The notes beneath the pieces were generated by a model. It saw only the letters and a list, made by a program, of their open reading frames with translations, ran no database searches and was not told where the DNA came from. 64,000 bases of DNA from contig JBLIRK010000005.1 in the NCBI GenBank assembly GCA_048569615.1, forward strand, positions 2,036 through 66,035, given 5' to 3'. Shown here piece after piece: positions 1-64,000 of the stretch. This DNA is from Thermoplasmatota archaeon (lineage in GTDB: Archaea; Thermoplasmatota; Penumbrarchaeia; Penumbrarchaeales; Penumbrarchaeaceae). The position numbers and the translations under genes were made by a program. The first letter of the stretch is position 1, and the number at the start of each line of letters is the position of its first letter.

Positions 1-1080
1 AGCACGGGAGCACACGAGGTCGCGGCTCTCCCGGAGGAGGGCATCGACAAGGCTATCGAGCTTTTCAGGGAGGAGATCGTGCCGATGGTGATAGGCTTTG
101 ACTCCCTGGAGCAGGAAGAGATGGATACCCTCCTCTCAGAGATCGACGGCACCGACAACCTCTCCAGGATAGGAGGCAACCTCATCGTTGCCCTTTCGAT
201 CGCAAACGCAAAGGCGGCGGCGGATGCCCTCGGACTCCCCCTGTATCATTACATCGGAGGCATGGTGAGCAGGGACCTGCCCTATCCGATGGGCAACGTC
301 CTCGGTGGTGGAAAACACGCTATCGGCGGGACCGACATACAGGAGTTCCTGGTGATCCCCCAGGGTGAGACCTTCGTAGATTCCGTGTTCGCCGGGGCCA
401 AGGTCCACAAGAAGGTGGCATCCATACTGAAGAAGAGATTCCCGGATACGGCCATCGGCAAGGGAGATGAGGGAGCCTGGGTGGCGAAGGTTTCCAATGA
501 CGAGGCTCTGGATATCGTCAACCAGGCCTGCGTGGAGATATCGGACGATGTGGGTTTCGAGATCCAGGCAGGACTGGATGTGGCCGCCTCGTCCTTCTTC
601 AAGGACGGCAAATACCACTACAAGCAGAAGAAACTGGACCAGGAAGGACAGGTCCAGTACATGGCTGAGTTGTTCGACAAGTACAATCTCTTCTCCATCG
701 AGGACCCCTTCGACGAGGAGGACTTCGAGGGTTTCACCGAGCTCACAAATCAGATAGGAGACCGCTGTCTGATAATTGGTGACGACCTCTTCGTCACAAA
801 TGAGGAGAGGTTGATGAAGGGGATAGAGGTGGGAGCGTGCAACGCCATACTGATTAAACCCAATCAGATAGGAACCCTCTCCAAAACCATAGACACGATC
901 AAGCTTTCCATGGAGGCGGGATATCAGAACGTAATATCACACAGGAGCGGCGAGACCACGGACCCGGCCATAGCACATCTCGGAGTGGCATTCTCGTCCA
1001 TATGCATAAAAACGGGAGCTGTGGGAGGGGAGCGCATCGCAAAGCTCAACGAGCTGATAAGGATCGAAGAGGAGCTCTAA
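1..1080 (+). CDS. eno: Enolase (phosphopyruvate hydratase), 5'-truncated at the window edge
   Basis: Frame 1 is open from nt 1 with no stop and reads S-T-G-A-H-E, the enolase signature, into ORF 79..1080. Conserved blocks NVLGGGKHA, DIQEFLVIP, DVAASSFF, EDPFDEEDFEG, IGDDLFVTNEERL, ILIKPNQIGTL, SHRSGETTD and C-terminal LIRIEEEL. Confidence 0.9.
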   Translation, partial: STGAHEVAALPEEGIDKAIELFREEIVPMVIGFDSLEQEEMDTLLSEIDGTDNLSRIGGNLIVALSIANAKAAADALGLPLYHYIGGMVSRDLPYPMGNVLGGGKHAIGGTDIQEFLVIPQGETFVDSVFAGAKVHKKVASILKKRFPDTAIGKGDEGAWVAKVSNDEALDIVNQACVEISDDVGFEIQAGLDVAASSFFKDGKYHYKQKKLDQEGQVQYMAELFDKYNLFSIEDPFDEEDFEGFTELTNQIGDRCLIIGDDLFVTNEERLMKGIEVGACNAILIKPNQIGTLSKTIDTIKLSMEAGYQNVISHRSGETTDPAIAHLGVAFSSICIKTGAVGGERIAKLNELIRIEEEL

Positions 1081-1168
1081 GCGGTGTTCCTGCCAAAAGA
1101 CAAGTAGGAAATCGGGAGCCTTCAAAACCTATTTTTAGATGTAATCAATCCGGATTCAAGGTGCTCCA

Positions 1169-2044
1169 ATGAGGATACTTCCCGGCAGCAGCAACAGGGC
1201 GCTCTCCGAAAATCTCTCCACCATGCTGGATGCCAGACTCGTCCAGGTCCAGATCGAGAGATTTCCCGACGGGGAGCTCTACTGCCGGCTGCTCGAGGAC
1301 ATCGATGGCGAGGATGTAATACTGGTCCAGTCCACGTATCCTGACAGCTCGATCGTGGAATTCCTCATCCTTGCCCAGCTCGCAAGGGACAGCGGAGCGG
1401 AGACGGTCACAGGGGTGATCCCTTATTACGGATACTCAAGGCAGGACAGGGTCTTCAAGGAGGGAGAATCCTTCACAGCCAGGACAATGGCCCTGCACCT
1501 CCAGAGGAACCTCGACAATGTCATCTGCGTGAACCTCCATAAGGAATCCGTCCTGTCCGAGTTCTCGGACGTGGAGAACGCCATTCACGTATCGGTAATG
1601 GGAGTTGTGGGGGAGTTCCTGGGCAACGCCGGAATCGACTATGTGCTGTCCCCGGACAAGGGAGCCATCGGATATGCGAGGGAGGCCGCCGGGGTCCTCG
1701 GCTGCCGTTTCGAGCATCTGGAAAAGACCAGGCTCAACGGGAGCACGGTCACGGTTGCCCCCAAGGACCTCCCGGTGAGGGGGCGAAAGGTGTGCATCGT
1801 GGATGACATAATAGCCACCGGGGGAACGATCCTCAAAGCCCAGGAATCGCTCAGGATCCAGGGAGCCCTGGAGGTCTACGCCTGCTGCGCCCATGGACTC
1901 TTCACCGGTGGAGGTCAGGACAGGCTGGAACCGGTTCTGGACGGTCTCTACTGCTCGGATACCATAGAGGGACCCTGCTCTTCGTTCTCCGCCGCGCGAC
2001 CTGTGGCCGAAGCTGTTGAGAAATTGTTCGGGGTGGATGAATGA
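1169..2044 (+). CDS. prs: Ribose-phosphate pyrophosphokinase (PRPP synthetase), short archaeal-type at 291 aa
   Basis: N-terminal MRILPGSSNRALSENLS...VQIERFPDGELYCRL is the Prs pattern. PRPP-binding loop CIVDDIIATGGT is present. Its stop overlaps the next start by ATGA. Confidence 0.9.
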   Translation: MRILPGSSNRALSENLSTMLDARLVQVQIERFPDGELYCRLLEDIDGEDVILVQSTYPDSSIVEFLILAQLARDSGAETVTGVIPYYGYSRQDRVFKEGESFTARTMALHLQRNLDNVICVNLHKESVLSEFSDVENAIHVSVMGVVGEFLGNAGIDYVLSPDKGAIGYAREAAGVLGCRFEHLEKTRLNGSTVTVAPKDLPVRGRKVCIVDDIIATGGTILKAQESLRIQGALEVYACCAHGLFTGGGQDRLEPVLDGLYCSDTIEGPCSSFSAARPVAEAVEKLFGVDE

Positions 2045-2970
2045 CCGATCTCCCGGACATACAGGGAAGGGCCCTCGAATCAAGCTTCATCATCAGCAGG
2101 GTGGGTATTTCCGGGGTCAAGAGACCGGTATCCATCAAGAGGAACGGAAGGACAGTGAGCCTCGTTCCTACATTTGACATCTCCGTCAACCTTCCGGCGG
2201 AACAGAAGGGGTCCCACATGTCAAGACATGTGGAGGTCATAAACAGGGCGATAGACCATGCGGTGGAAGACGAGAACCATTCCCTTGAAAAACTGGTCGA
2301 GAGGATTGCGGAGGAGCTATTGGAATCCCATGATTATGCAACCTATGCCGATGTCAGGCTCGAGGCGGATTACTTCCTGAAGAAGATATCCCCGGACAAG
2401 AGAGAGGTTACCGAGAACTACAAGATATTCGCTGAAGCAAAGATAACAAGGGGCGGAGGACCTCCGCACCGCTCCATAGGCGTCGAGGTGTCCGGCCTAT
2501 CGGCATGCCCCTGTGCAATGGAGAACGTGAGGGAGCTTCTGAAGTCGGAGCTGGAGGAGAAGGGATACGGGGACAAGGAGATCGCGCTGCTTGATTCCAT
2601 ACCCGTTCCCACGCACAATCAGAAGAACAGGTCCCTTCTCGAGGTCGGATGGAACAGCGACCTGGAGATAGAGGCCAACGACCTCATAGATCTGGTGGAA
2701 AGGAATCTGTCCTCCCCCACCTATGAGATATTGAAGAGGAAGGGGGAGGCCGAGCTTGTGCTAGCGGCCCACAGAAAGCCCAAGTTCGTCGAGGACATAG
2801 TAAGGGACATAATCGACGATTTCCTGGGTTCCTATCAGGATCTGCCGGGGGAAGTGACCATCCATGTCAGGTCGGTCTCCGAGGAATCCATTCACAAGCA
2901 CGACGCTTTCGCGGAGCGCATAGCGGACCTTGGCACGCTCAGGCAGGGATCAAGGCACGAAACGGGATGA
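2041..2970 (+). CDS. mptA: GTP cyclohydrolase of the MptA/FolE2 (COG1469) family
   Basis: KGSHMSRH motif, Cys pair CPCAMENV and size of 309 aa. ATGA overlap with prs. Confidence 0.75.
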   Translation: MTDLPDIQGRALESSFIISRVGISGVKRPVSIKRNGRTVSLVPTFDISVNLPAEQKGSHMSRHVEVINRAIDHAVEDENHSLEKLVERIAEELLESHDYATYADVRLEADYFLKKISPDKREVTENYKIFAEAKITRGGGPPHRSIGVEVSGLSACPCAMENVRELLKSELEEKGYGDKEIALLDSIPVPTHNQKNRSLLEVGWNSDLEIEANDLIDLVERNLSSPTYEILKRKGEAELVLAAHRKPKFVEDIVRDIIDDFLGSYQDLPGEVTIHVRSVSEESIHKHDAFAERIADLGTLRQGSRHETG

Positions 2971-2977
2971 AAAAATA

Positions 2978-2995
2978 TATCGTAAAGAAAGAAGG
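2978..2995 (+). promoter_or_regulatory. Conserved 5'-leader motif TATCGTAAAGAAAGAAGG, followed by GGGAGAG (SD-like) and ATG 3007. A near-identical copy lies at 12601..12618.
   Basis: 17 of 18 nt are identical to 12601-12618. Both copies lie immediately upstream of a gene start. The preceding A/T-rich stretch AAAAATATAT at 2971-2980 is TATA-like. Confidence 0.35.
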
Positions 2996-3006
2996 TAGGG
3001 AGAGCC

Positions 3007-3417
3007 ATGTCAGAGGGTATGAAGAAGATCCTGGTCCCCACGTCGGGATACTTTGCTGCCAAAGAGAGGGGAGACTACATCATTGAGGTTGCCAAGAGGC
3101 TCAACGCCGAGGTGCTGGTGGTCCACGTAAGGGATCCAAGGTACCTCATAGCCACCAACAAGGAAAGCGAAGGGTGGGCGGCACTGAGGTACTTCGAGGA
3201 GCTGGGGAAGCAGGCCGGTATCCCGGTCCAGTCCTTCTTCACCAGCGGTGATCTCGTGGATACGCTGAAGAGGTTCGCGGTGGACCACAATGTTGATATG
3301 ATACTGGTCGGAGCATCCGCCAACAGGCTGATCGCCGAATGGGTGACCTTCGAGCTCATGTGCGACTGCGACATTCCGATCCTGGTGGTCCCACAGGACC
3401 TTTCTGACCTTATCTGA
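3007..3417 (+). CDS. Universal stress protein (UspA family)
   Basis: 136 aa. KILVPTSG...EVLVVHV...DMILVGASANRLIAEW... matches the USP alpha/beta fold pattern. Confidence 0.85.
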   Translation: MSEGMKKILVPTSGYFAAKERGDYIIEVAKRLNAEVLVVHVRDPRYLIATNKESEGWAALRYFEELGKQAGIPVQSFFTSGDLVDTLKRFAVDHNVDMILVGASANRLIAEWVTFELMCDCDIPILVVPQDLSDLI

Positions 3418-3450
3418 ACCGATACTTTTGGTCCGCCCTCCGCCGCCTCC

Positions 3451-3458
3451 TTTATTAA
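3451..3458 (+). promoter_or_regulatory. TATA-box-like element TTTATTAA upstream of the AddB-like gene
   Basis: A/T octamer in an otherwise GC-rich intergenic region. It sits about 40 nt upstream of ATG 3497, which is preceded by an SD-like GAGAGGA. Confidence 0.35.
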
Positions 3459-3496
3459 TGCACACTTCGTTCCTCCGCTCTCTGAGAGGACGCTCC

Positions 3497-6400
3497 ATGG
3501 ATTTCAAATGGGTTGTGAGCTGCGATGGGGGAATTGACCTCATCAAGGAGACATTGAAGGGCTGCATGGAGGACCATTCCGACCGTATGGTCATACTCCC
3601 CACCGAGAGGATGTGCCAGGAGGCCAAGCTATGTCTGGCCGAGGATGGAGGAGCGCTCACGGGCTCGATCCTTACTATAAGGGGAGCGGCTGGGAAGCTA
3701 TACGACGAGCTCAAGGGCAAGCTCCCGGTTGCTGACCTGACATACAGGGAGATGCTGGTAGGCAAATATATGGCCGGAATGAAATTGAAACACCTGGCAA
3801 GAGGCGAGAACGTGAGGCCGGGCATGGTACGGAACGTGGCGGTCTCCATCGGTGAGCTGATCAAATGGGGGATCGGTCCGGACGTTCTCGAAGGAGCGGC
3901 CTCGACACCGAGGTCCGGGGAGCTATCGGTCATCTACAGATCGTATCTGGATGGGATGAAAAGTTCAGGTGTGCTTGATCCCGACATGCTGTTTGCGGCT
4001 TCAGGAGATCTTCTGTCGGGAAGCGGTAAGAGGCTCTCAGGGCTCGGTATATACCTGCCCGGGGCCCTTCCCGGAACCCAGGCGGAACTCATGAAGCACC
4101 TCATCGAAAGATCGGATCATGTATCTGTGATGGAGCATACTTCCCGCGACCTTCCTTGGTTCATAAAGGCGGAAGACGCTCCCCCTCGACCTCCCTCCAA
4201 GGTCGATGTTCCTCCAAGGGAGGCCATGGAGCCCCTGTGCCTGAGGATGGAAGGAGAGCTCGGCCTTGTAACTGCCATGGATCCCATGGAGGAGTTCAGG
4301 TCCCTGTTCAGGGAAATTAAGAGGAGGGCTGCCGAAGGCGAAGATGACCTGGCCGACTTCAGGCTTGTGCTCCCCGGGAAGAAGGACCTTGAGATGATGG
4401 TCAGGTCCGCTGCTTCGGAGCTTGGAATACCCATCGATCTCGGCGAGGACATGGACCTTGCTGAGGTGCCTGTCGTTGCATCAATAATGGGCCTACTTCG
4501 GACTCCGATCGAGGGATTTCCCCGCTCATCTGTCTTAAGGCCGATCACAAGCCCATTTCTGACCCTGAAGGATGAAAAGGGCATCTCTCTGCGGAGCGAA
4601 GAGCTTGAAAAGGTCACGAGGGAGGCCGGGATAGGACATGGCATCACCGATGCGGGTTCGGGATGGATCGATCCCCTCTCGAGGCTGCTGGAATTGGAAA
4701 GCACATCCGAAGCCCTGAAGGAGCAGATCCCCGGGGTCAAATACGCCCTGGAGTTCCTCTTCAGGGAGCTTGAAAACCTGTCCTCCTCGGGGCGGACGCT
4801 GGAGGAGCACTTCTCCAGGGTGATCGGATTATTGAGGAGCTTGGACCTCCAAGGCAATCTGGAATCCCTGGTGGTCAGGGGGGAAGAGAGGACGGGATCC
4901 CAGCCAGGCGAGGGCCCCTATCAGATGAATGTTTTCGGCCTCCGGTCCTTCTATTCCGCCCTCGGTGTGCTTTGCGAGAGGAGCAGGACACTGCCGCTTG
5001 GAAAGGTCGCCTACGGGGACATGATCCATTACCTGGAACTCGAGATCGCAAAAAGGAGGGTCAGGTCCTCACCCAGGAGACCGGGCCTCCGTGTGATGGG
5101 ATTGAAAGAGGCTTCGGGGCTCGGGGGAAAGAACGTTTTCATGTCCTGCATGGTCGAAGGAAGGATGCCTCCCCTCGGAGGTGGTTTCGAGCTGCTCTCC
5201 GAGGCGGAAAGGGAGAAGCTCTCTATGCCCAGGGAGGGGGACAGGCGCGAATACCTTGAGTATGCGGCGATGCTGCTGTCATCGTGCGGCTCCGCCGTTC
5301 TCGGTACCCACAAGACCGACGGAGGCCGCCCCGTTCAGCTCTCTCCATTCCTTGACGGGGTGAAGCTTGCTCCACTTGAGATCGGCTCGGATCCCAGGTC
5401 CCGCTGCGAGCTCCATCGTCTCATAGGCGAGCTGACCGATCCCAATTATTCCCTTTATCGAGGCCGGAAGGACCAGCTGGAGATCATTCCGCTTTCCTCC
5501 CTGCTTGCCAATTCAGGTAACCATGCGGACCATATAAGAAGGGGGTTGGATTCCCTCCGAAGGAGGCGCCAGGGAGAGGCGGACCAGTTCAGGGGCAGGC
5601 TCGTGGATGAGGATATCCTGACCCTTTTAAGGGAGAATTTCGGATCCGACCATGTCTGGTCCGTGTCGCAGTTCGAGACCTACAGAAAGTGTCCGTACTC
5701 TTTCCTGGTAAGTTACATCCTCCATCTGAAGGAACTGGAGGACCTCGAGCCGGGACTGCCGCCCGAGAAGAAGGGACTGATCTTCCACGAGGTTGTGGAC
5801 AGATTCTACAGGGAATGGCTTTCCATGGGCAACCGAAGGATCCTCCGGAAGGACCTCGGGAGGGCTGTCACTCTGATGAGGGCAACTGCAAAGAGCGTTA
5901 TGTGCGACCATCCTTACAAGGGTCCTTTCTGGGATGCGCTTGGGGAGGAGCTTCTGGGAACGGACAGGGAGAAAGGCCTTCTGGAGGAGTTCCTGGAAAC
6001 GGAGGCAGGATACCCGGGCCCCTTCCTTGTTTTCAGGACGGAGATGGGTTTCGGCAGAGTTAGGGGAGAATATTCCCTTCCGGCCTCGATCTCCCTTCCG
6101 GGGAAGGAGGAAGGCCCTGACAGCTTCCTGCTCCAGGGATCCATCGACAGGGCCGACAGGTTCGAAACACCCTTCGGTTCCCTTGATTTCATCTGGGACT
6201 ACAAGACTGGCAACTACGATGTAGACAGCGGGTCCCTCCAGGTCCCGCTCTACCTGGCCGCCCTGAGGAGGCTCCACCAGGAAGGATTCCCGGCAGGTGG
6301 TGGCTACTATTATGTCAGAAGACGCGGCCATATAAGGAGGGCGCCGGTGCTAGGGGAGAAGGTCTGGGACGGAGAGAGTTGCACCAGGGAGGAGCTCCAG

Positions 6401-6556
6401 ACGCAGATAGATGAAATGGAGGCCTCCATTGAAACTGCCGTTGAGGAGTGCCTCTCTTTCAGAGATGCAATTAGGTCCGGTGAGCTCGCCCCGGACCCCA
6501 AATGCGGGGTCAGGGACTGCCCCTCCAGGAACATGTGCAGAAAGGGGGACCTCTGA
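3497..6556 (+). CDS. addB: AddB/RexB-like PD-(D/E)XK nuclease subunit with a C-terminal Fe-S Cys cluster. The ORF could start at TTG 3428, but ATG 3497 is preferred because it follows the TATA-like box.
   Basis: No Walker A motif. C-terminal RecB-type nuclease motif GSIDRADRF...LDFIWDYKTGNY. Cys before the nuclease domain (KCPYSF) and CGVRDCPSRNMC after it resemble the AddB iron-staple arrangement. Stop TGA overlaps the start of the next gene (TGATG). Confidence 0.65.
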   Translation: MDFKWVVSCDGGIDLIKETLKGCMEDHSDRMVILPTERMCQEAKLCLAEDGGALTGSILTIRGAAGKLYDELKGKLPVADLTYREMLVGKYMAGMKLKHLARGENVRPGMVRNVAVSIGELIKWGIGPDVLEGAASTPRSGELSVIYRSYLDGMKSSGVLDPDMLFAASGDLLSGSGKRLSGLGIYLPGALPGTQAELMKHLIERSDHVSVMEHTSRDLPWFIKAEDAPPRPPSKVDVPPREAMEPLCLRMEGELGLVTAMDPMEEFRSLFREIKRRAAEGEDDLADFRLVLPGKKDLEMMVRSAASELGIPIDLGEDMDLAEVPVVASIMGLLRTPIEGFPRSSVLRPITSPFLTLKDEKGISLRSEELEKVTREAGIGHGITDAGSGWIDPLSRLLELESTSEALKEQIPGVKYALEFLFRELENLSSSGRTLEEHFSRVIGLLRSLDLQGNLESLVVRGEERTGSQPGEGPYQMNVFGLRSFYSALGVLCERSRTLPLGKVAYGDMIHYLELEIAKRRVRSSPRRPGLRVMGLKEASGLGGKNVFMSCMVEGRMPPLGGGFELLSEAEREKLSMPREGDRREYLEYAAMLLSSCGSAVLGTHKTDGGRPVQLSPFLDGVKLAPLEIGSDPRSRCELHRLIGELTDPNYSLYRGRKDQLEIIPLSSLLANSGNHADHIRRGLDSLRRRRQGEADQFRGRLVDEDILTLLRENFGSDHVWSVSQFETYRKCPYSFLVSYILHLKELEDLEPGLPPEKKGLIFHEVVDRFYREWLSMGNRRILRKDLGRAVTLMRATAKSVMCDHPYKGPFWDALGEELLGTDREKGLLEEFLETEAGYPGPFLVFRTEMGFGRVRGEYSLPASISLPGKEEGPDSFLLQGSIDRADRFETPFGSLDFIWDYKTGNYDVDSGSLQVPLYLAALRRLHQEGFPAGGGYYYVRRRGHIRRAPVLGEKVWDGESCTREELQTQIDEMEASIETAVEECLSFRDAIRSGELAPDPKCGVRDCPSRNMCRKGDL

Positions 6557-9500
6557 TGGAGCTCACCAGGATGCAGGAGCTCGCCCTGGACATCAACAGG
6601 AATATAGCCGTCACAGCCGGGGCCGGTTCCGGGAAGACAAGGGTTCTGGTGGAGAGGTATATCTCCATACTGGAGAAGGACCCGGGGATACGACCGAAGA
6701 ACATACTGGCCTTGACCTTCACGGAGAAGGCAGCATCGGAGATGAAGGAGAGGATAAGAAAGTCGATAAGGGAGAGGTACCGTGATGACCCCGTAAGATG
6801 GTTCCCTGTGATGGAAGAGCTCGACAGTGCGGACATATCCACGATCCATTCCTTCTGCACTAGGATTGTGAGGACCGAACCTGTTCCCTGCGGTGTCGAC
6901 CCGGACTTCAGGGTGATCACGGAGACGGAATCCGCCGAGCTGCTCAGGGATACCATCAACTCCCTTCTTACCACGGACGGGCCGGAATCCCCATCGCTCA
7001 GGAGGCTCCTGGTTGATTACGGACTATACAACACCACAAGGACCCTGAAGGAGCTTATGAAGGAGCGGGCGAGGTCCCGCCTCGACATGGGATCCGCCGA
7101 ATTCGCCAGAAGGTCCCTGGAGAAGCTGGATATGGACCATGAAAGGAAGTTGTCGGAGGCCATTTCCGGTCTGGAGGAGATCCTTCCGGGACTGATTTCG
7201 ATAAAGGATATTCCCGTCCCCGATGTCCCCAGGGATACCGCGGTCCCGCTCATGAAAGCGCTTCAACCATTATTCAGGAAGTTGGATGGCCATAGGGAAG
7301 GCGCCGGATGGAGAAAGGAGCTGCTTGGGCTCCTGTGGGATGCGAGGGACCACATGCTGACCGCGAGAGGTAATGTCAGGGGGGTGGCGAGACTAGGCAA
7401 CAGCTCGGTTTGGAAGGAGAACCACGGCAGGTTGAAGGAATGCTTCGGCATGCTATTTCCCTTCGTTCGCGGCAGCAAGGAGATACTGCCTTTCGTTACC
7501 GATCCCTCCCTCTTGGAAAGGACCCGTGAGAGATTGATGGACCTCCTGATGGTATTCTCGGTCATGGTGGAGAGGTTCCAGGAGAGGAAGAGGGAGCATA
7601 ACGGACTGGATTTCGACGACCAGATATCCCTGGCCCTTGAGCTGTTGAGGACGAACGAGGGCTCCATGCTGGAATCCCTCAGACGGCGCTACCGTCATCT
7701 TCTGGTGGACGAGTTCCAGGACACCGATCCGCGGCAGTGGGAGCTTGTGAACCTCCTCTGGGACGGGGGGAGCGGCTCCAGGCTCTTCATCGTTGGCGAT
7801 CCCAAGCAGTCGATCTACGGATTCCGTTCGGCCGATGTGAGGCTCTTCCTTGAGGCCAAGGAGCGGATAGACGAACATGGGGACGGTTCCGATGTGGTAC
7901 TGGACCTCAATTTCAGGTCCAGGGAAGAGATTATAGAGCTCGTGAACCACATATTCCCGGACATAATGGAGGAGGGATCCAAAAGATGGGGAGTCCCGTT
8001 CGATCCCCTGGATGCATGCAGGCCGGGGGGAGGCACCGTGACCCTGGTCGGGGTCCTGGGTGCGAGGGGAGCCGAGGCCAGGGAGGGAAGGAAGGCGGCG
8101 GAGCTGATTAAGAGAGCCGTCCGCAATTGGACGGTCAGTGACGGGGAAGGGGAAAGGCCGGTCTGCTTCGGGGATATTGCCATACTTCTCCCCACACGGA
8201 ACGGGATCCGCCACTACGAGGACGCCCTGAGGTTGGGATCGGTGCCTTATCAGATATACAAGGGAAAGGGCCTTTTCGAAAGGCAGGAGGTGTCGGATAT
8301 CATGTCCCTTCTCTCCTTCTGCTCTGATCCCACCGACGACCTTTCCCTGGCCTCCCTGTTGAAAGGTCCTTTTTTCGGATTGAGCGATGAGGACCTCATT
8401 AGGATCTCGAGGCAGAGCGGTTCGGGTCTCCTCGAGAAATTGGGAGGGCTGGAGGAGTTCCGGGACGACCATGGTCTGGTCAGGGCAATGCTCGAGGTCT
8501 CGGGAGCGCTTCCGCCTCATATTGCACTTAGGGAGATCTTCGAGATGACCGCCGTATATGCTTCTCTCGGTGGTGCAAGGGAGGCCAGGAACTTCGACCG
8601 GATGCTAAATTGGGCAATGGATGAGAGCTCGGCCGCTACGACGGGAGAGCTTGCTGAAAGGCTCAGAAGGGTGGTAACGGAGCCCCCTAAGGAGGGAGAG
8701 CCTCCCATGGATTTCTCGGAGGATTCCGTTACCGTCATGACCATCCACTCAGCCAAGGGACTGGAATGGCCGGTTGTCCTCGTGCTTGGTATGAACCACG
8801 AGATGAAGGGAGGGGGATGGACGCCCCCATACATCCTGGACCCCGATGCGGGACTATCCCTGAAGGTGATGGATACTAGGAACGGCGAGCTAGTTCCCAG
8901 CCCCTCCTTCTCCCATTCCAGGGAGGATGCTGAGCAAAAGGAGACCGAGGAGCTCAAGAGGTTGCTCTATGTGGCCTGCACCAGGGCGAAGGACCATCTA
9001 GTACTCAGCGGAGCCGTCAAGATCCGAAGCAGGGACGATTCGGGGGAGCTCAGCGGCATGTTCAAACTTCTCTGGAACTCCCTTGATCTCTCGATCCCGG
9101 ACCTGCAGGAAGGTGTGAAGCTTGCAGGGAGTGTAACTGTGAACCTGGTAGAGGTCAAGCAGGAGGACCTTGCCGAACTGGTCGAGGAGGAGGAAGAAGC
9201 CTCCCCGGTTGCTCAGGTGCCTTCCGGTTCCCATGAGCTGCCTCTTCTTCTCCCCCTGGTCTCTGGTAAGCATACGTTCCTTAGCTCCCCTTCGAGGATC
9301 CTTAAGGACGGTATGGAGAAAAGGGAGCTCGACTTCGACTATCCCGATCTCTTGGAAGGTCCGGGCATGGATGTGATGGGGGATATGGTCCACGCTGTTC
9401 TCCAGGGCATCCCGCTCGAAAGGGTCCTTGCGGAGAGGGGAGCTTATGACAGAAAGGGTGAAGTGGAGCTGATGGTAAGGGAGTTCGGAAAGAAACTGGA

Positions 9501-9744
9501 GGAGGAGGGAATAGAGAGGATCGGTTCCGAGGTGGAGGTGGTAGGGGTGGAAAAGGAGCCCATGCTTGGGAGGATAGATCTCCTGGGAAGGGACAGGGAA
9601 GGTCTTCTTGTCGTCGTGGATTTCAAGACCGGTCGTCAAAGGGAGGAGCACCTTGAACAGGTGAAGCTCTACAGCTCACTGCTTGAGAAGGTACTGAAGG
9701 AAAGGGTCCGGGAAAAGGTCCTCTATCTGGACGGGTCCGGCTGA
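6556..9744 (+). CDS. addA: AddA/RexA-like UvrD-family helicase with C-terminal PD-(D/E)XK nuclease domain
   Basis: Walker A GAGSGKT, UvrD motif ALTFTEKAASEMKERI, helicase motifs LLVDEFQDTDP and IVGDPKQSIYGFRSAD, and C-terminal nuclease motif GRIDLLGRD...LLVVVDFKTGRQ. The ORF track starts at 6502, but ATG 6556 overlaps the upstream stop. Confidence 0.8.
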   Translation: MELTRMQELALDINRNIAVTAGAGSGKTRVLVERYISILEKDPGIRPKNILALTFTEKAASEMKERIRKSIRERYRDDPVRWFPVMEELDSADISTIHSFCTRIVRTEPVPCGVDPDFRVITETESAELLRDTINSLLTTDGPESPSLRRLLVDYGLYNTTRTLKELMKERARSRLDMGSAEFARRSLEKLDMDHERKLSEAISGLEEILPGLISIKDIPVPDVPRDTAVPLMKALQPLFRKLDGHREGAGWRKELLGLLWDARDHMLTARGNVRGVARLGNSSVWKENHGRLKECFGMLFPFVRGSKEILPFVTDPSLLERTRERLMDLLMVFSVMVERFQERKREHNGLDFDDQISLALELLRTNEGSMLESLRRRYRHLLVDEFQDTDPRQWELVNLLWDGGSGSRLFIVGDPKQSIYGFRSADVRLFLEAKERIDEHGDGSDVVLDLNFRSREEIIELVNHIFPDIMEEGSKRWGVPFDPLDACRPGGGTVTLVGVLGARGAEAREGRKAAELIKRAVRNWTVSDGEGERPVCFGDIAILLPTRNGIRHYEDALRLGSVPYQIYKGKGLFERQEVSDIMSLLSFCSDPTDDLSLASLLKGPFFGLSDEDLIRISRQSGSGLLEKLGGLEEFRDDHGLVRAMLEVSGALPPHIALREIFEMTAVYASLGGAREARNFDRMLNWAMDESSAATTGELAERLRRVVTEPPKEGEPPMDFSEDSVTVMTIHSAKGLEWPVVLVLGMNHEMKGGGWTPPYILDPDAGLSLKVMDTRNGELVPSPSFSHSREDAEQKETEELKRLLYVACTRAKDHLVLSGAVKIRSRDDSGELSGMFKLLWNSLDLSIPDLQEGVKLAGSVTVNLVEVKQEDLAELVEEEEEASPVAQVPSGSHELPLLLPLVSGKHTFLSSPSRILKDGMEKRELDFDYPDLLEGPGMDVMGDMVHAVLQGIPLERVLAERGAYDRKGEVELMVREFGKKLEEEGIERIGSEVEVVGVEKEPMLGRIDLLGRDREGLLVVVDFKTGRQREEHLEQVKLYSSLLEKVLKERVREKVLYLDGSG

Positions 9745-9857
9745 TGATCAGCGTTGAACTGTAACAATGTTGTGGAAACCCTTATGTACCAGTTTCTTTT
9801 AGGCGACCCGTCCAGGGATGCTTGGCACTCTGCTTAAAAATACTGTAAAAAGGTGCA

Positions 9858-10772
9858 TTGATGATAGAGCCGTACATGGAGAAGAAGATCCAGAATGTCT
9901 TCCAACGATCACCCGTCTTCAAGCTGGGTGAGAGGGATAGGATGGTGGTCGTGTCGGACCTCCATATGGGAGACGGCTCGGTGAATGATGACTTCAAGAG
10001 GACCTCCCGTCTGTTCTCCGATGTTTTCAGCGGATATTACCTGGATAACGGCTTCGACCTTCTGCTGAATGGGGATGTCGAGGAGCTCCACAAGTTCGTC
10101 CTCCACGGGATCAGGAAGAGATGGGCTTCGATCTACGAGCTTTTTCAGAGGTTCCAGGACGAACTATCCCTTATGAAGATCATCGGGAACCACGACATGG
10201 ACATCTGGTCGAAGCGCTCCGAGGACATCATAAACGAGCATTACAGATCGGCAAGGATGAAGTTCAGGGACGCGGAACTCTTCTTCCTCCACGGCCACCA
10301 GGCATCCAACTACCTTGAGAGACTGCATAACACCCAGAGGGTCATGCTAAGGACCGTCGGGAATTCCTTCAAACTGAAGAATTTCACACTGGACCTTGGA
10401 AAGAAAGGCGTAACCAGGAAGGAGGAGCGGCTCAGCTCCTATTCGCTGCGAAAGGGTATAATGACCTTCATGGGGCACACGCACAGACCGCTCTTCGGGA
10501 GCGATTCCAGGACACCGCTGCTATACAATTCCGGGGCGGCAATAGGAAAGAAGGGGATAACCACCATCGAGATCGACAGGGGGAGGCTGAACCTCGTACA
10601 CTGGTGGGACAAGAAGGTGGTAAAGAGATACCTGAATCCCGACCGCTTCGACCCTGAGAGGCTTGGCAGGAGGGACGTGTACAGGGTTGTGCTCAAGAGC
10701 AGAAAACTTCAGGACATCTTCGACACCTGGTCCCTCCCCTCACGGGAAAGGATGCTCACCATGCATGTGTAG
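9858..10772 (+). CDS. Calcineurin-like metallophosphoesterase
   Basis: Motifs VVVSDLHMGDG, LLNGDVEE, IIGNHD, LHGHQ and GHTHRP. An A/T-rich TTAAAAATA lies upstream. Confidence 0.75.
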   Translation: MMIEPYMEKKIQNVFQRSPVFKLGERDRMVVVSDLHMGDGSVNDDFKRTSRLFSDVFSGYYLDNGFDLLLNGDVEELHKFVLHGIRKRWASIYELFQRFQDELSLMKIIGNHDMDIWSKRSEDIINEHYRSARMKFRDAELFFLHGHQASNYLERLHNTQRVMLRTVGNSFKLKNFTLDLGKKGVTRKEERLSSYSLRKGIMTFMGHTHRPLFGSDSRTPLLYNSGAAIGKKGITTIEIDRGRLNLVHWWDKKVVKRYLNPDRFDPERLGRRDVYRVVLKSRKLQDIFDTWSLPSRERMLTMHV

Positions 10773-11344
10773 CCGTCGAATCCCAGATGTTTGGAGAACC
10801 TCCTCATGGAATAGGATTCAATACCTGCCGTCTCCGGATTTGCAATCTTAACCTTCTTCGAGTCCATTTCCACTACAACGACCCAGTGCGGGATCGGCAC
10901 GATCTCCCTCATCAGCCTCGTGGAGATAAGGACGATGGGAAAGAAGCCTCGGTCCAGATCCTCCCTGATCCCTGCAGTTGTTGTCGTGCCCCTCTCCTCC
11001 AGGACGCCAAGCCTTCTTGCCTCTTCCTTTTTTGTTTCATAGAGCCTCTCCATTCTCTCCGCATCTATGGCGGGAAAATGGTCCTTGAGCCTTTTCGTGA
11101 ACCCGATCTCCTCGCCGCTCGCCCTTACCTTGACCTTGAAGCCTCTCCTCAGTGCCGCAAGAGCGAGACCGTAGGAACTGGTCGCCCTCGATTCCCCGAG
11201 GTTTGCATCCTCCCAGATTGAGACCTCCGTTCCAAGGCCGAGAGCTGTGTTCTCATCCATGGCTCCCATCACCATCAGGAGCGAGGCGGGGCCGCATGAA
11301 TAACCGAACGACTGCTTGTAAAGTGGAAATTTTCCCTTCACCAT
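10709..11344 (-). CDS. Peptidase C39-like (papain-fold) domain protein, orphan
   Basis: The N-terminus YKQSFGYSCGPASLLMV places the catalytic-Cys motif of C39 bacteriocin-processing peptidases. A downstream HWVVVVEMD matches the expected His. No ABC transporter lies adjacent. Confidence 0.5.
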   Translation of the reverse strand: MVKGKFPLYKQSFGYSCGPASLLMVMGAMDENTALGLGTEVSIWEDANLGESRATSSYGLALAALRRGFKVKVRASGEEIGFTKRLKDHFPAIDAERMERLYETKKEEARRLGVLEERGTTTTAGIREDLDRGFFPIVLISTRLMREIVPIPHWVVVVEMDSKKVKIANPETAGIESYSMRRFSKHLGFDGYTCMVSILSREGRDQVSKMS

Positions 11345-11592
11345 GGAACCAAGTATAAGAGTGTATTTAACCGATGTTCCTGAAAACTTATCATGGAAGG
11401 TGAAAAGGAGATATTTTCCGTTTTCATCCGATATCCGGTGACCGGATGTCCTTCAGGAATGCGGCGGAACTCAATATCGAACACGGGGACTCATCGAGGA
11501 AGAAGGGCCTTTGAGAGAAAGGTTAAATCCCCTTTTCCCCAATACTTCCAGGGGAGCTCAAGAAAATATTTCATGATCGGGGGAGCCTTAAT

Positions 11593-12531
11593 TTGAAAGA
11601 AGAGGTCAGGATATCCTGTATTTTCAATCCGGAGGCAGGCAGGGGGAGGTTCCGGATCGGTCCGTCGGAACTGGAGAAAATGCTGAAGGACAAGGCCAGG
11701 GAGAAGAACAAGGAGCTCCGGCTGGAGATGTCGGTCACCGAAAGGACAGGGGATGCCGAGAGGATTGCGAGGAAGCTCTCCAAGAAAGATACCGACACAA
11801 TCGTGGCCTGCGGCGGTGACGGGACCATTTATGAGGCGGCCAACGGCATGGTGGACAGCGGTAAGGCGCTTGGTATAATTCCGATCGGTTCGGGAAACGA
11901 TACGATGACCTCCATAAACGGCGGCCCCAGGCCCATGGACGACTGCATATCGGACATAATCAGGGGGATCAGACATTCGGTGGACGTAGGCATGATGAAC
12001 GACCGCTACTTCATGAACGTGGTGGGCGTGGGCATGGATGCAGCGATCAATCACGAAGTGGCAAAGAGGAGGGGAATGGTCCTCAGGTTCGGTCCCACGT
12101 TCCAGTATTTCTTCTGCACCTTCAGGGTGATACCGACCTGGAGGGACATGGAGATGCTGCTGACCATAGACGGCACCGGTGAGGTGAAGAGGGAGATAAA
12201 GATGCTCACCGTAGGGAACGGAACGACCTGCGGCGGCGGTTTCCGATTGACGCCGCTTGCCAGAATGGACGACGGCCTTTTGGACGTTGGTATAATCAAC
12301 AAGGCTGGAACTCTCAGAACGCTGACTAGCGTACCGAAGGCCTTCAAGGGAAAGCATCTGGACCTGGACCTGACGGATTACAGGAAGATGAGGTCTCTCA
12401 AGGTTAGGACCGAGGACGACAGGGAGCTGCCTTACCACATCGATGGGGAGAAGGGATTTGCCAGGTCCTTCGAGTTCCAGGTATTTCAGGGGAAGATGTG
12501 GACCGTCCATCCACTCAAGGGAGTGAATTGA
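11593..12531 (+). CDS. Lipid kinase of the YegS/BmrU (DAGK catalytic domain) family; TTG start
   Basis: NPEAGRG..., VACGGDGTIYEAANGM and GIIPIGSGND. An SD-like GGGGGAG lies 9 nt upstream of the TTG. Confidence 0.8.
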   Translation: MKEEVRISCIFNPEAGRGRFRIGPSELEKMLKDKAREKNKELRLEMSVTERTGDAERIARKLSKKDTDTIVACGGDGTIYEAANGMVDSGKALGIIPIGSGNDTMTSINGGPRPMDDCISDIIRGIRHSVDVGMMNDRYFMNVVGVGMDAAINHEVAKRRGMVLRFGPTFQYFFCTFRVIPTWRDMEMLLTIDGTGEVKREIKMLTVGNGTTCGGGFRLTPLARMDDGLLDVGIINKAGTLRTLTSVPKAFKGKHLDLDLTDYRKMRSLKVRTEDDRELPYHIDGEKGFARSFEFQVFQGKMWTVHPLKGVN

Positions 12532-12600
12532 ATTTTACCTTCAACTTATGGAGTTATCATTGTACAGATTGATATGAATATAATTTAATATGCGTCTCAA

Positions 12601-12618
12601 TATCGTAAAGAAAGACGG
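12601..12618 (+). promoter_or_regulatory. Second copy of the leader motif TATCGTAAAGAAAGACGG, followed by GGGAGGG (SD-like)
   Basis: See 2978..2995. The A/T-rich ATATAATTTAATAT lies just upstream. Confidence 0.35.
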
Positions 12619-12651
12619 GAGGGAATAACTCTGAAGAACCTCAAGATCCTC

Positions 12652-15594
12652 TTGCCCGCACTGTTGCTGCTGACCTCAACGGCTTTTCTATTCTCATTTG
12701 GGGCTGATCCGGCCCCCACCAGGGACATAACCGGGAACACCAAGGTATCAACCGGTCTGATGCAGTCCGCTTCCTTTTCGACTGTGGAGGTCTCCGATTT
12801 CGACGATGACGGTCAGGACGAGATCTTCCTGGGCGGGGCCGGGAGGAGCAACCCGAGGACCAGGGGCATCAGCGCTTATACGTTCCACACCAACAACAAC
12901 ACCTGGTCATCCTTCGGTTCGGGGCTCCCGGGTCCGGGCACGGGCGAGTACTACGGAGCCCTGGGTCTGGGCGACGTCAACAAGGACGGCAACATGGATA
13001 TTGCGGCCCCGATCCCGACTGCCTGGTATGCGACCTCCACGAACGAGGTCCACATCTACACTAGCACCTCCCAGGGAGCCTTCTCAAAGGCTCATACCTT
13101 TTCACTGGGCAAGTCCAGCAACGAGGCGGAGATAGCCGACCTTGACGGGGACGGGAACATGGATGTGATCGTCTCCTACGTTGGCGGTCTGAAGACCTAT
13201 TTCGGCTCGGGCTCCGCAACCTCATGGACAGATAAAAGTCCGAGTTCCAACGGCTACGAGATGGACGGCGTGGCGGTCGGGGACCTGAACCATGATGATC
13301 TTCTCGACCTGGTTGCCACACCGTATTTCTCGACCACCAAGGTCTTCATGTACATCCAGGGGAGCTCAAGGTCCTGGTCCGAGGTCACCTTCAAGAACAC
13401 AAGGAACGAGGCCTTCGGCATAAAGATAGCGGACGTCAACGGCGACGGGGACAACGACGTTATCTTCGGCTCCAGGGGAGAGGGTATAAAACTGTACTGC
13501 GGCAACGGAGGCGGCTCATCGGGAGGAACGTCCTTCTCATGGACCGATAACTCGACCGGTCTTCCGACCAGCGGCGGGGATTGGGGACAGGTGGAGCTCG
13601 GAGATGTGGATGGGGACGGCGACCTGGATGTTATAGCTTCTTCAAGCGGGTCCGACAGGGCGAGGATATTCCTCAACAATCTTCCCGGCTCATGGACCGA
13701 GCTGTTCACACAGTCCGCAGATTACCTCACCGTGGGCGGTTCGGCCTACGGCGCTAATTTCGGCGACTGGGACGGTGACGGGAGGCTGGATGCCACAGCC
13801 TGCTCATGGGGAGGGGGGGTCGATGCCTATCTTATCGACAGGAGCGGCTCTCCACCTCCTCCCCCGGTGAACCAGAGGCCCACCCCTGATGCGGGGGAGG
13901 ACCAGGAGGTAATGCTCGGAGATATCGTTTACCTCGATGGGAGAGACAGCTTCGACCCGGAGGATGCCCCCGACGGAGACGCCGCGGGCTCCGCGCTTAC
14001 CTATGACTGGAACGTAACCTCGTATCCATCGGGCTCGATCATAAGGGCCGCTTCCCTGCAACCGGGCGACTCCTCGTCACAGATCAGCTTTCAGCCGGAC
14101 AAGGCGGGTATCTATAAGCTGACCTTGAGCGTCAGGGACAGCGACGGCGCCTGGTCCAACCTATCCGACGAGGACGAGGTGATGATAAGGGTCCTGAAGC
14201 CGAACGATCCCCCTGTTGCCGATGCAGGAACGGACCTGTCAGGGTATGTAGGCAGCGAGATCAGGCTCAACGGGGCCGCTTCCTTCGACGTTGACGGCTC
14301 CATCGAAACATGGGAATGGACCTGCACCTCCCACACTTTGACCCTGAGCGATCAGGGCACCTCCAGTCCGTCTTTCGTTCCGGATACTCCCGGCGTCTAC
14401 ACTTTCAGACTCAGGGTCAGGGATGACAACGATACCTGGTCGGAGCCGGACACGGTGGATGCAACTGTGCTTGAGGTCGGTCAGAACCTTCCCCCTGTGG
14501 CCAATGCCGGACCCGACAAGAGCGCTCAGGTGGGAGAAACTGTGACACTTGACGGCTCCGGTTCCTATGACCTCGACGGATCGATAGTCACCTGGGATTG
14601 GACCTGCTCCTCCCATACGGTCGCGTTCCAGAGCCGAAACAGCTCCTCTCCTTCCTTCACGCCTGACCAGGCAGGTCCGCACTCCATCTCCCTCAGGGTC
14701 AGGGACGATAACGGAACGTGGTCCTCCTCAGACGGAGTGATCGTAAACGTGGATGAGCCCTATGTCAACCGGGCCCCCACGGCGGTCGCGGGAGAGGATA
14801 GAGAGGTACTGGTCGGCGACCTTGTCGTTCTGGACGGCAGGGATTCCATAGATCCTGACGGTATCGTGGTTCAGTACAACTGGACATGCACATCGCACTC
14901 CATCACGCTGAACGGAGCCCTAACAGCGACCCCATCCTTCGTTCCGGAAACGCCGGGTACCTATGTCTTCACCCTTTCTGTCTCGGACGACAGCGGGGCA
15001 TGGAGCGAGGAGGTCACGGTCACAATAACTGTCGATCCAGTTCCCGTGGTCCCAACCTTCGATATCCTTCTCGGCCCCTTCCTATATGACGACGGAAGCC
15101 CCATCTCCGGAGCCGAGGTGAAGCTCATCATCGGCGTCACCGAGTTCGTTAGAACGACGGACGGGACGGGAAAGGCCTCCTTTTCCGGCATAAAGGCGGG
15201 GGAGCACAAGGTGAAGGTATCCCTCGATGGAAAGGAGATCATCTCGCTTTTCGATATCGTCGTCACTGATGCGGGGTTAGTTAATGTGGAAGGGGGATAT
15301 CCCACAGCCTCGAGGGATGTTCAGCCCCAGCCGGATGACGATGATGAGATCCAGGATGATGACGGCGACACGGGATCGAGCAATATCGGCCTGATAGTGG
15401 GTGTCGCTCTTGGAGTGACAGCGCTCGTCGCAGCAGCGGTGATCGGCCTCCTTGTATTCCTGACCAGGAGGAAGTCCGGGGATGAAGAGGAGGAAGGTGA
15501 AGCGAAAGATGTCTGTCCCCGCTGCGGATGGCATCTGGAGATGGACGAGGACTTCAACAGGCTCAAGTGCTCCCGGTGCGGGAGGTTCGGGTGA
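12652..15594 (+). CDS. Large cell-surface protein: FG-GAP/VCBS beta-propeller, about 4 PKD-like domains, a carboxypeptidase-regulatory-like domain, a TM anchor and a cytoplasmic zinc-ribbon tail. The true start is possibly an in-frame CTG at 12631.
   Basis: FG-GAP-like repeats DFDDDGQDEIFLGG, GDVNKDGNMDIA, ADLDGDGNMDVIV, ADVNGDGDNDVIF, GDVDGDGDLDVIA and GDWDGDGRLDA. Repeated PKD-like units TWEWTCTSHTLTLS, TWDWTCSSHTVAFQ and QYNWTCTSHSITLN. TM helix IGLIVGVALGVTALVAAAVIGLLVFL then RRK. C-terminal CPRCG...CSRCG. Confidence 0.75.
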   Translation: MPALLLLTSTAFLFSFGADPAPTRDITGNTKVSTGLMQSASFSTVEVSDFDDDGQDEIFLGGAGRSNPRTRGISAYTFHTNNNTWSSFGSGLPGPGTGEYYGALGLGDVNKDGNMDIAAPIPTAWYATSTNEVHIYTSTSQGAFSKAHTFSLGKSSNEAEIADLDGDGNMDVIVSYVGGLKTYFGSGSATSWTDKSPSSNGYEMDGVAVGDLNHDDLLDLVATPYFSTTKVFMYIQGSSRSWSEVTFKNTRNEAFGIKIADVNGDGDNDVIFGSRGEGIKLYCGNGGGSSGGTSFSWTDNSTGLPTSGGDWGQVELGDVDGDGDLDVIASSSGSDRARIFLNNLPGSWTELFTQSADYLTVGGSAYGANFGDWDGDGRLDATACSWGGGVDAYLIDRSGSPPPPPVNQRPTPDAGEDQEVMLGDIVYLDGRDSFDPEDAPDGDAAGSALTYDWNVTSYPSGSIIRAASLQPGDSSSQISFQPDKAGIYKLTLSVRDSDGAWSNLSDEDEVMIRVLKPNDPPVADAGTDLSGYVGSEIRLNGAASFDVDGSIETWEWTCTSHTLTLSDQGTSSPSFVPDTPGVYTFRLRVRDDNDTWSEPDTVDATVLEVGQNLPPVANAGPDKSAQVGETVTLDGSGSYDLDGSIVTWDWTCSSHTVAFQSRNSSSPSFTPDQAGPHSISLRVRDDNGTWSSSDGVIVNVDEPYVNRAPTAVAGEDREVLVGDLVVLDGRDSIDPDGIVVQYNWTCTSHSITLNGALTATPSFVPETPGTYVFTLSVSDDSGAWSEEVTVTITVDPVPVVPTFDILLGPFLYDDGSPISGAEVKLIIGVTEFVRTTDGTGKASFSGIKAGEHKVKVSLDGKEIISLFDIVVTDAGLVNVEGGYPTASRDVQPQPDDDDEIQDDDGDTGSSNIGLIVGVALGVTALVAAAVIGLLVFLTRRKSGDEEEEGEAKDVCPRCGWHLEMDEDFNRLKCSRCGRFG

Positions 15595-16866
15595 ATGAGG
15601 GGAGCATTCCTCCTCTTTCTGTTTGCACTGCTTCTGTTCTCAGCAGCATATGTCCAGGGTTCCCATGAAGAGTTCGGCTCAGTGGAGCTCGTGAGGGAGC
15701 TCACGGGCCCCAGGTTCAATCACACGGCTACGCTTCTCAAGGATGGATGCGTACTGATCGCCGGAGGAACGGAGGATGGTCAGGCTTCGCTCTCCTCAGC
15801 GGAGATCTACTGCCCCGATGACAGGATCTGGCTTCCTTCCGGCGAGATGCTTGAGAAGAGGCAGAGGCACACTGCGGACCTGCTCCCGGACGGGCGCGTC
15901 CTGGCGGCCGGGGGTTTCAACGGGGAGGGGCATCCTTCGCTGATGAAGGATCTATCCCCCACCGGCAGCTTTTCGCTCTCCTCCACGGAGATCTACAATT
16001 CCTACAGGGAAGCGTGGGAAACCGGTCCCCCGCTTTCCACTGGCAGGTTCTGGCATCGGGCAGTGGTGTTAGGGGACGGCAATATCGTTGTCATCGGCGG
16101 TATCAATATCACCGAGGGAGCCCTTGCCTCCTGCGAGCTTTTCGATGTCCGGGCCTTCACATGGAAGGCATTTCCCTCCTTGAACGTCGGAAGGGCACGG
16201 TTCACTGCGGTCCTCCTCAGGGACGGAAGGATACTTGTTGCGGGGGGGCACGACGGTGCGGCAAAGAAACCCTACAGCTCCTGCGAGGTCTACGATCCTG
16301 CCCTGGGAAGGTGGGAGTTTACGGCTCCCATGAACAGGGCAAGGGGCTATCATGCAGGTGTTCTTCTTCCGGACGGCAGATACCTGGTGAGCGGGGGTTT
16401 TTCAGCTCCCGACAGACCCGACTGGTCTGATTCGGAGGTCTTCGATCCCTACGACGGGACCTGGACCATGTCAGGGGAGATGTCCTTTCCCCGGCACAAT
16501 CATGAGCTTGTGTCAACCGGGGGAGCGTATGTGGTCGTCATCGGAGGATCCAACTGTCTTACAGGGGGTTGCCACAGCACCATGGAGGTCTTCGAATCGG
16601 AGTCCATGGAATTCAGGGAGAGCTATCTTTCGTTGTTGGGAAGGAAATGGAGCACCGCAACGATGCTTACGGACGGGTCCGTTCTCATAGCCGGGGGACG
16701 GTCCTGCGGGGAGCCCACATCGATCACTGAGCTTTACGTACCCCCGGCGGAGGCTGAGGAAAATTATGAATTCTGGGGCAGCGATGCATCGATAATGCTC
16801 GTCGTCGGAGCGGTTCTGCTGGCAGCGGTCTCGCTTCTATGCAGGGCCCACGGAGGCAGTGGATAG
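15595..16866 (+). CDS. Kelch-repeat beta-propeller protein with signal peptide and C-terminal TM anchor
   Basis: The start is immediately after the upstream stop (TGAATG). Repeated Kelch-like LIAGG / VLAAGG / ILVAGG / YLVSGG blades. Hydrophobic N-terminus LLFLFALLLFSAAYVQG. C-terminal MLVVGAVLLAAVSLL. Confidence 0.75.
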   Translation: MRGAFLLFLFALLLFSAAYVQGSHEEFGSVELVRELTGPRFNHTATLLKDGCVLIAGGTEDGQASLSSAEIYCPDDRIWLPSGEMLEKRQRHTADLLPDGRVLAAGGFNGEGHPSLMKDLSPTGSFSLSSTEIYNSYREAWETGPPLSTGRFWHRAVVLGDGNIVVIGGINITEGALASCELFDVRAFTWKAFPSLNVGRARFTAVLLRDGRILVAGGHDGAAKKPYSSCEVYDPALGRWEFTAPMNRARGYHAGVLLPDGRYLVSGGFSAPDRPDWSDSEVFDPYDGTWTMSGEMSFPRHNHELVSTGGAYVVVIGGSNCLTGGCHSTMEVFESESMEFRESYLSLLGRKWSTATMLTDGSVLIAGGRSCGEPTSITELYVPPAEAEENYEFWGSDASIMLVVGAVLLAAVSLLCRAHGGSG

Positions 16867-17332
16867 GATGCCCGATAAGGGAATTCGTTGGTTCACGGAC
16901 ACCATTCCCCACTTGTTAACAGTGCTGACGGGAGCACTCGTGATGTTCTCCTGCTCGATATGGTTCGGGATCGCTTACATTGTGGTGGTCATCCTGGGTA
17001 TGCTTTGGTTCTGGGGGGCGATCTGCACGGCATGCAGGGCATACGGTTCCCGGAGCTGTCCAAGCGGTTACGGGATGATATCCTCGAGACTGTTCAAGAG
17101 GACCTCCGGTGATTTCAGGCGTGCATTCAAGTACCATATATTCTCGGTCGCGGTCCAGTGGTTCTTCCCGCTCCTTGCCGTCCCCTTCTGCCTCTATCTG
17201 CGTTTTTCTTGGCTCACACTGGTCCTGTACGGAATGTTCATTGTGATCGCCTTCGTATATCTTCCCTTTGCCTCGAAGGGAAAAGGCTGCTCCAGATGCC
17301 CGCAGAGAGGGGAATGCCCCTGGAAGCGGTGA
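16859..17332 (+). CDS. Small 4-TM membrane protein with a C-terminal Cys motif (CSRCPQRGECPW)
   Basis: Four hydrophobic segments. Overlaps the Kelch gene by 8 nt, so it is probably co-transcribed. No family recognised. Confidence 0.45.
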   Translation: MDRMPDKGIRWFTDTIPHLLTVLTGALVMFSCSIWFGIAYIVVVILGMLWFWGAICTACRAYGSRSCPSGYGMISSRLFKRTSGDFRRAFKYHIFSVAVQWFFPLLAVPFCLYLRFSWLTLVLYGMFIVIAFVYLPFASKGKGCSRCPQRGECPWKR

Positions 17333-17338
17333 TCCGGC

Positions 17339-20300
17339 TCACTGCTGTGGATCGGGTAATTCCAAGTTCTCAACCGCTTCCACCTGGGTTGGATCGTATT
17401 CCACATCCATCTGCGGTCCCTCCATGCTTGCCGGCACTGCCTCCTGCGGATGGATGTTCTGGGGGGAAGGCTCCTGGGCAGGTTCCATAGGAGCACTCCA
17501 TGGCTGATCATACTGGTTGAGGGAAGCGGCAGCCGGCTGAAGTTGGGCCGTTTGCTCCCGCGGTGGGAACTGCTGCTGTGGAGGGTAGGTCTGCTGCGGC
17601 GGGAACTGGTATTGGTAGGGCTGCTGGGGGGGAAGAGCCCCCTGGCTGACACCCTGCAATCCAGGCTGTTGGGCCTCCTGCTGCTGTGGATACTGCTGGA
17701 TGTCCTGGGGCGGTACTGTCTTCTTCTTCCTTCTGATGAGCAGGAATATCACAGCCCCCGCGGCGATCAATACCGCTGCGACGGCAGCGGATATGCCGAT
17801 TACGGCGCCGATTCCCATGCCTTCCTCTTCCTTGCCGAGCTTCATCACGGCGGGTTCAGAATCAGGTCCCGCTCCAACTCCGTTCACTGCCTTCACGGTG
17901 TATGCGTAGGAGCTGCCGGGTTTGACATCGTTATCCACATAGGACGTTATCTCGTTGCTGACCGAGTGGATATTCGCCGGGTCTCCGCCGTCCTCGGACC
18001 TGTGGATCGTATACGAGGTGATCTCGGAGCCTCCGTCATCCTCCGGCTCATCCCAGGTGAGGACTATGGAATCTCCCTTTCTCTCGGCTTTCAGGTTCCT
18101 GGGGCTTGACGGAGGTCCCTTCGGAACGGCAGGGATGAAAAGGGCCTTCGCCGAGGCTCCCCTGATGTTCAAAGCTGAGATCCCGTAGTAATACTCGACT
18201 CCGTTCGTGACGTTCGGATCGATGTAGCTGCGGATGTCCGCACCCAGGTCCGCTATCTTCTCCATGTTATCGGGGGAATCTCCCCTGAACAATCTGTACC
18301 CCATAACCGGAGAGCCTCCGTCGTTGTCGGGGGCTTCCCAGGACAGATCGATCCTACCGTCCCGTTCAACTATGTCGAGGTCCTTCGGACCATCCGGAAC
18401 CCTCATGGGGACCGCGGAAACCTCGATGCTTTTGGCGGATTCGCTGAATTCGGTCACCGATGTGACGACGTAGAAGTACTCCACACCGTTGGTGACCTCG
18501 GAATCATTGACGCTCATCGTATCGCTGTACCCCAGGAGCTTGTGCTCCCCGGAAACGGTTCCCTTGTAGATATTGTAGTATAGGATGGGAAGCCCGCCGT
18601 CATTATCGGGTGCCTCCCATGTAATGACTATGAATTCGTCACCCGTGGTCAATACAGGACTCTTCGGAGGGCCCGGTCTGGCAATCGGCATCAATGCGAG
18701 GCTGTTGCTCCTTTCGGACTCACCCGCGGTGTTGAAGGCGGTTACCTGGTATTCGTACAGCATACCGTTGGTCAAGCCCGAGTGAAGGAAGAAATTCCCC
18801 GGGGCATCGACATCAAAGGTCCTTTCCTCTTCGAATATGACGCTGCTGCAGTAGATACGGTATAGGGAGATGGGATCTCCCCCCGTATTGCTCGGCGGTA
18901 TCCAGCTGATGTTCACGAACGAATTTCCCACCTCCTGATCGAAGATATGGGGGGCATCCGGGATCGTCATTGGGGTGGCGGACCTGTTCTCCGTGGGTTT
19001 GGATTCCCCCGCTTCGTTGAAGGCCGTCACATTGTAAACGTAGGTCATTCCGTTCACAACCGCGGTGTCGTTGTAAAAGAGCACGTGGGATCCCACGGTT
19101 GCGTGGAGCTTCCTGATACCGACCCCGTCCTCCTTGTAGATCCTGAATCCGAGGACGGGGAGGCCTCCATCCTCAAGGGGGGCCGACCACTCCAGCCTGA
19201 CCCATCTGTTGCCAGAGGCAATGGTGAGCTCCGGGGGTGCTGAAGGGACATCGGGAACGGATGCGTTGACGATCAGGGACGGGGGCGATTCCCCTACCTG
19301 ATTGAGCGCCGTCAATCTGTAGAAGTATATCCCGCCGAATTCGACATCCTTATCCTGATACTTCAACATCTGCGGCTCGACATCGGTAAGGGCATCAAGC
19401 TCGTTTGAAGCACTGCCCCTGTAGATCCTGTATCCCGTCAATGGGGATCCGCCGTTCTTCTCCGGAGCTTTCCATGTCAGGTTCACACATCCTATGCCCC
19501 TCTCGGCCGCCAGGTCCTTCGGCGGCCCGGTGATGCCTATGCTCATGCCGCTCTTTGCCGGGCTCCTCACGCTCTCCCCTATGCTGTTGTTCGCCGATAC
19601 GCTGTAGAAATACGGTACGCCGTTTTCGACATCCGGATCCGTGAAGGAGAGGTCAGTCAGCTTAGCATACCTATGCTGGTCAGCTGCGCTGCTTCCCCTG
19701 TAGATCGTATAATGGGTAACCGCCATCCCGCTGTCGAACAAGGGTTTTTCGAAGGAGATATTGATGCGGCCGACACCTCCCTGGACGACCAGGTTCCGTG
19801 GCTGGGAAGGGGGCGTGGAGAGATTCATCACTGTCACGAACCCGTCAAGCGCTCCCCTGCTGGAGGGATAAACAGTTCCGCTCGTTGTGGGGAAGTTGGA
19901 AGAATACGTGTATCCGGAAACGAAAGCCTCTCCGTTGCTGTCCACATGTACCGATGCAGCCTCTTCTGTATCGGACCCGCCCAGGTAGGATGAGAAAGCA
20001 AGGAATGAGCCAGCGTCTGACAATTTGAAGATGAAACAGTCCTCATCCCCTCCCTGGAAGGTCGTATAATCCGCGGTTGGGGTTGTTGGGAACCCCGAGC
20101 TGTCGGTATATCCCACAACATGTGCGAACTTATTCTCATCGATCCGTACGAATGTACCCCTTTCATTGCTGCCCGAGCCCACGTAGGTGGAGTATATTAG
20201 ATTGGAGCCCTGCGGGCCCAGTTTGGTGACGAAAACATCGTAATCTCCGCCGTTGAAGCTTGTGTCGTAGGCCCCGGCGGTTGTCGGGAAGTTCGATCCC

Positions 20301-21991
20301 GATCCGCCAGAGGTATATCCTGTGATGTAGGCGTTACCCTGCTTGTCGGCGGTTATCGAATACCCCTCATCATTCAGGTCCCCGCCCAACATCGTGCTGT
20401 AGATTAGGCTGTTCCCGTCAATATCGAACTTGAAGGCGATCACGTCCTCCGAACCCTGGAGTGATGCGCTGGTTGTTACCGGGAAATCCCTGGAATCCGT
20501 GAAACCCGTAACATAAACATCGTCCCCACTGTCCAGCCACAAAGAGTATCCGATCTCCGATTGGAAACCCCCCATATATGTGGAGTATTCCATTGACGAT
20601 CCCGTACTGGAAAGTCTGAATAGTATTATGTCCAACCACCCCTTGAGTTCCTCGCTGTATGCCCCGGATGTGGTTGGGAATTCGGTGGAGAATGTGTATC
20701 CCACAACGTAAGGTCTTCCACTGCTGTCAACGGCGATGTCCATCCCGACATCGTCGTCCTCGCCTGCCACATAGGTGGAGAATACGATATCTGTTCCCGC
20801 CGGATTGAACTTGGTGACAAACACATCATAGTACCATGTTTCGTTCCAGTGTGTCGAGTTGAAGGCGTTCTTCACGGGGAAGTCCTGGGAGGAAGTTTCT
20901 CCGGTGACGTAAACGTTCCCGCCGGTATCGAAGCATATGCCGTACCCCCAGTCGTAATCGCTTCCGCCCAGGTAGGTGCTGAACGCTATCGAGGTCAGAT
21001 CCTTGTTCAGCTTGAAGGCGAATGCATCGATCCAGTCCAACATGGAGGTCTTGTAGGCACCTGAAGTGACCGGAAAGTTCATGGATACGGTGACCCCCGT
21101 GCAATAGGTGTTCCCCGAAGCGTCAAGACAGCTCTTGGATATCAGCTCCTCGCTCGATCCCCCGTAATAGGTCGATGATACCAGAGGATCGATCACTATC
21201 CTCCTTTCCGGGTCACGACCGGACACCAGGAATCCGTAGGTATTTTGGTCCACCTTCCTGAAGTGTACCGGAAGGCTTTCCTTACCTCCGTCCCCGTACC
21301 AGGCAGCCGGGCTGTCCTCGGTCAGTGCTTCTCCGATGGGGGTGGATATGACCAGCCTTCCATCCGTGATGCCCAGGCCGGAGTGGCCTTCGACATCGAA
21401 GAGGATAGCTTCCGTATCCGCCCCGGGACCTAAGATGATATCGTATTTCAGGGAACCTCCGTGCAGGGAGAAAATGATGTCCGTATCTTCCCAAACGCCT
21501 GTATATTGAACCTTTTCGAAGCTCCCCACCCCACAGCTGTATCTTGACGGGTCGTTCCCAAGAATGAAGTTGGTATTGGAGGATACCTTCGATATCCCAG
21601 AAGGCCTGACGCAGCTTGAAGAGCGGAAAGAGACCTTCAGGACAGCGCCGTCGATAGAGGTGTCCGCCTCTTCTCCGGATCTCGCGGGGAGCCGGTCCTT
21701 CATTTCGGTCATGAATGAGGCCATTTTCGACCTGTCCATCAGGTTGTAGTATATGCTGCTCTCCCCGAGTGCCACGTGACCGAAATCGGTTGAGGCCACG
21801 AAACAGAACTCTTCGCTCCACTGACCCAGGTTCTCCATGAAAATCCCATATGCGCCGCTGTAATCCCGATCCTGATGATCCGTTCCGGTCCCAGTGAGGA
21901 CGTCGGAAACAACCGGTCCGCTCCATGGTCCGCAGATCATGCCTGCAAGAAGGAATAGCGACATGCTGACAACAGCAAATTCATTTCTCAT
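17339..21991 (-). CDS. Giant surface protein (1550 aa): signal peptide, SBBP-type beta-propeller repeats, about 7 fibronectin-III-like domains, a TM anchor and a 135-aa Pro/Gln-rich cytoplasmic tail
   Basis: N-terminal MSLFLLAGMICG. Repeats of the type YLGGSDYDWGYGI..., YVAGEDDDVGMDIAVD and MLGGDLNDEGYSITAD are SBBP-like. FN3-like units end in ...YFYRLTALNQVGES and ...YEYQVTAFNTAGES. TM helix GIGAVIGISAAVAAVLIAAGAVIFLLI then RRKKK. Tail PQQ/PPQQ-rich. Confidence 0.75.
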   Translation of the reverse strand: MRNEFAVVSMSLFLLAGMICGPWSGPVVSDVLTGTGTDHQDRDYSGAYGIFMENLGQWSEEFCFVASTDFGHVALGESSIYYNLMDRSKMASFMTEMKDRLPARSGEEADTSIDGAVLKVSFRSSSCVRPSGISKVSSNTNFILGNDPSRYSCGVGSFEKVQYTGVWEDTDIIFSLHGGSLKYDIILGPGADTEAILFDVEGHSGLGITDGRLVISTPIGEALTEDSPAAWYGDGGKESLPVHFRKVDQNTYGFLVSGRDPERRIVIDPLVSSTYYGGSSEELISKSCLDASGNTYCTGVTVSMNFPVTSGAYKTSMLDWIDAFAFKLNKDLTSIAFSTYLGGSDYDWGYGICFDTGGNVYVTGETSSQDFPVKNAFNSTHWNETWYYDVFVTKFNPAGTDIVFSTYVAGEDDDVGMDIAVDSSGRPYVVGYTFSTEFPTTSGAYSEELKGWLDIILFRLSSTGSSMEYSTYMGGFQSEIGYSLWLDSGDDVYVTGFTDSRDFPVTTSASLQGSEDVIAFKFDIDGNSLIYSTMLGGDLNDEGYSITADKQGNAYITGYTSGGSGSNFPTTAGAYDTSFNGGDYDVFVTKLGPQGSNLIYSTYVGSGSNERGTFVRIDENKFAHVVGYTDSSGFPTTPTADYTTFQGGDEDCFIFKLSDAGSFLAFSSYLGGSDTEEAASVHVDSNGEAFVSGYTYSSNFPTTSGTVYPSSRGALDGFVTVMNLSTPPSQPRNLVVQGGVGRINISFEKPLFDSGMAVTHYTIYRGSSAADQHRYAKLTDLSFTDPDVENGVPYFYSVSANNSIGESVRSPAKSGMSIGITGPPKDLAAERGIGCVNLTWKAPEKNGGSPLTGYRIYRGSASNELDALTDVEPQMLKYQDKDVEFGGIYFYRLTALNQVGESPPSLIVNASVPDVPSAPPELTIASGNRWVRLEWSAPLEDGGLPVLGFRIYKEDGVGIRKLHATVGSHVLFYNDTAVVNGMTYVYNVTAFNEAGESKPTENRSATPMTIPDAPHIFDQEVGNSFVNISWIPPSNTGGDPISLYRIYCSSVIFEEERTFDVDAPGNFFLHSGLTNGMLYEYQVTAFNTAGESERSNSLALMPIARPGPPKSPVLTTGDEFIVITWEAPDNDGGLPILYYNIYKGTVSGEHKLLGYSDTMSVNDSEVTNGVEYFYVVTSVTEFSESAKSIEVSAVPMRVPDGPKDLDIVERDGRIDLSWEAPDNDGGSPVMGYRLFRGDSPDNMEKIADLGADIRSYIDPNVTNGVEYYYGISALNIRGASAKALFIPAVPKGPPSSPRNLKAERKGDSIVLTWDEPEDDGGSEITSYTIHRSEDGGDPANIHSVSNEITSYVDNDVKPGSSYAYTVKAVNGVGAGPDSEPAVMKLGKEEEGMGIGAVIGISAAVAAVLIAAGAVIFLLIRRKKKTVPPQDIQQYPQQQEAQQPGLQGVSQGALPPQQPYQYQFPPQQTYPPQQQFPPREQTAQLQPAAASLNQYDQPWSAPMEPAQEPSPQNIHPQEAVPASMEGPQMDVEYDPTQVEAVENLELPDPQQ

Positions 21992-22095
21992 TTTGGCTCC
22001 CCCCTCCGTTCGGTGTGCCGGGCAATAATTCTATGTTGTAGTATTTCTCTCTTTCCGGAAATAGCGTAGAATTGTGGGACTTAGGCTGATCCCTG

Positions 22096-23664
22096 CTAAT
22101 GATCTAGGATGGAAAGCCGATAAGCGATTATTCCCATAGCCGTTGCGGTTTCAAGGGGGATGTTCCTTCCGGTGAGCTCCATGTGATATTCCACCCAGTT
22201 CAGGACGGTTTTGGGGAGCCCTTGCTTGCCCAGGCCCATGATCAGAAGAAGACGATATCTGTTAGAACCTCCGGGGACGCCTCCCTCCTCCATCTGCCTC
22301 AAGGTTTTTTCAGGGTCCGGCCTGGATGTGGTTGCCACTGGCAGCCATCCCTTATCGATCCGGACGGGGACCCCGTTCATCTCGGTATGGATCAGATGTA
22401 TCCTTCCCCGTTCGAATAGGGCTCTGAGATATCTGCCTCCCTCCCCGATATTGGTCTCCTTTGATGCCTTCTTCACCAGAGCTCCCAGGTCCTCGGTTGG
22501 AAAGCCGATCAGGGCGAGGTCCAGGTCGAATCCGTAACAGAGGGGAGCCGCCCTGGAAAGGGCCCTGATGTGCGTCTGCTTGACGGCTCCTTCGTAGGAG
22601 TCGTAAAGGCCCAGGATATGCCTCCTAACGGGAGTTTGTATTTTTTCCGATCCGGTCCTGTTTTGGATCTTTTTTTGGGCTTCTTTCTTTTTTTCATTAT
22701 CTTCTTGGGGTAATTTTCTCCCTCCTCCCGCATGCAGACGCTCCATGTCCCTGGCAAGATGAGCTTCGAGCTCCCTTCTGAGGGCCTCGTCGGTGCATCT
22801 TTTCGTATCTGATGCAGCCTTTTCGATCAGGTCCAATGCGGTTTCACGCTCCCCTAGCCTGTCGCGGGCCGATGAGAGATATGAAAGTACCTTCACCCTG
22901 TCCCCGGTATCTTCCAGGTCGGCCGCTCCGGTGGAGATGAAATCAAGAAATTCCGTGCTCCCCGCGTTGGAGCACAAGTAGGAGAGGCAGCCGGTCCTGT
23001 CCTCTTTCCCGCATTTCATGGCGGCATCCACTGCTTCTTTGAACACATCGTGATCGGGCTCCCTGGACCTGTCTCTAAGTAGCTGGATATGGAGATAGCC
23101 GAGTGTGAGAGCCCTGATCCTCGGGGATCCGATACCCTTCAGGATACCTGAGATCTCCCCGAGGATCGATGGATCCCCGGGGCATCCGGTGGCCCAGGTC
23201 CGTATGATCACCTTGCTGTCCTCCAGCTCGAAACCTCTGTTGGAAACGATCCTCCGTAGCATTCCGGGGAGAGCATGGCAGGGGAGCCGGGGGGCGCACC
23301 TCTTCGTCACCTCCGAGAGGTCCTTTCCCCCGGGAAATCCAAGGACCATTTCCGTGATGCTCTCCTGAAAGTACCCTTTAGCATCCCCTTCCAGCCTGTC
23401 GGACATTTTCATGAGTTCGGAGAGGACCTCCGCCCTTCTCCAGAGGGGCTCTACGGTTCCCGCTTCTTGTATGATCTCGTCGGGGTCCGCTTCCCATCCG
23501 TTGAGAATGAAAAGCATCCTGGATTGAGATCTGAAGTAGGGGTCGCCGATATCCCCGAGGCTGTAGGTGAGCCTGCTCCTTTCGAACCCTTTCTTGATCT
23601 CCCTTCGCACGGTCCTGAACTTGACGGCATCGTTCGGTCCGGTCTTGGCTCCCATGGGGCTCAA
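22096..23664 (-). CDS. Hypothetical cytoplasmic protein, 522 aa, no recognisable domain
   Basis: Long ORF on the coding-dense minus strand with normal amino-acid composition and no TM. No known motif identified by eye. Confidence 0.5.
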   Translation of the reverse strand: MSPMGAKTGPNDAVKFRTVRREIKKGFERSRLTYSLGDIGDPYFRSQSRMLFILNGWEADPDEIIQEAGTVEPLWRRAEVLSELMKMSDRLEGDAKGYFQESITEMVLGFPGGKDLSEVTKRCAPRLPCHALPGMLRRIVSNRGFELEDSKVIIRTWATGCPGDPSILGEISGILKGIGSPRIRALTLGYLHIQLLRDRSREPDHDVFKEAVDAAMKCGKEDRTGCLSYLCSNAGSTEFLDFISTGAADLEDTGDRVKVLSYLSSARDRLGERETALDLIEKAASDTKRCTDEALRRELEAHLARDMERLHAGGGRKLPQEDNEKKKEAQKKIQNRTGSEKIQTPVRRHILGLYDSYEGAVKQTHIRALSRAAPLCYGFDLDLALIGFPTEDLGALVKKASKETNIGEGGRYLRALFERGRIHLIHTEMNGVPVRIDKGWLPVATTSRPDPEKTLRQMEEGGVPGGSNRYRLLLIMGLGKQGLPKTVLNWVEYHMELTGRNIPLETATAMGIIAYRLSILDH

Positions 23665-23699
23665 TGGGGCGGGGTAATTAAATCATTTCACAGGTGAAC

Positions 23700-24548
23700 T
23701 CAGTCCTCATCGGTGGGGTCCCATCCGGTGCGGAGGTCCTCGTCGAGACCGTCCAGAGCGGTCCTCTGCTCAATGCCGAGCTCGAAATCGAAGATCCGGG
23801 AGTTCTCTCTGATCCTCTCTTGTTTTGTGGATTTGGGTATGGCGACGACCTCGGTTTCCAGGACCCATCTGAGAAGAACCTGGGCTGGTGTCCTTCCAAG
23901 CTCGTCCGCTATTCCAACGACCGCGGGATCATCCAGTCTCTGGCCCTTTGTCAGCGGGCTGTAGGATTCAAGCTGGATACCATTCTTCCTGCAGAATTCC
24001 AGGAGATCTTTCTGGATTGTGAAGGGGCTGTATTCGACCTGGTTCACCGCCGGGACGATGTCCGAGCTGTCCATGAGCTCCTCCAGGTGCTTTATGGTGT
24101 AATTGGAAACTCCGATGGACCTCGCATACCCTTCCCTGTTCAGCTCCACCATGGCTCTCCAGCTCTCCTTCCTCAGACCCTTCACGGGCCAGTGCTGGAG
24201 GTAGAGGTCGACGTAATCGGTCCCGAGCATCTCGAGGCTCTTGCGGAGCGCCTTCCCGGCTTTCTCGTAACCATGGTCCGCGTTCCAGAGCTTTGTTGAT
24301 ATGAACACCTCGGATCGGTCCCTGTCGCTCTCCCTTATCCCGGCAGCGACATCCCTCTCATTGCCGTAGATAGTGGCCGTGTCCACCATCCTGTACCCGA
24401 GGTCAACTGCGGTCCTGACGGCTTCCCTCGTCTGCCTCCCTATGCCGGACCTGTAGGTGCCCAGGCCGAAGACGGGCATCTTCTCACCGTTGTTCAGCCT
24501 TATCCGCGAATCTATCCGTAGGTCCTTCCACTGCGCTCCCATATCCAT
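23700..24548 (-). CDS. Aldo/keto reductase. The ORF track extends to 24746, but the AKR fold starts at internal Met 24548.
   Basis: LNNGEKMPVFGLGTY, TATIYGNE, ISTKLWN, VDLYLQHWP, IGVSNY and the C-terminal AKR motif IPKS...RIREN. Confidence 0.85.
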   Translation of the reverse strand: MDMGAQWKDLRIDSRIRLNNGEKMPVFGLGTYRSGIGRQTREAVRTAVDLGYRMVDTATIYGNERDVAAGIRESDRDRSEVFISTKLWNADHGYEKAGKALRKSLEMLGTDYVDLYLQHWPVKGLRKESWRAMVELNREGYARSIGVSNYTIKHLEELMDSSDIVPAVNQVEYSPFTIQKDLLEFCRKNGIQLESYSPLTKGQRLDDPAVVGIADELGRTPAQVLLRWVLETEVVAIPKSTKQERIRENSRIFDFELGIEQRTALDGLDEDLRTGWDPTDED

Positions 24549-24604
24549 GTGTATCGATGTGCATTGTATATAAGTAATCCATGAACCTTTAGAACCGCTG
24601 AATC

Positions 24605-25246
24605 TCACATCCGAGGTCTTCTGACATTTTCGGTCTCCACCTTCATGATGCCGTATTCGTATTCTCCCCCGAAGTTCATCCTGGTCTGATATCCTGTTGT
24701 CTCCGCTTTCATCTCCTTTGAAGATCTGGACAGCTCGTCGATCCATCTCTTATGGGTTTTATCATCAATGTATTCTATACCTAGAGTGGCAAGTGCTCTG
24801 CATATCAGGTCCTCCTTCCTTTCGAGTTCCTTGTCACCCGGTTTTATCCTGACCAGATAGACCCTGTATCTGGATTCATCGACAATGTGTATTCCCTTCA
24901 TATAAGGATATGAGTACCTTGCCTTTTCCAAAGAATATATGACCTTTACGAAATCATGTACCCTGAAGGTATTCCGCTTGATGACCTCGATCCGATCCTG
25001 ATAGACCAGAAGATAATAGGGGTAGAAATCGCTGATCATCATCAGGGGAATGAAAAGGAAGAAGGTGACGGCAACGAACAAGAGTATGAAGAATGCAATC
25101 CCCTGACCGCTTCCCAACAGGATCCATACGATCGATAGCCCGGCGGCGGCTCCCCACATCAGTATAAAAAGTGAAACGGTCAATGCGAAATAGAGGGGAT
25201 GGTTCAAACTCATCTCCAGAGCCAGAATGGGTTCCTCTTTTTTCAC
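24605..25246 (-). CDS. Membrane protein (2 N-terminal TM helices) with a possible bacterial-PH-like cytoplasmic domain
   Basis: Hydrophobic segments, then YLLVYQDRIEVIKRNTFRV...IHIVDESRYRVYLV, a pattern reminiscent of YdbT/bPH_2. Weak. Confidence 0.4.
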   Translation of the reverse strand: MKKEEPILALEMSLNHPLYFALTVSLFILMWGAAAGLSIVWILLGSGQGIAFFILLFVAVTFFLFIPLMMISDFYPYYLLVYQDRIEVIKRNTFRVHDFVKVIYSLEKARYSYPYMKGIHIVDESRYRVYLVRIKPGDKELERKEDLICRALATLGIEYIDDKTHKRWIDELSRSSKEMKAETTGYQTRMNFGGEYEYGIMKVETENVRRPRM

Positions 25247-25277
25247 ATCCGCTCCCCCGTATTCCGGGCTGGGAGGT

Positions 25278-25595
25278 CTATGATAATAGAATTATTAAAA
25301 AGGTCACGACACCGATGACCAGCAGTCCTGTGCCGACACCCAGACCAATATTCTTCATCTTCTTCTCTTTCCGGTTCAAGGGCCGGATCCTTCCCTCCTT
25401 CCTGTACTTGGCCTCAATGGAGGATCCTATGACAGTTCCTATTGAAACTCCGATGGCGGGACCGAATGAAAAGAAGACCGGATTGCCGGTAGAGACTACA
25501 AGTGGAATGCCCACGGCCAAGAAAATGGCCGTGCCTATAACCATCCATAAACCGATGAAATGTCCCTCCGGGTAAAGGGCTCTCCTCTCCTCCAT
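25278..25595 (-). CDS. Small membrane protein (105 aa, about 3 TM)
   Basis: ORF with three hydrophobic helices. No family recognised. Confidence 0.35.
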   Translation of the reverse strand: MEERRALYPEGHFIGLWMVIGTAIFLAVGIPLVVSTGNPVFFSFGPAIGVSIGTVIGSSIEAKYRKEGRIRPLNRKEKKMKNIGLGVGTGLLVIGVVTFLIILLS

Positions 25596-25735
25596 GATAA
25601 TTCAACCACGGAGGCATGGATATAAATGTTTTATTGTACAGTAGTGAAAACTAACTGGATTCCGGATCTCCCTTATCCAAATCTGGCCTAGAAATAGAAA
25701 AATAGTTTAAGCCACATTCCACAACGGGAAGGGAT

Positions 25736-26284
25736 ATGAGAATGGAGAATGATTTGAGATCAACACGATCCAGACATAGGGTCGCTAAAATGGACAGACC
25801 CGAATATGACGATCCCAAGGAGATCGAAAGGTTCCGGAGGATAAAGACCATTCTGAAGGCAGTGGGATTTCCTCTGCTCATAATAGGGGTAATCGTAGAG
25901 CTTACGGGGCTGATATTGTTCTTCAGCCTCTTCTTCATGGACGATCCGATACCTTTCTGGAGAGCTCCCGTTGGCATTATATTGATGGCAGCTGGGGGTT
26001 TCATGACAATGATCGGATTGGTCATGCTGTGGAACGCCTATATCGGGAAGTTCGCGAAATACTATTCAACCGAGATGAAGGGAGCTTATTCCAAAGCAGG
26101 CGACGGACTGGGTTACGGATTCGCACACGGTGCGAGGAGGGCAGGAGCCTTCAATTTGGGCTCTCCTGCCAACTCCAGGGGGGGTTATGGCAGCAGAGAA
26201 GTCGTGAAAGTGAGGTGCAGAAGCTGCGGTTACCTTGATTCCGAGGATGCGAGGTTCTGCAGTAAATGCGGCAAAAGGCTTTGA
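25736..26284 (+). CDS. Membrane protein (2 TM) with a C-terminal zinc-ribbon (CRSCG...CSKCG)
   Basis: Two TM helices followed by a Gly-rich linker and C-x2-C-x13-C-x2-C. Confidence 0.45.
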   Translation: MRMENDLRSTRSRHRVAKMDRPEYDDPKEIERFRRIKTILKAVGFPLLIIGVIVELTGLILFFSLFFMDDPIPFWRAPVGIILMAAGGFMTMIGLVMLWNAYIGKFAKYYSTEMKGAYSKAGDGLGYGFAHGARRAGAFNLGSPANSRGGYGSREVVKVRCRSCGYLDSEDARFCSKCGKRL

Positions 26285-26514
26285 TCCCATCATTTGATCC
26301 TAGGATATCTCAGCAGGATAACGGTCCTGCATGGTTTGGCGGTGCATTCTTTCGGTTCGAGCGAATCCAATTCGAACAGGTCATTTCCAATCATTTTCCT
26401 CTCCGGCAACGTTACACCCTTGCTTTTCATGATGATTACCAATATGTTGTAATACATTACTATATTAGTAATTGTAGCTTAACAATATTATTACCCCCTG
26501 TGTTTTCCTCCTCC

Positions 26515-26769
26515 ATGGTCTGGACATCTGCGATAGGTTTCATTGCGGCCGTGCTTACAACATCATCCTTCGTGCCCCAGGTGGTCAAGGTGGTAAGGAC
26601 CAAGCATACGAAGGATATCTCACTTTTAATGTATGTCATCATCACCTTGGGCATTTCGATGTGGCTTGCCTACGGAATATTTATCCACGACCTGCCGGTT
26701 ATCGCCGCCAATGCTGTGACCCTCGTATTCGTTCTTCTCGTCCTGTTCTTCAAGATCAGATACAGGTAG
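26515..26769 (+). CDS. SemiSWEET / PQ-loop (MtN3-like) 3-TM sugar transporter, 84 aa. It is the 3' part of ORF 26266..26769, starting at internal ATG 26515.
   Basis: MVWTSAIGFIAAVLTTSSFVPQVVKVVRTKHTKDISLLMYVI... carries the PQ-loop motif and three TM helices. The 5' 83 codons of the ORF run through an A/T-rich, promoter-like region. Confidence 0.7.
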   Translation: MVWTSAIGFIAAVLTTSSFVPQVVKVVRTKHTKDISLLMYVIITLGISMWLAYGIFIHDLPVIAANAVTLVFVLLVLFFKIRYR

Positions 26770-26777
26770 GAACCGTT

Positions 26778-27119
26778 TCAATCTCCCCTTGGTTTCACGG
26801 TATTCCCTTCGACCATGAGGACGACAGTTCTTTCCTCCGCCCTCGTTCGATGCTCCACCCCCCTGGGTACAGTGAAACCCTGATGGGGGAGCAGCTCCAC
26901 GGTACCTTCGGGAAGGTCCAGAAGCAGCCTTCCGCTGAGTACAAGGAAGAACTCATCCTCCCTGTCGTGATGGTGCCAGTGGAACTCGCCCTCGAAAATG
27001 CCCATCCTGACGAGGCAGTCGTTGACCTCGGAAAAGGAGAAATTGGTCCATTTCTCCCGGGTCCTTTCCACCATGGTGTCGATATCGATGACCTTCATTT
27101 GACCCTTATTTTCAAGCAC
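26778..27119 (-). CDS. Cupin-domain protein
   Basis: 113 aa. G(F)TVPRGVEHRTRAEERTVVLMVE matches the cupin metal-site motifs. Confidence 0.65.
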   Translation of the reverse strand: MLENKGQMKVIDIDTMVERTREKWTNFSFSEVNDCLVRMGIFEGEFHWHHHDREDEFFLVLSGRLLLDLPEGTVELLPHQGFTVPRGVEHRTRAEERTVVLMVEGNTVKPRGD

Positions 27120-27165
27120 CAGCTCACTTCCTGACCTTAAGAGAAGTCTTCGTATTTCATGGATC

Positions 27166-27672
27166 TCAGATTATCAGCTGATAGGAGACTATAGGGGAAA
27201 CTACGATCCCTTCCCAACAGGGTGTGAGCGACCAGGATTCATCTATGGAATGGAGCATCCCCTTCAACCTGCTGGTCCCGTTGCTCCAAGGGGTGAACTG
27301 GATGTGGCTGAACTTCATCTCGTATGACCTCGTTTCCCCGGGATCGAGGCATTCGATATCGTCGATATTTATCTGATAATGGTCGTTGTGCGTGAGCCAT
27401 ATCGTTTCGTTGTTCGTCAGGTTGTGACTCTCGAGGAAGAGCATGAGATATCCCGAATAGAGCAGCGGAGTCTCCGCGTTGTTGGTAAGTTCGAAATTGA
27501 CCGTTATCTCCTCCCCGGGACGGATCGCATCATCGCCAAGAACGATCTCAAGCTTCACATCGTGTTCGGATATCCATATCTCGCTCCTCACGGCGAAGAG
27601 GTAAATGTTGACAAGTATCAGCAGAAGGGTGATGCCGATGAGGATGCCCAGCAGAAGCCTTCTCCTTTTCAC
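27166..27672 (-). CDS. Hypothetical membrane-anchored extracellular protein (N-terminal TM plus beta-rich domain)
   Basis: MKRRRLLLGILIGITLLLILVNIYLF signal anchor. Several N-x-T sequons. No family recognised. Confidence 0.4.
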   Translation of the reverse strand: MKRRRLLLGILIGITLLLILVNIYLFAVRSEIWISEHDVKLEIVLGDDAIRPGEEITVNFELTNNAETPLLYSGYLMLFLESHNLTNNETIWLTHNDHYQINIDDIECLDPGETRSYEMKFSHIQFTPWSNGTSRLKGMLHSIDESWSLTPCWEGIVVSPIVSYQLII

Positions 27673-27784
27673 TGCACCACCTTGTAATCCTGGATATTCC
27701 CCACTCTATCAAGTAATGGGAATTTAGATCGGGGAGCTCCCCATCGTCAACAGTTCTGTTAAAGATTGTGGTCGTCCATGTCAC

Positions 27785-28687
27785 TTATCTCTTGACGAGA
27801 AGTGCCTTTGTCATCTTTCCGTGGTAGTGGCAGATTATGTTTGACAGATGCAGCGTCCATGTGAGCATCACGAATCCCAGGAGAAATCCGAGAGGTATGA
27901 GGACCAATCGAGCCTTAACAGGCACCGGCAAACCCATGGGGAGCCCGGTAATTGTCCCAAGCAACGAGGGTATTGGAAGCAGCACCAGCGAAATGGATAA
28001 TGCCAGGAAGGTGATGAATATGGTGAAGTATATTATTCCCAGGGGAAACATCAGGAACATGTAGAGTAAAGAGGAGTACATCCTCGGGTCCTTGAACAGA
28101 GCCTTGAGCCTCTGCCAAATGGTTCCCTTCACCCTCAATTTCCTCTGTTTCTTCGGCATTCTGATACCGAGCATGAACTCCGTGAACCTTCCATGGACCC
28201 ATGCGAGTCCGTAATTGCTCACGAGGAAAAGTGCTGCGATGAAGATGCCGAATACGAAGATTATCAGTGAAAGGCTTACGGAGATCATGGTGACCAGGTA
28301 CGTGAAGTATATGATCCCTATGGGGAACATGAGAAGGAGGTACAGAAGTCCCGTATATGTCCTAGGATCCCTGTAGATACCGAAGATCTCTGCAAGAAAT
28401 GATCTTCTCTCCTTCGTTTCCTTTATGACCTTGGTCTTTTCCCTGACCTTTTCATCAAGCTTGACGTATGCTTTAGCGACCTCTTTCGGAGAGCCGTAAT
28501 CCCTCGCTGCAAGGGCAACTGCCTTTTCCTTGCTCTTTGCCCTTCCGCTGTCGAGAATCTCCTCCACCATGACGCTCAGATGCTCCTCCGCATCATCCAT
28601 GGCATCCGAGATAATGGCCTCGTCTATGCCCTTGAGCTCCCTTTTGAGGTCTTGGATATAATCCTTGATGGAAACGTATCTAACCAT
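27785..28687 (-). CDS. DUF1700/HAAS-like PadR-associated membrane sensor (internally duplicated TM module)
   Basis: Soluble N-terminal helix bundle (MVRYVSIKDYIQDLKRELKGIDEA...). Two repeats of (R/K)DPR(T/M)Y..LLY..LMFP.GIIYFT. Overlaps padR. Confidence 0.6.
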   Translation of the reverse strand: MVRYVSIKDYIQDLKRELKGIDEAIISDAMDDAEEHLSVMVEEILDSGRAKSKEKAVALAARDYGSPKEVAKAYVKLDEKVREKTKVIKETKERRSFLAEIFGIYRDPRTYTGLLYLLLMFPIGIIYFTYLVTMISVSLSLIIFVFGIFIAALFLVSNYGLAWVHGRFTEFMLGIRMPKKQRKLRVKGTIWQRLKALFKDPRMYSSLLYMFLMFPLGIIYFTIFITFLALSISLVLLPIPSLLGTITGLPMGLPVPVKARLVLIPLGFLLGFVMLTWTLHLSNIICHYHGKMTKALLVKR

Positions 28688-29063
28688 CGATCTTCCCCCT
28701 GAGGATCTTGTTCACGAACTCAGTTGTATCTTCCCAGGTCCTGGACCAGACCTCGAGTTTGTCCTTCCCCTTCTTTGTTATTCTGTAGTATTTCCTCGGA
28801 GGTCCCGATTCCGAGGCCTTTATCTCGCTTTTAAGGTAGCCTTTCTTCTCCATCGCCCGAAGCACCGGATATATGGTTCCCTGCTTCATCTGGACACCTG
28901 TCAAGTTCATTTCCTCCATCTGCTTGGCGATCTGGTAGCCGTAAAGTGGCTCCTTCGAGTTGTCGCAGATGGCCAGAAGTATCAGTGAGATGAGCCCCGT
29001 AACAAGCTCCTTCTCGAACTTCTCGTCCCGCTTTATCTTTTCATCTTTCTTCATGGGGATCAC
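28680..29063 (-). CDS. padR: PadR-family transcriptional regulator
   Basis: YGYQIAKQMEEMNLTGVQMKQGTIYPVLRAMEKKGYLKSE is a winged-helix PadR signature. 127 aa. Confidence 0.85.
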   Translation of the reverse strand: MIPMKKDEKIKRDEKFEKELVTGLISLILLAICDNSKEPLYGYQIAKQMEEMNLTGVQMKQGTIYPVLRAMEKKGYLKSEIKASESGPPRKYYRITKKGKDKLEVWSRTWEDTTEFVNKILRGKIDG

Positions 29064-30145
29064 CCCTTTCCTTCCAGAGTGATGTCCCCCGAATCTGTCT
29101 CCAGTCTGACCAAGGGGCCTCCTTCGTTCACCTGACCCCTCTTCTCCTTGTCCCTAGGATATCTAAATGTGACATTGTCCTCATAAAAGCCGGTGATCCT
29201 CAGATCACCGGCATCGGTATAAAGCTCGAAATCAAAGGAGCTGTTAACCGGAAATGATACCTTGATGTCTCCCGCGCTGTTGCGGACATCCAATCCGTTC
29301 TCATCCAGTTCCATCAGGTCGAGATCGATATCTCCCGCCTCGGCATCGACCCTTGAGATGATGCCGCAGTTCTCGCATTTCACGTTGCCCGCATCGGCCC
29401 TCACGTAGTCGATGTGGCCGATGTTGGTCAATTTGATGTCTCCAGCATCGCTTCTGACGTCTCCGACGAATTCCACTTGGGTGATTTCGATGTCGCCGAC
29501 ATCCGATTCCAGACTCTCGATCCTCTGAACATTCTTGATCCTGACATCTCCGGCGTTGGACCTGACCCTCGTGAGGTTCTCCGAATCGTAGACCAGGATC
29601 CTCCCGGCTCTGTTCGTCAACGAAATGTTTCCCTCTGCACCTTCGAGCCTGAGAATCCCAAAGTTCACTTCTATCCTCTTGACCGTCATTTCGGCCGGGA
29701 TGTAGACCGTCAGGTCCATCCATACCCAGGGGGAGTCCTTGTCCCTCTTCGTCGTGATCCTGAAGGTGTCCTGTTTCTCCACGTGAAGGTCGATCTTGTC
29801 CAGCTCCTCCGCCCCGAAGAGGGTCTTCTTCGTCCCTTTGATCTCGATCTTGCTCTCATCCCATGAGTAGACCTTCACATCGCCCATGTCGTTTATGACC
29901 TCCAGCTCGAGATCTTTGTCCCAGGGGTGGGTTTCGACCACCTCCTTCCGGTCCATCTGGAAATAACCCATACCTGCCCAGTATGTGGTTATGGCCAGCA
30001 TGAGCGCTATCATGACCACTGTGAGGACAAGGAACGCTCTCCAGCTGTGCTTCAGGATGACACCCCCCCGAACCTGCCTTCGGGATAGGTGATGGACCTT
30101 CCCGCCGGCATTATTGTAGAGTGCATAGTAGTGTAAAGTGCACAA
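29060..30145 (-). CDS. DUF4097-like beta-helix protein (toastrack/putative adhesin fold) with an N-terminal TM; true start probably internal
   Basis: Repeated 18-20-aa beta-helix rungs containing AGD(V/I)... motifs (NAGDVRIKN, DAGDIKLTN, DAGNVKCEN, EAGDIDLD, SAGDIKVSF, DAGDLRITG, DSGDITLEG). ATGA overlap with padR. Confidence 0.6.
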   Translation of the reverse strand: MCTLHYYALYNNAGGKVHHLSRRQVRGGVILKHSWRAFLVLTVVMIALMLAITTYWAGMGYFQMDRKEVVETHPWDKDLELEVINDMGDVKVYSWDESKIEIKGTKKTLFGAEELDKIDLHVEKQDTFRITTKRDKDSPWVWMDLTVYIPAEMTVKRIEVNFGILRLEGAEGNISLTNRAGRILVYDSENLTRVRSNAGDVRIKNVQRIESLESDVGDIEITQVEFVGDVRSDAGDIKLTNIGHIDYVRADAGNVKCENCGIISRVDAEAGDIDLDLMELDENGLDVRNSAGDIKVSFPVNSSFDFELYTDAGDLRITGFYEDNVTFRYPRDKEKRGQVNEGGPLVRLETDSGDITLEGKG

Positions 30146-30205
30146 TAGTATATATAGGTTTCCCGGATCGGAAAATGGCTGATATGCATTTGTGTTGACT
30201 AGATC

Positions 30206-30865
30206 TCAACCATACATCGGTCCCGGTTCCGAATGGGGACCTTCCGCTTCCTCCTTTGCCCGTTGCTCCAGCAAACTGTTGGTCTGCTGGAGGAGGTTCT
30301 TGGCGGATTCTTCGTCGAGGCCTCCCCGATGGACAAGGAAATCCAGGATGGATTCCTCACTCTCTCCCGATTGCAGTTTCACCGCAACAATGGCCAGGAA
30401 CCTGTTGGCCATGAACTCCTGCATCTCCTCCGTCAGTCCGAGTATCTTTATCAGGTTGTGGGCTCCGACGATAAGAAGCGTCAGGGCGTCGTTGAACTCT
30501 TCCTTCCCCAGTGAGTTGAGGTCAAGGTCCACCTGGATGATGGGATTGTCCTCGTAGCCGATCAGTCCTGCCTTCATCAGGTTCAGGTCGGAGTTAAGGT
30601 GGAGCAGCTTCTTGTAGATCCTCATCCTCTCCGTTGCTTCCATGGCATCGGTCGGAATGATGGGATTTATCACAAGATTGGCAAAGTGCTTCCCGACTAC
30701 AACCTCCACGTTGAATGGTATCTTGGGATGGGAGGCGGTTATGAGCGTCTTGTCCGGCTGCCCCTCTATGCCGCTGGTCTGGATGTCCCACGGATAATCT
30801 ATGAGCAGTTCGGCGCCATCCTTCCCTTCTGTAAGCCATTTGGATATCTTCTCTGTCCATTCCAT
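30206..30865 (-). CDS. Hypothetical cytoplasmic protein, possibly YbjN-like. The ORF track extends to 30967, but the internal Met is preferred.
   Basis: Composition and length resemble YbjN-type putative sensory/chaperone-like proteins. Weak. Confidence 0.35.
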   Translation of the reverse strand: MEWTEKISKWLTEGKDGAELLIDYPWDIQTSGIEGQPDKTLITASHPKIPFNVEVVVGKHFANLVINPIIPTDAMEATERMRIYKKLLHLNSDLNLMKAGLIGYEDNPIIQVDLDLNSLGKEEFNDALTLLIVGAHNLIKILGLTEEMQEFMANRFLAIVAVKLQSGESEESILDFLVHRGGLDEESAKNLLQQTNSLLEQRAKEEAEGPHSEPGPMYG

Positions 30866-30989
30866 ATTAATCCACACTCCTATCATATCTCGGTTAATAA
30901 ACATTGTCAAGGGAATATGTGTTGTTCTTTGAATCGGTACATCAGGTACGGGAATGCATGAAGACATTATTAGATTTAGACCTCACATT

Positions 30990-31562
30990 TCAGTCCTTGC
31001 TCAGGATGGAATACACCCTTCCGTCAACCGGACCATCCTCGAGGATGTACCTGTCCCTGAGGGTACCTTCCATGAAGAAACCGCATTTCTCCATGACCCT
31101 GGATGATCTGATGTTGGGGGCAAAGATGACCGCTGATATCCTGTGGAGTTTCAATTTATCGAAACCGTAGGCCACAAGTCCTCTGACAGCTTCGGGCATT
31201 ATGCCCTGACCCCAGTGCTTCCTTCCCAGCCAGTAGCCGATCTCGCAGGCCCTATTCTGCCATTCGATGTTCATAAGGCCGATCCCGCCGATGACCCTGT
31301 CGAAATCCTTTTCCGCTATTGCAAGATTGAGTGCGCTTCCCTCATCGAACCATTTCATGTTCTTATCTATGAAGTTTATGGCATCATCCGGGCCGTACGG
31401 ATGAGGGATATTGAGGGTATATCTCGAGATGCCCCGATCGTTGATCTGTTCCGCGATATCATCCACATCCTCCATCCTGAACCTTCTCAGGACCACGATA
31501 CCGCAGTCAATCGTTATGTCTTCCTCGAACGGCTCCTCTTCCATGCTCCCGCCTTCTTCCAT
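30990..31562 (-). CDS. GNAT N-acetyltransferase (RimJ/RimL-like). The ORF could extend to 31610, but Met 31562 avoids overlap with the upstream gene.
   Basis: VVLRRFRMEDVDDI...GGIGLMNIEWQNRACEIGYWLGRKHWGQGIMPEAV...RISAVIFAPNIRSSRVMEKCGF is the acetyl-CoA-binding GNAT core. Confidence 0.85.
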   Translation of the reverse strand: MEEGGSMEEEPFEEDITIDCGIVVLRRFRMEDVDDIAEQINDRGISRYTLNIPHPYGPDDAINFIDKNMKWFDEGSALNLAIAEKDFDRVIGGIGLMNIEWQNRACEIGYWLGRKHWGQGIMPEAVRGLVAYGFDKLKLHRISAVIFAPNIRSSRVMEKCGFFMEGTLRDRYILEDGPVDGRVYSILSKD

Positions 31563-31566
31563 GGAA

Positions 31567-34500
31567 CTATCTTCTGTGATTAGTAATCTGTGATGGTGAT
31601 TCTGTATCATCCTTTCTCTTAATGAAGAACAGGTAGACCAAAACGGATAGTATCAGAAGGGAGATGATCAATGCAATTATTGCCATGATCACGGAAAGGG
31701 AAACGGAGCCCTTTGTTTCGGACTGCTCCTCCTCCACATTGGAGAGGCTCTCTTCAAGATCTTCCAGCAGCGTAAGGTCTTCCTCAATGTTCTGCAACCT
31801 TGACGAGAGCAGGAATAGATCTTGCCTAGTGGACATCAGTCCGGATATGTTTTCGAGCCTTTCCTTCAATGCAATGTCGAAATCGGAAATCCTGGATCCA
31901 AGTTCGTTGATGGTTTCCAGAATGAGGGTGTCGTTTGTCATTATCTGGTCCGACAGATGCTCCAGCCTCAAGCTTATACCTGCCAGGGAAAGGTCCTGGA
32001 TCCCGTTCAGAAGGTCCTCGATCTCCGTAATCGAGGAAGAGAGATTGGTCTCGGATCTGGCCATCATATCCCTCAATCCTGATAGTCCTACAAAAAGTTC
32101 CGAGCGGAAGAGCCGGATATCGCTGTCCATGCCGAGCAGTTCCTGATGCAGGGAAGAGTTGACAGCCTCGAGCTGAAGTGCCAATGATAGGAGCCCGCTC
32201 TCGAACCTCAGTCTTAGCATATCTATCTCGTTCTGTATCGTTTCGTTGAACCCGCTTAGGTCGGCCACCATGGTGCTCAATATCGCAGTGATATCGTTGC
32301 CAAGGGAGGTCATTCCGTGTGTCAGCGTGGTTATGTTCATGTCCACGGCCGAAAGCAGAACGAGGATCTCCATGAATCCCATGTCCATATCACCGGAAAG
32401 GATGTTGAGATCTGAGGCGGCATTGGTAACATTTACGTCCACAGCCCGAAGCAGAGCGATCATGGTTGCAGTATGCAGGTCGTAGGTCCCCTTGAAGCTG
32501 CCGAACTCGGTCCTGTGGGCGTTGAGCTCGCTTATTATGGTATCCAGGTCGGTCAGGACCTCGTCTATGTCCAGACCAAGTGCTGAAAGATCGGCTTTCA
32601 ATGATGAGTTCACACCATGCAGTTCGGAGCGAAGTTCTGTCAATCCCGAGATGACATCACTTATCGACCCGTTGAGGAAGGCGAGATCGTTGCTGTTGAC
32701 GTTTACGATGTTCAATATGGATGCGAGACTGAGGGTGATCGTGCCGTTGAAGAAGTCAACATCCGCTCCGGTGGAATTTATATCGTCCCAGATGTCCTCG
32801 AGCATAACCTTTATCCAGCCGGTCTCCGAAGTGTCCAGCAGTCCCACTGTTCCGTTCACATATCCAAGGATGACCTTCATCGTATCGATGTCAAGGGTGA
32901 TGTTCGTCTCGAAGGAGAGGAATTCGTCCCTGTGCGAGCGGAGGTTCGAGGAAAGGTCCTGAAGTTCGGCAAGAATGGAGGCGTTTGCTCCGTCAAGTGA
33001 TTTCGAGAGAAGTGTGATCCTGTATATGATGCCATCAAGTGTGTCGTTGAGGGAATCGACACCGCCAGATGTGCTTCCGAGCAGGGTGATGATCGTAGCG
33101 AGGTCAGTGCTGAATGTGTTGTTGATGAAATCTATGTCTGCGCTCCCCCGCTCCACAAGGTCGAAGAGGTCCGAGAGGTCCGAGAAGAGGGATAAGTTCA
33201 GGTAATCCAGGTCGAGGGCGATGTCCGCCAACAGGTTGGATATCAATGATAGTTCGGTATTGAAGCTTCCATTGACGTATTTGAGGTGGTTGTTGTTCTC
33301 GATCACGAAGTTTAGCAGTTCGGAAAGGTCCGTGCTCAAGGATGTGTTGAGATACCCGAGGCCGTCTTTGTTGTCCTTGGCGTATTGGAGAAGTTCGTAG
33401 AGTTCGGATTCTACCGTCATGTTGAGATATGTGAGCTTCTGGTTGATCATTGTGGCATAGAACAATAATGTGTTCAGGTCGGTGTCGATGGAGTTGTTCA
33501 TGAACTTCAGGTGGTTGTTGTTCTCTATGACGAAGGAGAGCAATGCCGATAGGTCCCCTTCTATCGACGAATTCATGTATTTCAGGAAGTTGTTGTTCTC
33601 GATAACGAATGAGAGCATTCCTGAGAGGTCGGAGCTTATGGTCCCGTTCATCGAATCCAGTTTGTTGTTCAAAGCTATCAGATAGTTCATCAGGGATGTG
33701 AGGTCGGAATCTATGGAATTGTTCATGTATTTGAGGTGGTTGTTGTTCTCGATGAGGAAGTCCAGAATATCGGCCAGGTCGGAATCTATGGAGGAGTTCA
33801 TGTATTTGAGGTGGTTGTTGTTCTCAACGATGAAGTCCCGGAGCTCTGTCAGGTCGGCTTGGATGGATGCGTTCATGTATTTCAGGTGGTTGCTGTTCTC
33901 GATGAGGAAGGTCAGAAGCTCGGAGAGATCGGAATCAATGGAGTTGTTCATGTATTTCAGGTAGTTGTTGTTCTGGACCAGGAACGAAAGTATTGTGGCG
34001 AGGTCTGAATCAATGGAGTTGTTCATGTATTTGAGGTGGTTGTTGTTCTGGATGAGGAACGTCAAGACCGTAGTGAGTCCCCCTCCGAAGCTCGCGTTGG
34101 TATATTTCAGAATATTGTTATTCTCCACGATGAAGTCCCGGAGCTCCGTCAATTCGGATCGGATGGATGTGTTCATGAACTTCAGGTGGTTGTTGTTCTC
34201 CACGACGAAATCCAGCAGCTCCGTGAGGTCCGAATCTATCGAGGCATTCATGTACTTCAGGTGGTTGTTGTTCTCCACGATGAAGGTCCTCAATTCGGTG
34301 AGGTCGCTCCAAATAGTGTCGTTCATGAACTCCAGGTGAGCGTTGTGTGCTATGAGATAATCGAGGATATCCGTTATATCGGAACCAAGGGAGGAGTTGA
34401 GGTATTTCAGTCGGTTATTGTTCTCCACGATGAAGGTTAAAAGATCCGCGAGGTCCGAATCTATCGAGGCGTTCATGTGCTTCAGGTGATTGTTGTTCTC

Positions 34501-37500
34501 GATGAGGAAGGTGAGTATATCGGAGAGCTCCGAATGGACGGAAGCGTTCATTCCCTTCAGGTAGTTGTTGCTGCCGATCACATAGGACAGGATATTGTCG
34601 AGGTCCGTGGAGAAGGAGATGTTCATGTACTTCAGTATGTTGTTGCTGTCTCCCACCATGGAGTAGATGTTTGAAAGAGAGGGGAGCACCGTGGAATTCA
34701 TGTACGTCAGATTGCCTAGGATGTTGTAAAGGAGCTGTTTGATGGCGGAATTATCCGTCCCGATGGTGTCGTTGATGGACGTTGCAAGGGCGAGAAGAGC
34801 GGAGAGCTGGGTGTGTTGTGTTCTGTTCATGTAATCCGCTATGTTCCAGGTCTTGAGCACCGTGGAGTTGATGTAATCGATATCCATCGCCAGGGCGTCT
34901 ATGGCCGCCTCGAGGGCCGACAGGTCCACGGATCCCGAACCGGAGGAGGATGGACTTTTATCGATCTTTACGGCATCCGTGATAACTATCGTGCTCTCCC
35001 CTCCGAGGGGCTCGACGGTAACAACGCCGTAATAGTAGGTGAGATTCCACTGAATATCAATGTCCTTGTAGTCATTATCGGTCGTTGAGTTGAGTCTGTA
35101 AAGGGCGTGCGGATCAGTCCCTCGGTAGATACCGTAAATGTAGGTGGAGTTCCCTACATCGTCCCAGGTCAGGTTCATGGAGCTCTGGAGAGCTGTCGCC
35201 GACAGGTTCCGGATGGTTACTGGACCGATATGGTCGATGAGATAGACCTTTCCCGCACCCGTTCCACCTTTGTCATTGCCATAGGCTCCGATGAGGATAT
35301 CATCGAGACCATCACGGTCGACGTCCCCTGCCCCGGAAACGGACCAACCCGAATAATCTGAGGTCTTTTCCCCGTAGAACGAAGCATCCGCTTCCGAAAG
35401 GTCCACATCCCTCCTCCATCCCGCCGGTTTTCCGTAGAAGATGTATGATTGGCCGGCATCCGTCGCCCCTTCATCGTTCGCATACGCTCCGATGAGGATA
35501 TCATCGAATCCGTCACCGTTGACATCTCCCGCTCCGGAAACAGATACACCTGACCTGTCGCTTGCGGATTCTCCCCAGAAAGATCCATCCGCTTCCGAAA
35601 GGTCGGTGTCGATCTTGAGCCCCGAAGACCTTCCAAGGATAAGGTAGGTCTGTCCGGCATCGGTCCCGCCGTCATCATCACTGTTTGCTCCTATGAGGAT
35701 GTCGTCATATCCGTCGCCATTGACGTCACCGGCTCCGGAGACGCTCTGCCCGGCGAGGTCTCCGGCATCCTCCCCCCAGAACGACGCATCGGCCTTGGAA
35801 AGGTCGGTGTCAATACTCCATCCGCTCCTCTTCCCGTAAACGAGGTAAACCTGGCCGGCATTCGCTCCCCCGTCATCATCCTGGACGGCTCCTATGAGGA
35901 TGTCATCGAATCCATCTCCATTGACATCTCCCGCACCGGAGATGGATTGACCCGACCTGTCATCTGCATCCTCGCCTATGAATGAAGCATCGGCATCAGA
36001 GAGGTCCGCATCCATCTTCCATCCGGTCGGTTTACCAAGTATGAGATAGGTCTGGCCAGAGTTGCTCCCGCCGTCCTCATCGAGAAGGGCGTTGATCAGG
36101 AAATCATCGTATCCGTCGGCATTCACGTCTCCTGCCCCTGAAACTGCGTAGCCGGAATAATCGCCCGAATCCTCGCCGATGAACGAAGCATCCGCTTCCG
36201 AAAGATCAGTGTCTCTGCTCCATCCCGCCGGTTTTCCAAGTATGAGATATGTCTGCCCGGCCGTAGTCCCTCCATCATCATCGCCGATGGCTCCTATCAG
36301 GAAATCATCATATCCGTCACCGTTGACATCCCCCGCACCCGACACAGCTCGTCCCGAATTATCGTCTGCATCCTCGCCAAGAAACGATGCGTCGGCATTT
36401 GAAAGATCGAAGTTCGTATCCATTCCCGTTCCATTTCCGAAGATCAGGTAGGTCTGCCCCGAATTGCTGCCTCCGTCATCGTCCTGGTAGGCACCAATTA
36501 GTATGTCATCATATCCGTCTCCGTTGACATCCCCCGCTCCGGATACGCAATACCCCGCGAAATCAGAGCCGTCCTCTCCGATATAACCCGAATAGTTCCC
36601 CGTCAGGTCCACGTCGATCTTCCCCCAGCGGACCGGGTCCGGATGTTCGGGATTGAGGTCCATCTCGTTCAGTATGTTGTCATTGTCCAGGTCCGGATCG
36701 AAGCTGTCTCCGATCCCATCCCTGTCATCGTCATGATCGCAGTAGATGGACACCGGGTGGGAATGGCCGGATTCAATACCTGAACCGTCAATGGTCCTTA
36801 TCGAGTAGTAGTAGGTCTTATGAAGTTCCACTTCCCGGTCGATATACTCCCTGAAGAAAAGGCCCGTGGCGGAAACCTCCTCGTAATCCCTCCCATCCAT
36901 GGACCTGTAAACGGTATAACCTGAAAGGGGCTTCCAGTATCGTGGATTCTTCCAGGATAATCCTACCTCCCTTTTATCCGGATCATAGGATACATCTATG
37001 AACTTGGGGGATGGAGGTCCGCTCATGTAGAACCATAGATAGGTCTGTCCTGCATAGGATGCTCCCTCTTCGTCATCCGGTGATGAGATGAGCAGATCGT
37101 CATATCCGTCTCCATTGACATCCCCCGCTCCCGAAACATGTTTGCCAGCGTGATCCCCCGCATCCTCCCCCCAGAAGGAAGATGTTGCATTGGACAGGTC
37201 GGTATCCATGCTCCAGCCCGTTGACTTTCCCGTTATCAGATAGACCTGGCCTGCATCGGATCCTCCGTCATCGTCGTAATATGCGCCTATCAGAAAATCA
37301 TCGTATCCATCCCCGTTGACGTCTCCGGTTCCGGAGACTGAAACACCGGAGGAATCGTTCGCATCCTCCCCCCAGAACGAAGCATCCGAGTTTGAGAGGT
37401 CCCGGTCCGTTTTCCAACCTGAAGGTCTGCCGAGGATCAGGTAGGTCTGACCGGCATTTGATCCTCCGTCATCATCCCCCAATGCGGAGATCAGCACATC

Positions 37501-38517
37501 ATCGAATCCATCTCCGTTCACATCCCCAGCACCGGAAACGCTCCAACCCGCAACATCGCCTCCATCCTCCCCCCAGAACGAAGCATCCGCATTGGATAGA
37601 TCGGTGTTCATTGTCCAGCCTGAAGGCTTACCAAGTATGATGTAAACCTGTCCGGCGCTTGTTCCACCGTCATCATCATAGGGGGATGCGACCACAATGT
37701 CGTCATATCCGTCTCCGTTCAAATCGCCTGCTCCGGCGATCGAATATCCTGCGTAATCACCGGCATCTTCGCCTATGAAGGATGCATCCACGTTGGAGAG
37801 GGCCGTATTGGATGACCATCCGGTCCTTTTCCCTAGAACAAGGTACGCCTGGCCTGCATTGCCCCCTCCTTCATCGTTGCCATAGGCACCTATGAGGAAG
37901 TCGTCGTAACCGTCTCCGTTCACATCTCCAGCTCCCGCCACCGAAAATCCCGAATCATCACTTGAGGATTCACCCTTGAAGGAAGCATCGGCGGTTGACA
38001 GACTCGTATCCATTTTCCATCCATCTTCCTTGCCGAATATGATATAGGTCTTTCCCACGGAGCTGGAGAAGCCGTCATCCCATCCGAAGGCCCCGATGGC
38101 GATATCATCGAATCCGTCACCGTTGACATCTCCCACCCCGGCCACACTGTATCCCGCCTCATCGTTGGAGTATTCTCCCCTGAAGGAAGCATCGGAATCG
38201 GAAAGGTCCGCATCCGGTGACCATCCGGAAGGCTTTCCGAAAATGATATATGTTTGTCCGGCGTAGGAACCGGTCTCGCTGTTCTGGGCAGCACCTATTA
38301 TGATATCATCATATCCGTCGCCGTTCACATCCCCTGCGCTGTCGGTGGATATTCCTGACATGTCCGAGGCGCTCTCCCCCCAGAATGATGCATGGGAATC
38401 GCTGAGGTCCATATCCATGTATCTCATCGCGGAGCCCTCATCATTGTTGAGAACGATGAGGGAGCACAGCATCAGGGCCGCCAGAGATACGGCCAGTGAT
38501 TTATTTTTCATCTGCAA
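31567..38517 (-). CDS. Giant surface protein (2316 aa): signal peptide, more than 25 FG-GAP/VCBS repeats in two blocks, FN3-like inserts, a TSP3-like Asp-rich segment, about 22 tandem 25-aa Asn-rich repeats and a C-terminal TM anchor
   Basis: N-terminal MQMKNKSLAVSLAALMLCSLIV. Reiterated GDVNGDGYDD(I/F)(L/I)IGA units. DHDDDRDGIGDSFDPDLDND. Repeats of consensus LKYMN(A/N)SIDSDL(T/S)ELL(T/D)F(L/V)IENNNH. TM helix VSLSVIMAIIALIISLLILSVLVYLFFI then KRKDD. Confidence 0.8.
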   Translation of the reverse strand: MQMKNKSLAVSLAALMLCSLIVLNNDEGSAMRYMDMDLSDSHASFWGESASDMSGISTDSAGDVNGDGYDDIIIGAAQNSETGSYAGQTYIIFGKPSGWSPDADLSDSDASFRGEYSNDEAGYSVAGVGDVNGDGFDDIAIGAFGWDDGFSSSVGKTYIIFGKEDGWKMDTSLSTADASFKGESSSDDSGFSVAGAGDVNGDGYDDFLIGAYGNDEGGGNAGQAYLVLGKRTGWSSNTALSNVDASFIGEDAGDYAGYSIAGAGDLNGDGYDDIVVASPYDDDGGTSAGQVYIILGKPSGWTMNTDLSNADASFWGEDGGDVAGWSVSGAGDVNGDGFDDVLISALGDDDGGSNAGQTYLILGRPSGWKTDRDLSNSDASFWGEDANDSSGVSVSGTGDVNGDGYDDFLIGAYYDDDGGSDAGQVYLITGKSTGWSMDTDLSNATSSFWGEDAGDHAGKHVSGAGDVNGDGYDDLLISSPDDEEGASYAGQTYLWFYMSGPPSPKFIDVSYDPDKREVGLSWKNPRYWKPLSGYTVYRSMDGRDYEEVSATGLFFREYIDREVELHKTYYYSIRTIDGSGIESGHSHPVSIYCDHDDDRDGIGDSFDPDLDNDNILNEMDLNPEHPDPVRWGKIDVDLTGNYSGYIGEDGSDFAGYCVSGAGDVNGDGYDDILIGAYQDDDGGSNSGQTYLIFGNGTGMDTNFDLSNADASFLGEDADDNSGRAVSGAGDVNGDGYDDFLIGAIGDDDGGTTAGQTYLILGKPAGWSRDTDLSEADASFIGEDSGDYSGYAVSGAGDVNADGYDDFLINALLDEDGGSNSGQTYLILGKPTGWKMDADLSDADASFIGEDADDRSGQSISGAGDVNGDGFDDILIGAVQDDDGGANAGQVYLVYGKRSGWSIDTDLSKADASFWGEDAGDLAGQSVSGAGDVNGDGYDDILIGANSDDDGGTDAGQTYLILGRSSGLKIDTDLSEADGSFWGESASDRSGVSVSGAGDVNGDGFDDILIGAYANDEGATDAGQSYIFYGKPAGWRRDVDLSEADASFYGEKTSDYSGWSVSGAGDVDRDGLDDILIGAYGNDKGGTGAGKVYLIDHIGPVTIRNLSATALQSSMNLTWDDVGNSTYIYGIYRGTDPHALYRLNSTTDNDYKDIDIQWNLTYYYGVVTVEPLGGESTIVITDAVKIDKSPSSSGSGSVDLSALEAAIDALAMDIDYINSTVLKTWNIADYMNRTQHTQLSALLALATSINDTIGTDNSAIKQLLYNILGNLTYMNSTVLPSLSNIYSMVGDSNNILKYMNISFSTDLDNILSYVIGSNNYLKGMNASVHSELSDILTFLIENNNHLKHMNASIDSDLADLLTFIVENNNRLKYLNSSLGSDITDILDYLIAHNAHLEFMNDTIWSDLTELRTFIVENNNHLKYMNASIDSDLTELLDFVVENNNHLKFMNTSIRSELTELRDFIVENNNILKYTNASFGGGLTTVLTFLIQNNNHLKYMNNSIDSDLATILSFLVQNNNYLKYMNNSIDSDLSELLTFLIENSNHLKYMNASIQADLTELRDFIVENNNHLKYMNSSIDSDLADILDFLIENNNHLKYMNNSIDSDLTSLMNYLIALNNKLDSMNGTISSDLSGMLSFVIENNNFLKYMNSSIEGDLSALLSFVIENNNHLKFMNNSIDTDLNTLLFYATMINQKLTYLNMTVESELYELLQYAKDNKDGLGYLNTSLSTDLSELLNFVIENNNHLKYVNGSFNTELSLISNLLADIALDLDYLNLSLFSDLSDLFDLVERGSADIDFINNTFSTDLATIITLLGSTSGGVDSLNDTLDGIIYRITLLSKSLDGANASILAELQDLSSNLRSHRDEFLSFETNITLDIDTMKVILGYVNGTVGLLDTSETGWIKVMLEDIWDDINSTGADVDFFNGTITLSLASILNIVNVNSNDLAFLNGSISDVISGLTELRSELHGVNSSLKADLSALGLDIDEVLTDLDTIISELNAHRTEFGSFKGTYDLHTATMIALLRAVDVNVTNAASDLNILSGDMDMGFMEILVLLSAVDMNITTLTHGMTSLGNDITAILSTMVADLSGFNETIQNEIDMLRLRFESGLLSLALQLEAVNSSLHQELLGMDSDIRLFRSELFVGLSGLRDMMARSETNLSSSITEIEDLLNGIQDLSLAGISLRLEHLSDQIMTNDTLILETINELGSRISDFDIALKERLENISGLMSTRQDLFLLSSRLQNIEEDLTLLEDLEESLSNVEEEQSETKGSVSLSVIMAIIALIISLLILSVLVYLFFIKRKDDTESPSQITNHRR
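33050..34700 (-). repeat. About 22 tandem 75-bp repeats inside the giant gene, each encoding a 25-aa unit with an N-x-S/T sequon; boundaries approximate
   Basis: The protein shows consecutive 25-residue units ...NNNHLKYMNASIDSDLTELL(T/D)F(L/V)IE.... Antisense + strand ORFs at 33470-34674 read as reiterated VVLDEE / FMYFRWLLFSM, the reverse complement of the same repeat. The repeat degenerates toward the 3' end. Confidence 0.7.
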
Positions 38518-38622
38518 AACGGCTCCCCCTGGGACGCCAATAACATCGAGTGCGGCTTATTTAATGATTATTTCATTACTATTGCCCTGGGAAATGATCC
38601 CATTTTGAATTATGCGTAATAA

Positions 38623-38943
38623 ATGGAGGATGTCCCTTCAATATGTTTAAAACGTAGCGGTCCATGGATGTTCATGGAATTCTCTACGATAATCGGTTCT
38701 GTCGGGGTCGGCCTGCTGCTTCTGGCCTTTCTCCTGAACCTCTTCAAATTCGTATCCCAGGAGAGCAAGCTGTACATCATTCTGAACATCCTTGGGGCCG
38801 GGGTGGCGATGATCGCTTCCGTAATGATATGGTTCGTTCCCTTCATAGTCCTGGAGCTCATATGGGTCATGGTCGGCATAGCAGGTCTGATCAGAGTGCT
38901 TGGAAAAAGGAAAGAGGAGGCTCCCGCTTTTATTATAAGATAA
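38623..38943 (+). CDS. Small 3-TM membrane protein, hypothetical
   Basis: Hydrophobic ORF in the intergenic space between the giant gene and the next block. Overlapping alternative ORFs exist. Confidence 0.3.
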   Translation: MEDVPSICLKRSGPWMFMEFSTIIGSVGVGLLLLAFLLNLFKFVSQESKLYIILNILGAGVAMIASVMIWFVPFIVLELIWVMVGIAGLIRVLGKRKEEAPAFIIR

Positions 38944-39001
38944 CATTTGCCAAGCGGAAATAGATTGGAATGGCTTCCGCTGAATGTTATTGTATCATCA
39001 T

Positions 39002-39310
39002 TCAATAATCGGAAGGGGGATGCTGGAAACCTCTGTAGACAGGGAACGGTATATTTATGGGATATTTTTTATGAACGATTGTCTTCTTCGATATCTCGAA
39101 CTTATTTCCTATCAGGTTCTTCTTTAAAAGTTCGAAAGGTGTGCAGGTCCTTTCCTCGAAATGCCAGAAGGAAACCTTTCCATTCCTTTTCACCTCCTCG
39201 ATGACCTCATCGGTCATGTATATGAAATAGGAGCCGTCTTCTTCCACTATCCTGATATCGATCTGGGTCTCGAAAATCGGTATCACGTTCTTTACTCTCT
39301 GCGTCATCAT
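39002..39310 (-). CDS. Hypothetical small protein
   Basis: 102-aa ORF in a lower-GC stretch. No motif. Confidence 0.2.
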   Translation of the reverse strand: MMTQRVKNVIPIFETQIDIRIVEEDGSYFIYMTDEVIEEVKRNGKVSFWHFEERTCTPFELLKKNLIGNKFEISKKTIVHKKYPINIPFPVYRGFQHPPSDY

Positions 39311-39571
39311 ATCCCGAGACAGATATCTGCGAGAGCGTTCATAAGCGTTTCCAATTTCGGGGGTTGACGTAAATAGCGAAATTCCACCTTCCTATTCCGG
39401 CAAGGAATGATTTTCATGTGATAATGCAACTTCAGCATTGACCAATTTATCCTCATGGGTCCTGTTCGAAGATCTCGATCAAGAGGTTTCCGGAAGAGTT
39501 CCGATTTGGCATCTTATAATTCTAAACACCCGAATATGGGATGCTAAGTGGGATCCGGAGTCCGGATGAAA

Positions 39572-39808
39572 TTACCCTTTCTTTATCATCAGAACATCCC
39601 TGGCTATCTTTTCCGGATGGTCCTCGACCTTTTCAAGATATTTCTCTATCTGCTTGTCATCCTCTATCTTGAAATGAAAGAATGATTTGCACTTGCTGCA
39701 TACGAAATCGATCTTCAGCATGTCCTGACCGATATCGTGGTTCATCTGTTTGATCTCCATCAACTCGTTAAAATTACAAATAGGACAAGGACCAGTAAGC
39801 ATCTTCAA
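39572..39808 (-). CDS. Small zinc-ribbon protein (CPICN...CSKCKSF)
   Basis: 78 aa, with C-x2-C near the N-terminus and C-x2-C mid-protein. Confidence 0.35.
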   Translation of the reverse strand: MKMLTGPCPICNFNELMEIKQMNHDIGQDMLKIDFVCSKCKSFFHFKIEDDKQIEKYLEKVEDHPEKIARDVLMIKKG

Positions 39809-39954
39809 AACATCACCGTCCTTATTATAACATCCTTTCAGATATTAAGTGTTTTCATTGAATTCTGCGATGGGGAGATTCAAGGATAATTCCACTTGTC
39901 CGTTTTGTTAGATTCAGTATCACATTAAATACGATCGGGGCATTATTCACTTTC

Positions 39955-40491
39955 ATGAAGGAAGGGGAGCTCGAAGCGTTTTTCATAGAGAGCGGATTTT
40001 CGGATTTCAAGTGGATCGATCCGAAGACGATCGTTCTTGCCCAGTGGGTCAGAATGAAATGCATGTACGGATGCGGCAGTTACGGTACGATCTCCACCTG
40101 TCCCCCGAACGTTCCATCGGTCACGGAATGTGAACGGTTCGTTAAGGAGTATTCCAGATGCGCGGTCTTCCATTTCGAGAAGAAGATGGACCACCCCGAG
40201 GACAGACATGAGTGGACCAGGGAGGTCAACCGGAAGCTCTATGAACTCGAATTGTTCCTTTTCAAATCAGGATATGTGAAGGCATTCCTGCTCCCGATGG
40301 ACACATGCGAGCTGTGCGGGTCCTGCGTTCCCACCAGACAGGACTGCAGACATCTGGAGCAGGCAAGGCCCACTCCGGACGCCCTCGGCATCGATGTCTA
40401 TTCGACCGTCCGGACCATCGGATACCCGATACAGGTGCTCTCCGATTACGATCAGACGATGAACAGGTACGCCTTTCTGCTGGTAGAATGA
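39955..40491 (+). CDS. DUF2284-like predicted metal-binding (Cys-rich) protein
   Basis: CMYGCGSYGTISTCPP and CELCGSCVPTRQDCRH motifs, 178 aa. Confidence 0.6.
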   Translation: MKEGELEAFFIESGFSDFKWIDPKTIVLAQWVRMKCMYGCGSYGTISTCPPNVPSVTECERFVKEYSRCAVFHFEKKMDHPEDRHEWTREVNRKLYELELFLFKSGYVKAFLLPMDTCELCGSCVPTRQDCRHLEQARPTPDALGIDVYSTVRTIGYPIQVLSDYDQTMNRYAFLLVE

Positions 40492-40523
40492 GACCTTCAA
40501 AAGATTTACTGTATAGGGACCGG

Positions 40524-41096
40524 TCAACCCAATATCTTCTTTAGCTCGATGAGATCGCCTGACCTTCCATCGATCCTTGCCAGCAGTTCGGTCGGGTCGT
40601 CGTAATAGGGCATTATTCCGATGTTCCATTCACATCCACCATTATCGGACTTGTCTCCTAGGAGATAGAGGAACGTAAGATGGATGTCCTTTCCCTTTTC
40701 GATATAATCCCTGTTCGTTAGCTCCTGTCTTGCAGTTGACACTGCACTGGTGGAATCCACCGACCAGTTCCTCACGGGAGCCTTCGAGAGCGGCTCCCCT
40801 GTCTCCTCCTCTATGCTCCCGTCTCCTGAGACAGTGAAGGCGACCGAGCCCAGAGGGAAGCCCGATGTGACATCGTTGTAGGCGAACTTCCACTTAACCG
40901 CTCTCCCGTCGCTTCCGGGCTCAACCGCAGTGACGACGACAAGAGATAGCTCCTTTCCGGTCTGCTCAACCCTCGTCCTCACAGTGGGATGATGTTTGAA
41001 AGCGGACATGCCCTCTTCTTCCCCGGAGCTCCCCAGGCATCCGCATATGAAAAGAATTACCGCGGCTCCAGCGAAGAGAATTGGAATTCTATTCAT
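40524..41096 (-). CDS. Putative lipoprotein (signal peptide plus lipobox-like ICGCLG), last gene of the coupled cluster
   Basis: MNRIPILFAGAAVILFICGCLGSSGEE. ATGA overlap with the upstream activase gene. Confidence 0.5.
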   Translation of the reverse strand: MNRIPILFAGAAVILFICGCLGSSGEEEGMSAFKHHPTVRTRVEQTGKELSLVVVTAVEPGSDGRAVKWKFAYNDVTSGFPLGSVAFTVSGDGSIEEETGEPLSKAPVRNWSVDSTSAVSTARQELTNRDYIEKGKDIHLTFLYLLGDKSDNGGCEWNIGIMPYYDDPTELLARIDGRSGDLIELKKILG

Positions 41097-41896
41097 TTTT
41101 TCGCTTCGCCTCCGTGCTTTTCAAGATACTCGGCGGCAAGGATCGCCGCCCCTGTGGCTGTAACTATCTGAGGGTTCTCTGGAACGTGCATCTTCCTTCC
41201 CAGCTCCTTCTCCATCGCATGCACCATGCCTATGTTCTTCGCGGGCCCCCCGTCGAAGAATATCACATCCCTTATCCCAACCTTCTTGGCCATGGCTACA
41301 AGCCTTCTAGCCACGGCCTTGTGTATGCCCATGATTATATCCTCCTTGGGATGGCCCTGGAAGATGAGGTTCGCAACCTCGGACTTGGCGAATACCAGGC
41401 ATGTGGTTGTTATGTCCACAGGGTCCCTGCTGGTGAGCGAGATCGGACCGAGGTCGTCGAGGGGAACCTCAAGCACCTTTGCAAGCACCTCCAGGAACCT
41501 TCCCGTCCCGGCCGCGCACTTGTCGTTCATGGCGAAGTTGATCATCTGCAGGTCGTCGTCCAGTGCTATGACCTTTGTGTCCTGGCCCCCGATATCTATT
41601 ATGGTCCGGACATTCAGTTCGGAGCCCAGCCACTGGACCCCTCTTGCATTAGCAGAGATCTCGCTGATGTTGTGTTCAGCGAGGGAGGTCACCCTCCGAC
41701 CGTAACCTGTGGACATGATCATCTCGATCTCCTCCCTCCTGACACCAGCCATTGCCATGGCCTCGTCAAGGACCTTCCTCGATGTGATGTCGTGGTCGTG
41801 GCCTGTGGGAGCGACGCCGTGCCCAATCCTCTTCCCGTCCATGACTATGGCGGATTTCACGTAGGTGGATCCCAGGTCCACTCCGGCGGTCATCAT
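41093..41896 (-). CDS. HgdC/BcrA/BcrD-type ATPase (CoA-substrate-specific enzyme activase), copy B. ORF 41093..42382 is trimmed to Met at 41896.
   Basis: MMTAGVDLGSTYVKSAIV is the ASKHA phosphate-1 motif. NDKCAAGTGRF and TTTCLVFAKSE preserve the two Cys that bridge the [4Fe-4S] cluster in HgdC. TGATG overlap with the upstream gene. The 162 upstream codons of the ORF are Arg/Gly-rich low complexity overlapping the neighbour, so they are read-through. Confidence 0.85.
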   Translation of the reverse strand: MMTAGVDLGSTYVKSAIVMDGKRIGHGVAPTGHDHDITSRKVLDEAMAMAGVRREEIEMIMSTGYGRRVTSLAEHNISEISANARGVQWLGSELNVRTIIDIGGQDTKVIALDDDLQMINFAMNDKCAAGTGRFLEVLAKVLEVPLDDLGPISLTSRDPVDITTTCLVFAKSEVANLIFQGHPKEDIIMGIHKAVARRLVAMAKKVGIRDVIFFDGGPAKNIGMVHAMEKELGRKMHVPENPQIVTATGAAILAAEYLEKHGGEAKK

Positions 41897-42783
41897 CACT
41901 TCCACCTCAGCAGTCTGTCCAGCAGTTTTGTTCTCTCCACCTTCACTTCTCCCTTGTCGTTCTCCCTCAATTTCAACGGTGAGCTCCGGGGTCTGGGAGC
42001 CGATAAAGCAGCCCCCAGGGCCCCTACTAAATGCGGCTCCTCGGGCACCATCATCTCCCTGTTTATGTCCTTCCTTATTTCCTCCACCACTCCCTTGTTC
42101 CTGGCGACACCCCCGCAGATCATGACCTTCCCCTTGCTCTGCGTCGAATTCACCAGGGCGATAATCTTCCTTGCCACCATCTGGTGGAGGCCCGCAAGTA
42201 TGTCGTCGGTCCTCTTTCCCTTGGCGATCAAGGACACGACCTCCGATTCCGCGAACACCGTGCAGGTGGCGTTCACGTGCTCCGCCAGCTTCGAGTGCAG
42301 GGATCGCTCGCCGACGTCGCCGATCTCCATCTCCAGGGCCATCGCCAAGGTGTCCATGAAGCAGCCTGTCCCCGTGGAGCACTTGTCGTTGGTCCTGAAA
42401 TCCGAAATGATCCCCATATCTCCCATCCTCATGGCCCTTACTCCGTGCCCCCCAATGTCAACGACGATCTCAACGTCCGGAACTAGAAAGAACGCGCCCT
42501 TGGCGAAGGAGGTGATATCCGTACGGGCCATGTCGGCGAAATCCAGGGACCTCCTGCCCTGACCGGTCGCCACGATGTAGCCGATATCGTTTCTCTTCAA
42601 TCCTTTCTGTTCGAGGAGCTGCTCCATGAGCCCCGAGGCGAGCTTTCCGGGCTCCATGGTGGTGTTTCCCAATACCGAACCCGCCACCTCCTTCCCGTTC
42701 TCAAGGAGGAGCACTTTGGTGGAGATCGCGCCGACATCTATGCCCAGGTCGTAGGGCTTCCCGGAAATAATTTCCCCGCTCAT
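41896..42783 (-). CDS. HgdC/BcrA/BcrD-type ATPase (activase), copy A
   Basis: YDLGIDVGAISTKVLLL, NDKCSTGTGCF and VNATCTVFAESEV. ATGA overlap with the upstream HgdB-like gene. Confidence 0.85.
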   Translation of the reverse strand: MSGEIISGKPYDLGIDVGAISTKVLLLENGKEVAGSVLGNTTMEPGKLASGLMEQLLEQKGLKRNDIGYIVATGQGRRSLDFADMARTDITSFAKGAFFLVPDVEIVVDIGGHGVRAMRMGDMGIISDFRTNDKCSTGTGCFMDTLAMALEMEIGDVGERSLHSKLAEHVNATCTVFAESEVVSLIAKGKRTDDILAGLHQMVARKIIALVNSTQSKGKVMICGGVARNKGVVEEIRKDINREMMVPEEPHLVGALGAALSAPRPRSSPLKLRENDKGEVKVERTKLLDRLLRWK

Positions 42784-44099
42784 CTGCCTGCCTCTTTGAA
42801 CTCCCTTCTAGCCTTGATCATCTCGACGAAGGCCTCCACCCTCGTCCTTACCTGCTCTATGTCGCCTTCGTCGTATTCGGATTCCAGCTTCACCATTGGG
42901 ATGCCCATCTCCCTGAGCTCCAGCTCGATCTTCGTCGCTTCCAGATTGTTCAGGTGGCACCCCCTCAATGTATGGAACACGACCCCCTCGATGCCGTAGG
43001 CCTTGATGGAGGTCTTGAGCCTCCTTAGCCTGTCCTCGTTGGGGCTGAAACATGGACAGGTACACGGAAAGAAATACCTCTCCGCTATTGCCTGAAGCAT
43101 CTCCTTCATGGTCCATCCCTCCAGCATCACGGGATCGGACATCAGCCTGAAACCGGTGCAAAGCTCGTCCGTCACGATGGTCCCGCCGGATTCCTCTATG
43201 ACGGTGGGGATCTTGAAGTTGGGGTACATCATGGGAGAGCCCGCAAGGAGTATCCTGGCCGCGCCCTCCTCCCCCGCCTGTATCGCCTTATCCTGCATCC
43301 CGTTCAGTTCGGATAAGAGCTCCCTTACCTTCTTGTTCCATCTGTCTATCCGGTCTATCTGGGAAGCCTGGACCACGAGCATGGCATCCCTGCCGGAGAT
43401 GGGGGGCTTATCTTTCCTTCGGATCTCCAGGAGCTTTGTCCAGAGCTCATTGGACTCGTTCCATTTCTCCACTTCCCTTCTGAGCTTCCGTTTGGTTATC
43501 TTATTCCCTGTTAGCTCCTCCAGCCTCTTCTTCAGATAGACTATCTCCGATACCCATAGCTTCGATGAGGTCTCCCCGATCTTGACCCTGGGTATGTTCA
43601 TCATAACAACGGGGACGAAATCCTCCAGGATCTCGGCCAGCTTCATCTTGCCGTCGCAGGTCGCGGGTCCCGCGACCATGTCCACCAGGTCCGCCACCGG
43701 ATTGGAGGAAACCATCTTCGTTCCCAGGGTGGCCTTTACCATGGGGCACAATCCCGCATCCCCCAGGAGCTCGTTGGCCGGATGGACAGGCTCGTAATAA
43801 CCGGAGCACAACCTAAGCCCCTGGGCGCCTGCGGCGCTTATCAGCTCGTAGGGGACCATCACGCATAACGTGCCGACGACCTTCCCTCCCTTCTCCCTGA
43901 ACTCCTTGAGCTCCAGGTACCTTACGCCTCCGTAGCGGTGAACCTCGTCGAAGTAGTTCATGGCCTTTGCCCTGTTCTTCTGGGCCTTCAGGTTCTTCCG
44001 GGAGGCCTCCTCCATCTGCTCGGACCTCTTCCTGGTCCTCGTCCGCTGCTCCTCCGAGAAGTATCCTTCCTTGTCCTTGAGGTACCTGCTGGGCATCAT
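42780..44099 (-). CDS. 2-hydroxyacyl-CoA dehydratase / benzoyl-CoA reductase D-component-like protein (HgdB/BcrC/BadD family). The ORF track extends to 44240, but the start is at the Met overlapping the upstream stop.
   Basis: Family-typical length of about 440 aa. N-terminal LKEFREKGGKVVGTLCVMVPYELI. Cys-containing blocks LCPMVKATLG, ELCTGFR and FPCTCPCFSPNED. C-terminal GIEGVVFHTLRGCH. ATGA overlaps on both sides. Confidence 0.6.
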   Translation of the reverse strand: MMPSRYLKDKEGYFSEEQRTRTRKRSEQMEEASRKNLKAQKNRAKAMNYFDEVHRYGGVRYLELKEFREKGGKVVGTLCVMVPYELISAAGAQGLRLCSGYYEPVHPANELLGDAGLCPMVKATLGTKMVSSNPVADLVDMVAGPATCDGKMKLAEILEDFVPVVMMNIPRVKIGETSSKLWVSEIVYLKKRLEELTGNKITKRKLRREVEKWNESNELWTKLLEIRRKDKPPISGRDAMLVVQASQIDRIDRWNKKVRELLSELNGMQDKAIQAGEEGAARILLAGSPMMYPNFKIPTVIEESGGTIVTDELCTGFRLMSDPVMLEGWTMKEMLQAIAERYFFPCTCPCFSPNEDRLRRLKTSIKAYGIEGVVFHTLRGCHLNNLEATKIELELREMGIPMVKLESEYDEGDIEQVRTRVEAFVEMIKARREFKEAGR

Positions 44100-45088
44100 C
44101 CTCCTCCTTTTCTGCTCGTATCCTTCTTCTTCTTGTTGATGAGGCCGAGAGCGGTCCTCTTCGGCCTCTTCGAGCTCACGATCCCGAAGGGACCATACAT
44201 CAGGGACAGGCAGTCCTTCTCGGGGCAGAGCTCCACGCATCTGCCGCAGAGTGTGCAGTCCTCCCCGGCGACATCGTCCTTCTCCATGTCCTCGTACACC
44301 TTATCGTGGTCCAGGGGGCAGACCCTGAGGCAGACGCGGCATCTTGTGCATTTCTCCGGGTCCTTCTTCAGCCAGGCAAGGGACGCACCGCTCAGAAGCG
44401 CCATCGCCCCGCCCATGGGGCAGATGCGGCAGAATGCCATCTTGATGAAGAAGGACGCCACCAGGAACAGCACCAGAATGACCAGTGCAAGGACGGGAAG
44501 CGTCGTCGTCCACGGCTCCAGACCGAATATCTGCTGGGTGACCGTAAAGAAACCCTTTGCGGGACAGACCTGACAGAAGGGGAGCGCCAGCGTTGACTGG
44601 CAGCCCATGATACCAAGGGCGGATATGCCGATGGGAATCGAAAGAAGGATCGTAAGGAAGATTATCACGTACTTGATCCGCCGGAGAACGACCCTGTGGC
44701 TCCATCTCAGCTTGTATGCGGGGATACCTGTCCTCTCCCGGAGCCACCCCATGAACTCCTGGACCATCCCGAAGGGGCAGAGCCAGGAGCACCAGAGCCT
44801 TCCCAGAAGGATGATCAGTATCAGGACCACCATGACCATGATCAGCACGTCAACGTAGCTGTTGTAGTAGCCCTGTGTGAGCCCGTCCTGGAGCTGATAA
44901 TAGAAGCAGGATGTCGGTGTGGTGTTGATATACCTGCAGGAGGCGTTGGGAAGGAATATCCTGCGGAGAAGGGGATATGTTCCAAAAGGGGGGAGACCGA
45001 GGAGCTGGCTTAGAATGAAACCCAGGGCAAGCCCCTGGACCGCGAACCTCCAAGGCCTGATCCTTGTCCCCTTGAACTCCCCCTTCAC
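44096..45088 (-). CDS. NapH/MauN-like membrane polyferredoxin: TM helices, a CSWLCPFG motif and two C-terminal 4Fe-4S ferredoxin motifs. The start is uncertain; GTG 45088 is proposed.
   Basis: LWCSWLCPFGMVQEF is the NapH/FixG-type motif. CQVCPAKG, CRICPMG, CTRCRVCLRVCP and CTLCGRCVELCP are present. The first 105 codons of ORF 44096..45403 are Arg/Gly-rich and overlap the upstream gene, so they are rejected. GTG at 45088 abuts the upstream stop (GTGA). Confidence 0.65.
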   Translation of the reverse strand: MKGEFKGTRIRPWRFAVQGLALGFILSQLLGLPPFGTYPLLRRIFLPNASCRYINTTPTSCFYYQLQDGLTQGYYNSYVDVLIMVMVVLILIILLGRLWCSWLCPFGMVQEFMGWLRERTGIPAYKLRWSHRVVLRRIKYVIIFLTILLSIPIGISALGIMGCQSTLALPFCQVCPAKGFFTVTQQIFGLEPWTTTLPVLALVILVLFLVASFFIKMAFCRICPMGGAMALLSGASLAWLKKDPEKCTRCRVCLRVCPLDHDKVYEDMEKDDVAGEDCTLCGRCVELCPEKDCLSLMYGPFGIVSSKRPKRTALGLINKKKKDTSRKGGG

Positions 45089-46380
45089 CCCCGTGCCCTC
45101 CTTTTCCTGATATGGTGTATCCAGAGCCTTGAAAGGACGGCAAGCTGGGCGATGAGGACAGCCACCAGCGCAAGCTGTACCACCTTCATCCACTGGACCA
45201 GGTCGTCGATCTCGCCGAGCACCGCCTCCGTCCTCTTGGTCTTTCCGTCGATAATATATACGTGGGGGGTGACGTAGCCCGATGTGTAATCGCCTTTGCC
45301 TATGTATCCGCCCTGTCCGGCGATTATCTCCATTTCCCCGTCCCTGTCCGGATCGGCGATCACGACACCCAGCACATCCCTTCCGAGCTCCCCGGAGGTC
45401 CATTCCAGGACCCTTGTCTCGGCATCGTAGACCCTGATGTAACCCGCCATGTTCGAAACGACGATCTCCAACGTCCCGTCGTCATCGACGTCCCCGATAT
45501 CGAGCCCGTAGGCCTTCGGGCCGATGTTCCCGCTCTTCCATACCTGGACGAAGTCATTGCCGTCGTAGGTGAAGATGAAGCACCATCCGTCCCTGTACCT
45601 GTACCCGTTTGAAACCACCATCTCCAGGACTCCGTCGCCGTCGAGGTCCACGACCTTCAAACCTTCAACACATCCTCCGAGATCGGGGCTCTTCCATTTC
45701 AGATCCCCAGTTTCCAGGTCGAATATCCTGATGTAGCCCTCTCCCCGGATATCTCCGAGCGACACTCCGGATGTGACGATCAGCTCCTCCTTCCCGTCCT
45801 GGTCAAGGTCGGCGATATCGATCTCCCTCAGCCTCGAATCGAAGGGCTCGAGCTCCCTGTAGGGATCGGATGAATTGTGCTCGAAGAAGTAGACCTGCCC
45901 CCATCCCTGGTCCGTCTTGAAACCCGACCCTACGATGAGCTCGTTCTCGCCGTCCCCGTCGACATCATGGAGGAGCAGGCCGTGGGCATCCCTGACTAGA
46001 GTCACTGATTCCCATTCGATCTCCTTCGTCCGTCCGTCCAGTGCCCTGACGTTCCCGTCACCGTCCCCGATGATGATCTCCATGGAATCGTCATTGTCGA
46101 ACTGGCCGGCCCTGAGGCCCCAGCACCGGGTCCCGAACCTGGGTGAGGTCCAGTCAACGGAGTAATCACCCCCGGCATATTCGACGGAGGTCACGTATCC
46201 GTCGTAAGAGCCGAAAAGTATCTCGTCCCTTCCGTCTCCGTCAACATCCTCGCATATGATGGACTGGAACCTTCCGATGCCGGAGGTGAGCTCCCTGGGC
46301 TCCACCACGGCTGATGCGGGCTGAAAGAATATCATCATCATCAGCAGGATGCAAAGGAAGTGAGGGAACCGCCCCTTCAT
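45085..46380 (-). CDS. FG-GAP/VCBS beta-propeller protein with signal peptide and C-terminal TM anchor. ORF 45085..46581 is trimmed to Met 46380.
   Basis: MKGRFPHFLCILLMMMIFFQPASA is a signal peptide. Blades EDVDGDGRDEILFGS, HDVDGDGENELIVGS, ADLDQDGKEELIVTS, VDLDGDGVLEMVVSN, GDVDDDGTLEIVVSN and ADPDRDGEMEIIAG. C-terminal LALVAVLIAQLAVL then RKRRARG. The trimmed start gives an ATGA overlap with the upstream stop. Confidence 0.7.
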   Translation of the reverse strand: MKGRFPHFLCILLMMMIFFQPASAVVEPRELTSGIGRFQSIICEDVDGDGRDEILFGSYDGYVTSVEYAGGDYSVDWTSPRFGTRCWGLRAGQFDNDDSMEIIIGDGDGNVRALDGRTKEIEWESVTLVRDAHGLLLHDVDGDGENELIVGSGFKTDQGWGQVYFFEHNSSDPYRELEPFDSRLREIDIADLDQDGKEELIVTSGVSLGDIRGEGYIRIFDLETGDLKWKSPDLGGCVEGLKVVDLDGDGVLEMVVSNGYRYRDGWCFIFTYDGNDFVQVWKSGNIGPKAYGLDIGDVDDDGTLEIVVSNMAGYIRVYDAETRVLEWTSGELGRDVLGVVIADPDRDGEMEIIAGQGGYIGKGDYTSGYVTPHVYIIDGKTKRTEAVLGEIDDLVQWMKVVQLALVAVLIAQLAVLSRLWIHHIRKRRARG

Positions 46381-47573
46381 CCCCTGGACCTCCGGATCTC
46401 CCTGTATGCGGGATAGAAGAATGCGACCAAGGCAGCTGCCCCGATAATGATGAGGGATACGGCGGTGATGGTCCCGATGGGAAGTCCGTCCCCCTCTCCC
46501 GCTTCGCCGCCGAATCCGTAGAGTATGACGGTATGGCTCTTTCCCAGTCCAGAGGCCAGGAACCTGCCGTCCGGGGACCACCTTGACATCATCACCATGG
46601 CATGCTGCTCCATACCGTCCTTGATCACTTTCAGTTCGGTACCGGTCACGGAATCCCTTATCTTCAGAGTGAGGTCAACACCGGAGGTGGCAGCTATCTC
46701 CTGAAAGGGGTGGAAATCGACGGACCTGACGCAGTTGTTGTCGGACCATGTGGCGAGGATCTCGCCGGTGGATGAGTTCCAGACCTTGATCTTGTAATCC
46801 CTGGAGCCGGTGATGAGCCTTGAATCATCCGGAGACCAGTCGATGTCCAGAACACCTGTGGTATGCCCGGTCGCGTTCATCACCTCGGTCCTTGTGGAGA
46901 ACTCCATGATCCTTATCATCCTGTCATCGGATGCGGATGCGAGCCTGTCACCCTCGTTCGACCATCTCACTGCGAGCACTCCATCCCTGTGCCAGTTGAG
47001 GGTGTGGTAGAGCCTGCCTGTCTGCATGTCCCATATGCGGACAGCGTTCTCCTCCTGGTTCTGCGGGATGACCTTGTCCCTCCCCGAGCCGGACGCCAAG
47101 TATCTGCTGTCAGGGGAGAAATCGAGGCAGAGGATGGAGCCGGAGTGCCCCCTCAGCATGTACTTCTCCTCCCAGGTCGCCGTATCGAACACGGTTATAA
47201 TGCGGTCGTCCCCGCCCACAGCCAGGAGCTTTCCGTCGGGGGAGAAGCAGCAGGCGCGGAGCGGATTCGTCCCCTCGGGGGAGAACCCGTCGCATCTCGT
47301 ATCCTCCGGGACGAGGTCGAGCACGGTCCTGATCCCACCGTCAGTGGCGTTCAGAACCACGCATTTATCGTCGAAGAACGTGGCGGCGATCATCGATCCG
47401 TCGGGGGACCACGACAGCTTCCAGAATGTCGCCTCGCTGTCCTCCTTGGTGTACATCCAGATGACCTCCGCCCTTGCCGGATCTATTTCCGCTACCTGGG
47501 CTGCTGCGGGATTCAAGGGCAGAAGGAGGATGAGCAGTCCGAATGCTGTCGCCGGAATGACGGCTATTTTCAT
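46377..47573 (-). CDS. WD40-repeat beta-propeller protein with signal peptide and C-terminal TM anchor
   Basis: LRGHSGSILCLDFSPDSRYLASGS, VRIWDMQTGRLYHTLNWHRDGVLAVRWS and TGHTTGVLDIDWSPDDSRLITGSRDYKIKVWN. N-terminal MKIAVIPATAFGLLILLLPLNPAAAQ. C-terminal AVSLIIIGAAALVAFF then REIRRSRG. Confidence 0.8.
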   Translation of the reverse strand: MKIAVIPATAFGLLILLLPLNPAAAQVAEIDPARAEVIWMYTKEDSEATFWKLSWSPDGSMIAATFFDDKCVVLNATDGGIRTVLDLVPEDTRCDGFSPEGTNPLRACCFSPDGKLLAVGGDDRIITVFDTATWEEKYMLRGHSGSILCLDFSPDSRYLASGSGRDKVIPQNQEENAVRIWDMQTGRLYHTLNWHRDGVLAVRWSNEGDRLASASDDRMIRIMEFSTRTEVMNATGHTTGVLDIDWSPDDSRLITGSRDYKIKVWNSSTGEILATWSDNNCVRSVDFHPFQEIAATSGVDLTLKIRDSVTGTELKVIKDGMEQHAMVMMSRWSPDGRFLASGLGKSHTVILYGFGGEAGEGDGLPIGTITAVSLIIIGAAALVAFFYPAYREIRRSRG

Positions 47574-49231
47574 GTAAGCACCTCCCTCTCCTCGTTCCGG
47601 TTCCTCAAGTAAACAACTAAGGTGACGAATCCGGTTAGCAAGTTCAGGCCGGCGATCACCGCTATTATGATACCGTTGCTCAAGCGACCGCTTTTATCGA
47701 CTGTTGACGAAGCTGTTTCGTCATCTGCCTCCTCCCCGGGCTCCACGATTACATTGGCGGAGGCCGTTCCCGGCTCCAACCCTTCCTTCACGACTTCCAA
47801 TTCGATATTGACCGTCGACCTCGAGCTGACCCTGATGGGGAAGTAGAATACCTCGACCTCCCCCTCCTCGTTGGTCAAGTATTTCAACCTCGTATTGCCA
47901 TCCTTGTCAAAGGCAATGTACCCAGCGGAAATGGAGAAGGTGACCTCAGCTCCCTCGACGGGGGAGCCCTCGTTATCGGTCACCCTTACGATCATGGATG
48001 TGGAATTGTCGGAGGTTATCTCCTTATCCGTTGTGTTGATGGCCGCAGACAGACCGGGCGGGCGGACCCCAACGCAGTAAACGGACCGGTCCGAGGAGCC
48101 GAAATATACCCTTTCCAGGTAGATGACGGGTGATGAATAGACATAACCCCCGGTCGAGAAGGTCCATACCAGGTCCCCGTTGGTCTCGTTGAAGCAGTAG
48201 AGGTTGTAGTCGTCGGAGCCGATGAACAATTTCCCATCCGAGACCACGGGGGACGAGCCCCCCTGGAAATCATGGGTGGGGGAGGACCAGATCACCTCGT
48301 CTTCGGAGATGTTGCCGTCCGAATCAGGGTCATCGATCGGAAGGCACCATGTGTACTCGAAGGACCCGAAGAATACCCTGTCATCTCTGACGATCGGTGT
48401 GGAATAGGTATCGTGGCCAGTGAAGAAGGACCATTTAATATCCATGGTATCCGGGTCCACATTGTAGATCCTCTGGTCCATCCCTGCGGTCAGCAGCAGA
48501 TTATCATCATGGAGCACTCCGGAGGAATACACCTCGGCATACTCCCCGAACTCCACCTTGTCCAGTACCTCTCCGTCGTCCAGCGATAGCCTGTAGAGGC
48601 TCCTTCCGGTGTCCCCGATGAAGAGCACCCCCCTTTCCTCGTCTACGATCCCCGAGGCCCAAATGGGAAGGTCGGATATCGGAGACCTCCAGATCTCCTG
48701 TCCCTCCTTAGATAATCTGTACACGATCCCGGCCAGGTCCGAGAAGATGACCGAATCCCCGAAGGCGTGGGCCGAGGATTTGATCTCTCCCTCGGTCTCG
48801 AAGGACCAGAGGGTCTCAGGTTCGGAGGTCGATCCCTCCGGTGGAAGCGAGATGCAGTAGAAATTGCGGTCAAGTGATCCGAAATATCCCCTGCCATTCT
48901 CCAGAAGGACCGTTGCTTGTACATCGTCCCCCGACTTGAACTTCCAGTTCATACTCCCGGTCACGGGGTCCAGGCAGTAGACCCAGTCGTCCTCCGAGCC
49001 AATGACCAGACCGCCTGGGTAGAAAGTGGGAGAGGAGAGAACCTGACTCCCGGTGTCGAAGGACCATATCAATTCGCCCTTCTCAGGAGCATCCCCGTCT
49101 TCAAGGGCCAGGTGCAGGGGGTCCCCCCTCCACTGGCTCCATGCGCCCTCTGAGGGATCCGAACCCGTGAAGGATATAAAGAGGAGGAGAACTAGGATGG
49201 CCGCCGCTGTGATCTTGGAAATAGAGCTCAT
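47570..49231 (-). CDS. PQQ-like (BamB/YxaL-type) beta-propeller repeat protein with a C-terminal Ig-like domain and TM anchor
   Basis: Repeats of the type (W/Y)(S/K)F.TG..(V/I).SSP. and the linker GDLVWTFSTGGYVYSSPVIY. Signal peptide MSSISKITAAAILVLLLFISF. C-terminal IIIAVIAGLNLLTGFVTLVVYL then RNRNEE. Confidence 0.7.
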   Translation of the reverse strand: MSSISKITAAAILVLLLFISFTGSDPSEGAWSQWRGDPLHLALEDGDAPEKGELIWSFDTGSQVLSSPTFYPGGLVIGSEDDWVYCLDPVTGSMNWKFKSGDDVQATVLLENGRGYFGSLDRNFYCISLPPEGSTSEPETLWSFETEGEIKSSAHAFGDSVIFSDLAGIVYRLSKEGQEIWRSPISDLPIWASGIVDEERGVLFIGDTGRSLYRLSLDDGEVLDKVEFGEYAEVYSSGVLHDDNLLLTAGMDQRIYNVDPDTMDIKWSFFTGHDTYSTPIVRDDRVFFGSFEYTWCLPIDDPDSDGNISEDEVIWSSPTHDFQGGSSPVVSDGKLFIGSDDYNLYCFNETNGDLVWTFSTGGYVYSSPVIYLERVYFGSSDRSVYCVGVRPPGLSAAINTTDKEITSDNSTSMIVRVTDNEGSPVEGAEVTFSISAGYIAFDKDGNTRLKYLTNEEGEVEVFYFPIRVSSRSTVNIELEVVKEGLEPGTASANVIVEPGEEADDETASSTVDKSGRLSNGIIIAVIAGLNLLTGFVTLVVYLRNRNEEREVLT

Positions 49232-49339
49232 CCCAACGGTTATTTCAGACCCTCCCGAACGATCGCCATTTGCCAGGCTCTCCGGAACATTGCGGGTCTG
49301 CGGTTATAATAGTTATGGGGGGCTCCCCGAATCTGTAAC

Positions 49340-50626
49340 CTATCCCTTTCTTATCCTCCTGTATCTCTTCCAGAATACGGCGAGGATGACACCGATGATG
49401 ATCGCGACTGCAAGGGCGAGGAAGAGCATATCCCTGTTTGCGCTCACCTCCCGCCCGATATCGAATGCGTCGTCCCCATCATCATCATCGGTAACCGGAA
49501 TGTTCTGCCTGAGGCATCTTACATACCCGTTCCTGTCCCCGAAGAAGACCTTGGAGCCGTATGCCGACGGGGAGACCTCGCTGGCATCCCCGTATTCGAA
49601 GCTCCGGTAGATGCTTCCGTTCCCCATATGGACCATGACCAGCCCCTGTTCACAGGTCGCATATACGAGCTTCCCGCCTATTACGGGGGATGTCTCAAGC
49701 TGGGAAGGACCGAGGTCAAGGGTCCATTCTATCGAACCATATTCTGCATCCAGGCAGTAGAGGAGCCCGTCATTGGCCCCGACCATAACCTTCTCGGCGT
49801 TTACGGCAGGTGAGGATTGGATGTCGCCTCCCAGGGCGGTGCTCCAGATGAGCTCCCCGTCCCCGGCGTCAAGGCAGTACATGTTGCTGTCGTAGGAGCC
49901 GAAATATATCCTTCCTTCCATGATCGCGGGTGAGGATGGAATGTAAGCAGCGGAGAAGTTCCATTTATGCTCCCCGGTCAATGCATCCAGACATCTCAGC
50001 ATCCCGTCGCAGGAACCGAAATATAGGTTGTTGTCATGGACGGCAGGGGTTGTGTGTATCCATCCCTGGCATCCGATGTAATCCCAAGAGGGGGTCCCAT
50101 CCGGTTTCAGGCTGTAGAACTTAGAATCATAGGATCCGAAATAGATCATGTCGCCGGGTCCGTTGGGGGAGGAAATGATCTCCTTCCCCGATCCCGTATC
50201 AAAGGTCCATAGCTGCGCTCCTTCTTCCATGGAGAGCGCCGTCACCATACCAGAACTGTCGCACACTGCGAGATCGTTCGTTTCCTCGATATACAGGGGT
50301 GTCGAGAATATAGGTGCTCCGACGTTGTAGCTCCATTCCAGGCTCCCGAACTCCGAATTCAGCTTGTAAACCGTCCCGTTGGAGGTGCCGAACACGCACC
50401 AGCCTTCCTCAGCGATGACTGCGGTGCCGATGGATGAATCCGCCCGGAACTCCCAGGACAGGAAGACCTCTCCCTTCAACGGATCTGAAAGGTCGGTGGT
50501 GGTTCTTCCCGTATTCGACGGATCTCCCCTGAAGCTGTTCCAGCCTAGCGCAGCGGGACCCGCAACCATCAATATCGACAGGAGAATCGAAAGGATCGCC
50601 CCTGTCCTTCCAGGGGAGCACTTCAT
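49340..50626 (-). CDS. Second PQQ-like beta-propeller repeat protein with signal peptide and C-terminal TM anchor; the ORF could extend to 50698
   Basis: MKCSPGRTGAILSILLSILMVAGPAALG is a signal peptide. Repeats LEWSYNVGAPIFSTPLY, QLWTFDTGSGKEIISSP, HKWNFSAAYIPSSPAI and LIWSTALGGDIQSSPAV. C-terminal LALAVAIIIGVILAVFW then KRYRRIRKG. Confidence 0.7.
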   Translation of the reverse strand: MKCSPGRTGAILSILLSILMVAGPAALGWNSFRGDPSNTGRTTTDLSDPLKGEVFLSWEFRADSSIGTAVIAEEGWCVFGTSNGTVYKLNSEFGSLEWSYNVGAPIFSTPLYIEETNDLAVCDSSGMVTALSMEEGAQLWTFDTGSGKEIISSPNGPGDMIYFGSYDSKFYSLKPDGTPSWDYIGCQGWIHTTPAVHDNNLYFGSCDGMLRCLDALTGEHKWNFSAAYIPSSPAIMEGRIYFGSYDSNMYCLDAGDGELIWSTALGGDIQSSPAVNAEKVMVGANDGLLYCLDAEYGSIEWTLDLGPSQLETSPVIGGKLVYATCEQGLVMVHMGNGSIYRSFEYGDASEVSPSAYGSKVFFGDRNGYVRCLRQNIPVTDDDDGDDAFDIGREVSANRDMLFLALAVAIIIGVILAVFWKRYRRIRKG

Positions 50627-50678
50627 GGAGATAGAACCAGTTCGACTGGGATTAAAAGCTTGCGCTCTCATAAGTTCG

Positions 50679-53600
50679 TCACCTTCTGAATACCGCATCG
50701 TATCCCTTCACCGCCCACATCGAGGAGGCGATGCCTATTACGAGGGAGGCCAGAAGAAAACCTCCGGGGATCAGGATTATGGGTGCCGCCATATCGGGGG
50801 TCAGGAAGGCAGAATCGGACATGGTGAAAAAGACGAGTGCTCCCGCCGCCGATCCCGCAATCGCACCTAGCAGAGCGATCATGAAGACCGCCAGGTTCTC
50901 CAGCAGGAAATACATGACGGATCTTCCTTTGGGGGCCCCTATTGTCCTCAGCAGGGAGATCTCCTTTCTCATGTCCACGGCCCTCGCATGGGTGAAAACA
51001 ACAGCCGAGGCGAGGGAGAGTATCACGCCCAGCAAGAGGAAGTCCCGGAACAGGTAAAGGTACGAGAGCTCGTACCTGGCATTTTCCAGGGCAAGGTCCC
51101 TGACCGGCGTTATCAGGGGAGAGAAATCCTCGAAGATCCCCTCAACGGCTTCCTTGCCCCCTCCGTTCGCCCTGACTAGGAAATAATCCGGTGCGGCCGT
51201 GGAGGGGAAGAGGTCCTTCAGAAAGGTAGAAGAGAGAACGAAGCTCCCGGTGAACACGGAGGACTCCAGGACACCCACGACAACAAGGGTCACCCTCTCT
51301 CCGTTCTCGGTGTCCAGCTTGAACTCCGAACCCAGCTTCTCGTAGTATATCCATGCAAGTGTGTTCTGATCCACGAGGATGGGTATCCTTCCGTCGATCT
51401 TCGAATGGAGCATCTCCCAAGCTTCCTTATCGCTTCCCATGCCCTTTCTTCTCTCCATAAGCCCGAAGCCCGATACGTTCGAGAAGCCCTCCCGGACACC
51501 AAGGAGCCTGGGAGGATAGACGGCATTGACGTTGGAGCAGGTCCCCCCCTCCGAGCCGACGGAGAGCAAGGATTCAACATCCATTGCTCCGGACCGCAGC
51601 TCTCCCCTGAAGGGAACCGGGAGCTCCACCACGTAATCGAATCCGCCCCCGTAATCGCCTATCCCATCCTCCGCATCCGCTTCTAGCATGGCACCGATAA
51701 CGGTCAGTGAGAGTGAAATGGTGAGAGCCATGGCAAGGATGGAGATGGTAAGCGGATGCTTCCTCGGCCTTCTCGTGATATTGGCGCTCACAATGAGAAG
51801 CAGATCGCTTCTTCTGGACACCCTTGACGCAATAAGGTAGATAAGGAGAGCGGTCCCGGCTGAAAACACGATGGAGCCCAGTGTGAACAATAGTCCCTTC
51901 GCATAGATATCATCGGAACCGGAGCCAGACACAAGCAGGGCAATACCAATTATGATGGATGCCCCCGAAGCTCCGAAGTGGAGAAGCCTGCCTCTCATTG
52001 TCGGGCTTCCCACGGAGATGTCCTCTTCCCTCAGGTTGACCGCGGGAACACTGCCGGTCTCCCTCCAGACCGCAATGAGGGACAGGACCATGGATGAGAT
52101 CACTCCGATCGATATCGAGATGAGGACAGTGCCTGCCGAGACCGAGAAGGGGACGGAGGAGTTCTCAACGGAATCAGACCAGGCCGAGGAGAGCCCCGCG
52201 TTCAGGACGAAGGAGAATACGAATCCCACCGGCAGTCCGATAAGGCTTCCCGCCACGATGCTCCAGGCGGATTCGACCAAGGCCGCCTGGAACAGCCCTC
52301 TCCTTCCGGCCCCTATCGAGCGGAGTATCCCCCACTCATGTGACCGTCTAGCCGCCATATCCTTGATCACGGCATACAGCGTAAGGAGGGCACCGGCGAT
52401 CATTACCGTTCCGAATGAAAGGAACATTCCCGGAAAGATGAGCATGGCGCGGGATGATTCCAGAGCCCTTTCCCGGACGGGGACCAGGCTGATACCCATC
52501 GAAGAGTGGTCAAGCCCGTCCCCAATATTATCTAATTCTCCTTGGACATCCTCTCCCCGGACCAAGAGAGCGTTTGAATCACCGTAGCTTCCCGCCCACA
52601 TCTCCCTTGCGTCCTCCAGGCTCACGAAGCATTTTGGGGTTGTCCTGTAAATGTCCCAGTATTCGAGGTCTGCCTCCCCGAGAGAATCGAGGTCTAGGTC
52701 GAATGATGGATCCCACTCGTTGCAGGACGGGGCATCAGTCACCCCCTCGATCGGGGGCAGGAATCCCGGCTCCATACCGATTCCGGTCATGTTGTAGACG
52801 GCGGCGACCCTGAACGTCCTTTCCTCCTCCCGCAGCTCCCCGAGGAGGGTCACCTTCCTGTAGGAGACCACGATATCATCACCGATGGAAAGCCCCATCC
52901 TTTCGGCGGTCCAGTTGTTGACCGCTATTTCGCCGGTTCCCGGCAGGGGGCCGGATCCTTGAGGTCCAATCATCTCGAGCTCCTCCATCAGACCGGGCCG
53001 GACCCCGGAGACAACGGAATACGAGAGCTCCCCGTTCCCGGATGCCAGTGAATCAACGAAATACGAGAGCGAGAGCCCTTCATTCCCTTCTTCCGTCAGG
53101 TCCGTCTCGTCGAAGAACAGGCCGTCGCTGTAGATGAAGGAGCCTCCGCTGGATAGGGATCCCACCACCCTGAAGCCCGCCTCATCTAGACCCACGGCGT
53201 CGTCAAGAAGGGACATTATGGAATCCATGATCTTTCCCGAGCCGCCGTCCGATACGGTATCTATCAGTACCGTGTTCACCTTCCCGACGATCCCCAGCCT
53301 CTCCTGAACGAGTCCGATATCGACCACCAGGATCGGCTCCACCTTTGCGAGGGAATCCGTCCTGAACCTTCCGATACCCCGGTTCTCGATCACAGCCTCC
53401 ACCGTAAGGTTCAGGGTGATCCTGTCGGACCTGTCAAAACCGAGAAGGCTCTCCTCCCTGGTGGAAAAGGAGGGTACCGATATCCTGATGCCTCCGCCGC
53501 TGCCCTCTTCCAATTTCTTCGAGAGCTCCCTGTTGACGTAGCACCCGTACCTCGGTGGAGCACCCAAGTTATCGGATGATTCCGCCTCTACGGCACCCAG

Positions 53601-54086
53601 CATTTCTAGGTCGTCGTCATCGACGGCCATCAACTTGATGCCGACCGACGATCCCCCTTCCAATTCAGTCCCGATTCCATCGAGGAGGATCAGCGAGCAG
53701 AATGAGTCCACACCCTCGATATCCCCTATTCCTGCCCTTTCCATGAGGGCCTCCGGGACGTACCCCGGGGCCGAGATCATGATGTCAACGCCGGACAGGT
53801 TTGCAGCGGTGTTCTCCTCCACCATCTTCAGAAGGCCGTCGCCGACCGAGAGGGATGCAAGGAATATGCCTACCAGAAGAGCAACAGGAAGCCCCCTGGC
53901 TATACCGGGGCCGAGAGACCGCATTGCGAATTTCATGCCAACGCCCGAAGCCGCTCTGCCCTGCCTTGTCAGCGATCCCGCGATCGCCATAATGAAAAGA
54001 AGGAATACCGCGGCGGAAATCGTAAGGATCGGTATCCAGCCCGGCACCAACTCCATGTTTTTCAATCGGCAAGCGGATATATCCAA
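50679..54086 (-). CDS. Double-module FtsX/MacB-family ABC-type permease (1135 aa) with two large extracytoplasmic domains; no ATPase gene adjacent
   Basis: Two FtsX-like 3-TM bundles are each preceded by a conserved amphipathic segment, (I)LRSIGAGRRGLFQAALVES.. and (L)LRTIGAPKGRSVMYFLLENL... An N-terminal TM is followed by a roughly 450-aa extracellular region. Confidence 0.75.
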   Translation of the reverse strand: MDISACRLKNMELVPGWIPILTISAAVFLLFIMAIAGSLTRQGRAASGVGMKFAMRSLGPGIARGLPVALLVGIFLASLSVGDGLLKMVEENTAANLSGVDIMISAPGYVPEALMERAGIGDIEGVDSFCSLILLDGIGTELEGGSSVGIKLMAVDDDDLEMLGAVEAESSDNLGAPPRYGCYVNRELSKKLEEGSGGGIRISVPSFSTREESLLGFDRSDRITLNLTVEAVIENRGIGRFRTDSLAKVEPILVVDIGLVQERLGIVGKVNTVLIDTVSDGGSGKIMDSIMSLLDDAVGLDEAGFRVVGSLSSGGSFIYSDGLFFDETDLTEEGNEGLSLSYFVDSLASGNGELSYSVVSGVRPGLMEELEMIGPQGSGPLPGTGEIAVNNWTAERMGLSIGDDIVVSYRKVTLLGELREEERTFRVAAVYNMTGIGMEPGFLPPIEGVTDAPSCNEWDPSFDLDLDSLGEADLEYWDIYRTTPKCFVSLEDAREMWAGSYGDSNALLVRGEDVQGELDNIGDGLDHSSMGISLVPVRERALESSRAMLIFPGMFLSFGTVMIAGALLTLYAVIKDMAARRSHEWGILRSIGAGRRGLFQAALVESAWSIVAGSLIGLPVGFVFSFVLNAGLSSAWSDSVENSSVPFSVSAGTVLISISIGVISSMVLSLIAVWRETGSVPAVNLREEDISVGSPTMRGRLLHFGASGASIIIGIALLVSGSGSDDIYAKGLLFTLGSIVFSAGTALLIYLIASRVSRRSDLLLIVSANITRRPRKHPLTISILAMALTISLSLTVIGAMLEADAEDGIGDYGGGFDYVVELPVPFRGELRSGAMDVESLLSVGSEGGTCSNVNAVYPPRLLGVREGFSNVSGFGLMERRKGMGSDKEAWEMLHSKIDGRIPILVDQNTLAWIYYEKLGSEFKLDTENGERVTLVVVGVLESSVFTGSFVLSSTFLKDLFPSTAAPDYFLVRANGGGKEAVEGIFEDFSPLITPVRDLALENARYELSYLYLFRDFLLLGVILSLASAVVFTHARAVDMRKEISLLRTIGAPKGRSVMYFLLENLAVFMIALLGAIAGSAAGALVFFTMSDSAFLTPDMAAPIILIPGGFLLASLVIGIASSMWAVKGYDAVFRR

Positions 54087-54254
54087 TTTGGGGAAATGGC
54101 GGTAAGCAGGATGTATTATTCAGTAATCATGAACTGCTGGCCATTGAAAGCACCCCTTTCCAAGAGATTCAACGAAGAGTGTAGGAACTCTTGAAAATCG
54201 TTATATATAAGTGATGATTACAACGGCAATCCGCCCCTGAGCCTTTCGCCGGAA
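54087..54254. promoter_or_regulatory. Divergent intergenic/promoter region between the permease cluster (-) and the acd-etfBA operon (+)
   Basis: 168-nt non-coding gap with TATA-like TTATATATAAG about 40-60 nt upstream of the + strand start. Confidence 0.3.
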
Positions 54255-54293
54255 GTGAAATGTTCATTTTGGGGTGAAGAGAGCCGTGGGACC

Positions 54294-55952
54294 ATGACGG
54301 GATTCGAAAGGGAGACAAGGGAACTGATCCTTGAGAGCATCAGGGAATATGCCAGGAGGAACCTCTCGGAGGAGAGGCTCCTCGAGGTGGACGAGAACGG
54401 CCTGTTCCCGGCCGAGGACCTGAGAAAGATGTACGAGCACGACGAGCTCGGCATACACCTGCTCCTGATACCAAGGGAGTACGGAGGTCTGGGAGCTTCA
54501 AATTACGATGCTTACAGGGTCTGCGAGTTCCTGGCAAGGATAGACCTCGGTATAGCCACCGGCATATTCGCCACCTTCCTGGGCCTCGATCCCATCAGGG
54601 TCGGAGGCACACCGGAGCAGAAGGAGAAATGGATGAGGATGGTGGCGGACCGGAACCTCCTTGTGGCCTATGCCGCCACCGAGGCCGAGGCAGGCTCGGA
54701 CCTGGGGGCCCTGAAAACCAAAGCGGTCAGGGTGGTTGAGGACGGCAAGCTTGCAGGCTACCGGATCAGCGGATCGAAGCAGTGGATATCCAACGGCGGG
54801 ATAGCCGATATCTATCTTGTCCTCGCCCTGGTGGAGAACGGCGTCAGCTGGTTCATAGTCCCAGGCGATGCCGAAGGCTTGATAAAGGGCTCCCCCGAGG
54901 ACAAGCACGGGATCAGGGCCGCCGACACCGTTGCCTTCACCATGGACGATGTCTTCGTCCCCGCGGAGAACCTTGTAGGGGAAGTTGAAGGCCTCGGCCT
55001 GTCACAGGCCCAGGCCGTATTCGGATATACCAGACTGATGGTCGCGGCCTTCGGACTTGGAGCGGGATCGGAGGCCCTTGAAAGGGCTGTGAGATATTCC
55101 CAGGACAGGGTGCAGGCCGGAAGCCCGCTGTGCGACAAGCAGGGCTACACCCACAAGCTTATAGTACCCCATGCAGTGAAACTTGCAGCCGCAAGGGCCT
55201 ACATCGAGCATGTGGCCCACCTGCTGGACGAGGGGAGCGAGGACCTCCAGACTGAAGGGGCGATTGCGAAGTATTTCTCCACCAATGCTGGAAATGGAGC
55301 GGCCGAGGACGCCATTCAGGCCCTCGGCGGTTACGGCTACGTCAGGGAATACATGGTGGAGAAGATAAAGCGGGACGTCAAGATAACCCAGATATACGAG
55401 GGGACCAACGAGATAATGGAGATGACCATTGCCAGGAACCGGTGGCAGGACCATCTCAAGAGCAGGTCCACGTATTATCACGACCTGTCCAGGGAGATGC
55501 GGGACCTGCATGAGAAGTCCCCGTCCGTCGGGGCCTCCCAGATGGCCCAGGCCCTGGACGCCTTGAACGTAATATTCGAGAGGTGCAAGAGGCAGAAGCT
55601 CACGAGGAACCAGCATACGCTGTTCAAGCTGGGCGAGCTCTCCGCAGAAGCCGAGGTTTCGATGATATTCTGCAGAACAGCGGCTCTTGACCGATACAGT
55701 GAGGCCTTCCCGTACGACAGAGAGATGATGAGGGCCATGTCGAGGATACAGGCAAGATGGGCGGCCCACAGGATCGTCCACGAGGGCATCGAGCTCGTTC
55801 TCGGCGGGGGGAGCGGCGATGTCTCCTCGATGCTTGAGGAGACCGGACTCGAATCCATTATCTCGGCCCAGAGGGGCCTCCTCCAGGACATGGACCTTGT
55901 CGCTACCATGATCAAGGATGTGTACAGGTCCAGGGCAGGTGGTGCCAAATGA
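54294..55952 (+). CDS. Acyl-CoA dehydrogenase (long form with C-terminal extension); the ORF could start at 54255
   Basis: ACAD N-terminal helical, middle beta and C-terminal helical blocks. YAATEAEAGSDLGALKT, GSKQWISNGG and QALGGYGYVREYMVEKIKRDVKITQIYEGTNEI (ACAD C-terminal signature). ATGA overlap with etfB. Confidence 0.85.
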   Translation: MTGFERETRELILESIREYARRNLSEERLLEVDENGLFPAEDLRKMYEHDELGIHLLLIPREYGGLGASNYDAYRVCEFLARIDLGIATGIFATFLGLDPIRVGGTPEQKEKWMRMVADRNLLVAYAATEAEAGSDLGALKTKAVRVVEDGKLAGYRISGSKQWISNGGIADIYLVLALVENGVSWFIVPGDAEGLIKGSPEDKHGIRAADTVAFTMDDVFVPAENLVGEVEGLGLSQAQAVFGYTRLMVAAFGLGAGSEALERAVRYSQDRVQAGSPLCDKQGYTHKLIVPHAVKLAAARAYIEHVAHLLDEGSEDLQTEGAIAKYFSTNAGNGAAEDAIQALGGYGYVREYMVEKIKRDVKITQIYEGTNEIMEMTIARNRWQDHLKSRSTYYHDLSREMRDLHEKSPSVGASQMAQALDALNVIFERCKRQKLTRNQHTLFKLGELSAEAEVSMIFCRTAALDRYSEAFPYDREMMRAMSRIQARWAAHRIVHEGIELVLGGGSGDVSSMLEETGLESIISAQRGLLQDMDLVATMIKDVYRSRAGGAK

Positions 55953-56749
55953 GGTTCCTGGTGCTCGTTAAACAGGTGCCTGACACAACCGAGGTGAGGA
56001 TAGATCCCAAGACCAATACCCTGATCAGGGAGGGCGTTGAGAGCATAATGAATCCCTACGACCAGTTCGCGCTCGAGGAAGCTCTAAGGCTCAAGGCCTC
56101 CAGGGAGGATGTCAGGGTCACGGTTCTTTCAATGGGCCCGCCCCAGGCAAGAAGGGTGCTCCTGAAGGCCCTTGCCCTGGGAGCGGACGATGCCGTGCTC
56201 CTTTCCGACAGGGCATTTGCGGGCTCTGACACCTGGGCTACATCCGTGGCCATTTCCAAGGCTATTAGGAAGATGGGAAAGGCGGATGTTGTATTCTGCG
56301 GGCTCCAGGCCATAGACGGGGACACCGCCCAGGTGGGACCAGAAACTGCCCAGCTGCTCGGGATTCCCCAGATAACATACGCGGAATCCGTCGAGGTCGA
56401 AAGCGGGAGCATCAGGGCAAGACAGCAGACGGAAGAGGGAGTAAGGATCTTGAAATGCATGATGCCGGTTCTCGTCACTTGCGTTCCTCCTCCTTCCTTT
56501 ATGCCCAGGATCGCTCCCTTGAAGGGCATCGTCGAGGCCGGTGATAAGCCCTACGAGGTCTGGGACATAAGACACATTGAAGGAGATCCGGCCGAGGTCG
56601 GTTTAAAGGGCTCCCCCACCCAGGTGAAAAGGACCTATTCCCCACCCGCCAGAGGTGGTGTCATGATTGTCGAAGGCTCTCCCAGGGAAGCGGCAGCCAG
56701 ACTTGCAGGCATCCTTTTCGATCGCAAGCTCATAGGGGAGGTGAGGTAG
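55949..56749 (+). CDS. etfB: Electron transfer flavoprotein beta subunit
   Basis: MRFLVLVKQVPDTTEVRIDPKTNTLIREGV...NPYD is the canonical EtfB N-terminus. Confidence 0.9.
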   Translation: MRFLVLVKQVPDTTEVRIDPKTNTLIREGVESIMNPYDQFALEEALRLKASREDVRVTVLSMGPPQARRVLLKALALGADDAVLLSDRAFAGSDTWATSVAISKAIRKMGKADVVFCGLQAIDGDTAQVGPETAQLLGIPQITYAESVEVESGSIRARQQTEEGVRILKCMMPVLVTCVPPPSFMPRIAPLKGIVEAGDKPYEVWDIRHIEGDPAEVGLKGSPTQVKRTYSPPARGGVMIVEGSPREAAARLAGILFDRKLIGEVR

Positions 56750-57940
56750 ATGGGGATCAGGATTGACGATGACAGGTGCGTGGGATGCCGGGTCTGCGTT
56801 CCGACATGCCCCTTTTCAGCGATAGGCATGGAGGACGGCAAGGCCGTGATCGGTCCCGAATGCACCATATGCGGGACCTGCGTGGACCACTGCAAGTTCG
56901 GCGCCATTATACTAGACGAGAAACCTGAGGTAAAGGCGGACCTGTCCGGCCACAGCGGGGTATGGGTCTTCTGCGAGGTGAGGGGAGCGAGATTGATGTC
57001 ATCCGCACTGGAGCTGCTGACAAGGGCCAGGAAGATAGCCGGTGAGCTTGACCAGAAGGTCAGCGCGGTTCTTATGGGGAATGGTGTCTCGAAGCACATC
57101 TCCACACTATCCGCCTACGGTGCCGAGAAAATTTACATCGCGGATTCCGTCCATATCGAGGAATATCTCACCGAGAAATATGGCCCAATCGTATCGAGGC
57201 TGATAAGCGAGTATCATCCATCGATCGTGATCTTCCCGGCATCCAGTACGGGAAGGGACCTGGCCCCTAGGGTCGCGGCCTCCATCGGTACGGGGCTCAC
57301 GGCCGACTGTACGGACCTATTGGTATCGGACGGCATGCTGGTCCAGTCCAGGCCCGCGTTCGGCGGTAACATAATGGCGGATATTCTCGCCCCCGAGCAC
57401 AGGCCGCAGATGGCCACCGTGCGCCCCAACGTCTTCAGGGCGGAGGAGCTTAAGGATGGAGGCAGGCAGCCCGAGGTCGTCAATGTCCCGGTGGATATAA
57501 GGGAGGATGATGTAAAGGTGAAGATCCTCGATATCATAAGGACCTCTGCATCCGCGGGAAAAGGTATCGAGGAGGCGGACATAGTCATTTCCGGCGGCGG
57601 GGCCATGGGTTCCGCCGAGAATTTCAGGATCCTCGAGGAGTTCGCGGAACAGGTGGGCGGGGCAGTCGGAGCATCCAGGGCCGCCGTGGATGCTGGATGG
57701 AGGCCGCGGTCGGACCAGGTGGGCCAGACCGGGAAGACGATATCACCCAGGCTGTACATCGCCTGCGGCATCTCCGGAAAGGTCCAGCACCAGGTGGGAA
57801 TGAAGGGCTCCAAGGTCATCGTGGCCGTGAACAAGGACCCCACCGCGCCGATATTCAGGATAGCGGATTACGGGATAGTCGGCGATCTGTTCCAGGTAGT
57901 TCCGGCACTCACTGAAGAGGTCAGAAGGCTCCTGAAATGA
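56750..57940 (+). CDS. etfA: Electron transfer flavoprotein alpha subunit with an N-terminal 2x[4Fe-4S] ferredoxin domain
   Basis: CVGCRVCVPTCP and CTICGTCVDHCKFG ferredoxin motifs, then the EtfA core (IVAVNKDPTAPIF..ADYGIVGDLF FAD-binding C-terminus). Confidence 0.9.
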   Translation: MGIRIDDDRCVGCRVCVPTCPFSAIGMEDGKAVIGPECTICGTCVDHCKFGAIILDEKPEVKADLSGHSGVWVFCEVRGARLMSSALELLTRARKIAGELDQKVSAVLMGNGVSKHISTLSAYGAEKIYIADSVHIEEYLTEKYGPIVSRLISEYHPSIVIFPASSTGRDLAPRVAASIGTGLTADCTDLLVSDGMLVQSRPAFGGNIMADILAPEHRPQMATVRPNVFRAEELKDGGRQPEVVNVPVDIREDDVKVKILDIIRTSASAGKGIEEADIVISGGGAMGSAENFRILEEFAEQVGGAVGASRAAVDAGWRPRSDQVGQTGKTISPRLYIACGISGKVQHQVGMKGSKVIVAVNKDPTAPIFRIADYGIVGDLFQVVPALTEEVRRLLK

Positions 57941-57951
57941 GAAGGTTCCCC

Positions 57952-60900
57952 TCAGGATGATCTCGCCCTCTTCCTGGCGAATAGGAAATAGATGGAGGAG
58001 GCTGCCAGGAAGGATGCTACCAGAAATATCAGTATCCAGACGAACAAAGGTATTCCTCCGTCATCTTCCTTCCAGTCCGGGTGGGAGGATGACCTCTTAG
58101 GATCCGTGCTGTCGTCGTTTCCCGGATCCCTGTCCATTCCCAGGTATTCCTCGTAGTTCGTGTAGCCGTCCCCGTCCGGATCTTGGTCAGAATCGAAGGT
58201 GAAGGGGTCGAACCCTTGCCCGTATTCCCAGAGATCGGGGATCCCGTCCCGGTCCGAATCCGTGTAGGCAGTGATGAAATTGATCTCCTTCTCTATCTCC
58301 GCAATGTTCCCTGCCGCATCCACGACACTGAACATCAACCTCCATATTCCGGGCCTTGCATCATTGGTGTCCAGGGAGATATCGAAGGAGCCTGTACCCG
58401 GATCTTGCGCCTGCCACGAATCTCCGTTCGATACTACGGAGAGTCCGTCGATCTCGTGGTCGTCCTCGACCTCGATACGGATGGAGAGCTTTTCACCGAT
58501 CAACGAAAACTCAGGCAGGTCGGTGAAGATGATGACGGGTGGCGATACATCGACGAAGATGCTCCATGCCACAGTGGTCCGATGACCCACGATATCCGTT
58601 ATTACTGCCTCGACCATGTTCTCACCCTCTCCGAGGTCCTCCGCGGGCGAGATGGTCATCTCAAAGAGGTCCACGTCAAGGTACCTTGTGGCATCCATCT
58701 CTACCTCCCCGTTAAATGTGATGCCTATGGAGGAGATCCCCGTGTCATCCGTGACCTGGAATACAAGGTCCAACAGGCTCTCCCTGTTGACCGCCAAATC
58801 CGTTGGAGCGCCTTTGAGATCGACATCCGGGTATGTCCCATCAAGATAGACCTCCACTGTCCCCCTTCCGAGGTTGTCACCGCGGTCGACGGCACTGACC
58901 GCGACATCGACATATCCCGTTCCCACCGAGCTGAAATTGGTACCGAGGCTGAAGGAGAAGCTCAGGTCCTCCAGTATCGTATCAGTGATATCGATGGAGG
59001 CCGAACCGTCTATGGAGACCAGGAGCTTTTCGATGCCTGATGGATCGTAGAGCTTTCCGGAGAGGTCTATGTTTTCTCCCTTCCTGTGGAAGCTTCCTCC
59101 TTGGGGCGATGTGATCCTGATGATCGGAGGATCCGCGTCGGTGACCTCGAAGTCCGCCCTTCTCCCGGCCGTATTTCCGGATGGATCCTCCGCAAATACT
59201 GTCAGATAATGGTCTCCCAGGTCGAGCTTGATCGTGGGTGTCGAGAGCGACCAGTCCCTGAGGTTCTCGCCAAGCTCCACTTCCGACATGTCCCCCGAAC
59301 CATCAACCGTGAAGTACATTCTCGACACCATGTGATCGTCGAAGACGGTTCCGGAGATCTCCAGCGGCTCTCCCTGCCTGGCCTTGTGCTCCGCTCCCTG
59401 GATCGAGATGCCGGGGGAGCTGTTGTCGTATACGTTAACCCGGGTCTTTACCTGGTACAGTACACCTGAGATGTTGACCCTCGCCCAGATGTTCATGGAC
59501 CCAGGTTCCACATCATCAAAGATATGGTGGAAATCCCAAGTGAAGTGGCTTGAGCCTGTGTAGTAGATATTATCCCTCATCTCCCATTCGCCGGTGTCCC
59601 CAATCCTTACCTCAACCTCCGGCTGATCATCCCTGGAATACAGCCTGCCGTTTATGATATAGCTGGATCCCAGCTCCAGTCCCTCATCCTCCGCCGGCCC
59701 GTCGATGGTGAGCCCGTTCTCGCCTATCAGGGTGACGGTAACATTGACGAGCTTTGATGTCCATTGGGAGAACTCGTTGCTGAGGATTATCCTCCAATTT
59801 GTGCCTCCGTAGAGGTAAGTCTCCAATTCGGATCCCTGGGACCTTTCCTGCAGATGAAAGCACTGGAACGGCGTCCCTGCCTGGTATGCGTTGAAGTTGA
59901 GCTCGTCGGTAATGAAGAGGTCCAGGTTCCCCGAGGTATTCCAGAGGTCGAAGCGCCCCGAGGCCACCGGGCTGCTGCCTCTGACGATGTTGTTACCCAC
60001 CTCGAAGCTGAGCCTCATCTTCACAGAGCCCGAGGCAGGCTCGATACCGCCCTGGTCGATGTATCTGGGGCTGTCGGCTTCCATCGGGAGCCGGAACCTC
60101 ACCTCGTATGTCCTCCCGGCCTCGCTGCCCATGACGATCTCCCTCGGGGGCAGTATTCCGGCAGGATCGCTCCCCAGGTCGCCGGAAGATGCCTTTCCCC
60201 AATAGTTCCTTCCGTCCCCGACCTCGATGACGAGCTTTCCGAGGTGGTCCGTTGATCCCCTTATTGTTGTTGTCTTGATATCCGGATTGTAGAAGTTCTC
60301 GGTCTGTATCTCGACGGTCGCGCCGTCAACCGGGAGCCCCGCCGAATCCACGACGGTGATGTCAAGGACGCAGATGTCGGAATATCTCGAAGTGACGGAC
60401 CATGTGTAGCCGTCCCCCCTGCAGTTCCAGACCGATGAGATGGTCTTCCCCCACCCTTTCTCGTACATCCTCGGATTGTTTATGGTACCGTCCCAGTGGT
60501 ACCACTGCAGGTCCCAGAACTCGTTCCATACGTGGTCCTCCGCGGAATTCGATGTGGCAACGACAGGGATCAGAGCGGCCCTTGCGGCAGCGCTCCTCAT
60601 GTCCTGGTACTCTCCGCATCTTCCGATCCCTTTTTCATAGATCCTTACCGGCTGGACTGGCCGCTCCTGGTCCGATGTGAACTGCATGGAATTCGATATC
60701 CATCCGTTAATTGCCTTGATTGCACTCAGCGTTGTGTTCTTTCCTTCAAGGGATTCGCTCAGGAGGGGCTGTCCGGTCTTGTTGTGGACGAAGAACCATT
60801 CTCTCCAGTATTTTCCCCCCGGAGGCGGAACTCCGTAGTTCCTGTCGAAGGGCGGGTCGCTGGTGTAATCGTATTCGGGGTCCACGTACGTCGGCAGCTC

Positions 60901-61518
60901 GTCCCCGAGCTTGGGATGCACAACGAACCAGTAGTAATCGTCCCTGTCCAGCTCCACCTCGCTCCCGTCCTCCTGGAGATAAGCAAGGGTAGTGTGGTCA
61001 TCTTTTTCCACTATGCGGACGTAATCCAGAAGAGCGTCGTGCTCGTAGATGAGGCGGGCATTGTCCGTGAGCAGCTGGGGGAAGAAGTACTGGTCCCTCA
61101 GGGTCTCCGGAGTGGAGTGGGCTATGCAGAAGGCGATCTCGTCCCTGTATCTCTCGTCGGGAGCGTTGATTATGAGGTTCGCAAAGGCGGTCTGGTCATC
61201 GCCGGGGAGCAGACGGAACTTGTGGGTCAGGTTCAGCCTGAGCCAATCCGCGACGAGGTCCAGGGCATTTTCGGCGGCCCGTGAGAGTGGGGGTTGGGAT
61301 TCTGGTTGCACCGTGAGCGTGTTGGGATCAACGGCCAGGAAGATATCGTCTCCCGGCCCCACAAGGGCTTCCATGTTGAATCTTGTGAGCTCCACCTCTG
61401 AGATGTCGGAAGTTCCCGCATCCTCCCCGGATGCGGTGATCTCACTTTCATGATGCAGGACGAACCCGGCCCCGATCAATGAAAGTAACGCAATGATCAC
61501 AATGTACCTGCTCCCCAT
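57952..61518 (-). CDS. Secreted transglutaminase-like (Cys-His-Asp) superfamily protein (1188 aa) with Ig-like domains, an Asp-rich Ca-binding-like stalk and a C-terminal TM anchor
   Basis: Signal peptide MGSRYIVIIALLSLIGAGFVL. TGase-like core GIGRCGEYQ (Cys301) ... DHVWNEFW (His329) ... D. C-terminal DSDRDGIPDLWEY...DSDQDPDGDGYTNYEEYLG, then IPLFVWILIFLVASFLAASSIYFLFA and RKRARSS. Confidence 0.7.
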   Translation of the reverse strand: MGSRYIVIIALLSLIGAGFVLHHESEITASGEDAGTSDISEVELTRFNMEALVGPGDDIFLAVDPNTLTVQPESQPPLSRAAENALDLVADWLRLNLTHKFRLLPGDDQTAFANLIINAPDERYRDEIAFCIAHSTPETLRDQYFFPQLLTDNARLIYEHDALLDYVRIVEKDDHTTLAYLQEDGSEVELDRDDYYWFVVHPKLGDELPTYVDPEYDYTSDPPFDRNYGVPPPGGKYWREWFFVHNKTGQPLLSESLEGKNTTLSAIKAINGWISNSMQFTSDQERPVQPVRIYEKGIGRCGEYQDMRSAAARAALIPVVATSNSAEDHVWNEFWDLQWYHWDGTINNPRMYEKGWGKTISSVWNCRGDGYTWSVTSRYSDICVLDITVVDSAGLPVDGATVEIQTENFYNPDIKTTTIRGSTDHLGKLVIEVGDGRNYWGKASSGDLGSDPAGILPPREIVMGSEAGRTYEVRFRLPMEADSPRYIDQGGIEPASGSVKMRLSFEVGNNIVRGSSPVASGRFDLWNTSGNLDLFITDELNFNAYQAGTPFQCFHLQERSQGSELETYLYGGTNWRIILSNEFSQWTSKLVNVTVTLIGENGLTIDGPAEDEGLELGSSYIINGRLYSRDDQPEVEVRIGDTGEWEMRDNIYYTGSSHFTWDFHHIFDDVEPGSMNIWARVNISGVLYQVKTRVNVYDNSSPGISIQGAEHKARQGEPLEISGTVFDDHMVSRMYFTVDGSGDMSEVELGENLRDWSLSTPTIKLDLGDHYLTVFAEDPSGNTAGRRADFEVTDADPPIIRITSPQGGSFHRKGENIDLSGKLYDPSGIEKLLVSIDGSASIDITDTILEDLSFSFSLGTNFSSVGTGYVDVAVSAVDRGDNLGRGTVEVYLDGTYPDVDLKGAPTDLAVNRESLLDLVFQVTDDTGISSIGITFNGEVEMDATRYLDVDLFEMTISPAEDLGEGENMVEAVITDIVGHRTTVAWSIFVDVSPPVIIFTDLPEFSLIGEKLSIRIEVEDDHEIDGLSVVSNGDSWQAQDPGTGSFDISLDTNDARPGIWRLMFSVVDAAGNIAEIEKEINFITAYTDSDRDGIPDLWEYGQGFDPFTFDSDQDPDGDGYTNYEEYLGMDRDPGNDDSTDPKRSSSHPDWKEDDGGIPLFVWILIFLVASFLAASSIYFLFARKRARSS

Positions 61519-61593
61519 ATTAACAGCTCCGAAACCAACCTGAGTCCAATATCTTGGTGTATTATTAATCGTTTTAGGTAACGCCCAGTATGG

Positions 61594-64000
61594 TCAATTG
61601 CCGGGAGGGGCCGGGGGAGGAGGAAGCCGCTGCCTTGCCTGACCTTGCTGAAGCGGGAGCGGAGCAGCCGTCTGCACGGGAGGCATCCTCTGCACGGGTG
61701 GCGGGCTGGGGAGATTGTGAGCCCCGGGTTGCGGGGGTGCAGGCTGCGGGGGCGGCGCCCTCATTTTGAGCACGACCGCTCCCGCACCGGTCAATATCAG
61801 GATGACGGCGGTCCCGATCGCTATTACGAGCGGGAGCATTGCGGTGCTTCTCCTGGCGGCTTCCTCCTTCACCGGATGGGAATCGATATCGGTAGGGTCG
61901 GTGTACTCATCGTCCGCGATGCCGTTGTTTCCGAGGTACTCCTCGAGGTTGGTGAAACCGTCCCCGTCCCGGTCCTGGCCGCTGTCCGAGGTGTTATAGT
62001 CAAGTCCGAAGGTGTATTCCCAGATGTCCGGAATGCCGTCTCCGTCGATATCGGAATCAGGTGTGTAGAGGAATACCTCGGATATCACGGAGGTCCTGTG
62101 GCCGGCGAGGTCTATGACCCGGAGTTCGAAGGAATTCATCCCGGGATGGAACCCATCGGTATCGATCGATGCCTCAAAGGAACCGATCAAGCTCCGGACC
62201 GCCAGCTGGCGGGATCCGGGGCCGTTGATCCACACATGCCCTATCCCCAGGTTGTCGCTTATCGTGATCTCCGCCATCATGGGTTCCCCTATGACGGATG
62301 TTTCGGGCAGGACCATAGAGGCGATGGGATCCTCGGCATCGTAGGGAAGGCTGAAAGAATACCTCGTCTCCCATCCGGCCCTGTCAACGGCAATGATGGT
62401 GAACTGCACGTGCTTGGAGTTCGAGGGGATTAGGGCTGCCTCGATAAGGTAGTTGAACTGTGAGAGCGAAAGTACCCCCGTCATGTCGATGACCTTTGAT
62501 CCCTGGACCTCGACCTGCAGAATATCGATCATGTACGTGTCGTTCACCCATCCATCCAGCACCAGGTCAGTTTCCGGTTTGAGTATCGTGTTCTCCAACC
62601 GCGCCGGGACCTCTATGGTAGGCGGTGTTGTGTCGAGGGAAAATGTGACAACGTCAATACCGAAGTTATCATAGTAGTCTTCCCCGGCGACGACCAAGGT
62701 ATGTGAGCCCTCGATAAGCGCTGCCGTGTTGATATCTATCTCGAACAGGCCGTCCTCGACCTCTGACCTTATGCTCTCCGGCTCCTCATCGTCGATGTAC
62801 ATCTCCAGGTACCTGAATCCCGAGTCGTCCCGGGCGATCCCGCTGATCGTGACGAACCCTCCTCCCCGGAGGAGCGTCCCGCTTTCAGGGGACGTGATCT
62901 CGATGATCGGTGACTGGACCTCCGTGATCTCCAGATCGATGGTATCCTCCCCATGATTTCCACCCCTGTCCCATGCTTTTACGGTGAGTGTGTGTTCCCC
63001 CACGGAGAAGGGTGACATCCCTATCTCGGCCGAGTAATTCCCGTCCGGATCGGGCAAGGGTATCTCGACCGATTCGGAAAATAGGGAATCGAAGTAATAT
63101 TCCACGGTCCTGATCCTGTGGTCATCGGCGCAGGCGACTAGGAGTTCCAGCGTCCCGTTCTGTCTGATCCTCAATTTATCATCGGGCTTCTCAATGGTTA
63201 CGCTGGGAGGTGTCCTGTCCTCGATATTCAGGATACGACCTTCCGAATATTCCCTTTCACCATCCGTGGCACATACCGTGTAAAAGTACTGCCCCGGCCC
63301 CAGGTCAAGGCTGTCAATGACTATGATCCACTCGGCATACGGCGGATCTCCTTGATCCGAGACGTCCAGTGCCTCGAAACTGACATCCGTTTCCGCGATC
63401 GTCGCATTCACGCTCTTTACTCCCCAGGGGCTGAAGGAGGTCCCTGATATCGTGATCCGGTCCCCGTAGGCGAACTCGGCTCCCGATCCCGGCTCCAGGA
63501 TCTCGAGGTCCAGGTAGGAAGAGACCTTGGCCGTGATGTTGACGGTTTTCATGCCTCCGAGGGAGAAATCGTTGGAGATCACGCCGTACCAGATATCATC
63601 CTTCGGCGTCAGGAAGCTCTCCGATCCGCCCGTTACGCCGGTGCTGAGATCGTAACCGTGAAAATCCTCATTTTTGACGAAATGGTCGTAATCCAGCGAT
63701 CCGATCCAGAAGAAGTCCACGTAACCTCCCACATACTGCTCCATGGAGGTCTCCCCCGTAAAGAGGTTAGACCCATGGATCAGTGTGGATTCAACATTGA
63801 AGTCAAGGTCGATCTTGTATCTGTATTCTAGGTCGCTGGGAAGTGCAGCCTCCGAATACTTCAGTTCGGGCAGCCTGTTCGGAAGCTGGAAAGTGGTGGT
63901 GTAGTTCCTGCGGTCCGCGGAGTTTGTGATCACGGTATCCACGGAGCTGCCCGGCGGGTCCTTTCCAGCAGGGCCGCCGTCAGCCTGGGCCCAGAAGTTC
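61594..64000 (-). CDS. Large surface protein, N-terminus beyond the window end: Ig-like/CARDB-like beta-sandwich repeats, an Asp-rich Ca-binding-like stalk, a TM anchor and a Pro-rich cytoplasmic tail
   Basis: The reading frame is open to nt 64000. C-terminal DSDIDGDGIPDIWEY...DSGQDRDGDGFTNLEEYLG is paralogous to the neighbouring gene. TM helix LPLVIAIGTAVILILTGAGAVVL. The tail is PPPQPAPPQP-rich. Confidence 0.55.
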   Translation of the reverse strand, partial: NFWAQADGGPAGKDPPGSSVDTVITNSADRRNYTTTFQLPNRLPELKYSEAALPSDLEYRYKIDLDFNVESTLIHGSNLFTGETSMEQYVGGYVDFFWIGSLDYDHFVKNEDFHGYDLSTGVTGGSESFLTPKDDIWYGVISNDFSLGGMKTVNITAKVSSYLDLEILEPGSGAEFAYGDRITISGTSFSPWGVKSVNATIAETDVSFEALDVSDQGDPPYAEWIIVIDSLDLGPGQYFYTVCATDGEREYSEGRILNIEDRTPPSVTIEKPDDKLRIRQNGTLELLVACADDHRIRTVEYYFDSLFSESVEIPLPDPDGNYSAEIGMSPFSVGEHTLTVKAWDRGGNHGEDTIDLEITEVQSPIIEITSPESGTLLRGGGFVTISGIARDDSGFRYLEMYIDDEEPESIRSEVEDGLFEIDINTAALIEGSHTLVVAGEDYYDNFGIDVVTFSLDTTPPTIEVPARLENTILKPETDLVLDGWVNDTYMIDILQVEVQGSKVIDMTGVLSLSQFNYLIEAALIPSNSKHVQFTIIAVDRAGWETRYSFSLPYDAEDPIASMVLPETSVIGEPMMAEITISDNLGIGHVWINGPGSRQLAVRSLIGSFEASIDTDGFHPGMNSFELRVIDLAGHRTSVISEVFLYTPDSDIDGDGIPDIWEYTFGLDYNTSDSGQDRDGDGFTNLEEYLGNNGIADDEYTDPTDIDSHPVKEEAARRSTAMLPLVIAIGTAVILILTGAGAVVLKMRAPPPQPAPPQPGAHNLPSPPPVQRMPPVQTAAPLPLQQGQARQRLPPPPAPPGN

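Follow-up and report, generated by a model that had tools for sequence, protein, structure and literature searches.

A NapH-like membrane polyferredoxin encoded beside a double-cubane-cluster protein in archaea and bacteria

Introduction

What does a membrane-bound polyferredoxin do when its gene lies between those for surface beta-propellers and those for an ATP-driven cytoplasmic module? The question is raised by a gene cluster in a 64,000-nt stretch of a Thermoplasmatota contig (the window; all coordinates below refer to it, and all features lie on its minus strand). Double-cubane-cluster proteins (DCCPs), one of which appears to be encoded in this cluster, use ATP to drive reductions at very low potential, and no physiological role has been established for them (PMC7317905). 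NapH-like proteins of the PF12801 family, on the other side of the junction, are regarded as modular transmembrane electron-transfer units (PMC8238504). Here we define the polyferredoxin gene and its product, place both among relatives, and weigh the functions that its setting suggests.

Results

Gene boundaries and start codon

The polyferredoxin gene is real. It occupies an open reading frame at 44096–45088 that ends with a TGA stop (44098–44096), and the 330-aa product read from a GTG start matches, with 100% identity from end to end, a Thermoplasmatota protein at NCBI named “4Fe-4S binding protein” (P0001), whose own model begins at the same GTG. Overlaps with both neighbors, as the initial annotation had proposed, are borne out: the GTG (45088–45086) overlaps the TGA of the upstream FG-GAP gene (45087–45085) as GTGA, in agreement with the NCBI protein and with the starts of homologues, and the stop overlaps the ATG of the downstream gene (44099–44097) as ATGA. 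Nine of 12 related loci have a start codon at the corresponding position, again with an overlap of 4 nt; the overlaps at the start codon of homologous loci take the forms ATGA, GTGA and TTGA, and the homologues are 323–345 aa long. A GGAGG sequence (45097–45101) that reads as a Shine-Dalgarno-like motif lies 8 nt 5' of the GTG, and motifs resembling it precede every coupled start of the operon.

Upstream of the GTG the frame stays open for another 105 codons (45089–45403), which are rich in Arg and Gly and fall within the FG-GAP gene, itself read in a different frame. These had been rightly taken as untranslated, although they are not an annotated part of the gene, as had been stated, but simply the longest open frame. 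We rejected the extension as a real N-terminal domain, since it resembles sequences elsewhere solely off-frame, where close relatives conserve the FG-GAP gene, and since other loci have either a closed frame there or no codon at which it could start; it is a longest-ORF artefact. Among homologous loci the open length upstream ranges from 8 to 132 codons, and an ATG at −105 is, among those compared, confined to the window and to L001, its closest relative. We also reject a downstream start at the methionine of the MVMVV sequence, which would remove the first transmembrane helix (TM1), because the segment ahead of MVMVV (residues 14–61, with P47, C51 and C61) is conserved as protein sequence. 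The GTG at 45088 is the correct start and TM1 is translated, which confirms the short gene model for purposes of genome annotation.

Family membership

Pfam searches returned matches well beyond chance: two Fer4_5 stretches (E 1.1e-17; 64.1 bits against a gathering score of 22) and one Fer4_10 (E 1.8e-9). Judged by these signatures, the polyferredoxin is a member of the NapH-like (Fer4_5, PF12801) superfamily, a polytopic Fe-S membrane protein. The initial annotation, which called it NapH/FixG-like and of NapH/MauN type, thus stands at the level of the superfamily but not below it. E. coli NapH aligns with 25% identity over 279 aa (E 2e-18), but the NapH equivalog model NF007013 gives 94.4 bits against a cutoff of 234, and the NapH/MauN subfamily model TIGR02163 gives 90 bits against 213; a bacterial relative (L036) scores 77 and 83 bits on the NapH/MauN models, likewise short of the cutoffs. 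The NosR model gives 55.8 bits against 1000. The CcoG/FixG/RdxA model (TIGR02745) is absent from the best 25 of the window protein’s 39 matches at E ≤ 0.01, and L036 scores 21 bits on it against a cutoff of 316.7. NapG, NapA, NapB, NapC and mau genes are all absent from the polyferredoxin’s neighbors. Pfam scans of the polyferredoxin and of the operon proteins covered showed neither an FMN-binding domain nor ApbE, and none of the operon proteins has a CxxCH heme motif of the kind used in cytochrome-based extracellular electron transfer. No solved structure of the membrane module was found: a PDB search with the family profile, and Foldseek of the AF2 model against PDB, matched the ferredoxin domain only.

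Membrane topology and cysteine motifs

Four transmembrane helices, with both termini inside, are predicted by hydropathy, by the positive-inside rule applied to the window protein and 76 relatives, and by AF2. They comprise TM1 (residues 15–33; 44990–45046; AF2 helix 10–30), TM2 (residues 78–96; 44801–44857), TM3 (residues 142–160; 44609–44665) and TM4 (residues 197–215; 44444–44500). The four hydrophobic segments are free of charged residues, and TM1 is preceded by a basic N-terminus (five K+R in 14 residues). Across the 76 sequences, K+R per residue is 0.30 and 0.17 in the inside regions versus 0.06 and 0.04 in the outside ones, the 0.06 being that of outer loop A (residues 34–77; 44858–44989). 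N-glycosylation sequons are confined to this loop (0.92 per sequence; N48-A-S and N55-T-T in the window protein). The AF2 model has a pLDDT of 87.5 and its helices coincide with the TM segments, while its confidence in outer loop A is low (pLDDT 62–76).

The CSWLCPFG motif noted at the outset is present at residues 100–107. It contains the first Fer4_5 signature, the CX3CP motif C100-SWL-C104-P105 (44774–44791), which lies at the cytoplasmic end of TM2 and is invariant in 105 sequences. The second signature, at the cytoplasmic end of TM4, is a CX2CP motif, C220-RI-C223-P224 (44417–44431), also invariant; it is CX2CP in all 88 homologous loci, one residue shorter than the CX3CP of E. coli NapH (CGHICP). 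For L009–L088 the conservation of two of the protein’s Cys motifs is partly built in, because both were part of the retrieval patterns.

Where four CxxCxxCxxxCP-like motifs had been counted, we find two canonical CX2CX2CX3CP motifs, C247-X2-C-X2-C-X3-C257-P258 (44315–44350) and C278-X2-C-X2-C-X3-C288-P289 (44222–44257), both of them after TM4, covered by Fer4_10 and invariant. The remainder are the CX3CP and CX2CP just described and a further CX2CP, C172-QV-C175-P176 (44561–44575, within 'LALPFCQVCPAKGFF'), which lies in an outer loop and is conserved in at least 90–96% of sequences. Two other outward cysteines, C51 and C61 in outer loop A, are at least 95% conserved, and E. coli NapH has none of the four. 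Together with the CX2CP second motif, these extracytoplasmic cysteines define a variant of the NapH superfamily. The canonical Fe-S motifs and both termini are all predicted to be cytoplasmic. The four loop cysteines are the only outward-facing redox candidates.

The operon and its propellers

The conserved cluster begins with a polytopic protein of about 1135 aa that has two FtsX-like domains (50679–54086, start approximate) and is conserved in L001, L002, L006, L010 and L013. It is followed by an anchored PQQ/BamB-like beta-propeller (49340–50698, start approximate), a further PQQ/BamB-like propeller (47570–49231), a WD40 propeller (46377–47573) and the FG-GAP propeller (45085–46380), which has a basic tail. 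The proposed surface location of the upstream propellers is upheld by the predicted signal peptide and C-terminal TM anchor in each. Their PQQ-type matches are to BamB-like scaffolds and fall far under the dehydrogenase cutoffs. Seven consecutive ATGA/GTGA overlaps run from the junction of the 47570–49231 PQQ-type gene with the WD40 gene to that of the second activase gene with the last gene of the operon, which encodes a 190-aa lipoprotein-like protein (40524–41096) with a homologue in L009; this last overlap is an ATGA. No DsbD_2 gene was found within the window by tblastn.

The gene directly downstream of the polyferredoxin (42780–44099) encodes a 439-aa protein of the HGD-D fold (Pfam HGD-D, E 2.7e-96). 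It had been read as an HgdB-like radical enzyme, and its sequence assigns it instead to the double-cubane-cluster proteins, with 360.2 bits on NF040772 against a cutoff of 350. Its seven cysteines are spaced CX18CX19CX29CX165CX33CX32C; compared with the published CX19CX18-19CX29CX166-170CX32-34CX32C (10.1101/2022.07.06.499078), all seven are present, and the first and fourth spacings are off by one. The protein also begins with a basic extension some 60 residues long. Two adjacent BcrAD_BadFG genes follow, encoding ATPase subunits 1 (41896–42783) and 2 (41093–41899) of an activase (“archerase”), which overlap each other as GTGA and score 195 and 240 bits, respectively, on TIGR00241 against a cutoff of 125. 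Since there are two ATPase genes, the activase is probably a heterodimer.

We considered whether the cluster is Haft’s selenoprotein “SAO” locus, which also involves DCCPs, and rejected this identity because the passages searched on SAO mention no NapH-like protein (“NapH” and “FtsX” occur 0 times in them).

Conservation of the gene neighborhood

In every Thermoplasmatota locus examined, the polyferredoxin gene is adjacent to the DCCP gene and follows those of anchored FG-GAP, WD40 and PQQ-type propellers, with an identical gene order in L001–L007 and L009–L017, down to 38% identity. The place between the propeller genes and the ATP-driven module, to which attention had first been drawn, is therefore constant across these loci. 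Among 66 distant, mostly bacterial loci, the polyferredoxin is directly followed by a DCCP in 25, with an activase next in 22 of these. The junctions of the linked pairs are mostly overlapping and otherwise at most 17 nt apart, and the DCCP-linked polyferredoxins group in coherent clades. We thus distinguish a clade of NapH-like polyferredoxins translationally coupled to DCCP genes in both archaea and bacteria. The other 41 distant homologues have no adjacent DCCP, and the membrane protein can therefore work without one.

In the DCCP-linked distant loci, the place of the propellers is taken by a TonB-dependent receptor (TBDR), a DUF4198-like protein (with matches below the Pfam gathering score), DsbD_2 and ExbBD/TonB, the bacterial order being TBDR, DUF4198-like, polyferredoxin, DCCP, activase, DsbD_2, ExbB, ExbD, TonB. 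A DsbD_2 gene is also found in the archaeal locus L004. As judged from these gene orders, the polyferredoxin’s tie to the DCCP is tighter and older than its tie to the propellers, since bacteria without propellers have it too. Clusters of DUF4198 and TonB-receptor genes with a membrane reductase have been linked to iron assimilation (PMC8238504, PMC3751524). Our literature search, from which most subscription papers were absent, returned nothing specific on a DCCP-polyferredoxin cluster with TonB or propeller genes, and in the text of the DCCP review “membrane” and “polyferredoxin” occur 0 times each.

Discussion

Proposed function and alternatives

In the linked loci the polyferredoxin gene always stands directly before that of the DCCP, which suggests that the DCCP works at the membrane with cell-surface proteins. 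The pairs sit in clusters for the handling of substrates at the surface or in the periplasm, and so give a lead to the DCCP substrate at the cell envelope. Synteny is likewise what suggests that the polyferredoxin may bridge the ATP-driven module and the ectodomain proteins, as the initial annotation had put it. The reading that we prefer, and to which we give about an even chance, is that the polyferredoxin is the membrane subunit of a DCCP reductase system, an electron relay linking the cytoplasmic module with a cysteine site on the outer side. Its ferredoxin domain would exchange electrons with the DCCP or activase at the cytoplasmic face and dock them to the membrane; we infer this step, for which the docking of NapF by NapH and the ferredoxin gene of the benzoyl-CoA reductase cluster are precedents. 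The paired Cys motifs of the membrane module would then pass reducing equivalents to the four outer-loop cysteines, which could be a dithiol/disulfide or bind a metal or an Fe-S cluster, although they could equally be structural disulfides. Such a site would serve a substrate held by extracytoplasmic partners, namely, in this archaeon, the four propellers with their anchors together with the FtsX-like protein, and the TonB-dependent receptor, DUF4198-like periplasmic protein and DsbD_2 in bacteria. We guess that the direction is likely reductive, from cytoplasm to outside, and, again as a guess, that a metal or metalloid species is the probable substrate. We know of no precedent for ATP-energized electrons being exported afterwards, which counts against such a relay.

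A bolder form of the relay, which we regard as speculative and rather unlikely, makes the polyferredoxin the exit wire of an ATP-energized electron pump. Activase and DCCP would bring electrons to very low potential, and stacked Cys/Fe-S sites would carry them across the membrane to a recalcitrant extracytoplasmic substrate, for example a metal or metalloid that is chelated or bound in a mineral. In Thermoplasmatota the surface beta-propellers would hold this substrate, and in bacteria the TonB-receptor/DUF4198 proteins. If true, this would be the first physiological role for the orphan double-cubane enzymes.

The strongest alternative, to which we give appreciably less weight than to the relay as such, is that the polyferredoxin is only a membrane-tethered ferredoxin and anchor. 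It would feed the activase from its 2×[4Fe-4S] domain and hold the DCCP at the membrane, where imported substrate appears, with no transmembrane electrons and with outer cysteines that form structural disulfides. This would account for the cytoplasmic position of the sole canonical Fe-S motifs, for the tight coupling to the DCCP across phyla, and for bacterial neighbors that are uptake components (TBDR, ExbBD, TonB, DsbD_2), and activases do take their electrons from ferredoxin or flavodoxin (PMC7317905). A mere anchor, however, has less need of the four outer cysteines, two of which belong to a CX2CP resembling the motifs on the inside, and all of which are at least 90% conserved in very distant members; many homologues without a DCCP retain the same eight cysteines; and the prevailing view of superfamily relatives is that they deliver electrons to partners outside the cytoplasm (PMC8238504).

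It is improbable, in our estimate, that the protein is a true NapH-type quinol dehydrogenase. Such an enzyme would oxidize or reduce quinol in the membrane and, much as NapGH serves NapAB, connect the quinone pool either with the DCCP module or with a redox partner outside the cytoplasm. NapH itself is described as a menaquinol dehydrogenase (PMC5928378), and the two proteins share sequence homology and a four-TM architecture with two Cys motifs and a dicluster domain. Against this, the scores lie far under the NapH and NapH/MauN cutoffs, the second motif and the four extra outer cysteines differ, and the operon has no NapG-like exported polyferredoxin, NapA or heme protein. Moreover, as inferred from established potentials, transfer from quinol to the low-potential activase cluster would be strongly uphill.

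Inward electron uptake draws on the same synteny as the relay, but we consider it quite unlikely. Here an extracellular donor handled by the propellers would reduce the polyferredoxin and, through it, the activase, with ATP providing the boost for a difficult cytoplasmic reduction by the DCCP. The ATP-driven module does need an electron source, and the operon has no soluble ferredoxin gene. The surface proteins, however, include no recognizable oxidase-like or cofactor-binding enzyme, the PQQ-type ones being BamB-like scaffolds, and the bacterial counterparts are uptake components rather than oxidases. Lastly, that the genes are chance neighbors, with the polyferredoxin functionally tied neither to the propellers nor to the DCCP module, is very improbable given the seven 4-nt overlaps that bind the operon, the archaeal gene order kept down to 38% identity, and the recurrence of the adjacency in 25 distant, mostly bacterial loci.

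Comparison with known systems

Like NapH of E. coli (b2204) and W. succinogenes, the polyferredoxin has four TM helices with both termini predicted inside, a CX3CP motif after TM2, a Cys-Pro motif after TM4, and a C-terminal cytoplasmic domain with two ferredoxin motifs. It differs in its CX2CP second motif, in its four extra outer-loop cysteines, and in its partners, which are DCCP/activase and anchored beta-propellers. NapH contacts the cytoplasmic Fe-S protein NapF and the extracytoplasmic NapG, and the docking of NapF requires the first Cys motif of NapH; CX3CP-type motifs have no assigned function even in NapH, NosR and RdhC (PMC5928378).

With the NosR and RdhC/PceC-type modules, which have been suggested to connect electron pools of the cytoplasm or membrane with the exterior (PMC8238504, PMC5928378), the polyferredoxin shares the PF12801 membrane module and its modular use beside extracytoplasmic partners. 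Unlike the flavinylated NosR/RdhC systems, it has four loop cysteines as its outward element instead of a flavin domain, and its putative cytoplasmic partner is an ATP-dependent DCCP system, which we did not find described in the flavinylation survey (PMC8238504). The bacterial polyferredoxins hold the same genomic slot as the PepSY-like/VciB-type reductases in TonB-receptor/DUF4198/DUF2271 clusters (PMC8238504, PMC3751524); fold and cofactors are unrelated, however, and the archaeal version is without any TonB system.

On the cytoplasmic side, the downstream genes resemble the DCCP system of Jeoung and Dobbek in the NF040772 score, the seven cysteines (two of whose six spacings are off by one), and the BcrAD/HgdC-type ATPases encoded next to the DCCP, but the DCCP systems described are soluble and of two components (PMC7317905, PMC9351452). 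Here there are a gene for a candidate membrane partner and two ATPase genes. In the class I benzoyl-CoA reductase cluster of Thauera aromatica (bcrCBAD-fdx), the genes for a BcrAD-type ATPase and a reductase of the HGD-D fold are accompanied by one for a 2×[4Fe-4S] ferredoxin, reportedly the electron donor. This is a small soluble protein, whereas the ferredoxin domain of the polyferredoxin is fused to a four-helix membrane module.

Gene boundaries

The polyferredoxin is encoded on the minus strand (44096-45088), and its 330-residue product matches the NCBI entry 'MAG: 4Fe-4S binding protein [Thermoplasmatota archaeon]' from end to end at 100% identity. Pfam assigns two Fer4_5 stretches (E 1.1e-17) and one Fer4_10 dicluster domain (E 1.8e-9). 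Because of these matches and the identical NCBI protein, the gene and its CSWLCPFG motif, which the initial annotation had reported, are real and well above chance.

The longest open frame at the locus begins at an ATG and would encode 435 aa (44096..45403, minus strand), but the gene starts at the GTG at 45088-45086, as proposed initially and as annotated at NCBI. GGAGG lies 8 nt 5' of this GTG, and a start codon occurs at exactly the homologous position in nine of 12 related Thermoplasmatota loci (ATG in L001, L002 and L012; GTG or TTG in the remaining loci that have one), usually followed by an A that gives an overlap with the upstream stop. The open frame ahead of this position varies from 8 to 132 codons. 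Apart from the window, only its closest relative has the far ATG at -105, and the 105-codon extension shows only weak similarity elsewhere, off-frame and within the conserved FG-GAP gene, which rules it out as part of the protein. Residues 14-61 (including R14, L46, P47, C51 and C61) are conserved at the protein level; TM1 is therefore translated, and a start at the MVMVV methionines that follow, with loss of TM1, is rejected. Together, the homologous starts, the GGAGG, the off-frame nature of the extension and the conserved residues show that the start was called correctly. The extension is Arg/Gly-rich and not translated as part of this protein, as had been stated, although it was never annotated, being part of the longest open frame only. 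The closest ~80 relatives are mostly 300-360 aa long.

A translationally coupled operon

The start reads GTGA with the stop (TGA, 45087-45085) of the upstream FG-GAP gene, and the polyferredoxin stop (TGA, 44098-44096) reads ATGA with the start (ATG, 44099-44097) of the next gene; both overlaps had been noted before and are present in the sequence. They belong to a series of seven consecutive 4-nt ATGA/GTGA overlaps (41093-47573, minus strand), which runs from the junction of a PQQ/BamB-like propeller (PQQ1) with the WD40 propeller, through FG-GAP, polyferredoxin, double-cubane-cluster protein (DCCP) and two activases (Act1 and Act2), to a 190-aa protein (p190). Most of these junctions have a GGAGG-like motif 5-12 nt upstream, so the genes form one translationally coupled operon, and a chain of seven such junctions is unusually long. 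CxxCH haem motifs are absent from every operon protein.

The gene downstream of the polyferredoxin (42780-44099) had been called HgdB-like. It is not an ordinary HgdB, and passes the double-cubane-cluster anaerobic reductase model (360 bits vs a cutoff of 350). Its seven cysteines (CX18CX19CX29CX165CX33CX32C) depart by one residue or less from the published pattern (10.1101/2022.07.06.499078), the first and fourth of the six spacings each being off by one. DCCPs linked to a polyferredoxin (window, L001-L075) have at their N-terminus a basic and probably helical extension of 40-70 residues (43920-44099, minus strand, in the window), which might be a docking element; it precedes the region covered by the DCCP model and ends with a conserved M-x-Y-F-D/Y. 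Two BcrAD/HgdC-type ATPase genes and the lipoprotein-like p190 gene follow.

Upstream of the polyferredoxin are the FG-GAP, WD40 and two PQQ/BamB-like propellers. All four begin with a signal peptide and end in a TM helix plus short basic tail, and so are anchored outside. Ahead of them, the cluster opens with a gene (50679-54086, minus strand) for a polytopic protein of ~1135 aa that carries two FtsX-like domains (MacB/LolCE-like); no adjoining ABC ATPase gene was found in the window or in related loci.

Cell-surface proteins are abundant in the region as a whole. A giant protein (2316 aa; 31567-38517, minus strand) with 13 or more FG-GAP repeats lies immediately downstream of the operon region, and at 57952-63942 (minus strand) are two large surface-type proteins, of 1188 aa (transglutaminase core and Big domains) and 782 aa (Big_7 domains); in L006 and L007 the cluster is flanked by large surface proteins of the FG-GAP, PKD and PQQ types. 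On the opposite strand, the operon end adjoins a gene for a DUF2284 'predicted metal-binding protein' (39955-40491, plus strand; E 7e-46). Divergent from the operon (54255-57940, plus strand) are genes for an acyl-CoA dehydrogenase and for EtfB and EtfA, the latter with a ferredoxin domain at its N-terminus. This set is typical of electron-bifurcating Bcd/Etf complexes, and its products could thus supply reduced ferredoxin. In L001, too, an acyl-CoA dehydrogenase adjoins the cluster.

Motifs and membrane topology

Four CxxCxxCxxxCP-like motifs had been claimed, but only two canonical CX2CX2CX3CP motifs are found (C247-P258 and C278-P289). The remaining Cys-Pro motifs comprise one CX3CP (C100-P105), one CX2CP (C220-P224) and a further CX2CP in a loop (C172-P176).

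Hydropathy gives four hydrophobic segments (15-33, 78-96, 142-160 and 197-215), which are almost free of charged residues across 76 family members. In the same set, K+R per residue is high in the N-terminus (0.30), inner loop B (0.17) and the C-terminal part (0.165), and low in outer loops A (0.06) and C (0.04), a clear pattern from which an N-in, C-in topology is predicted. Loop A averages nearly one N-X-S/T sequon per sequence (N48-A-S and N55-T-T in the window protein), and loop C has none. In an AlphaFold2 model built from 105 sequences (pLDDT 87.5, pTM 0.83), the helices match the hydropathy segments and a short helix lies on every Cys motif, loop A being the least confident part (pLDDT 62-76).

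Given the four segments and the charge pattern, the two ferredoxin motifs and the inner CX3CP and CX2CP motifs, like both termini, are predicted to lie in the cytoplasm. The TM helices assumed initially are thus present, but Fe-S motifs are not distributed over both sides of the membrane. With four helices predicted, the earlier idea of a bridge between the ATP-driven module and the surface propellers survives. The outward-facing cysteines are predicted to number only four, two in loop A (C51 and C61) and two in loop C (C172 and C175), with conservation of 95-96% in the close family and of 90% or more in the 105-sequence alignment, which includes bacterial relatives.

Conservation in archaea and bacteria

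Most related loci come from metagenome-assembled genomes. Every Thermoplasmatota locus with enough sequence has the order FtsX-like, PQQ propeller(s), WD40, FG-GAP, polyferredoxin, DCCP, activases, and loci whose polyferredoxin has as little as 38% identity still keep it. More distant Thermoplasmatota show variations: in L004, DCCP and one activase subunit are fused into a single protein (L004:10957-13230, 757 aa), and an extra gene of ~240 aa, with no Pfam match, lies between FG-GAP and polyferredoxin in two loci (L004:9279-10001, L007:8620-9363). A DsbD_2 gene (2882-3523) is also located close to the L004 cluster.

Among 66 more distant loci, which show 28-37% identity and are mostly bacterial, the others including Bathyarchaeia, DCCP directly follows the polyferredoxin in 25, with a 4-11 nt overlap or a few bases between. 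A single activase comes next in 22 of these 25, and none of the 25 has propellers. The DCCP-linked polyferredoxins group in coherent blocks in a neighbour-joining ordering. In bacteria the propellers are replaced, and the order is TonB-dependent receptor, a ~350-aa DUF4198-like protein (a weak, sub-threshold similarity), polyferredoxin, DCCP, activase, DsbD_2, ExbB, ExbD, TonB. Carriers are L036 (the cultured delta proteobacterium NaphS2), L041 (6719-15286), L031, L021, L019 and L050. Bacterial homologues without DCCP lie in clusters of receptor, DUF4198-like protein and polyferredoxin, followed by DsbD_2 or ExbB. Since polyferredoxin and DCCP adjoin in both domains while other partners differ, the pair is a widespread core; the extracytoplasmic partners are lineage-specific, yet are substrate-handling envelope proteins in each lineage.

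Polyferredoxins of 570-615 aa occur in Bathyarchaeia and other lineages (L083:9260-10960, L046:9101-10816, P0129, P0156, P0177 and others), with an N-terminal extension of ~250-300 residues of no assigned fold; in L083 a NosD-like gene follows.

Proposed role and alternatives

The architecture, predicted topology, operon coupling and conserved synteny of the polyferredoxin are shown by the data above. We propose that its ferredoxin domain would exchange electrons with the activase/DCCP module and dock it to the membrane. In NapH, the first Cys motif is required to hold cytoplasmic NapF (PMC5928378), and ferredoxins reduce activases (PMC7317905). A tethered ferredoxin or anchor that performs no transmembrane electron transfer is the most serious alternative, albeit a rather unlikely one; to be set against it are the conserved outward-facing cysteines. 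In the electron-transfer reading, inner pairs C100/C104 and C220/C223 and outer pairs C51/C61 and C172/C175 would form a transmembrane route for reducing equivalents, and PF12801 proteins have been proposed to be modular transmembrane electron-transfer units (PMC8238504).

A true quinol dehydrogenase is clearly less probable. E. coli NapH is homologous (25% identity over 279 residues, E 2e-18), but the polyferredoxin falls far under the curated cutoffs of the NapH (94 vs 234) and NapH/MauN (90 vs 213) models, and scores 56 vs 1000 with NosR.

The outer cysteine site may serve a substrate that the propellers, or in bacteria the receptor/DUF4198 proteins, would present; iron assimilation has been tied to TonB-receptor/DUF4198 clusters that include a membrane reductase (PMC8238504, PMC3751524). 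With low confidence, we favour outward electron flow from the cytoplasm, with a metal or metalloid as the substrate. Inward flow (electron uptake) seems improbable. That the polyferredoxin adjoins its neighbours by chance is scarcely credible beside the conserved gene order.

A DCCP review gives the physiological role of these proteins as unknown, and its text makes no mention of a membrane partner (PMC7317905). The coupling to the polyferredoxin makes that question testable.

Comparison with NapH-like proteins

In a profile search of 1.84 billion representatives, 241 sequences reach E <= 1e-30 and 5162 pass the looser limit of E <= 1e-10; the polyferredoxin group is a small, distinct clade within a large superfamily. 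No NCBIfam model reaches its cutoff for the clade (best 25 of 39 matches for the window protein, E <= 0.01; relative L036 also scanned), and neither a PDB search with the family profile nor Foldseek of the AlphaFold2 model found a solved structure covering the membrane module. The second-site motif is CX2CP in 88 of 88 related loci and all eight membrane-module cysteines are kept in 86, two motifs having been in the retrieval patterns for 80 of the loci (L009-L088). In E. coli NapH, in contrast, both sites are CX3CP and all four outer cysteines are missing. A NapH-like protein that bridges cytoplasmic and extracytoplasmic redox partners is an already known kind. As far as the searchable literature shows, what is new is a distinct clade whose second motif is CX2CP and which has four outer cysteines in place of a flavin domain, its conserved coupling to the DCCP/activase module, and the envelope context of the pair, namely anchored propellers for archaea and a TonB system for bacteria.

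What the first reader, a model, noticed from the sequence alone, without database searches (positions are those of the whole stretch)
45085..50626. Four consecutive membrane-anchored beta-propellers of three different repeat families sharing one architecture
The FG-GAP, WD40 and two PQQ-like propeller proteins each have an N-terminal signal peptide, a single propeller, a C-terminal hydrophobic helix and a short Arg/Lys tail. That is a type-I membrane topology. Different folds with the same anchoring logic in one operon suggest a multi-propeller ectodomain assembly. Elsewhere in the window, the Kelch, SBBP and two giant FG-GAP proteins repeat the theme, giving at least 8 propeller ectodomain proteins in 64 kb.
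Basis: seen in the sequence. Interest (0 to 1): 0.55.

Follow-up and report, generated by a model that had tools for sequence, protein, structure and literature searches.

The report
Conserved archaeal membrane-anchored propeller operon
Four neighbouring genes of an uncultured Thermoplasmatota archaeon encode cell-surface beta-propeller proteins held in the membrane by a C-terminal helix, and they are the middle of a ten-gene operon, kept in about 35 related species, that also encodes a giant FtsX-type permease, a NapH-like membrane iron-sulfur protein and an ATP-driven double-cubane-cluster reductase whose natural role is unknown.

Summary
Window 45085-50626 (minus strand) encodes PQQ-like, PQQ-like plus Ig, WD40 and FG-GAP propeller proteins. 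Each has an N-terminal signal-like hydrophobic region, one C-terminal TM helix and a short basic tail. No known sorting-signal model matches.

The four genes sit in a 13.5 kb operon (40524-54086): FtsX-type duplicated permease, PQQ1, PQQ2, WD40, FG-GAP, NapH-like polyferredoxin, DCCP-like HGD-D protein, two BcrAD ATPases and a small exported protein. Eight junctions are 4-nt start/stop overlaps.

Anchored on FG-GAP, gene order is kept across Thermoplasmatota MAGs: WD40 36/36, PQQ2 32/33, NapH 34/35, HGD-D 31/32, FtsX 22/26.

The anchors look functional. PQQ2 has a mid-membrane Asn/Asp in 33/33 orthologs. FG-GAP has Gln/Glu/Asn near the cytoplasmic end. The two co-vary (N with Q/N, D with E, no mixed state in 29 genomes), which argues for helix-helix contact.

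In bacteria, out-group NapH-like genes sit beside HGD-D or DsbD_2 genes downstream of TonB-dependent receptors. This suggests capture plus reductive processing, but the function remains inferred.

C-terminal anchoring itself is the general style of this lineage's surface proteins.

The parts
50679..54086 (-). AI: 1135-aa duplicated FtsX-type permease. About 11-12 hydrophobic segments and two large extracytoplasmic domains (about res 90-546 and 804-1006). First gene of the operon. No ABC ATPase gene next to it.
   Evidence: Pfam FtsX 56.8 bits, two stretches. NCBIfam ADOP/LolC hits lie far below cut-off. Hydropathy. No PDB sequence relative. Upstream of the propellers in 22/26 loci.
49340..50626 (-). 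AH (PQQ1): 428-aa PQQ-like propeller with signal-like N-terminus, acidic linker, TM helix and tail KRYRRIRKG. Accessory member of the cluster.
   Evidence: PQQ_2 113 bits and Beta-prop_ACSF4 171 bits. BamB model 140.9 vs cut-off 285. Present at this position in 16/31 loci. 26-27% identical to AG.
49370..49429 (-). AH C-terminal TM helix (res 400-419, MLFLALAVAIIIGVILAVFW). No conserved polar residue.
   Evidence: polar residue in core in 3/18 orthologs.
47570..49231 (-). AG (PQQ2): 553-aa PQQ-like propeller plus Ig-like stalk, TM helix and tail RNRNEEREVLT. Core member.
   Evidence: PQQ_2 93 bits, Beta-prop_ACSF4 163 bits, Big_1 27 bits. 32/33 loci.
47606..47674 (-). AG TM helix (res 520-542) with mid-membrane Asn530.
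   Evidence: Asn/Asp at this depth in 33/33 orthologs. Column 530 is one of only 2 PQQ2 columns that split the N and D groups.
46377..47573 (-). AF: 398-aa WD40 propeller (28 strands, read as seven blades), 12-residue linker, TM helix and tail REIRRSRG. ATGA overlap with AG and with AE. Core member.
   Evidence: WD40 157.5 bits. AF2 pLDDT 88.8, pTM 0.81. Foldseek hits are generic WD40 scaffolds such as 5yzv and WDR5. 36/36 loci. More than 100 full-length orthologs.
46404..46478 (-). AF TM helix (res 366-390), ending in a conserved [YIL]P motif 3-4 residues before an (I)RRRR-type tail.
45085..46380 (-). AE: 431-aa FG-GAP/VCBS propeller (read as seven blades) with conserved DxDxDG-type acidic loops. 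It joins its TM helix directly, with no stalk. Tail RLWIHHIRKRRARG. Core member.
   Evidence: FG-GAP_3 80 bits. AF2 pLDDT 90.0, pTM 0.85. Foldseek hits are BBS7/ITFG2/BBS9-type scaffold propellers. 114 positions conserved at >=90%, 26 of them Asp.
45130..45183 (-). AE TM helix core (res 400-417) with Gln412 six residues from the cytoplasmic end.
   Evidence: Gln/Glu/Asn at 4-6 residues from the end in about 31/34 orthologs. Co-varies with PQQ2 residue 530.
44096..45088 (-). AD: 330-aa NapH-like integral-membrane polyferredoxin (Fer4_5, two CxxCxxCxxxCP motifs, CSWLCP). Its GTG start overlaps the AE stop (GTGA).
   Evidence: Fer4_5 64 bits. NapH model 94 vs cut-off 234. Motifs. Junction. 34/35 loci.
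42780..44099 (-). AC: 439-aa HGD-D family protein, a full-length homolog of the double-cubane cluster protein DCCP. ATGA overlap with AD.
   Evidence: HGD-D 323 bits. PDB 6ENO/7YYL E about 1e-72 over residues 40-429, with all DCCP Cys aligned. Cys spacing. 31/32 loci.
41896..42783 (-). AB: BcrAD/BadFG-family ATPase (DCCP-reductase/'archerase' type), first of two.
   Evidence: BcrAD_BadFG 158 bits. ATGA overlap.
41093..41899 (-). AA: second BcrAD/BadFG-family ATPase.
   Evidence: BcrAD_BadFG 166.5 bits. The pair is present in 18/27 loci.
40524..41096 (-). Z: 190-aa exported or lipoprotein-like protein (MNRIPILFAGAAVILFICGC...). No family match. ATGA overlap with AA. Last gene of the operon.
   Evidence: no Pfam. 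Homologs at the same place in L003, L007, L008 and L010, and about 2 kb further downstream in L006.
54087..54254 (.). Divergent intergenic region between the operon and the acyl-CoA dehydrogenase/EtfB/EtfA genes. It contains AT-rich TATA-like elements at about 54111-54120 and 54201-54210.
   Evidence: Sequence read. Promoter function not tested.
12652..17332 (+). Satellite unit J (FG-GAP+PKD, 980 aa), K (Kelch propeller, 423 aa) and L (157-aa Cys-rich polytopic membrane protein). Homologs adjoin the cluster in other genomes.
   Evidence: Pfam. L homologs lie beside the cluster in L005, L010, L015, L026 and L043. Kelch follows the BcrAD genes in L043.

Best explanation
The four genes encode Sec-exported beta-propeller proteins that stay in the cytoplasmic membrane through a C-terminal TM helix (type I, propeller outside, basic tail inside). 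They are made from one translationally coupled operon.

Together they form the extracytoplasmic part of a conserved Thermoplasmatota envelope system. Its invariant core is PQQ2 + WD40 + FG-GAP + a NapH-like membrane polyferredoxin + a DCCP-like reductase. An FtsX-type duplicated permease is usually present upstream, and two BcrAD ATPases usually downstream.

The propellers look like non-catalytic scaffolds. At least PQQ2 and FG-GAP probably pack against each other in the membrane through polar residues in their TM helices, so the set is a hetero-oligomeric platform rather than four independent proteins.

Most likely mode of action (inferred, about 0.3): the platform, with the large ectodomains of the FtsX permease, captures or positions an external substrate, possibly a metal ion or chelate. 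The NapH-like protein then handles that substrate reductively with low-potential electrons from the ATP-driven DCCP system.

Shown: architecture, domain identity, operon structure, synteny, TM conservation and covariation. Inferred: physical complex, direction of electron flow, substrate.
For: - Domains and topology.
- Operon structure: ATGA/GTGA overlaps at AG|AF, AF|AE, AE|AD, AD|AC, AC|AB, AB|AA and AA|Z. The same overlaps appear in gene calls of L003, L005 and L043.
- Synteny anchored on FG-GAP in Thermoplasmatota MAGs with different flanks: WD40 36/36, PQQ2 32/33, NapH 34/35, HGD-D 31/32, FtsX 22/26, down to 41% FG-GAP identity.
- Ectodomains are strongly conserved (FG-GAP 64%, WD40 58% mean identity to the window residue). 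Their folds match scaffold propellers, not enzymes.
- TM helices: Asn/Asp mid-helix in 33/33 PQQ2 orthologs and Gln/Glu/Asn in about 31/34 FG-GAP orthologs. Internal controls are 3/18 (PQQ1) and 2/37 (WD40).
- Covariation: N with Q/N and D with E or none, with no mixed state in 29 genomes. There are at least two coordinated switches on an NJ tree. Only 7 of about 4,400 operon columns partition the same groups.
- AC is a full-length DCCP homolog with the Cys ligands aligned. The physiological role of DCCP is unknown (PMC7317905).
- Out-group NapH-like genes (30-36% id) in bacteria sit in TonB-dependent receptor - unknown periplasmic protein - NapH-like - DsbD_2 - ExbB - ExbD - TonB operons (L045, L046), or TBDR - unknown - NapH-like - HGD-D (L044).
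- The distant archaeal clade inserts a 6-TM protein with two TM Cys and a His/Lys/Cys-rich loop between FG-GAP and NapH.
Against: - No experiment or expression data exists; all members come from uncultured MAGs.
- Conserved order within one phylum could partly reflect inheritance.
- Operon membership does not prove shared function. A NapH-like/HGD-D pair also exists without the propellers (L047), and DCCP/DCCP-R form a stand-alone two-gene unit in Firmicutes (PMC7306483).
- The propellers carry no conserved redox or metal site beyond FG-GAP acidic loops and a few Cys. No CxxCH motif occurs.
- No ABC ATPase for the FtsX permease lies in any locus.
- The covariation rests on a few evolutionary events, an unsupported NJ tree and my own TM boundary calls.
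- The two polar residues sit at somewhat different distances from the cytoplasmic boundary (about 9-13 vs 4-6 residues).
- The metal idea leans on sub-threshold DUF4198 matches (E 0.008-0.035), on three bacterial contexts, and on the CcoG precedent recalled from memory.
Confidence: 0.6

Rival explanations
1. The FtsX permease and the propellers form an envelope module (mechanotransmission, surface maintenance or adhesion). It has nothing functionally to do with the NapH-like/DCCP/BcrAD genes, which only share the transcript and belong with the divergent acyl-CoA dehydrogenase/ETF genes.
For: - ACAD lies divergently upstream in the window and in several loci (L003, L009, L014, L020; about 34% identical copies in L028, L029, L032); EtfB/EtfA were seen only in the window and L003.
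- The NapH-like/HGD-D pair occurs without propellers in L047 and in bacteria.
- DCCP/DCCP-R are self-sufficient in Firmicutes.
- The propellers look like scaffolds with no redox site.
Against: - The FG-GAP stop and the NapH start overlap (GTGA in the window, ATGA-type in L005 and L043).
- NapH-like and HGD-D follow FG-GAP in 34/35 and 31/32 loci, even where FtsX, PQQ1 or the BcrAD genes are lost or moved.
- In bacteria the same NapH-like subfamily is again attached to an envelope uptake machine.
Confidence: 0.2
2. Four ordinary, independent surface (glyco)proteins of a wall-less archaeon that happen to be neighbours. The shared architecture is only the lineage's standard way of anchoring exported proteins.
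For: - At least six other window proteins (J, K, M, X, AM, AN), including non-propeller ones, use a signal peptide plus a C-terminal TM.
- Surface proteins are very dense in this window.
Against: - Order and orientation are kept in about 35 species at 41-76% identity, with unrelated flanks.
- 4-nt overlaps.
- Conserved and co-varying polar residues inside the TM helices, absent from PQQ1, WD40 and the other anchors.
Confidence: 0.1
3. The PQQ-like propellers are true periplasmic-type quinoprotein dehydrogenases. They oxidise an external substrate and pass electrons to the NapH-like protein.
For: - PQQ-family repeats are present.
- Weak hits to PQQ dehydrogenase models.
- A NapH-type protein is a plausible membrane electron acceptor.
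Against: - Scores of 55.9 and 21.6 bits against a cut-off of 480 for TIGR03075. The PF01011 match covers one blade only.
- The best family matches are BamB/ACSF4-type non-catalytic propellers.
- PQQ ectodomains are the least conserved parts (40-47%).
- No PQQ biosynthesis genes in the window.
- It leaves the ATP-driven DCCP unexplained.
Confidence: 0.05
4. The C-terminal helices are cleavable sorting signals (archaeosortase/PGF-CTERM-like or a new type). The mature proteins would then be lipid-anchored or released, not type-I membrane proteins.
For: The tripartite shape (linker, hydrophobic helix, basic tail) superficially resembles sortase-type signals.
Against: - No PGF, PEP, VPxxxP or GlyGly motif precedes the helix in any of about 120 ortholog C-termini.
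- No sorting-signal model hit at E<=1.
- Conserved features lie inside the helix and on its cytoplasmic side (YP...IRRRR, RLWxxHIRNRR). These would be discarded by cleavage.
- The helices co-vary between proteins.
- The FG-GAP helix continues directly from the last blade.
Confidence: 0.03

Closest known systems
Integrin alpha subunits (eukaryotic type-I FG-GAP propeller receptors; from general knowledge)
   Same: Signal peptide, seven-bladed FG-GAP propeller with acidic Ca-type loops, one C-terminal TM helix and a short basic cytoplasmic tail. They function only as a heteromer whose TM helices pack together.
   Different: AE has no thigh/calf legs; the propeller sits directly on the helix. There is no vWA/beta-subunit partner. 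The partners here are PQQ-like and WD40 propellers. No homology beyond the repeat family.
BamB/YfgL (PQQ-like propeller lipoprotein of the bacterial BAM complex)
   Same: Closest named model for AH and AG (TIGR03300). A PQQ-repeat propeller without cofactor, tethered to a membrane on the extracytoplasmic side, acting as a scaffold in a multi-protein machine.
   Different: Scores of 140.9 and 69 lie below the 285 cut-off. The anchor is a C-terminal TM helix rather than an N-terminal lipid. The host is an archaeon with no BAM or outer-membrane barrel proteins in evidence.
DCCP / DCCP-R (double-cubane [8Fe-9S] cluster protein and its ATP-dependent reductase; PDB 6ENO, 7YYL; PMC7317905, PMC9351452)
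   Same: AC aligns over its full length (E about 1e-72) with the cluster Cys conserved. BcrAD-type ATPase genes follow it.
   Different: There are two ATPase genes rather than one. The system is embedded in an operon with a membrane polyferredoxin and surface proteins, whereas the described bacterial systems are soluble two-gene units. The first Cys spacing is X18, against the published X19.
NapH / NosR / MauN / CcoG family of Fer4_5 membrane iron-sulfur proteins
   Same: Fer4_5 domain, CX3CP-type motif, two ferredoxin-type clusters and about four TM helices. From general knowledge, members serve periplasmic propeller enzymes (NosZ, NirS, MADH) or reduce Cu(II) (CcoG).
   Different: Scores are far below the NapH/NosR cut-offs (94 vs 234; 56 vs 1000). 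There is no NapG/NapAB, no NosZ and no FMN-binding domain. The partners are cofactor-less propellers and DCCP.
Bacterial TonB-dependent receptor - NapH-like - DsbD_2/HGD-D - ExbBD - TonB loci (uncharacterised; found here in L044-L046)
   Same: They share the same NapH-like subfamily (30-36% id). It is directly coupled to HGD-D or a DsbD_2-type 6-TM protein, and sits behind an envelope capture or uptake machine.
   Different: The envelope part is a TBDR with ExbBD/TonB, not an FtsX permease with C-anchored propellers. The function of these loci is itself not established.
MacB / LolCDE / FtsEX type VII ABC systems
   Same: FtsX-fold permease with large extracytoplasmic domains. These systems act on substrates or partner proteins outside the membrane.
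   Different: The permease is duplicated (1135 aa). No ATPase gene is adjacent in any locus. There is no MacB periplasmic-domain or PDB sequence match.
PGF-CTERM / archaeosortase ArtA substrates
   Same: Archaeal surface proteins with a C-terminal hydrophobic helix plus a basic tail.
   Different: The defining PGF motif and the model match are absent. Conservation lies within and after the helix.

Membership tests
FG-GAP/VCBS beta-propeller (AE) | Repeated FG-GAP units above the Pfam gathering score, folding as a seven-bladed propeller with acidic loops | tested here: met
   PF13517 80 bits vs 26.9 and PF01839 48 vs 22.1. AF2 propeller (about 27 strands, read as seven blades), pLDDT 90. 26 conserved Asp.
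WD40 propeller (AF) | WD40 repeats above the gathering score and a seven-bladed fold | tested here: met
   PF00400 157.5 bits vs 27. AF2 pLDDT 88.8 with 28 strands. Foldseek target-normalised TM-score (TMt) about 0.9 to WD40 structures.
PQQ-like (BamB-type) propeller repeat (AG, AH) | PQQ_2 / Beta-prop_ACSF4 above the gathering score | tested here: met
   PF13360 93 and 113 bits vs 27.6. PF13570 163 and 171 bits vs 133.
PQQ-dependent dehydrogenase | Whole-protein match to the quinoprotein dehydrogenase models | tested here: not met
   TIGR03075 21.6 and 55.9 bits vs 480. TIGR03074 22.7 vs 833.
PQQ-dependent dehydrogenase | PQQ and metal ligand residues in the active site | not tested
   No structure-based alignment of AG/AH was made.
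BamB | Equivalog score | tested here: not met
   TIGR03300 69 and 140.9 bits vs 285.2.
BamB | N-terminal lipobox anchor | tested here: not met
   The N-termini have no lipobox Cys after the h-region. The anchor is a C-terminal TM helix.
Type-I single-pass membrane protein | Cleavable N-terminal signal peptide | tested here: inconclusive
   A hydrophobic N-terminus plus a small-residue c-region is present in all four and in their orthologs. No SignalP run and no experimental cleavage data.
Type-I single-pass membrane protein | Exactly one further TM helix near the C-terminus, with the positive side inside | tested here: met
   KD maxima of 2.25-3.16 over 19 residues. AF2 helices. Tails are net positive except AG. 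The same holds in about 120 orthologs.
PGF-CTERM / archaeosortase substrate | PGF (or related) motif immediately N-terminal of the helix, with a match to the sorting-domain model | tested here: not met
   No model hit at E<=1. No such motif in any ortholog C-terminus.
PGF-CTERM / archaeosortase substrate | Archaeosortase gene in the genome | not testable with these tools
   Only a 64-kb window is available. None is seen in it.
DCCP (double-cubane cluster protein), AC | Seven-Cys motif CX19CX18-19CX29CX166-170CX32-34CX32C | tested here: inconclusive
   Cys79, 98, 118, 148, 314, 348 and 381 align with the DCCP Cys. Spacings are 18/19/29/165/33/32: the first is X18 (published X19) and the fourth X165 (published X166-170), so the strict regex fails and a loose one matches. 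Motif taken from PMC7317905.
DCCP (double-cubane cluster protein), AC | Full-length homology to DCCP rather than to dehydratase/BCR subunits | tested here: met
   6ENO/7YYL E about 1e-72, against 1e-20 to 1e-22 for HadC-type 3O3M_B and BzdN.
DCCP (double-cubane cluster protein), AC | Adjacent ATP-dependent reductase of the BcrAD/archerase family | tested here: met
   Two BcrAD_BadFG genes directly downstream. The pair is present in 18/27 loci.
DCCP (double-cubane cluster protein), AC | [8Fe-9S] cluster and ATP-dependent reduction activity | not testable with these tools
   Needs biochemistry.
NapH quinol dehydrogenase subunit (AD) | Equivalog score and Nap partners (NapG, NapAB) | tested here: not met
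   NF007013 94.4 vs 234 and TIGR02163 90 vs 213. No Nap genes in the window or loci.
Fer4_5 membrane polyferredoxin superfamily (AD) | Fer4_5 domain, TM helices and two 4Fe-4S ferredoxin motifs | tested here: met
   PF12801 64 bits vs 22. CSWLCP and two CxxCxxCxxxCP motifs. Hydrophobic segments.
MacB/FtsX type VII ABC transporter (AI) | FtsX permease domain(s) | tested here: met
   PF02687 56.8 bits vs 25.5, two stretches.
MacB/FtsX type VII ABC transporter (AI) | Cognate ABC ATPase (fused or adjacent) | tested here: not met
   No ABC_tran gene is fused or adjacent in the window or in L003, L005 or L043. A gene elsewhere in the genome cannot be excluded.

The most novel reading that the evidence does not exclude
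The operon encodes a previously undescribed archaeal envelope machine. A hetero-oligomer of three or four C-terminally anchored propellers (packed through complementary polar residues in their TM helices) and a giant ATPase-less FtsX permease captures an external substrate. A NapH-like membrane ferredoxin, powered by the ATP-driven double-cubane-cluster reductase, then reduces that substrate. This would give DCCP its first physiological context and define an archaeal functional counterpart of TonB-dependent reductive uptake.
Probability: 0.25. Interest if true: 0.8.

Novelty: new variant of a known kind. Interest (0 to 1): 0.55.

Why it matters
Each protein on its own is an ordinary repeat-family surface protein, and C-terminal TM anchoring is routine in archaea. 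Three things are not routine.

- Three different propeller families are kept as a fixed, translationally coupled set across a phylum. Their TM helices are conserved and co-vary, giving a sequence-level signature of a heteromeric single-pass receptor-like complex in archaea.
- This set is welded to a NapH-type membrane ferredoxin and a DCCP-type ATP-driven reductase. DCCP has a nitrogenase-like cofactor but no known physiological function (PMC7317905). A conserved membrane or extracellular context gives a concrete handle on that open question.
- The parallel with bacterial TonB-receptor/NapH-like/DsbD_2 loci points to a shared but uncharacterised reductive capture or uptake logic that can now be tested in tractable bacteria.

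The organisms are uncultured sediment and spring Thermoplasmatota whose cell surfaces are essentially unknown.

Tried and rejected
- Exact look-up of the window WD40 protein found nothing, although an identical NCBI protein exists (P0001).
I rebuilt it from database hits (A3).
- PDB sequence search for the FtsX permease gave no hit.
- Pfam at E<=1 found nothing for Z (40524-41096), L (16859-17332) or the 206-257-aa membrane protein of the distant clade. Its CcdA/DsbD_2-like reading therefore rests on topology, two TM Cys (..C.. in TM1, RGATPC) and the DsbD_2 gene at the equivalent place in bacteria.
- Heme CxxCH motifs are absent from all operon proteins. This rejects a cytochrome-based extracellular electron conduit.
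- N-glycosylation sequon density of the four propellers (0.2-0.75 per 100 aa) is not clearly above cytoplasmic proteins (mean 0.31). It is uninformative for topology.
- Literature searches (DCCP, Thermoplasmatota with propeller terms, EX4484-6, DUF4198) found no description of this cluster. The library is incomplete, so this is not proof of novelty.
- A search for other columns tracking the N/Q versus D/E split found none in FtsX, NapH, WD40 or PQQ1. No third TM partner could be named.
- I considered a shared tail sorting motif. Tails of AE, AF and AH share an IR[KR]xR(G) flavour, but this cannot be distinguished from the positive-inside rule.
- Bacterial promoter and terminator scans were not used because the host is an archaeon.

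Full report
WHAT IS THERE

The window comes from an uncultured Thermoplasmatota archaeon. The WD40, FG-GAP and NapH-like proteins are 100% identical to NCBI MAG proteins on a 77-kb contig (P0001, P0121, P0241).

On the minus strand, 45085-50626 holds four genes:
- AH, 49340-50626, 428 aa
- AG, 47570-49231, 553 aa
- AF, 46377-47573, 398 aa
- AE, 45085-46380, 431 aa

The mechanical ORF for AE runs up to 46581. The real start is the ATG at 46380, which overlaps the AF stop and matches the ortholog lengths.

Pfam confirms three repeat families: FG-GAP_3/FG-GAP for AE, WD40 for AF, and PQQ_2/Beta-prop_ACSF4 for AG and AH. AG has an extra Ig-like stretch before its anchor. AG and AH are distant paralogs (26-27% identity).

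ARCHITECTURE

Hydropathy scans give each protein one N-terminal hydrophobic stretch with a small-residue c-region, and exactly one C-terminal TM segment followed by Arg/Lys.

AF2 models built on 44-45 orthologs are confident:
- WD40: pLDDT 88.8, pTM 0.81. N-terminal helix, 28 strands (residues 36-353, read as seven blades), a short low-confidence linker, then helix 366-395.
- FG-GAP: pLDDT 90.0, pTM 0.85. About 27 strands (residues 41-388, read as seven blades) running without a stalk into helix 393-430.

The same plan is present in essentially all orthologs I extracted. I could not run SignalP or DeepTMHMM, so cleavage of the signal peptide remains a prediction.

No NCBIfam sorting-signal model (PGF-CTERM and relatives) hits at E<=1. 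None of about 120 ortholog C-termini has a PGF/PEP-type motif ahead of the helix.

THE UNIT IS LARGER THAN FOUR GENES

Upstream lies a 1135-aa duplicated FtsX-type permease (AI, 50679-54086).

Downstream come, in order:
- a NapH-like Fer4_5 polyferredoxin (AD, 44096-45088)
- an HGD-D family protein (AC, 42780-44099)
- two BcrAD/BadFG ATPases (AB 41896-42783, AA 41093-41899)
- a 190-aa exported protein with no family (Z, 40524-41096)

Read directly from the sequence, AG|AF, AF|AE, AD|AC, AC|AB and AA|Z are ATGA overlaps. AE|AD is a GTGA overlap, and AB|AA is a GTGATG junction. Only AI-AH (52 nt) and AH-AG (108 nt) have gaps.

AC is a full-length homolog of the double-cubane cluster protein DCCP (PDB 6ENO/7YYL, E about 1e-72). 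All cluster cysteines are aligned. The published 7-Cys motif comes from PMC7317905; the first spacing here is X18, not X19. That review states that the physiological function of DCCPs is unknown.

CONSERVATION

Contexts of WD40 orthologs at 43-68% identity showed the same order in contigs with unrelated flanks.

A genome-collection scan seeded with an FG-GAP alignment returned 37 loci, all Thermoplasmatota MAGs. With tblastn assignment and only loci long enough to judge, the neighbours of FG-GAP are:
- WD40: 36/36
- PQQ2: 32/33
- FtsX: 22/26
- NapH-like: 34/35
- HGD-D: 31/32
- PQQ1 between FtsX and PQQ2: 16/31
- BcrAD pair: 18/27

So the invariant core is PQQ2-WD40-FG-GAP-NapH-like-HGD-D.

A more distant clade (FG-GAP 41-51% identical) differs in three ways:
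- It lacks PQQ1.
- It inserts a 206-257-aa six-TM protein between FG-GAP and NapH. That protein has a Cys in TM1, an RGATPC motif and a His/Lys/Cys-rich loop.
- It often has a giant PQQ+Ig protein after HGD-D.

In L043 a Kelch propeller and a homolog of window protein L follow the BcrAD genes. L homologs adjoin the cluster in five loci. The window's J/K/L unit (12652-17332) is therefore a recurrent satellite of the cluster.

THE ANCHORS ARE NOT GENERIC

Ectodomains are well conserved (FG-GAP 64%, WD40 58%, PQQ 40-47% mean identity to the window residue). N-termini and C-termini are not. Specific intramembrane features, however, are kept:
- PQQ2 has Asn or Asp in the middle of its helix in 33/33 orthologs.
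- FG-GAP has Gln/Glu/Asn 4-6 residues from the cytoplasmic end in about 31/34.
- WD40 has a [YIL]P motif just before an (I)RRRR tail.
- PQQ1 (3/18) and WD40 (2/37) lack core polar residues and serve as internal controls. The other C-terminal anchors visible (K, X, AM, J) also show no such residue in the sequence as read.

The PQQ2 and FG-GAP residues co-vary. In 29 genomes with both, N pairs with Q (13) or N/HN (8; two more carry the Asn at the helix boundary). D pairs with E (4) or with no polar residue (2). N/E or D/Q never occurs.

On an NJ tree of the FG-GAP ectodomain, the D/E genomes are interleaved with two separate N/Q subclades. This implies at least two coordinated switches (no branch support computed).

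Only 7 of about 4,400 aligned columns across nine operon proteins partition the same two groups. One of them is PQQ2 residue 530.

I read this as evidence for direct packing of the two helices. It is suggestive, not proof.

WHAT THE PROPELLERS LOOK LIKE FUNCTIONALLY

Foldseek places the WD40 model among generic WD40 interaction scaffolds. It places the FG-GAP model nearest BBS7, ITFG2 and BBS9, which are propellers of multi-propeller complexes. No enzyme is among the top matches.

PQQ dehydrogenase and BamB models score far below their cut-offs. No CxxCH motif occurs anywhere in the operon. Conserved residues are mostly Gly/Trp/Asp structural positions. Beyond those, FG-GAP has 26 conserved Asp in DxDxDG-type loops, WD40 has two invariant Cys and PQQ1 has three.

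A FUNCTIONAL LEAD FROM THE NapH-LIKE GENE

Its orthologs (>=39% identity) are all from this archaeal cluster. The next tier (30-36%) is bacterial. I examined four out-group contexts:
- L045 and L046: TonB-dependent receptor - 267/277-aa unknown - NapH-like - DsbD_2 - ExbB - ExbD - TonB.
- L044: TonB-dependent receptor - 322-aa unknown - NapH-like - HGD-D, with a start/stop overlap.
- L047: NapH-like - HGD-D with a DsbD_2 gene nearby and no propellers.

The unknown periplasmic proteins match DUF4198 only below threshold (E 0.008-0.035). One DUF4198 member is a periplasmic zinc-capture protein (PMC12663993, abstract).

The NapH-like/(HGD-D or DsbD_2) module is thus repeatedly attached to envelope capture or uptake machinery. 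In Thermoplasmatota that place is taken by the FtsX permease and the anchored propellers.

From memory, not tested here: CcoG, a Fer4_5 protein, is a cupric reductase; NosR, NirI and MauN serve periplasmic propeller enzymes.

MOST LIKELY MECHANISM

Shown: exported, C-terminally anchored propellers from three repeat families are encoded in one tightly coupled operon. That operon carries a NapH-like membrane ferredoxin and a DCCP-type reductase, and it is conserved across a phylum.

Inferred, with my estimates:
- The propellers form a heteromeric platform through their TM helices, and probably their ectodomains (about 0.6).
- The platform works with the FtsX ectodomains to capture or position an external substrate that the NapH-like/DCCP module processes reductively. 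A metal or metal chelate is the leading guess (about 0.3 for the first, about 0.15 for the metal).

Rivals are set out separately. The strongest is that the envelope half and the redox half share only a transcript. Supporting that rival, the ACAD gene lies divergently upstream in both clades (ETF genes seen in the window and L003) and might belong with NapH/DCCP.

COMPARISON AND NOVELTY

Each part belongs to a known family. It also fails the equivalog tests for the named functional families BamB, PQQ dehydrogenase and NapH; for MacB-type systems only the adjacent ATPase partner is missing. PGF-CTERM features are absent.

AE has the layout of a minimal integrin alpha chain. AC passes the DCCP tests that can be run in silico.

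I found no description of this operon in the searchable literature. That library is incomplete.

I file the finding as a new variant of known kinds: type-I anchored archaeal surface propellers, plus a NapH-like/DCCP module. There is a one-in-four chance that it is a new kind of envelope machine.

It mainly reflects the surface-protein style of this lineage. The J/K/L unit is the exception, being genuinely linked to the cluster in other genomes.

Noticed in passing
window 12652-17332 (+); L043 16169-17712; L015 13931-18390; L005 16656-21194: The FG-GAP+PKD giant (J), Kelch propeller (K) and 157-aa Cys-rich four-TM protein (L, no Pfam) form a unit. Homologs of L (and in L015/L043 a Kelch gene) lie directly beside the propeller/NapH/DCCP cluster in five other genomes. 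In this window the unit is about 23 kb away.
   Followed up: partly
L028 11380-12000; L004 12653-13426; L001 12606-13358; L043 11416-12180: In the distant clade, a 206-257-aa six-TM protein is inserted between FG-GAP and the NapH-like gene. It has a Cys in TM1, a conserved RGATPC(L)K motif and a His/Lys/Cys-rich loop. It has no Pfam match but resembles CcdA/DsbD_2/UreH-type proteins. The window's clade lacks it.
   Followed up: partly
L045 5062-11553; L046 5073-11388; L044 4784-10267: Bacterial operons of the form TonB-dependent receptor - unknown 267-322-aa protein (sub-threshold DUF4198) - NapH-like - DsbD_2 (or HGD-D) - ExbB - ExbD - TonB. This looks like an uncharacterised reductive uptake system, and it is tractable in cultured relatives.
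   Followed up: partly
window 40524-41096 (-): Z is a 190-aa protein with a signal peptide ending in ...FICGC (lipobox-like). It has no family match and is translationally coupled (ATGA) to the last BcrAD gene. Homologs (35-51% identical) lie at that position in L003, L007, L008 and L010, and about 2 kb further downstream in L006.
   Followed up: partly
window 54255-57940 (+): An acyl-CoA dehydrogenase (565 aa), EtfB, and EtfA with an N-terminal ferredoxin domain are divergently transcribed from the operon. An ACAD occupies the same divergent position in both the near and the distant clade (about 34% identity in the latter).
   Followed up: partly
window 49232-49339 (-): The 108-nt AH-AG gap holds a GGGGAGCCCC hairpin just after the AH stop and a TATTATAA element about 75 nt before the AG start. 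This may be an internal promoter for the core genes, and it fits PQQ1 being dispensable. Not tested.
   Followed up: no
window 3428-9744 (+): Two adjacent genes of about 1040-1080 aa: a PD-(D/E)XK nuclease protein and a UvrD-type helicase with a C-terminal PD-(D/E)XK domain. This is an AddAB-like helicase-nuclease pair, which is unusual for an archaeon.
   Followed up: no
window 12652-15594 (+) and 17339-21991 (-): After their single TM helix, J carries a 40-aa cytoplasmic zinc-ribbon-like tail (CPRCGW...CSRCGRFG). M (SBBP+fn3, 1550 aa) carries a 128-aa acidic Pro/Gln-rich tail. These surface proteins may signal to, or be held from, the cytoplasmic side.
   Followed up: no
window 27785-30145 (-); L003 18697-20947: A DUF4097 'toastrack' protein and a HAAS+Sensor membrane protein (with a PadR regulator in L003) lie downstream of the cluster in both the window and L003. 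This is a conserved anti-sigma-like sensing module of unknown relation to the operon.
   Followed up: no
P0030 / P0172 (database hits): WD40 and FG-GAP orthologs (about 61% identical) are labelled 'Candidatus Altiarchaeales archaeon WOR_SM1_79'. All other named hits are Thermoplasmatota, so this is probably a mis-binned contig rather than a second phylum.
   Followed up: no
window 57952-63942 (-): Two further large surface proteins use the same signal-peptide/C-terminal-TM plan but have no propeller: AM (transglutaminase core plus Ig domains, 1188 aa) and AN (Big_7, Pro-rich tail). This shows that the anchor is lineage-wide.
   Followed up: partly
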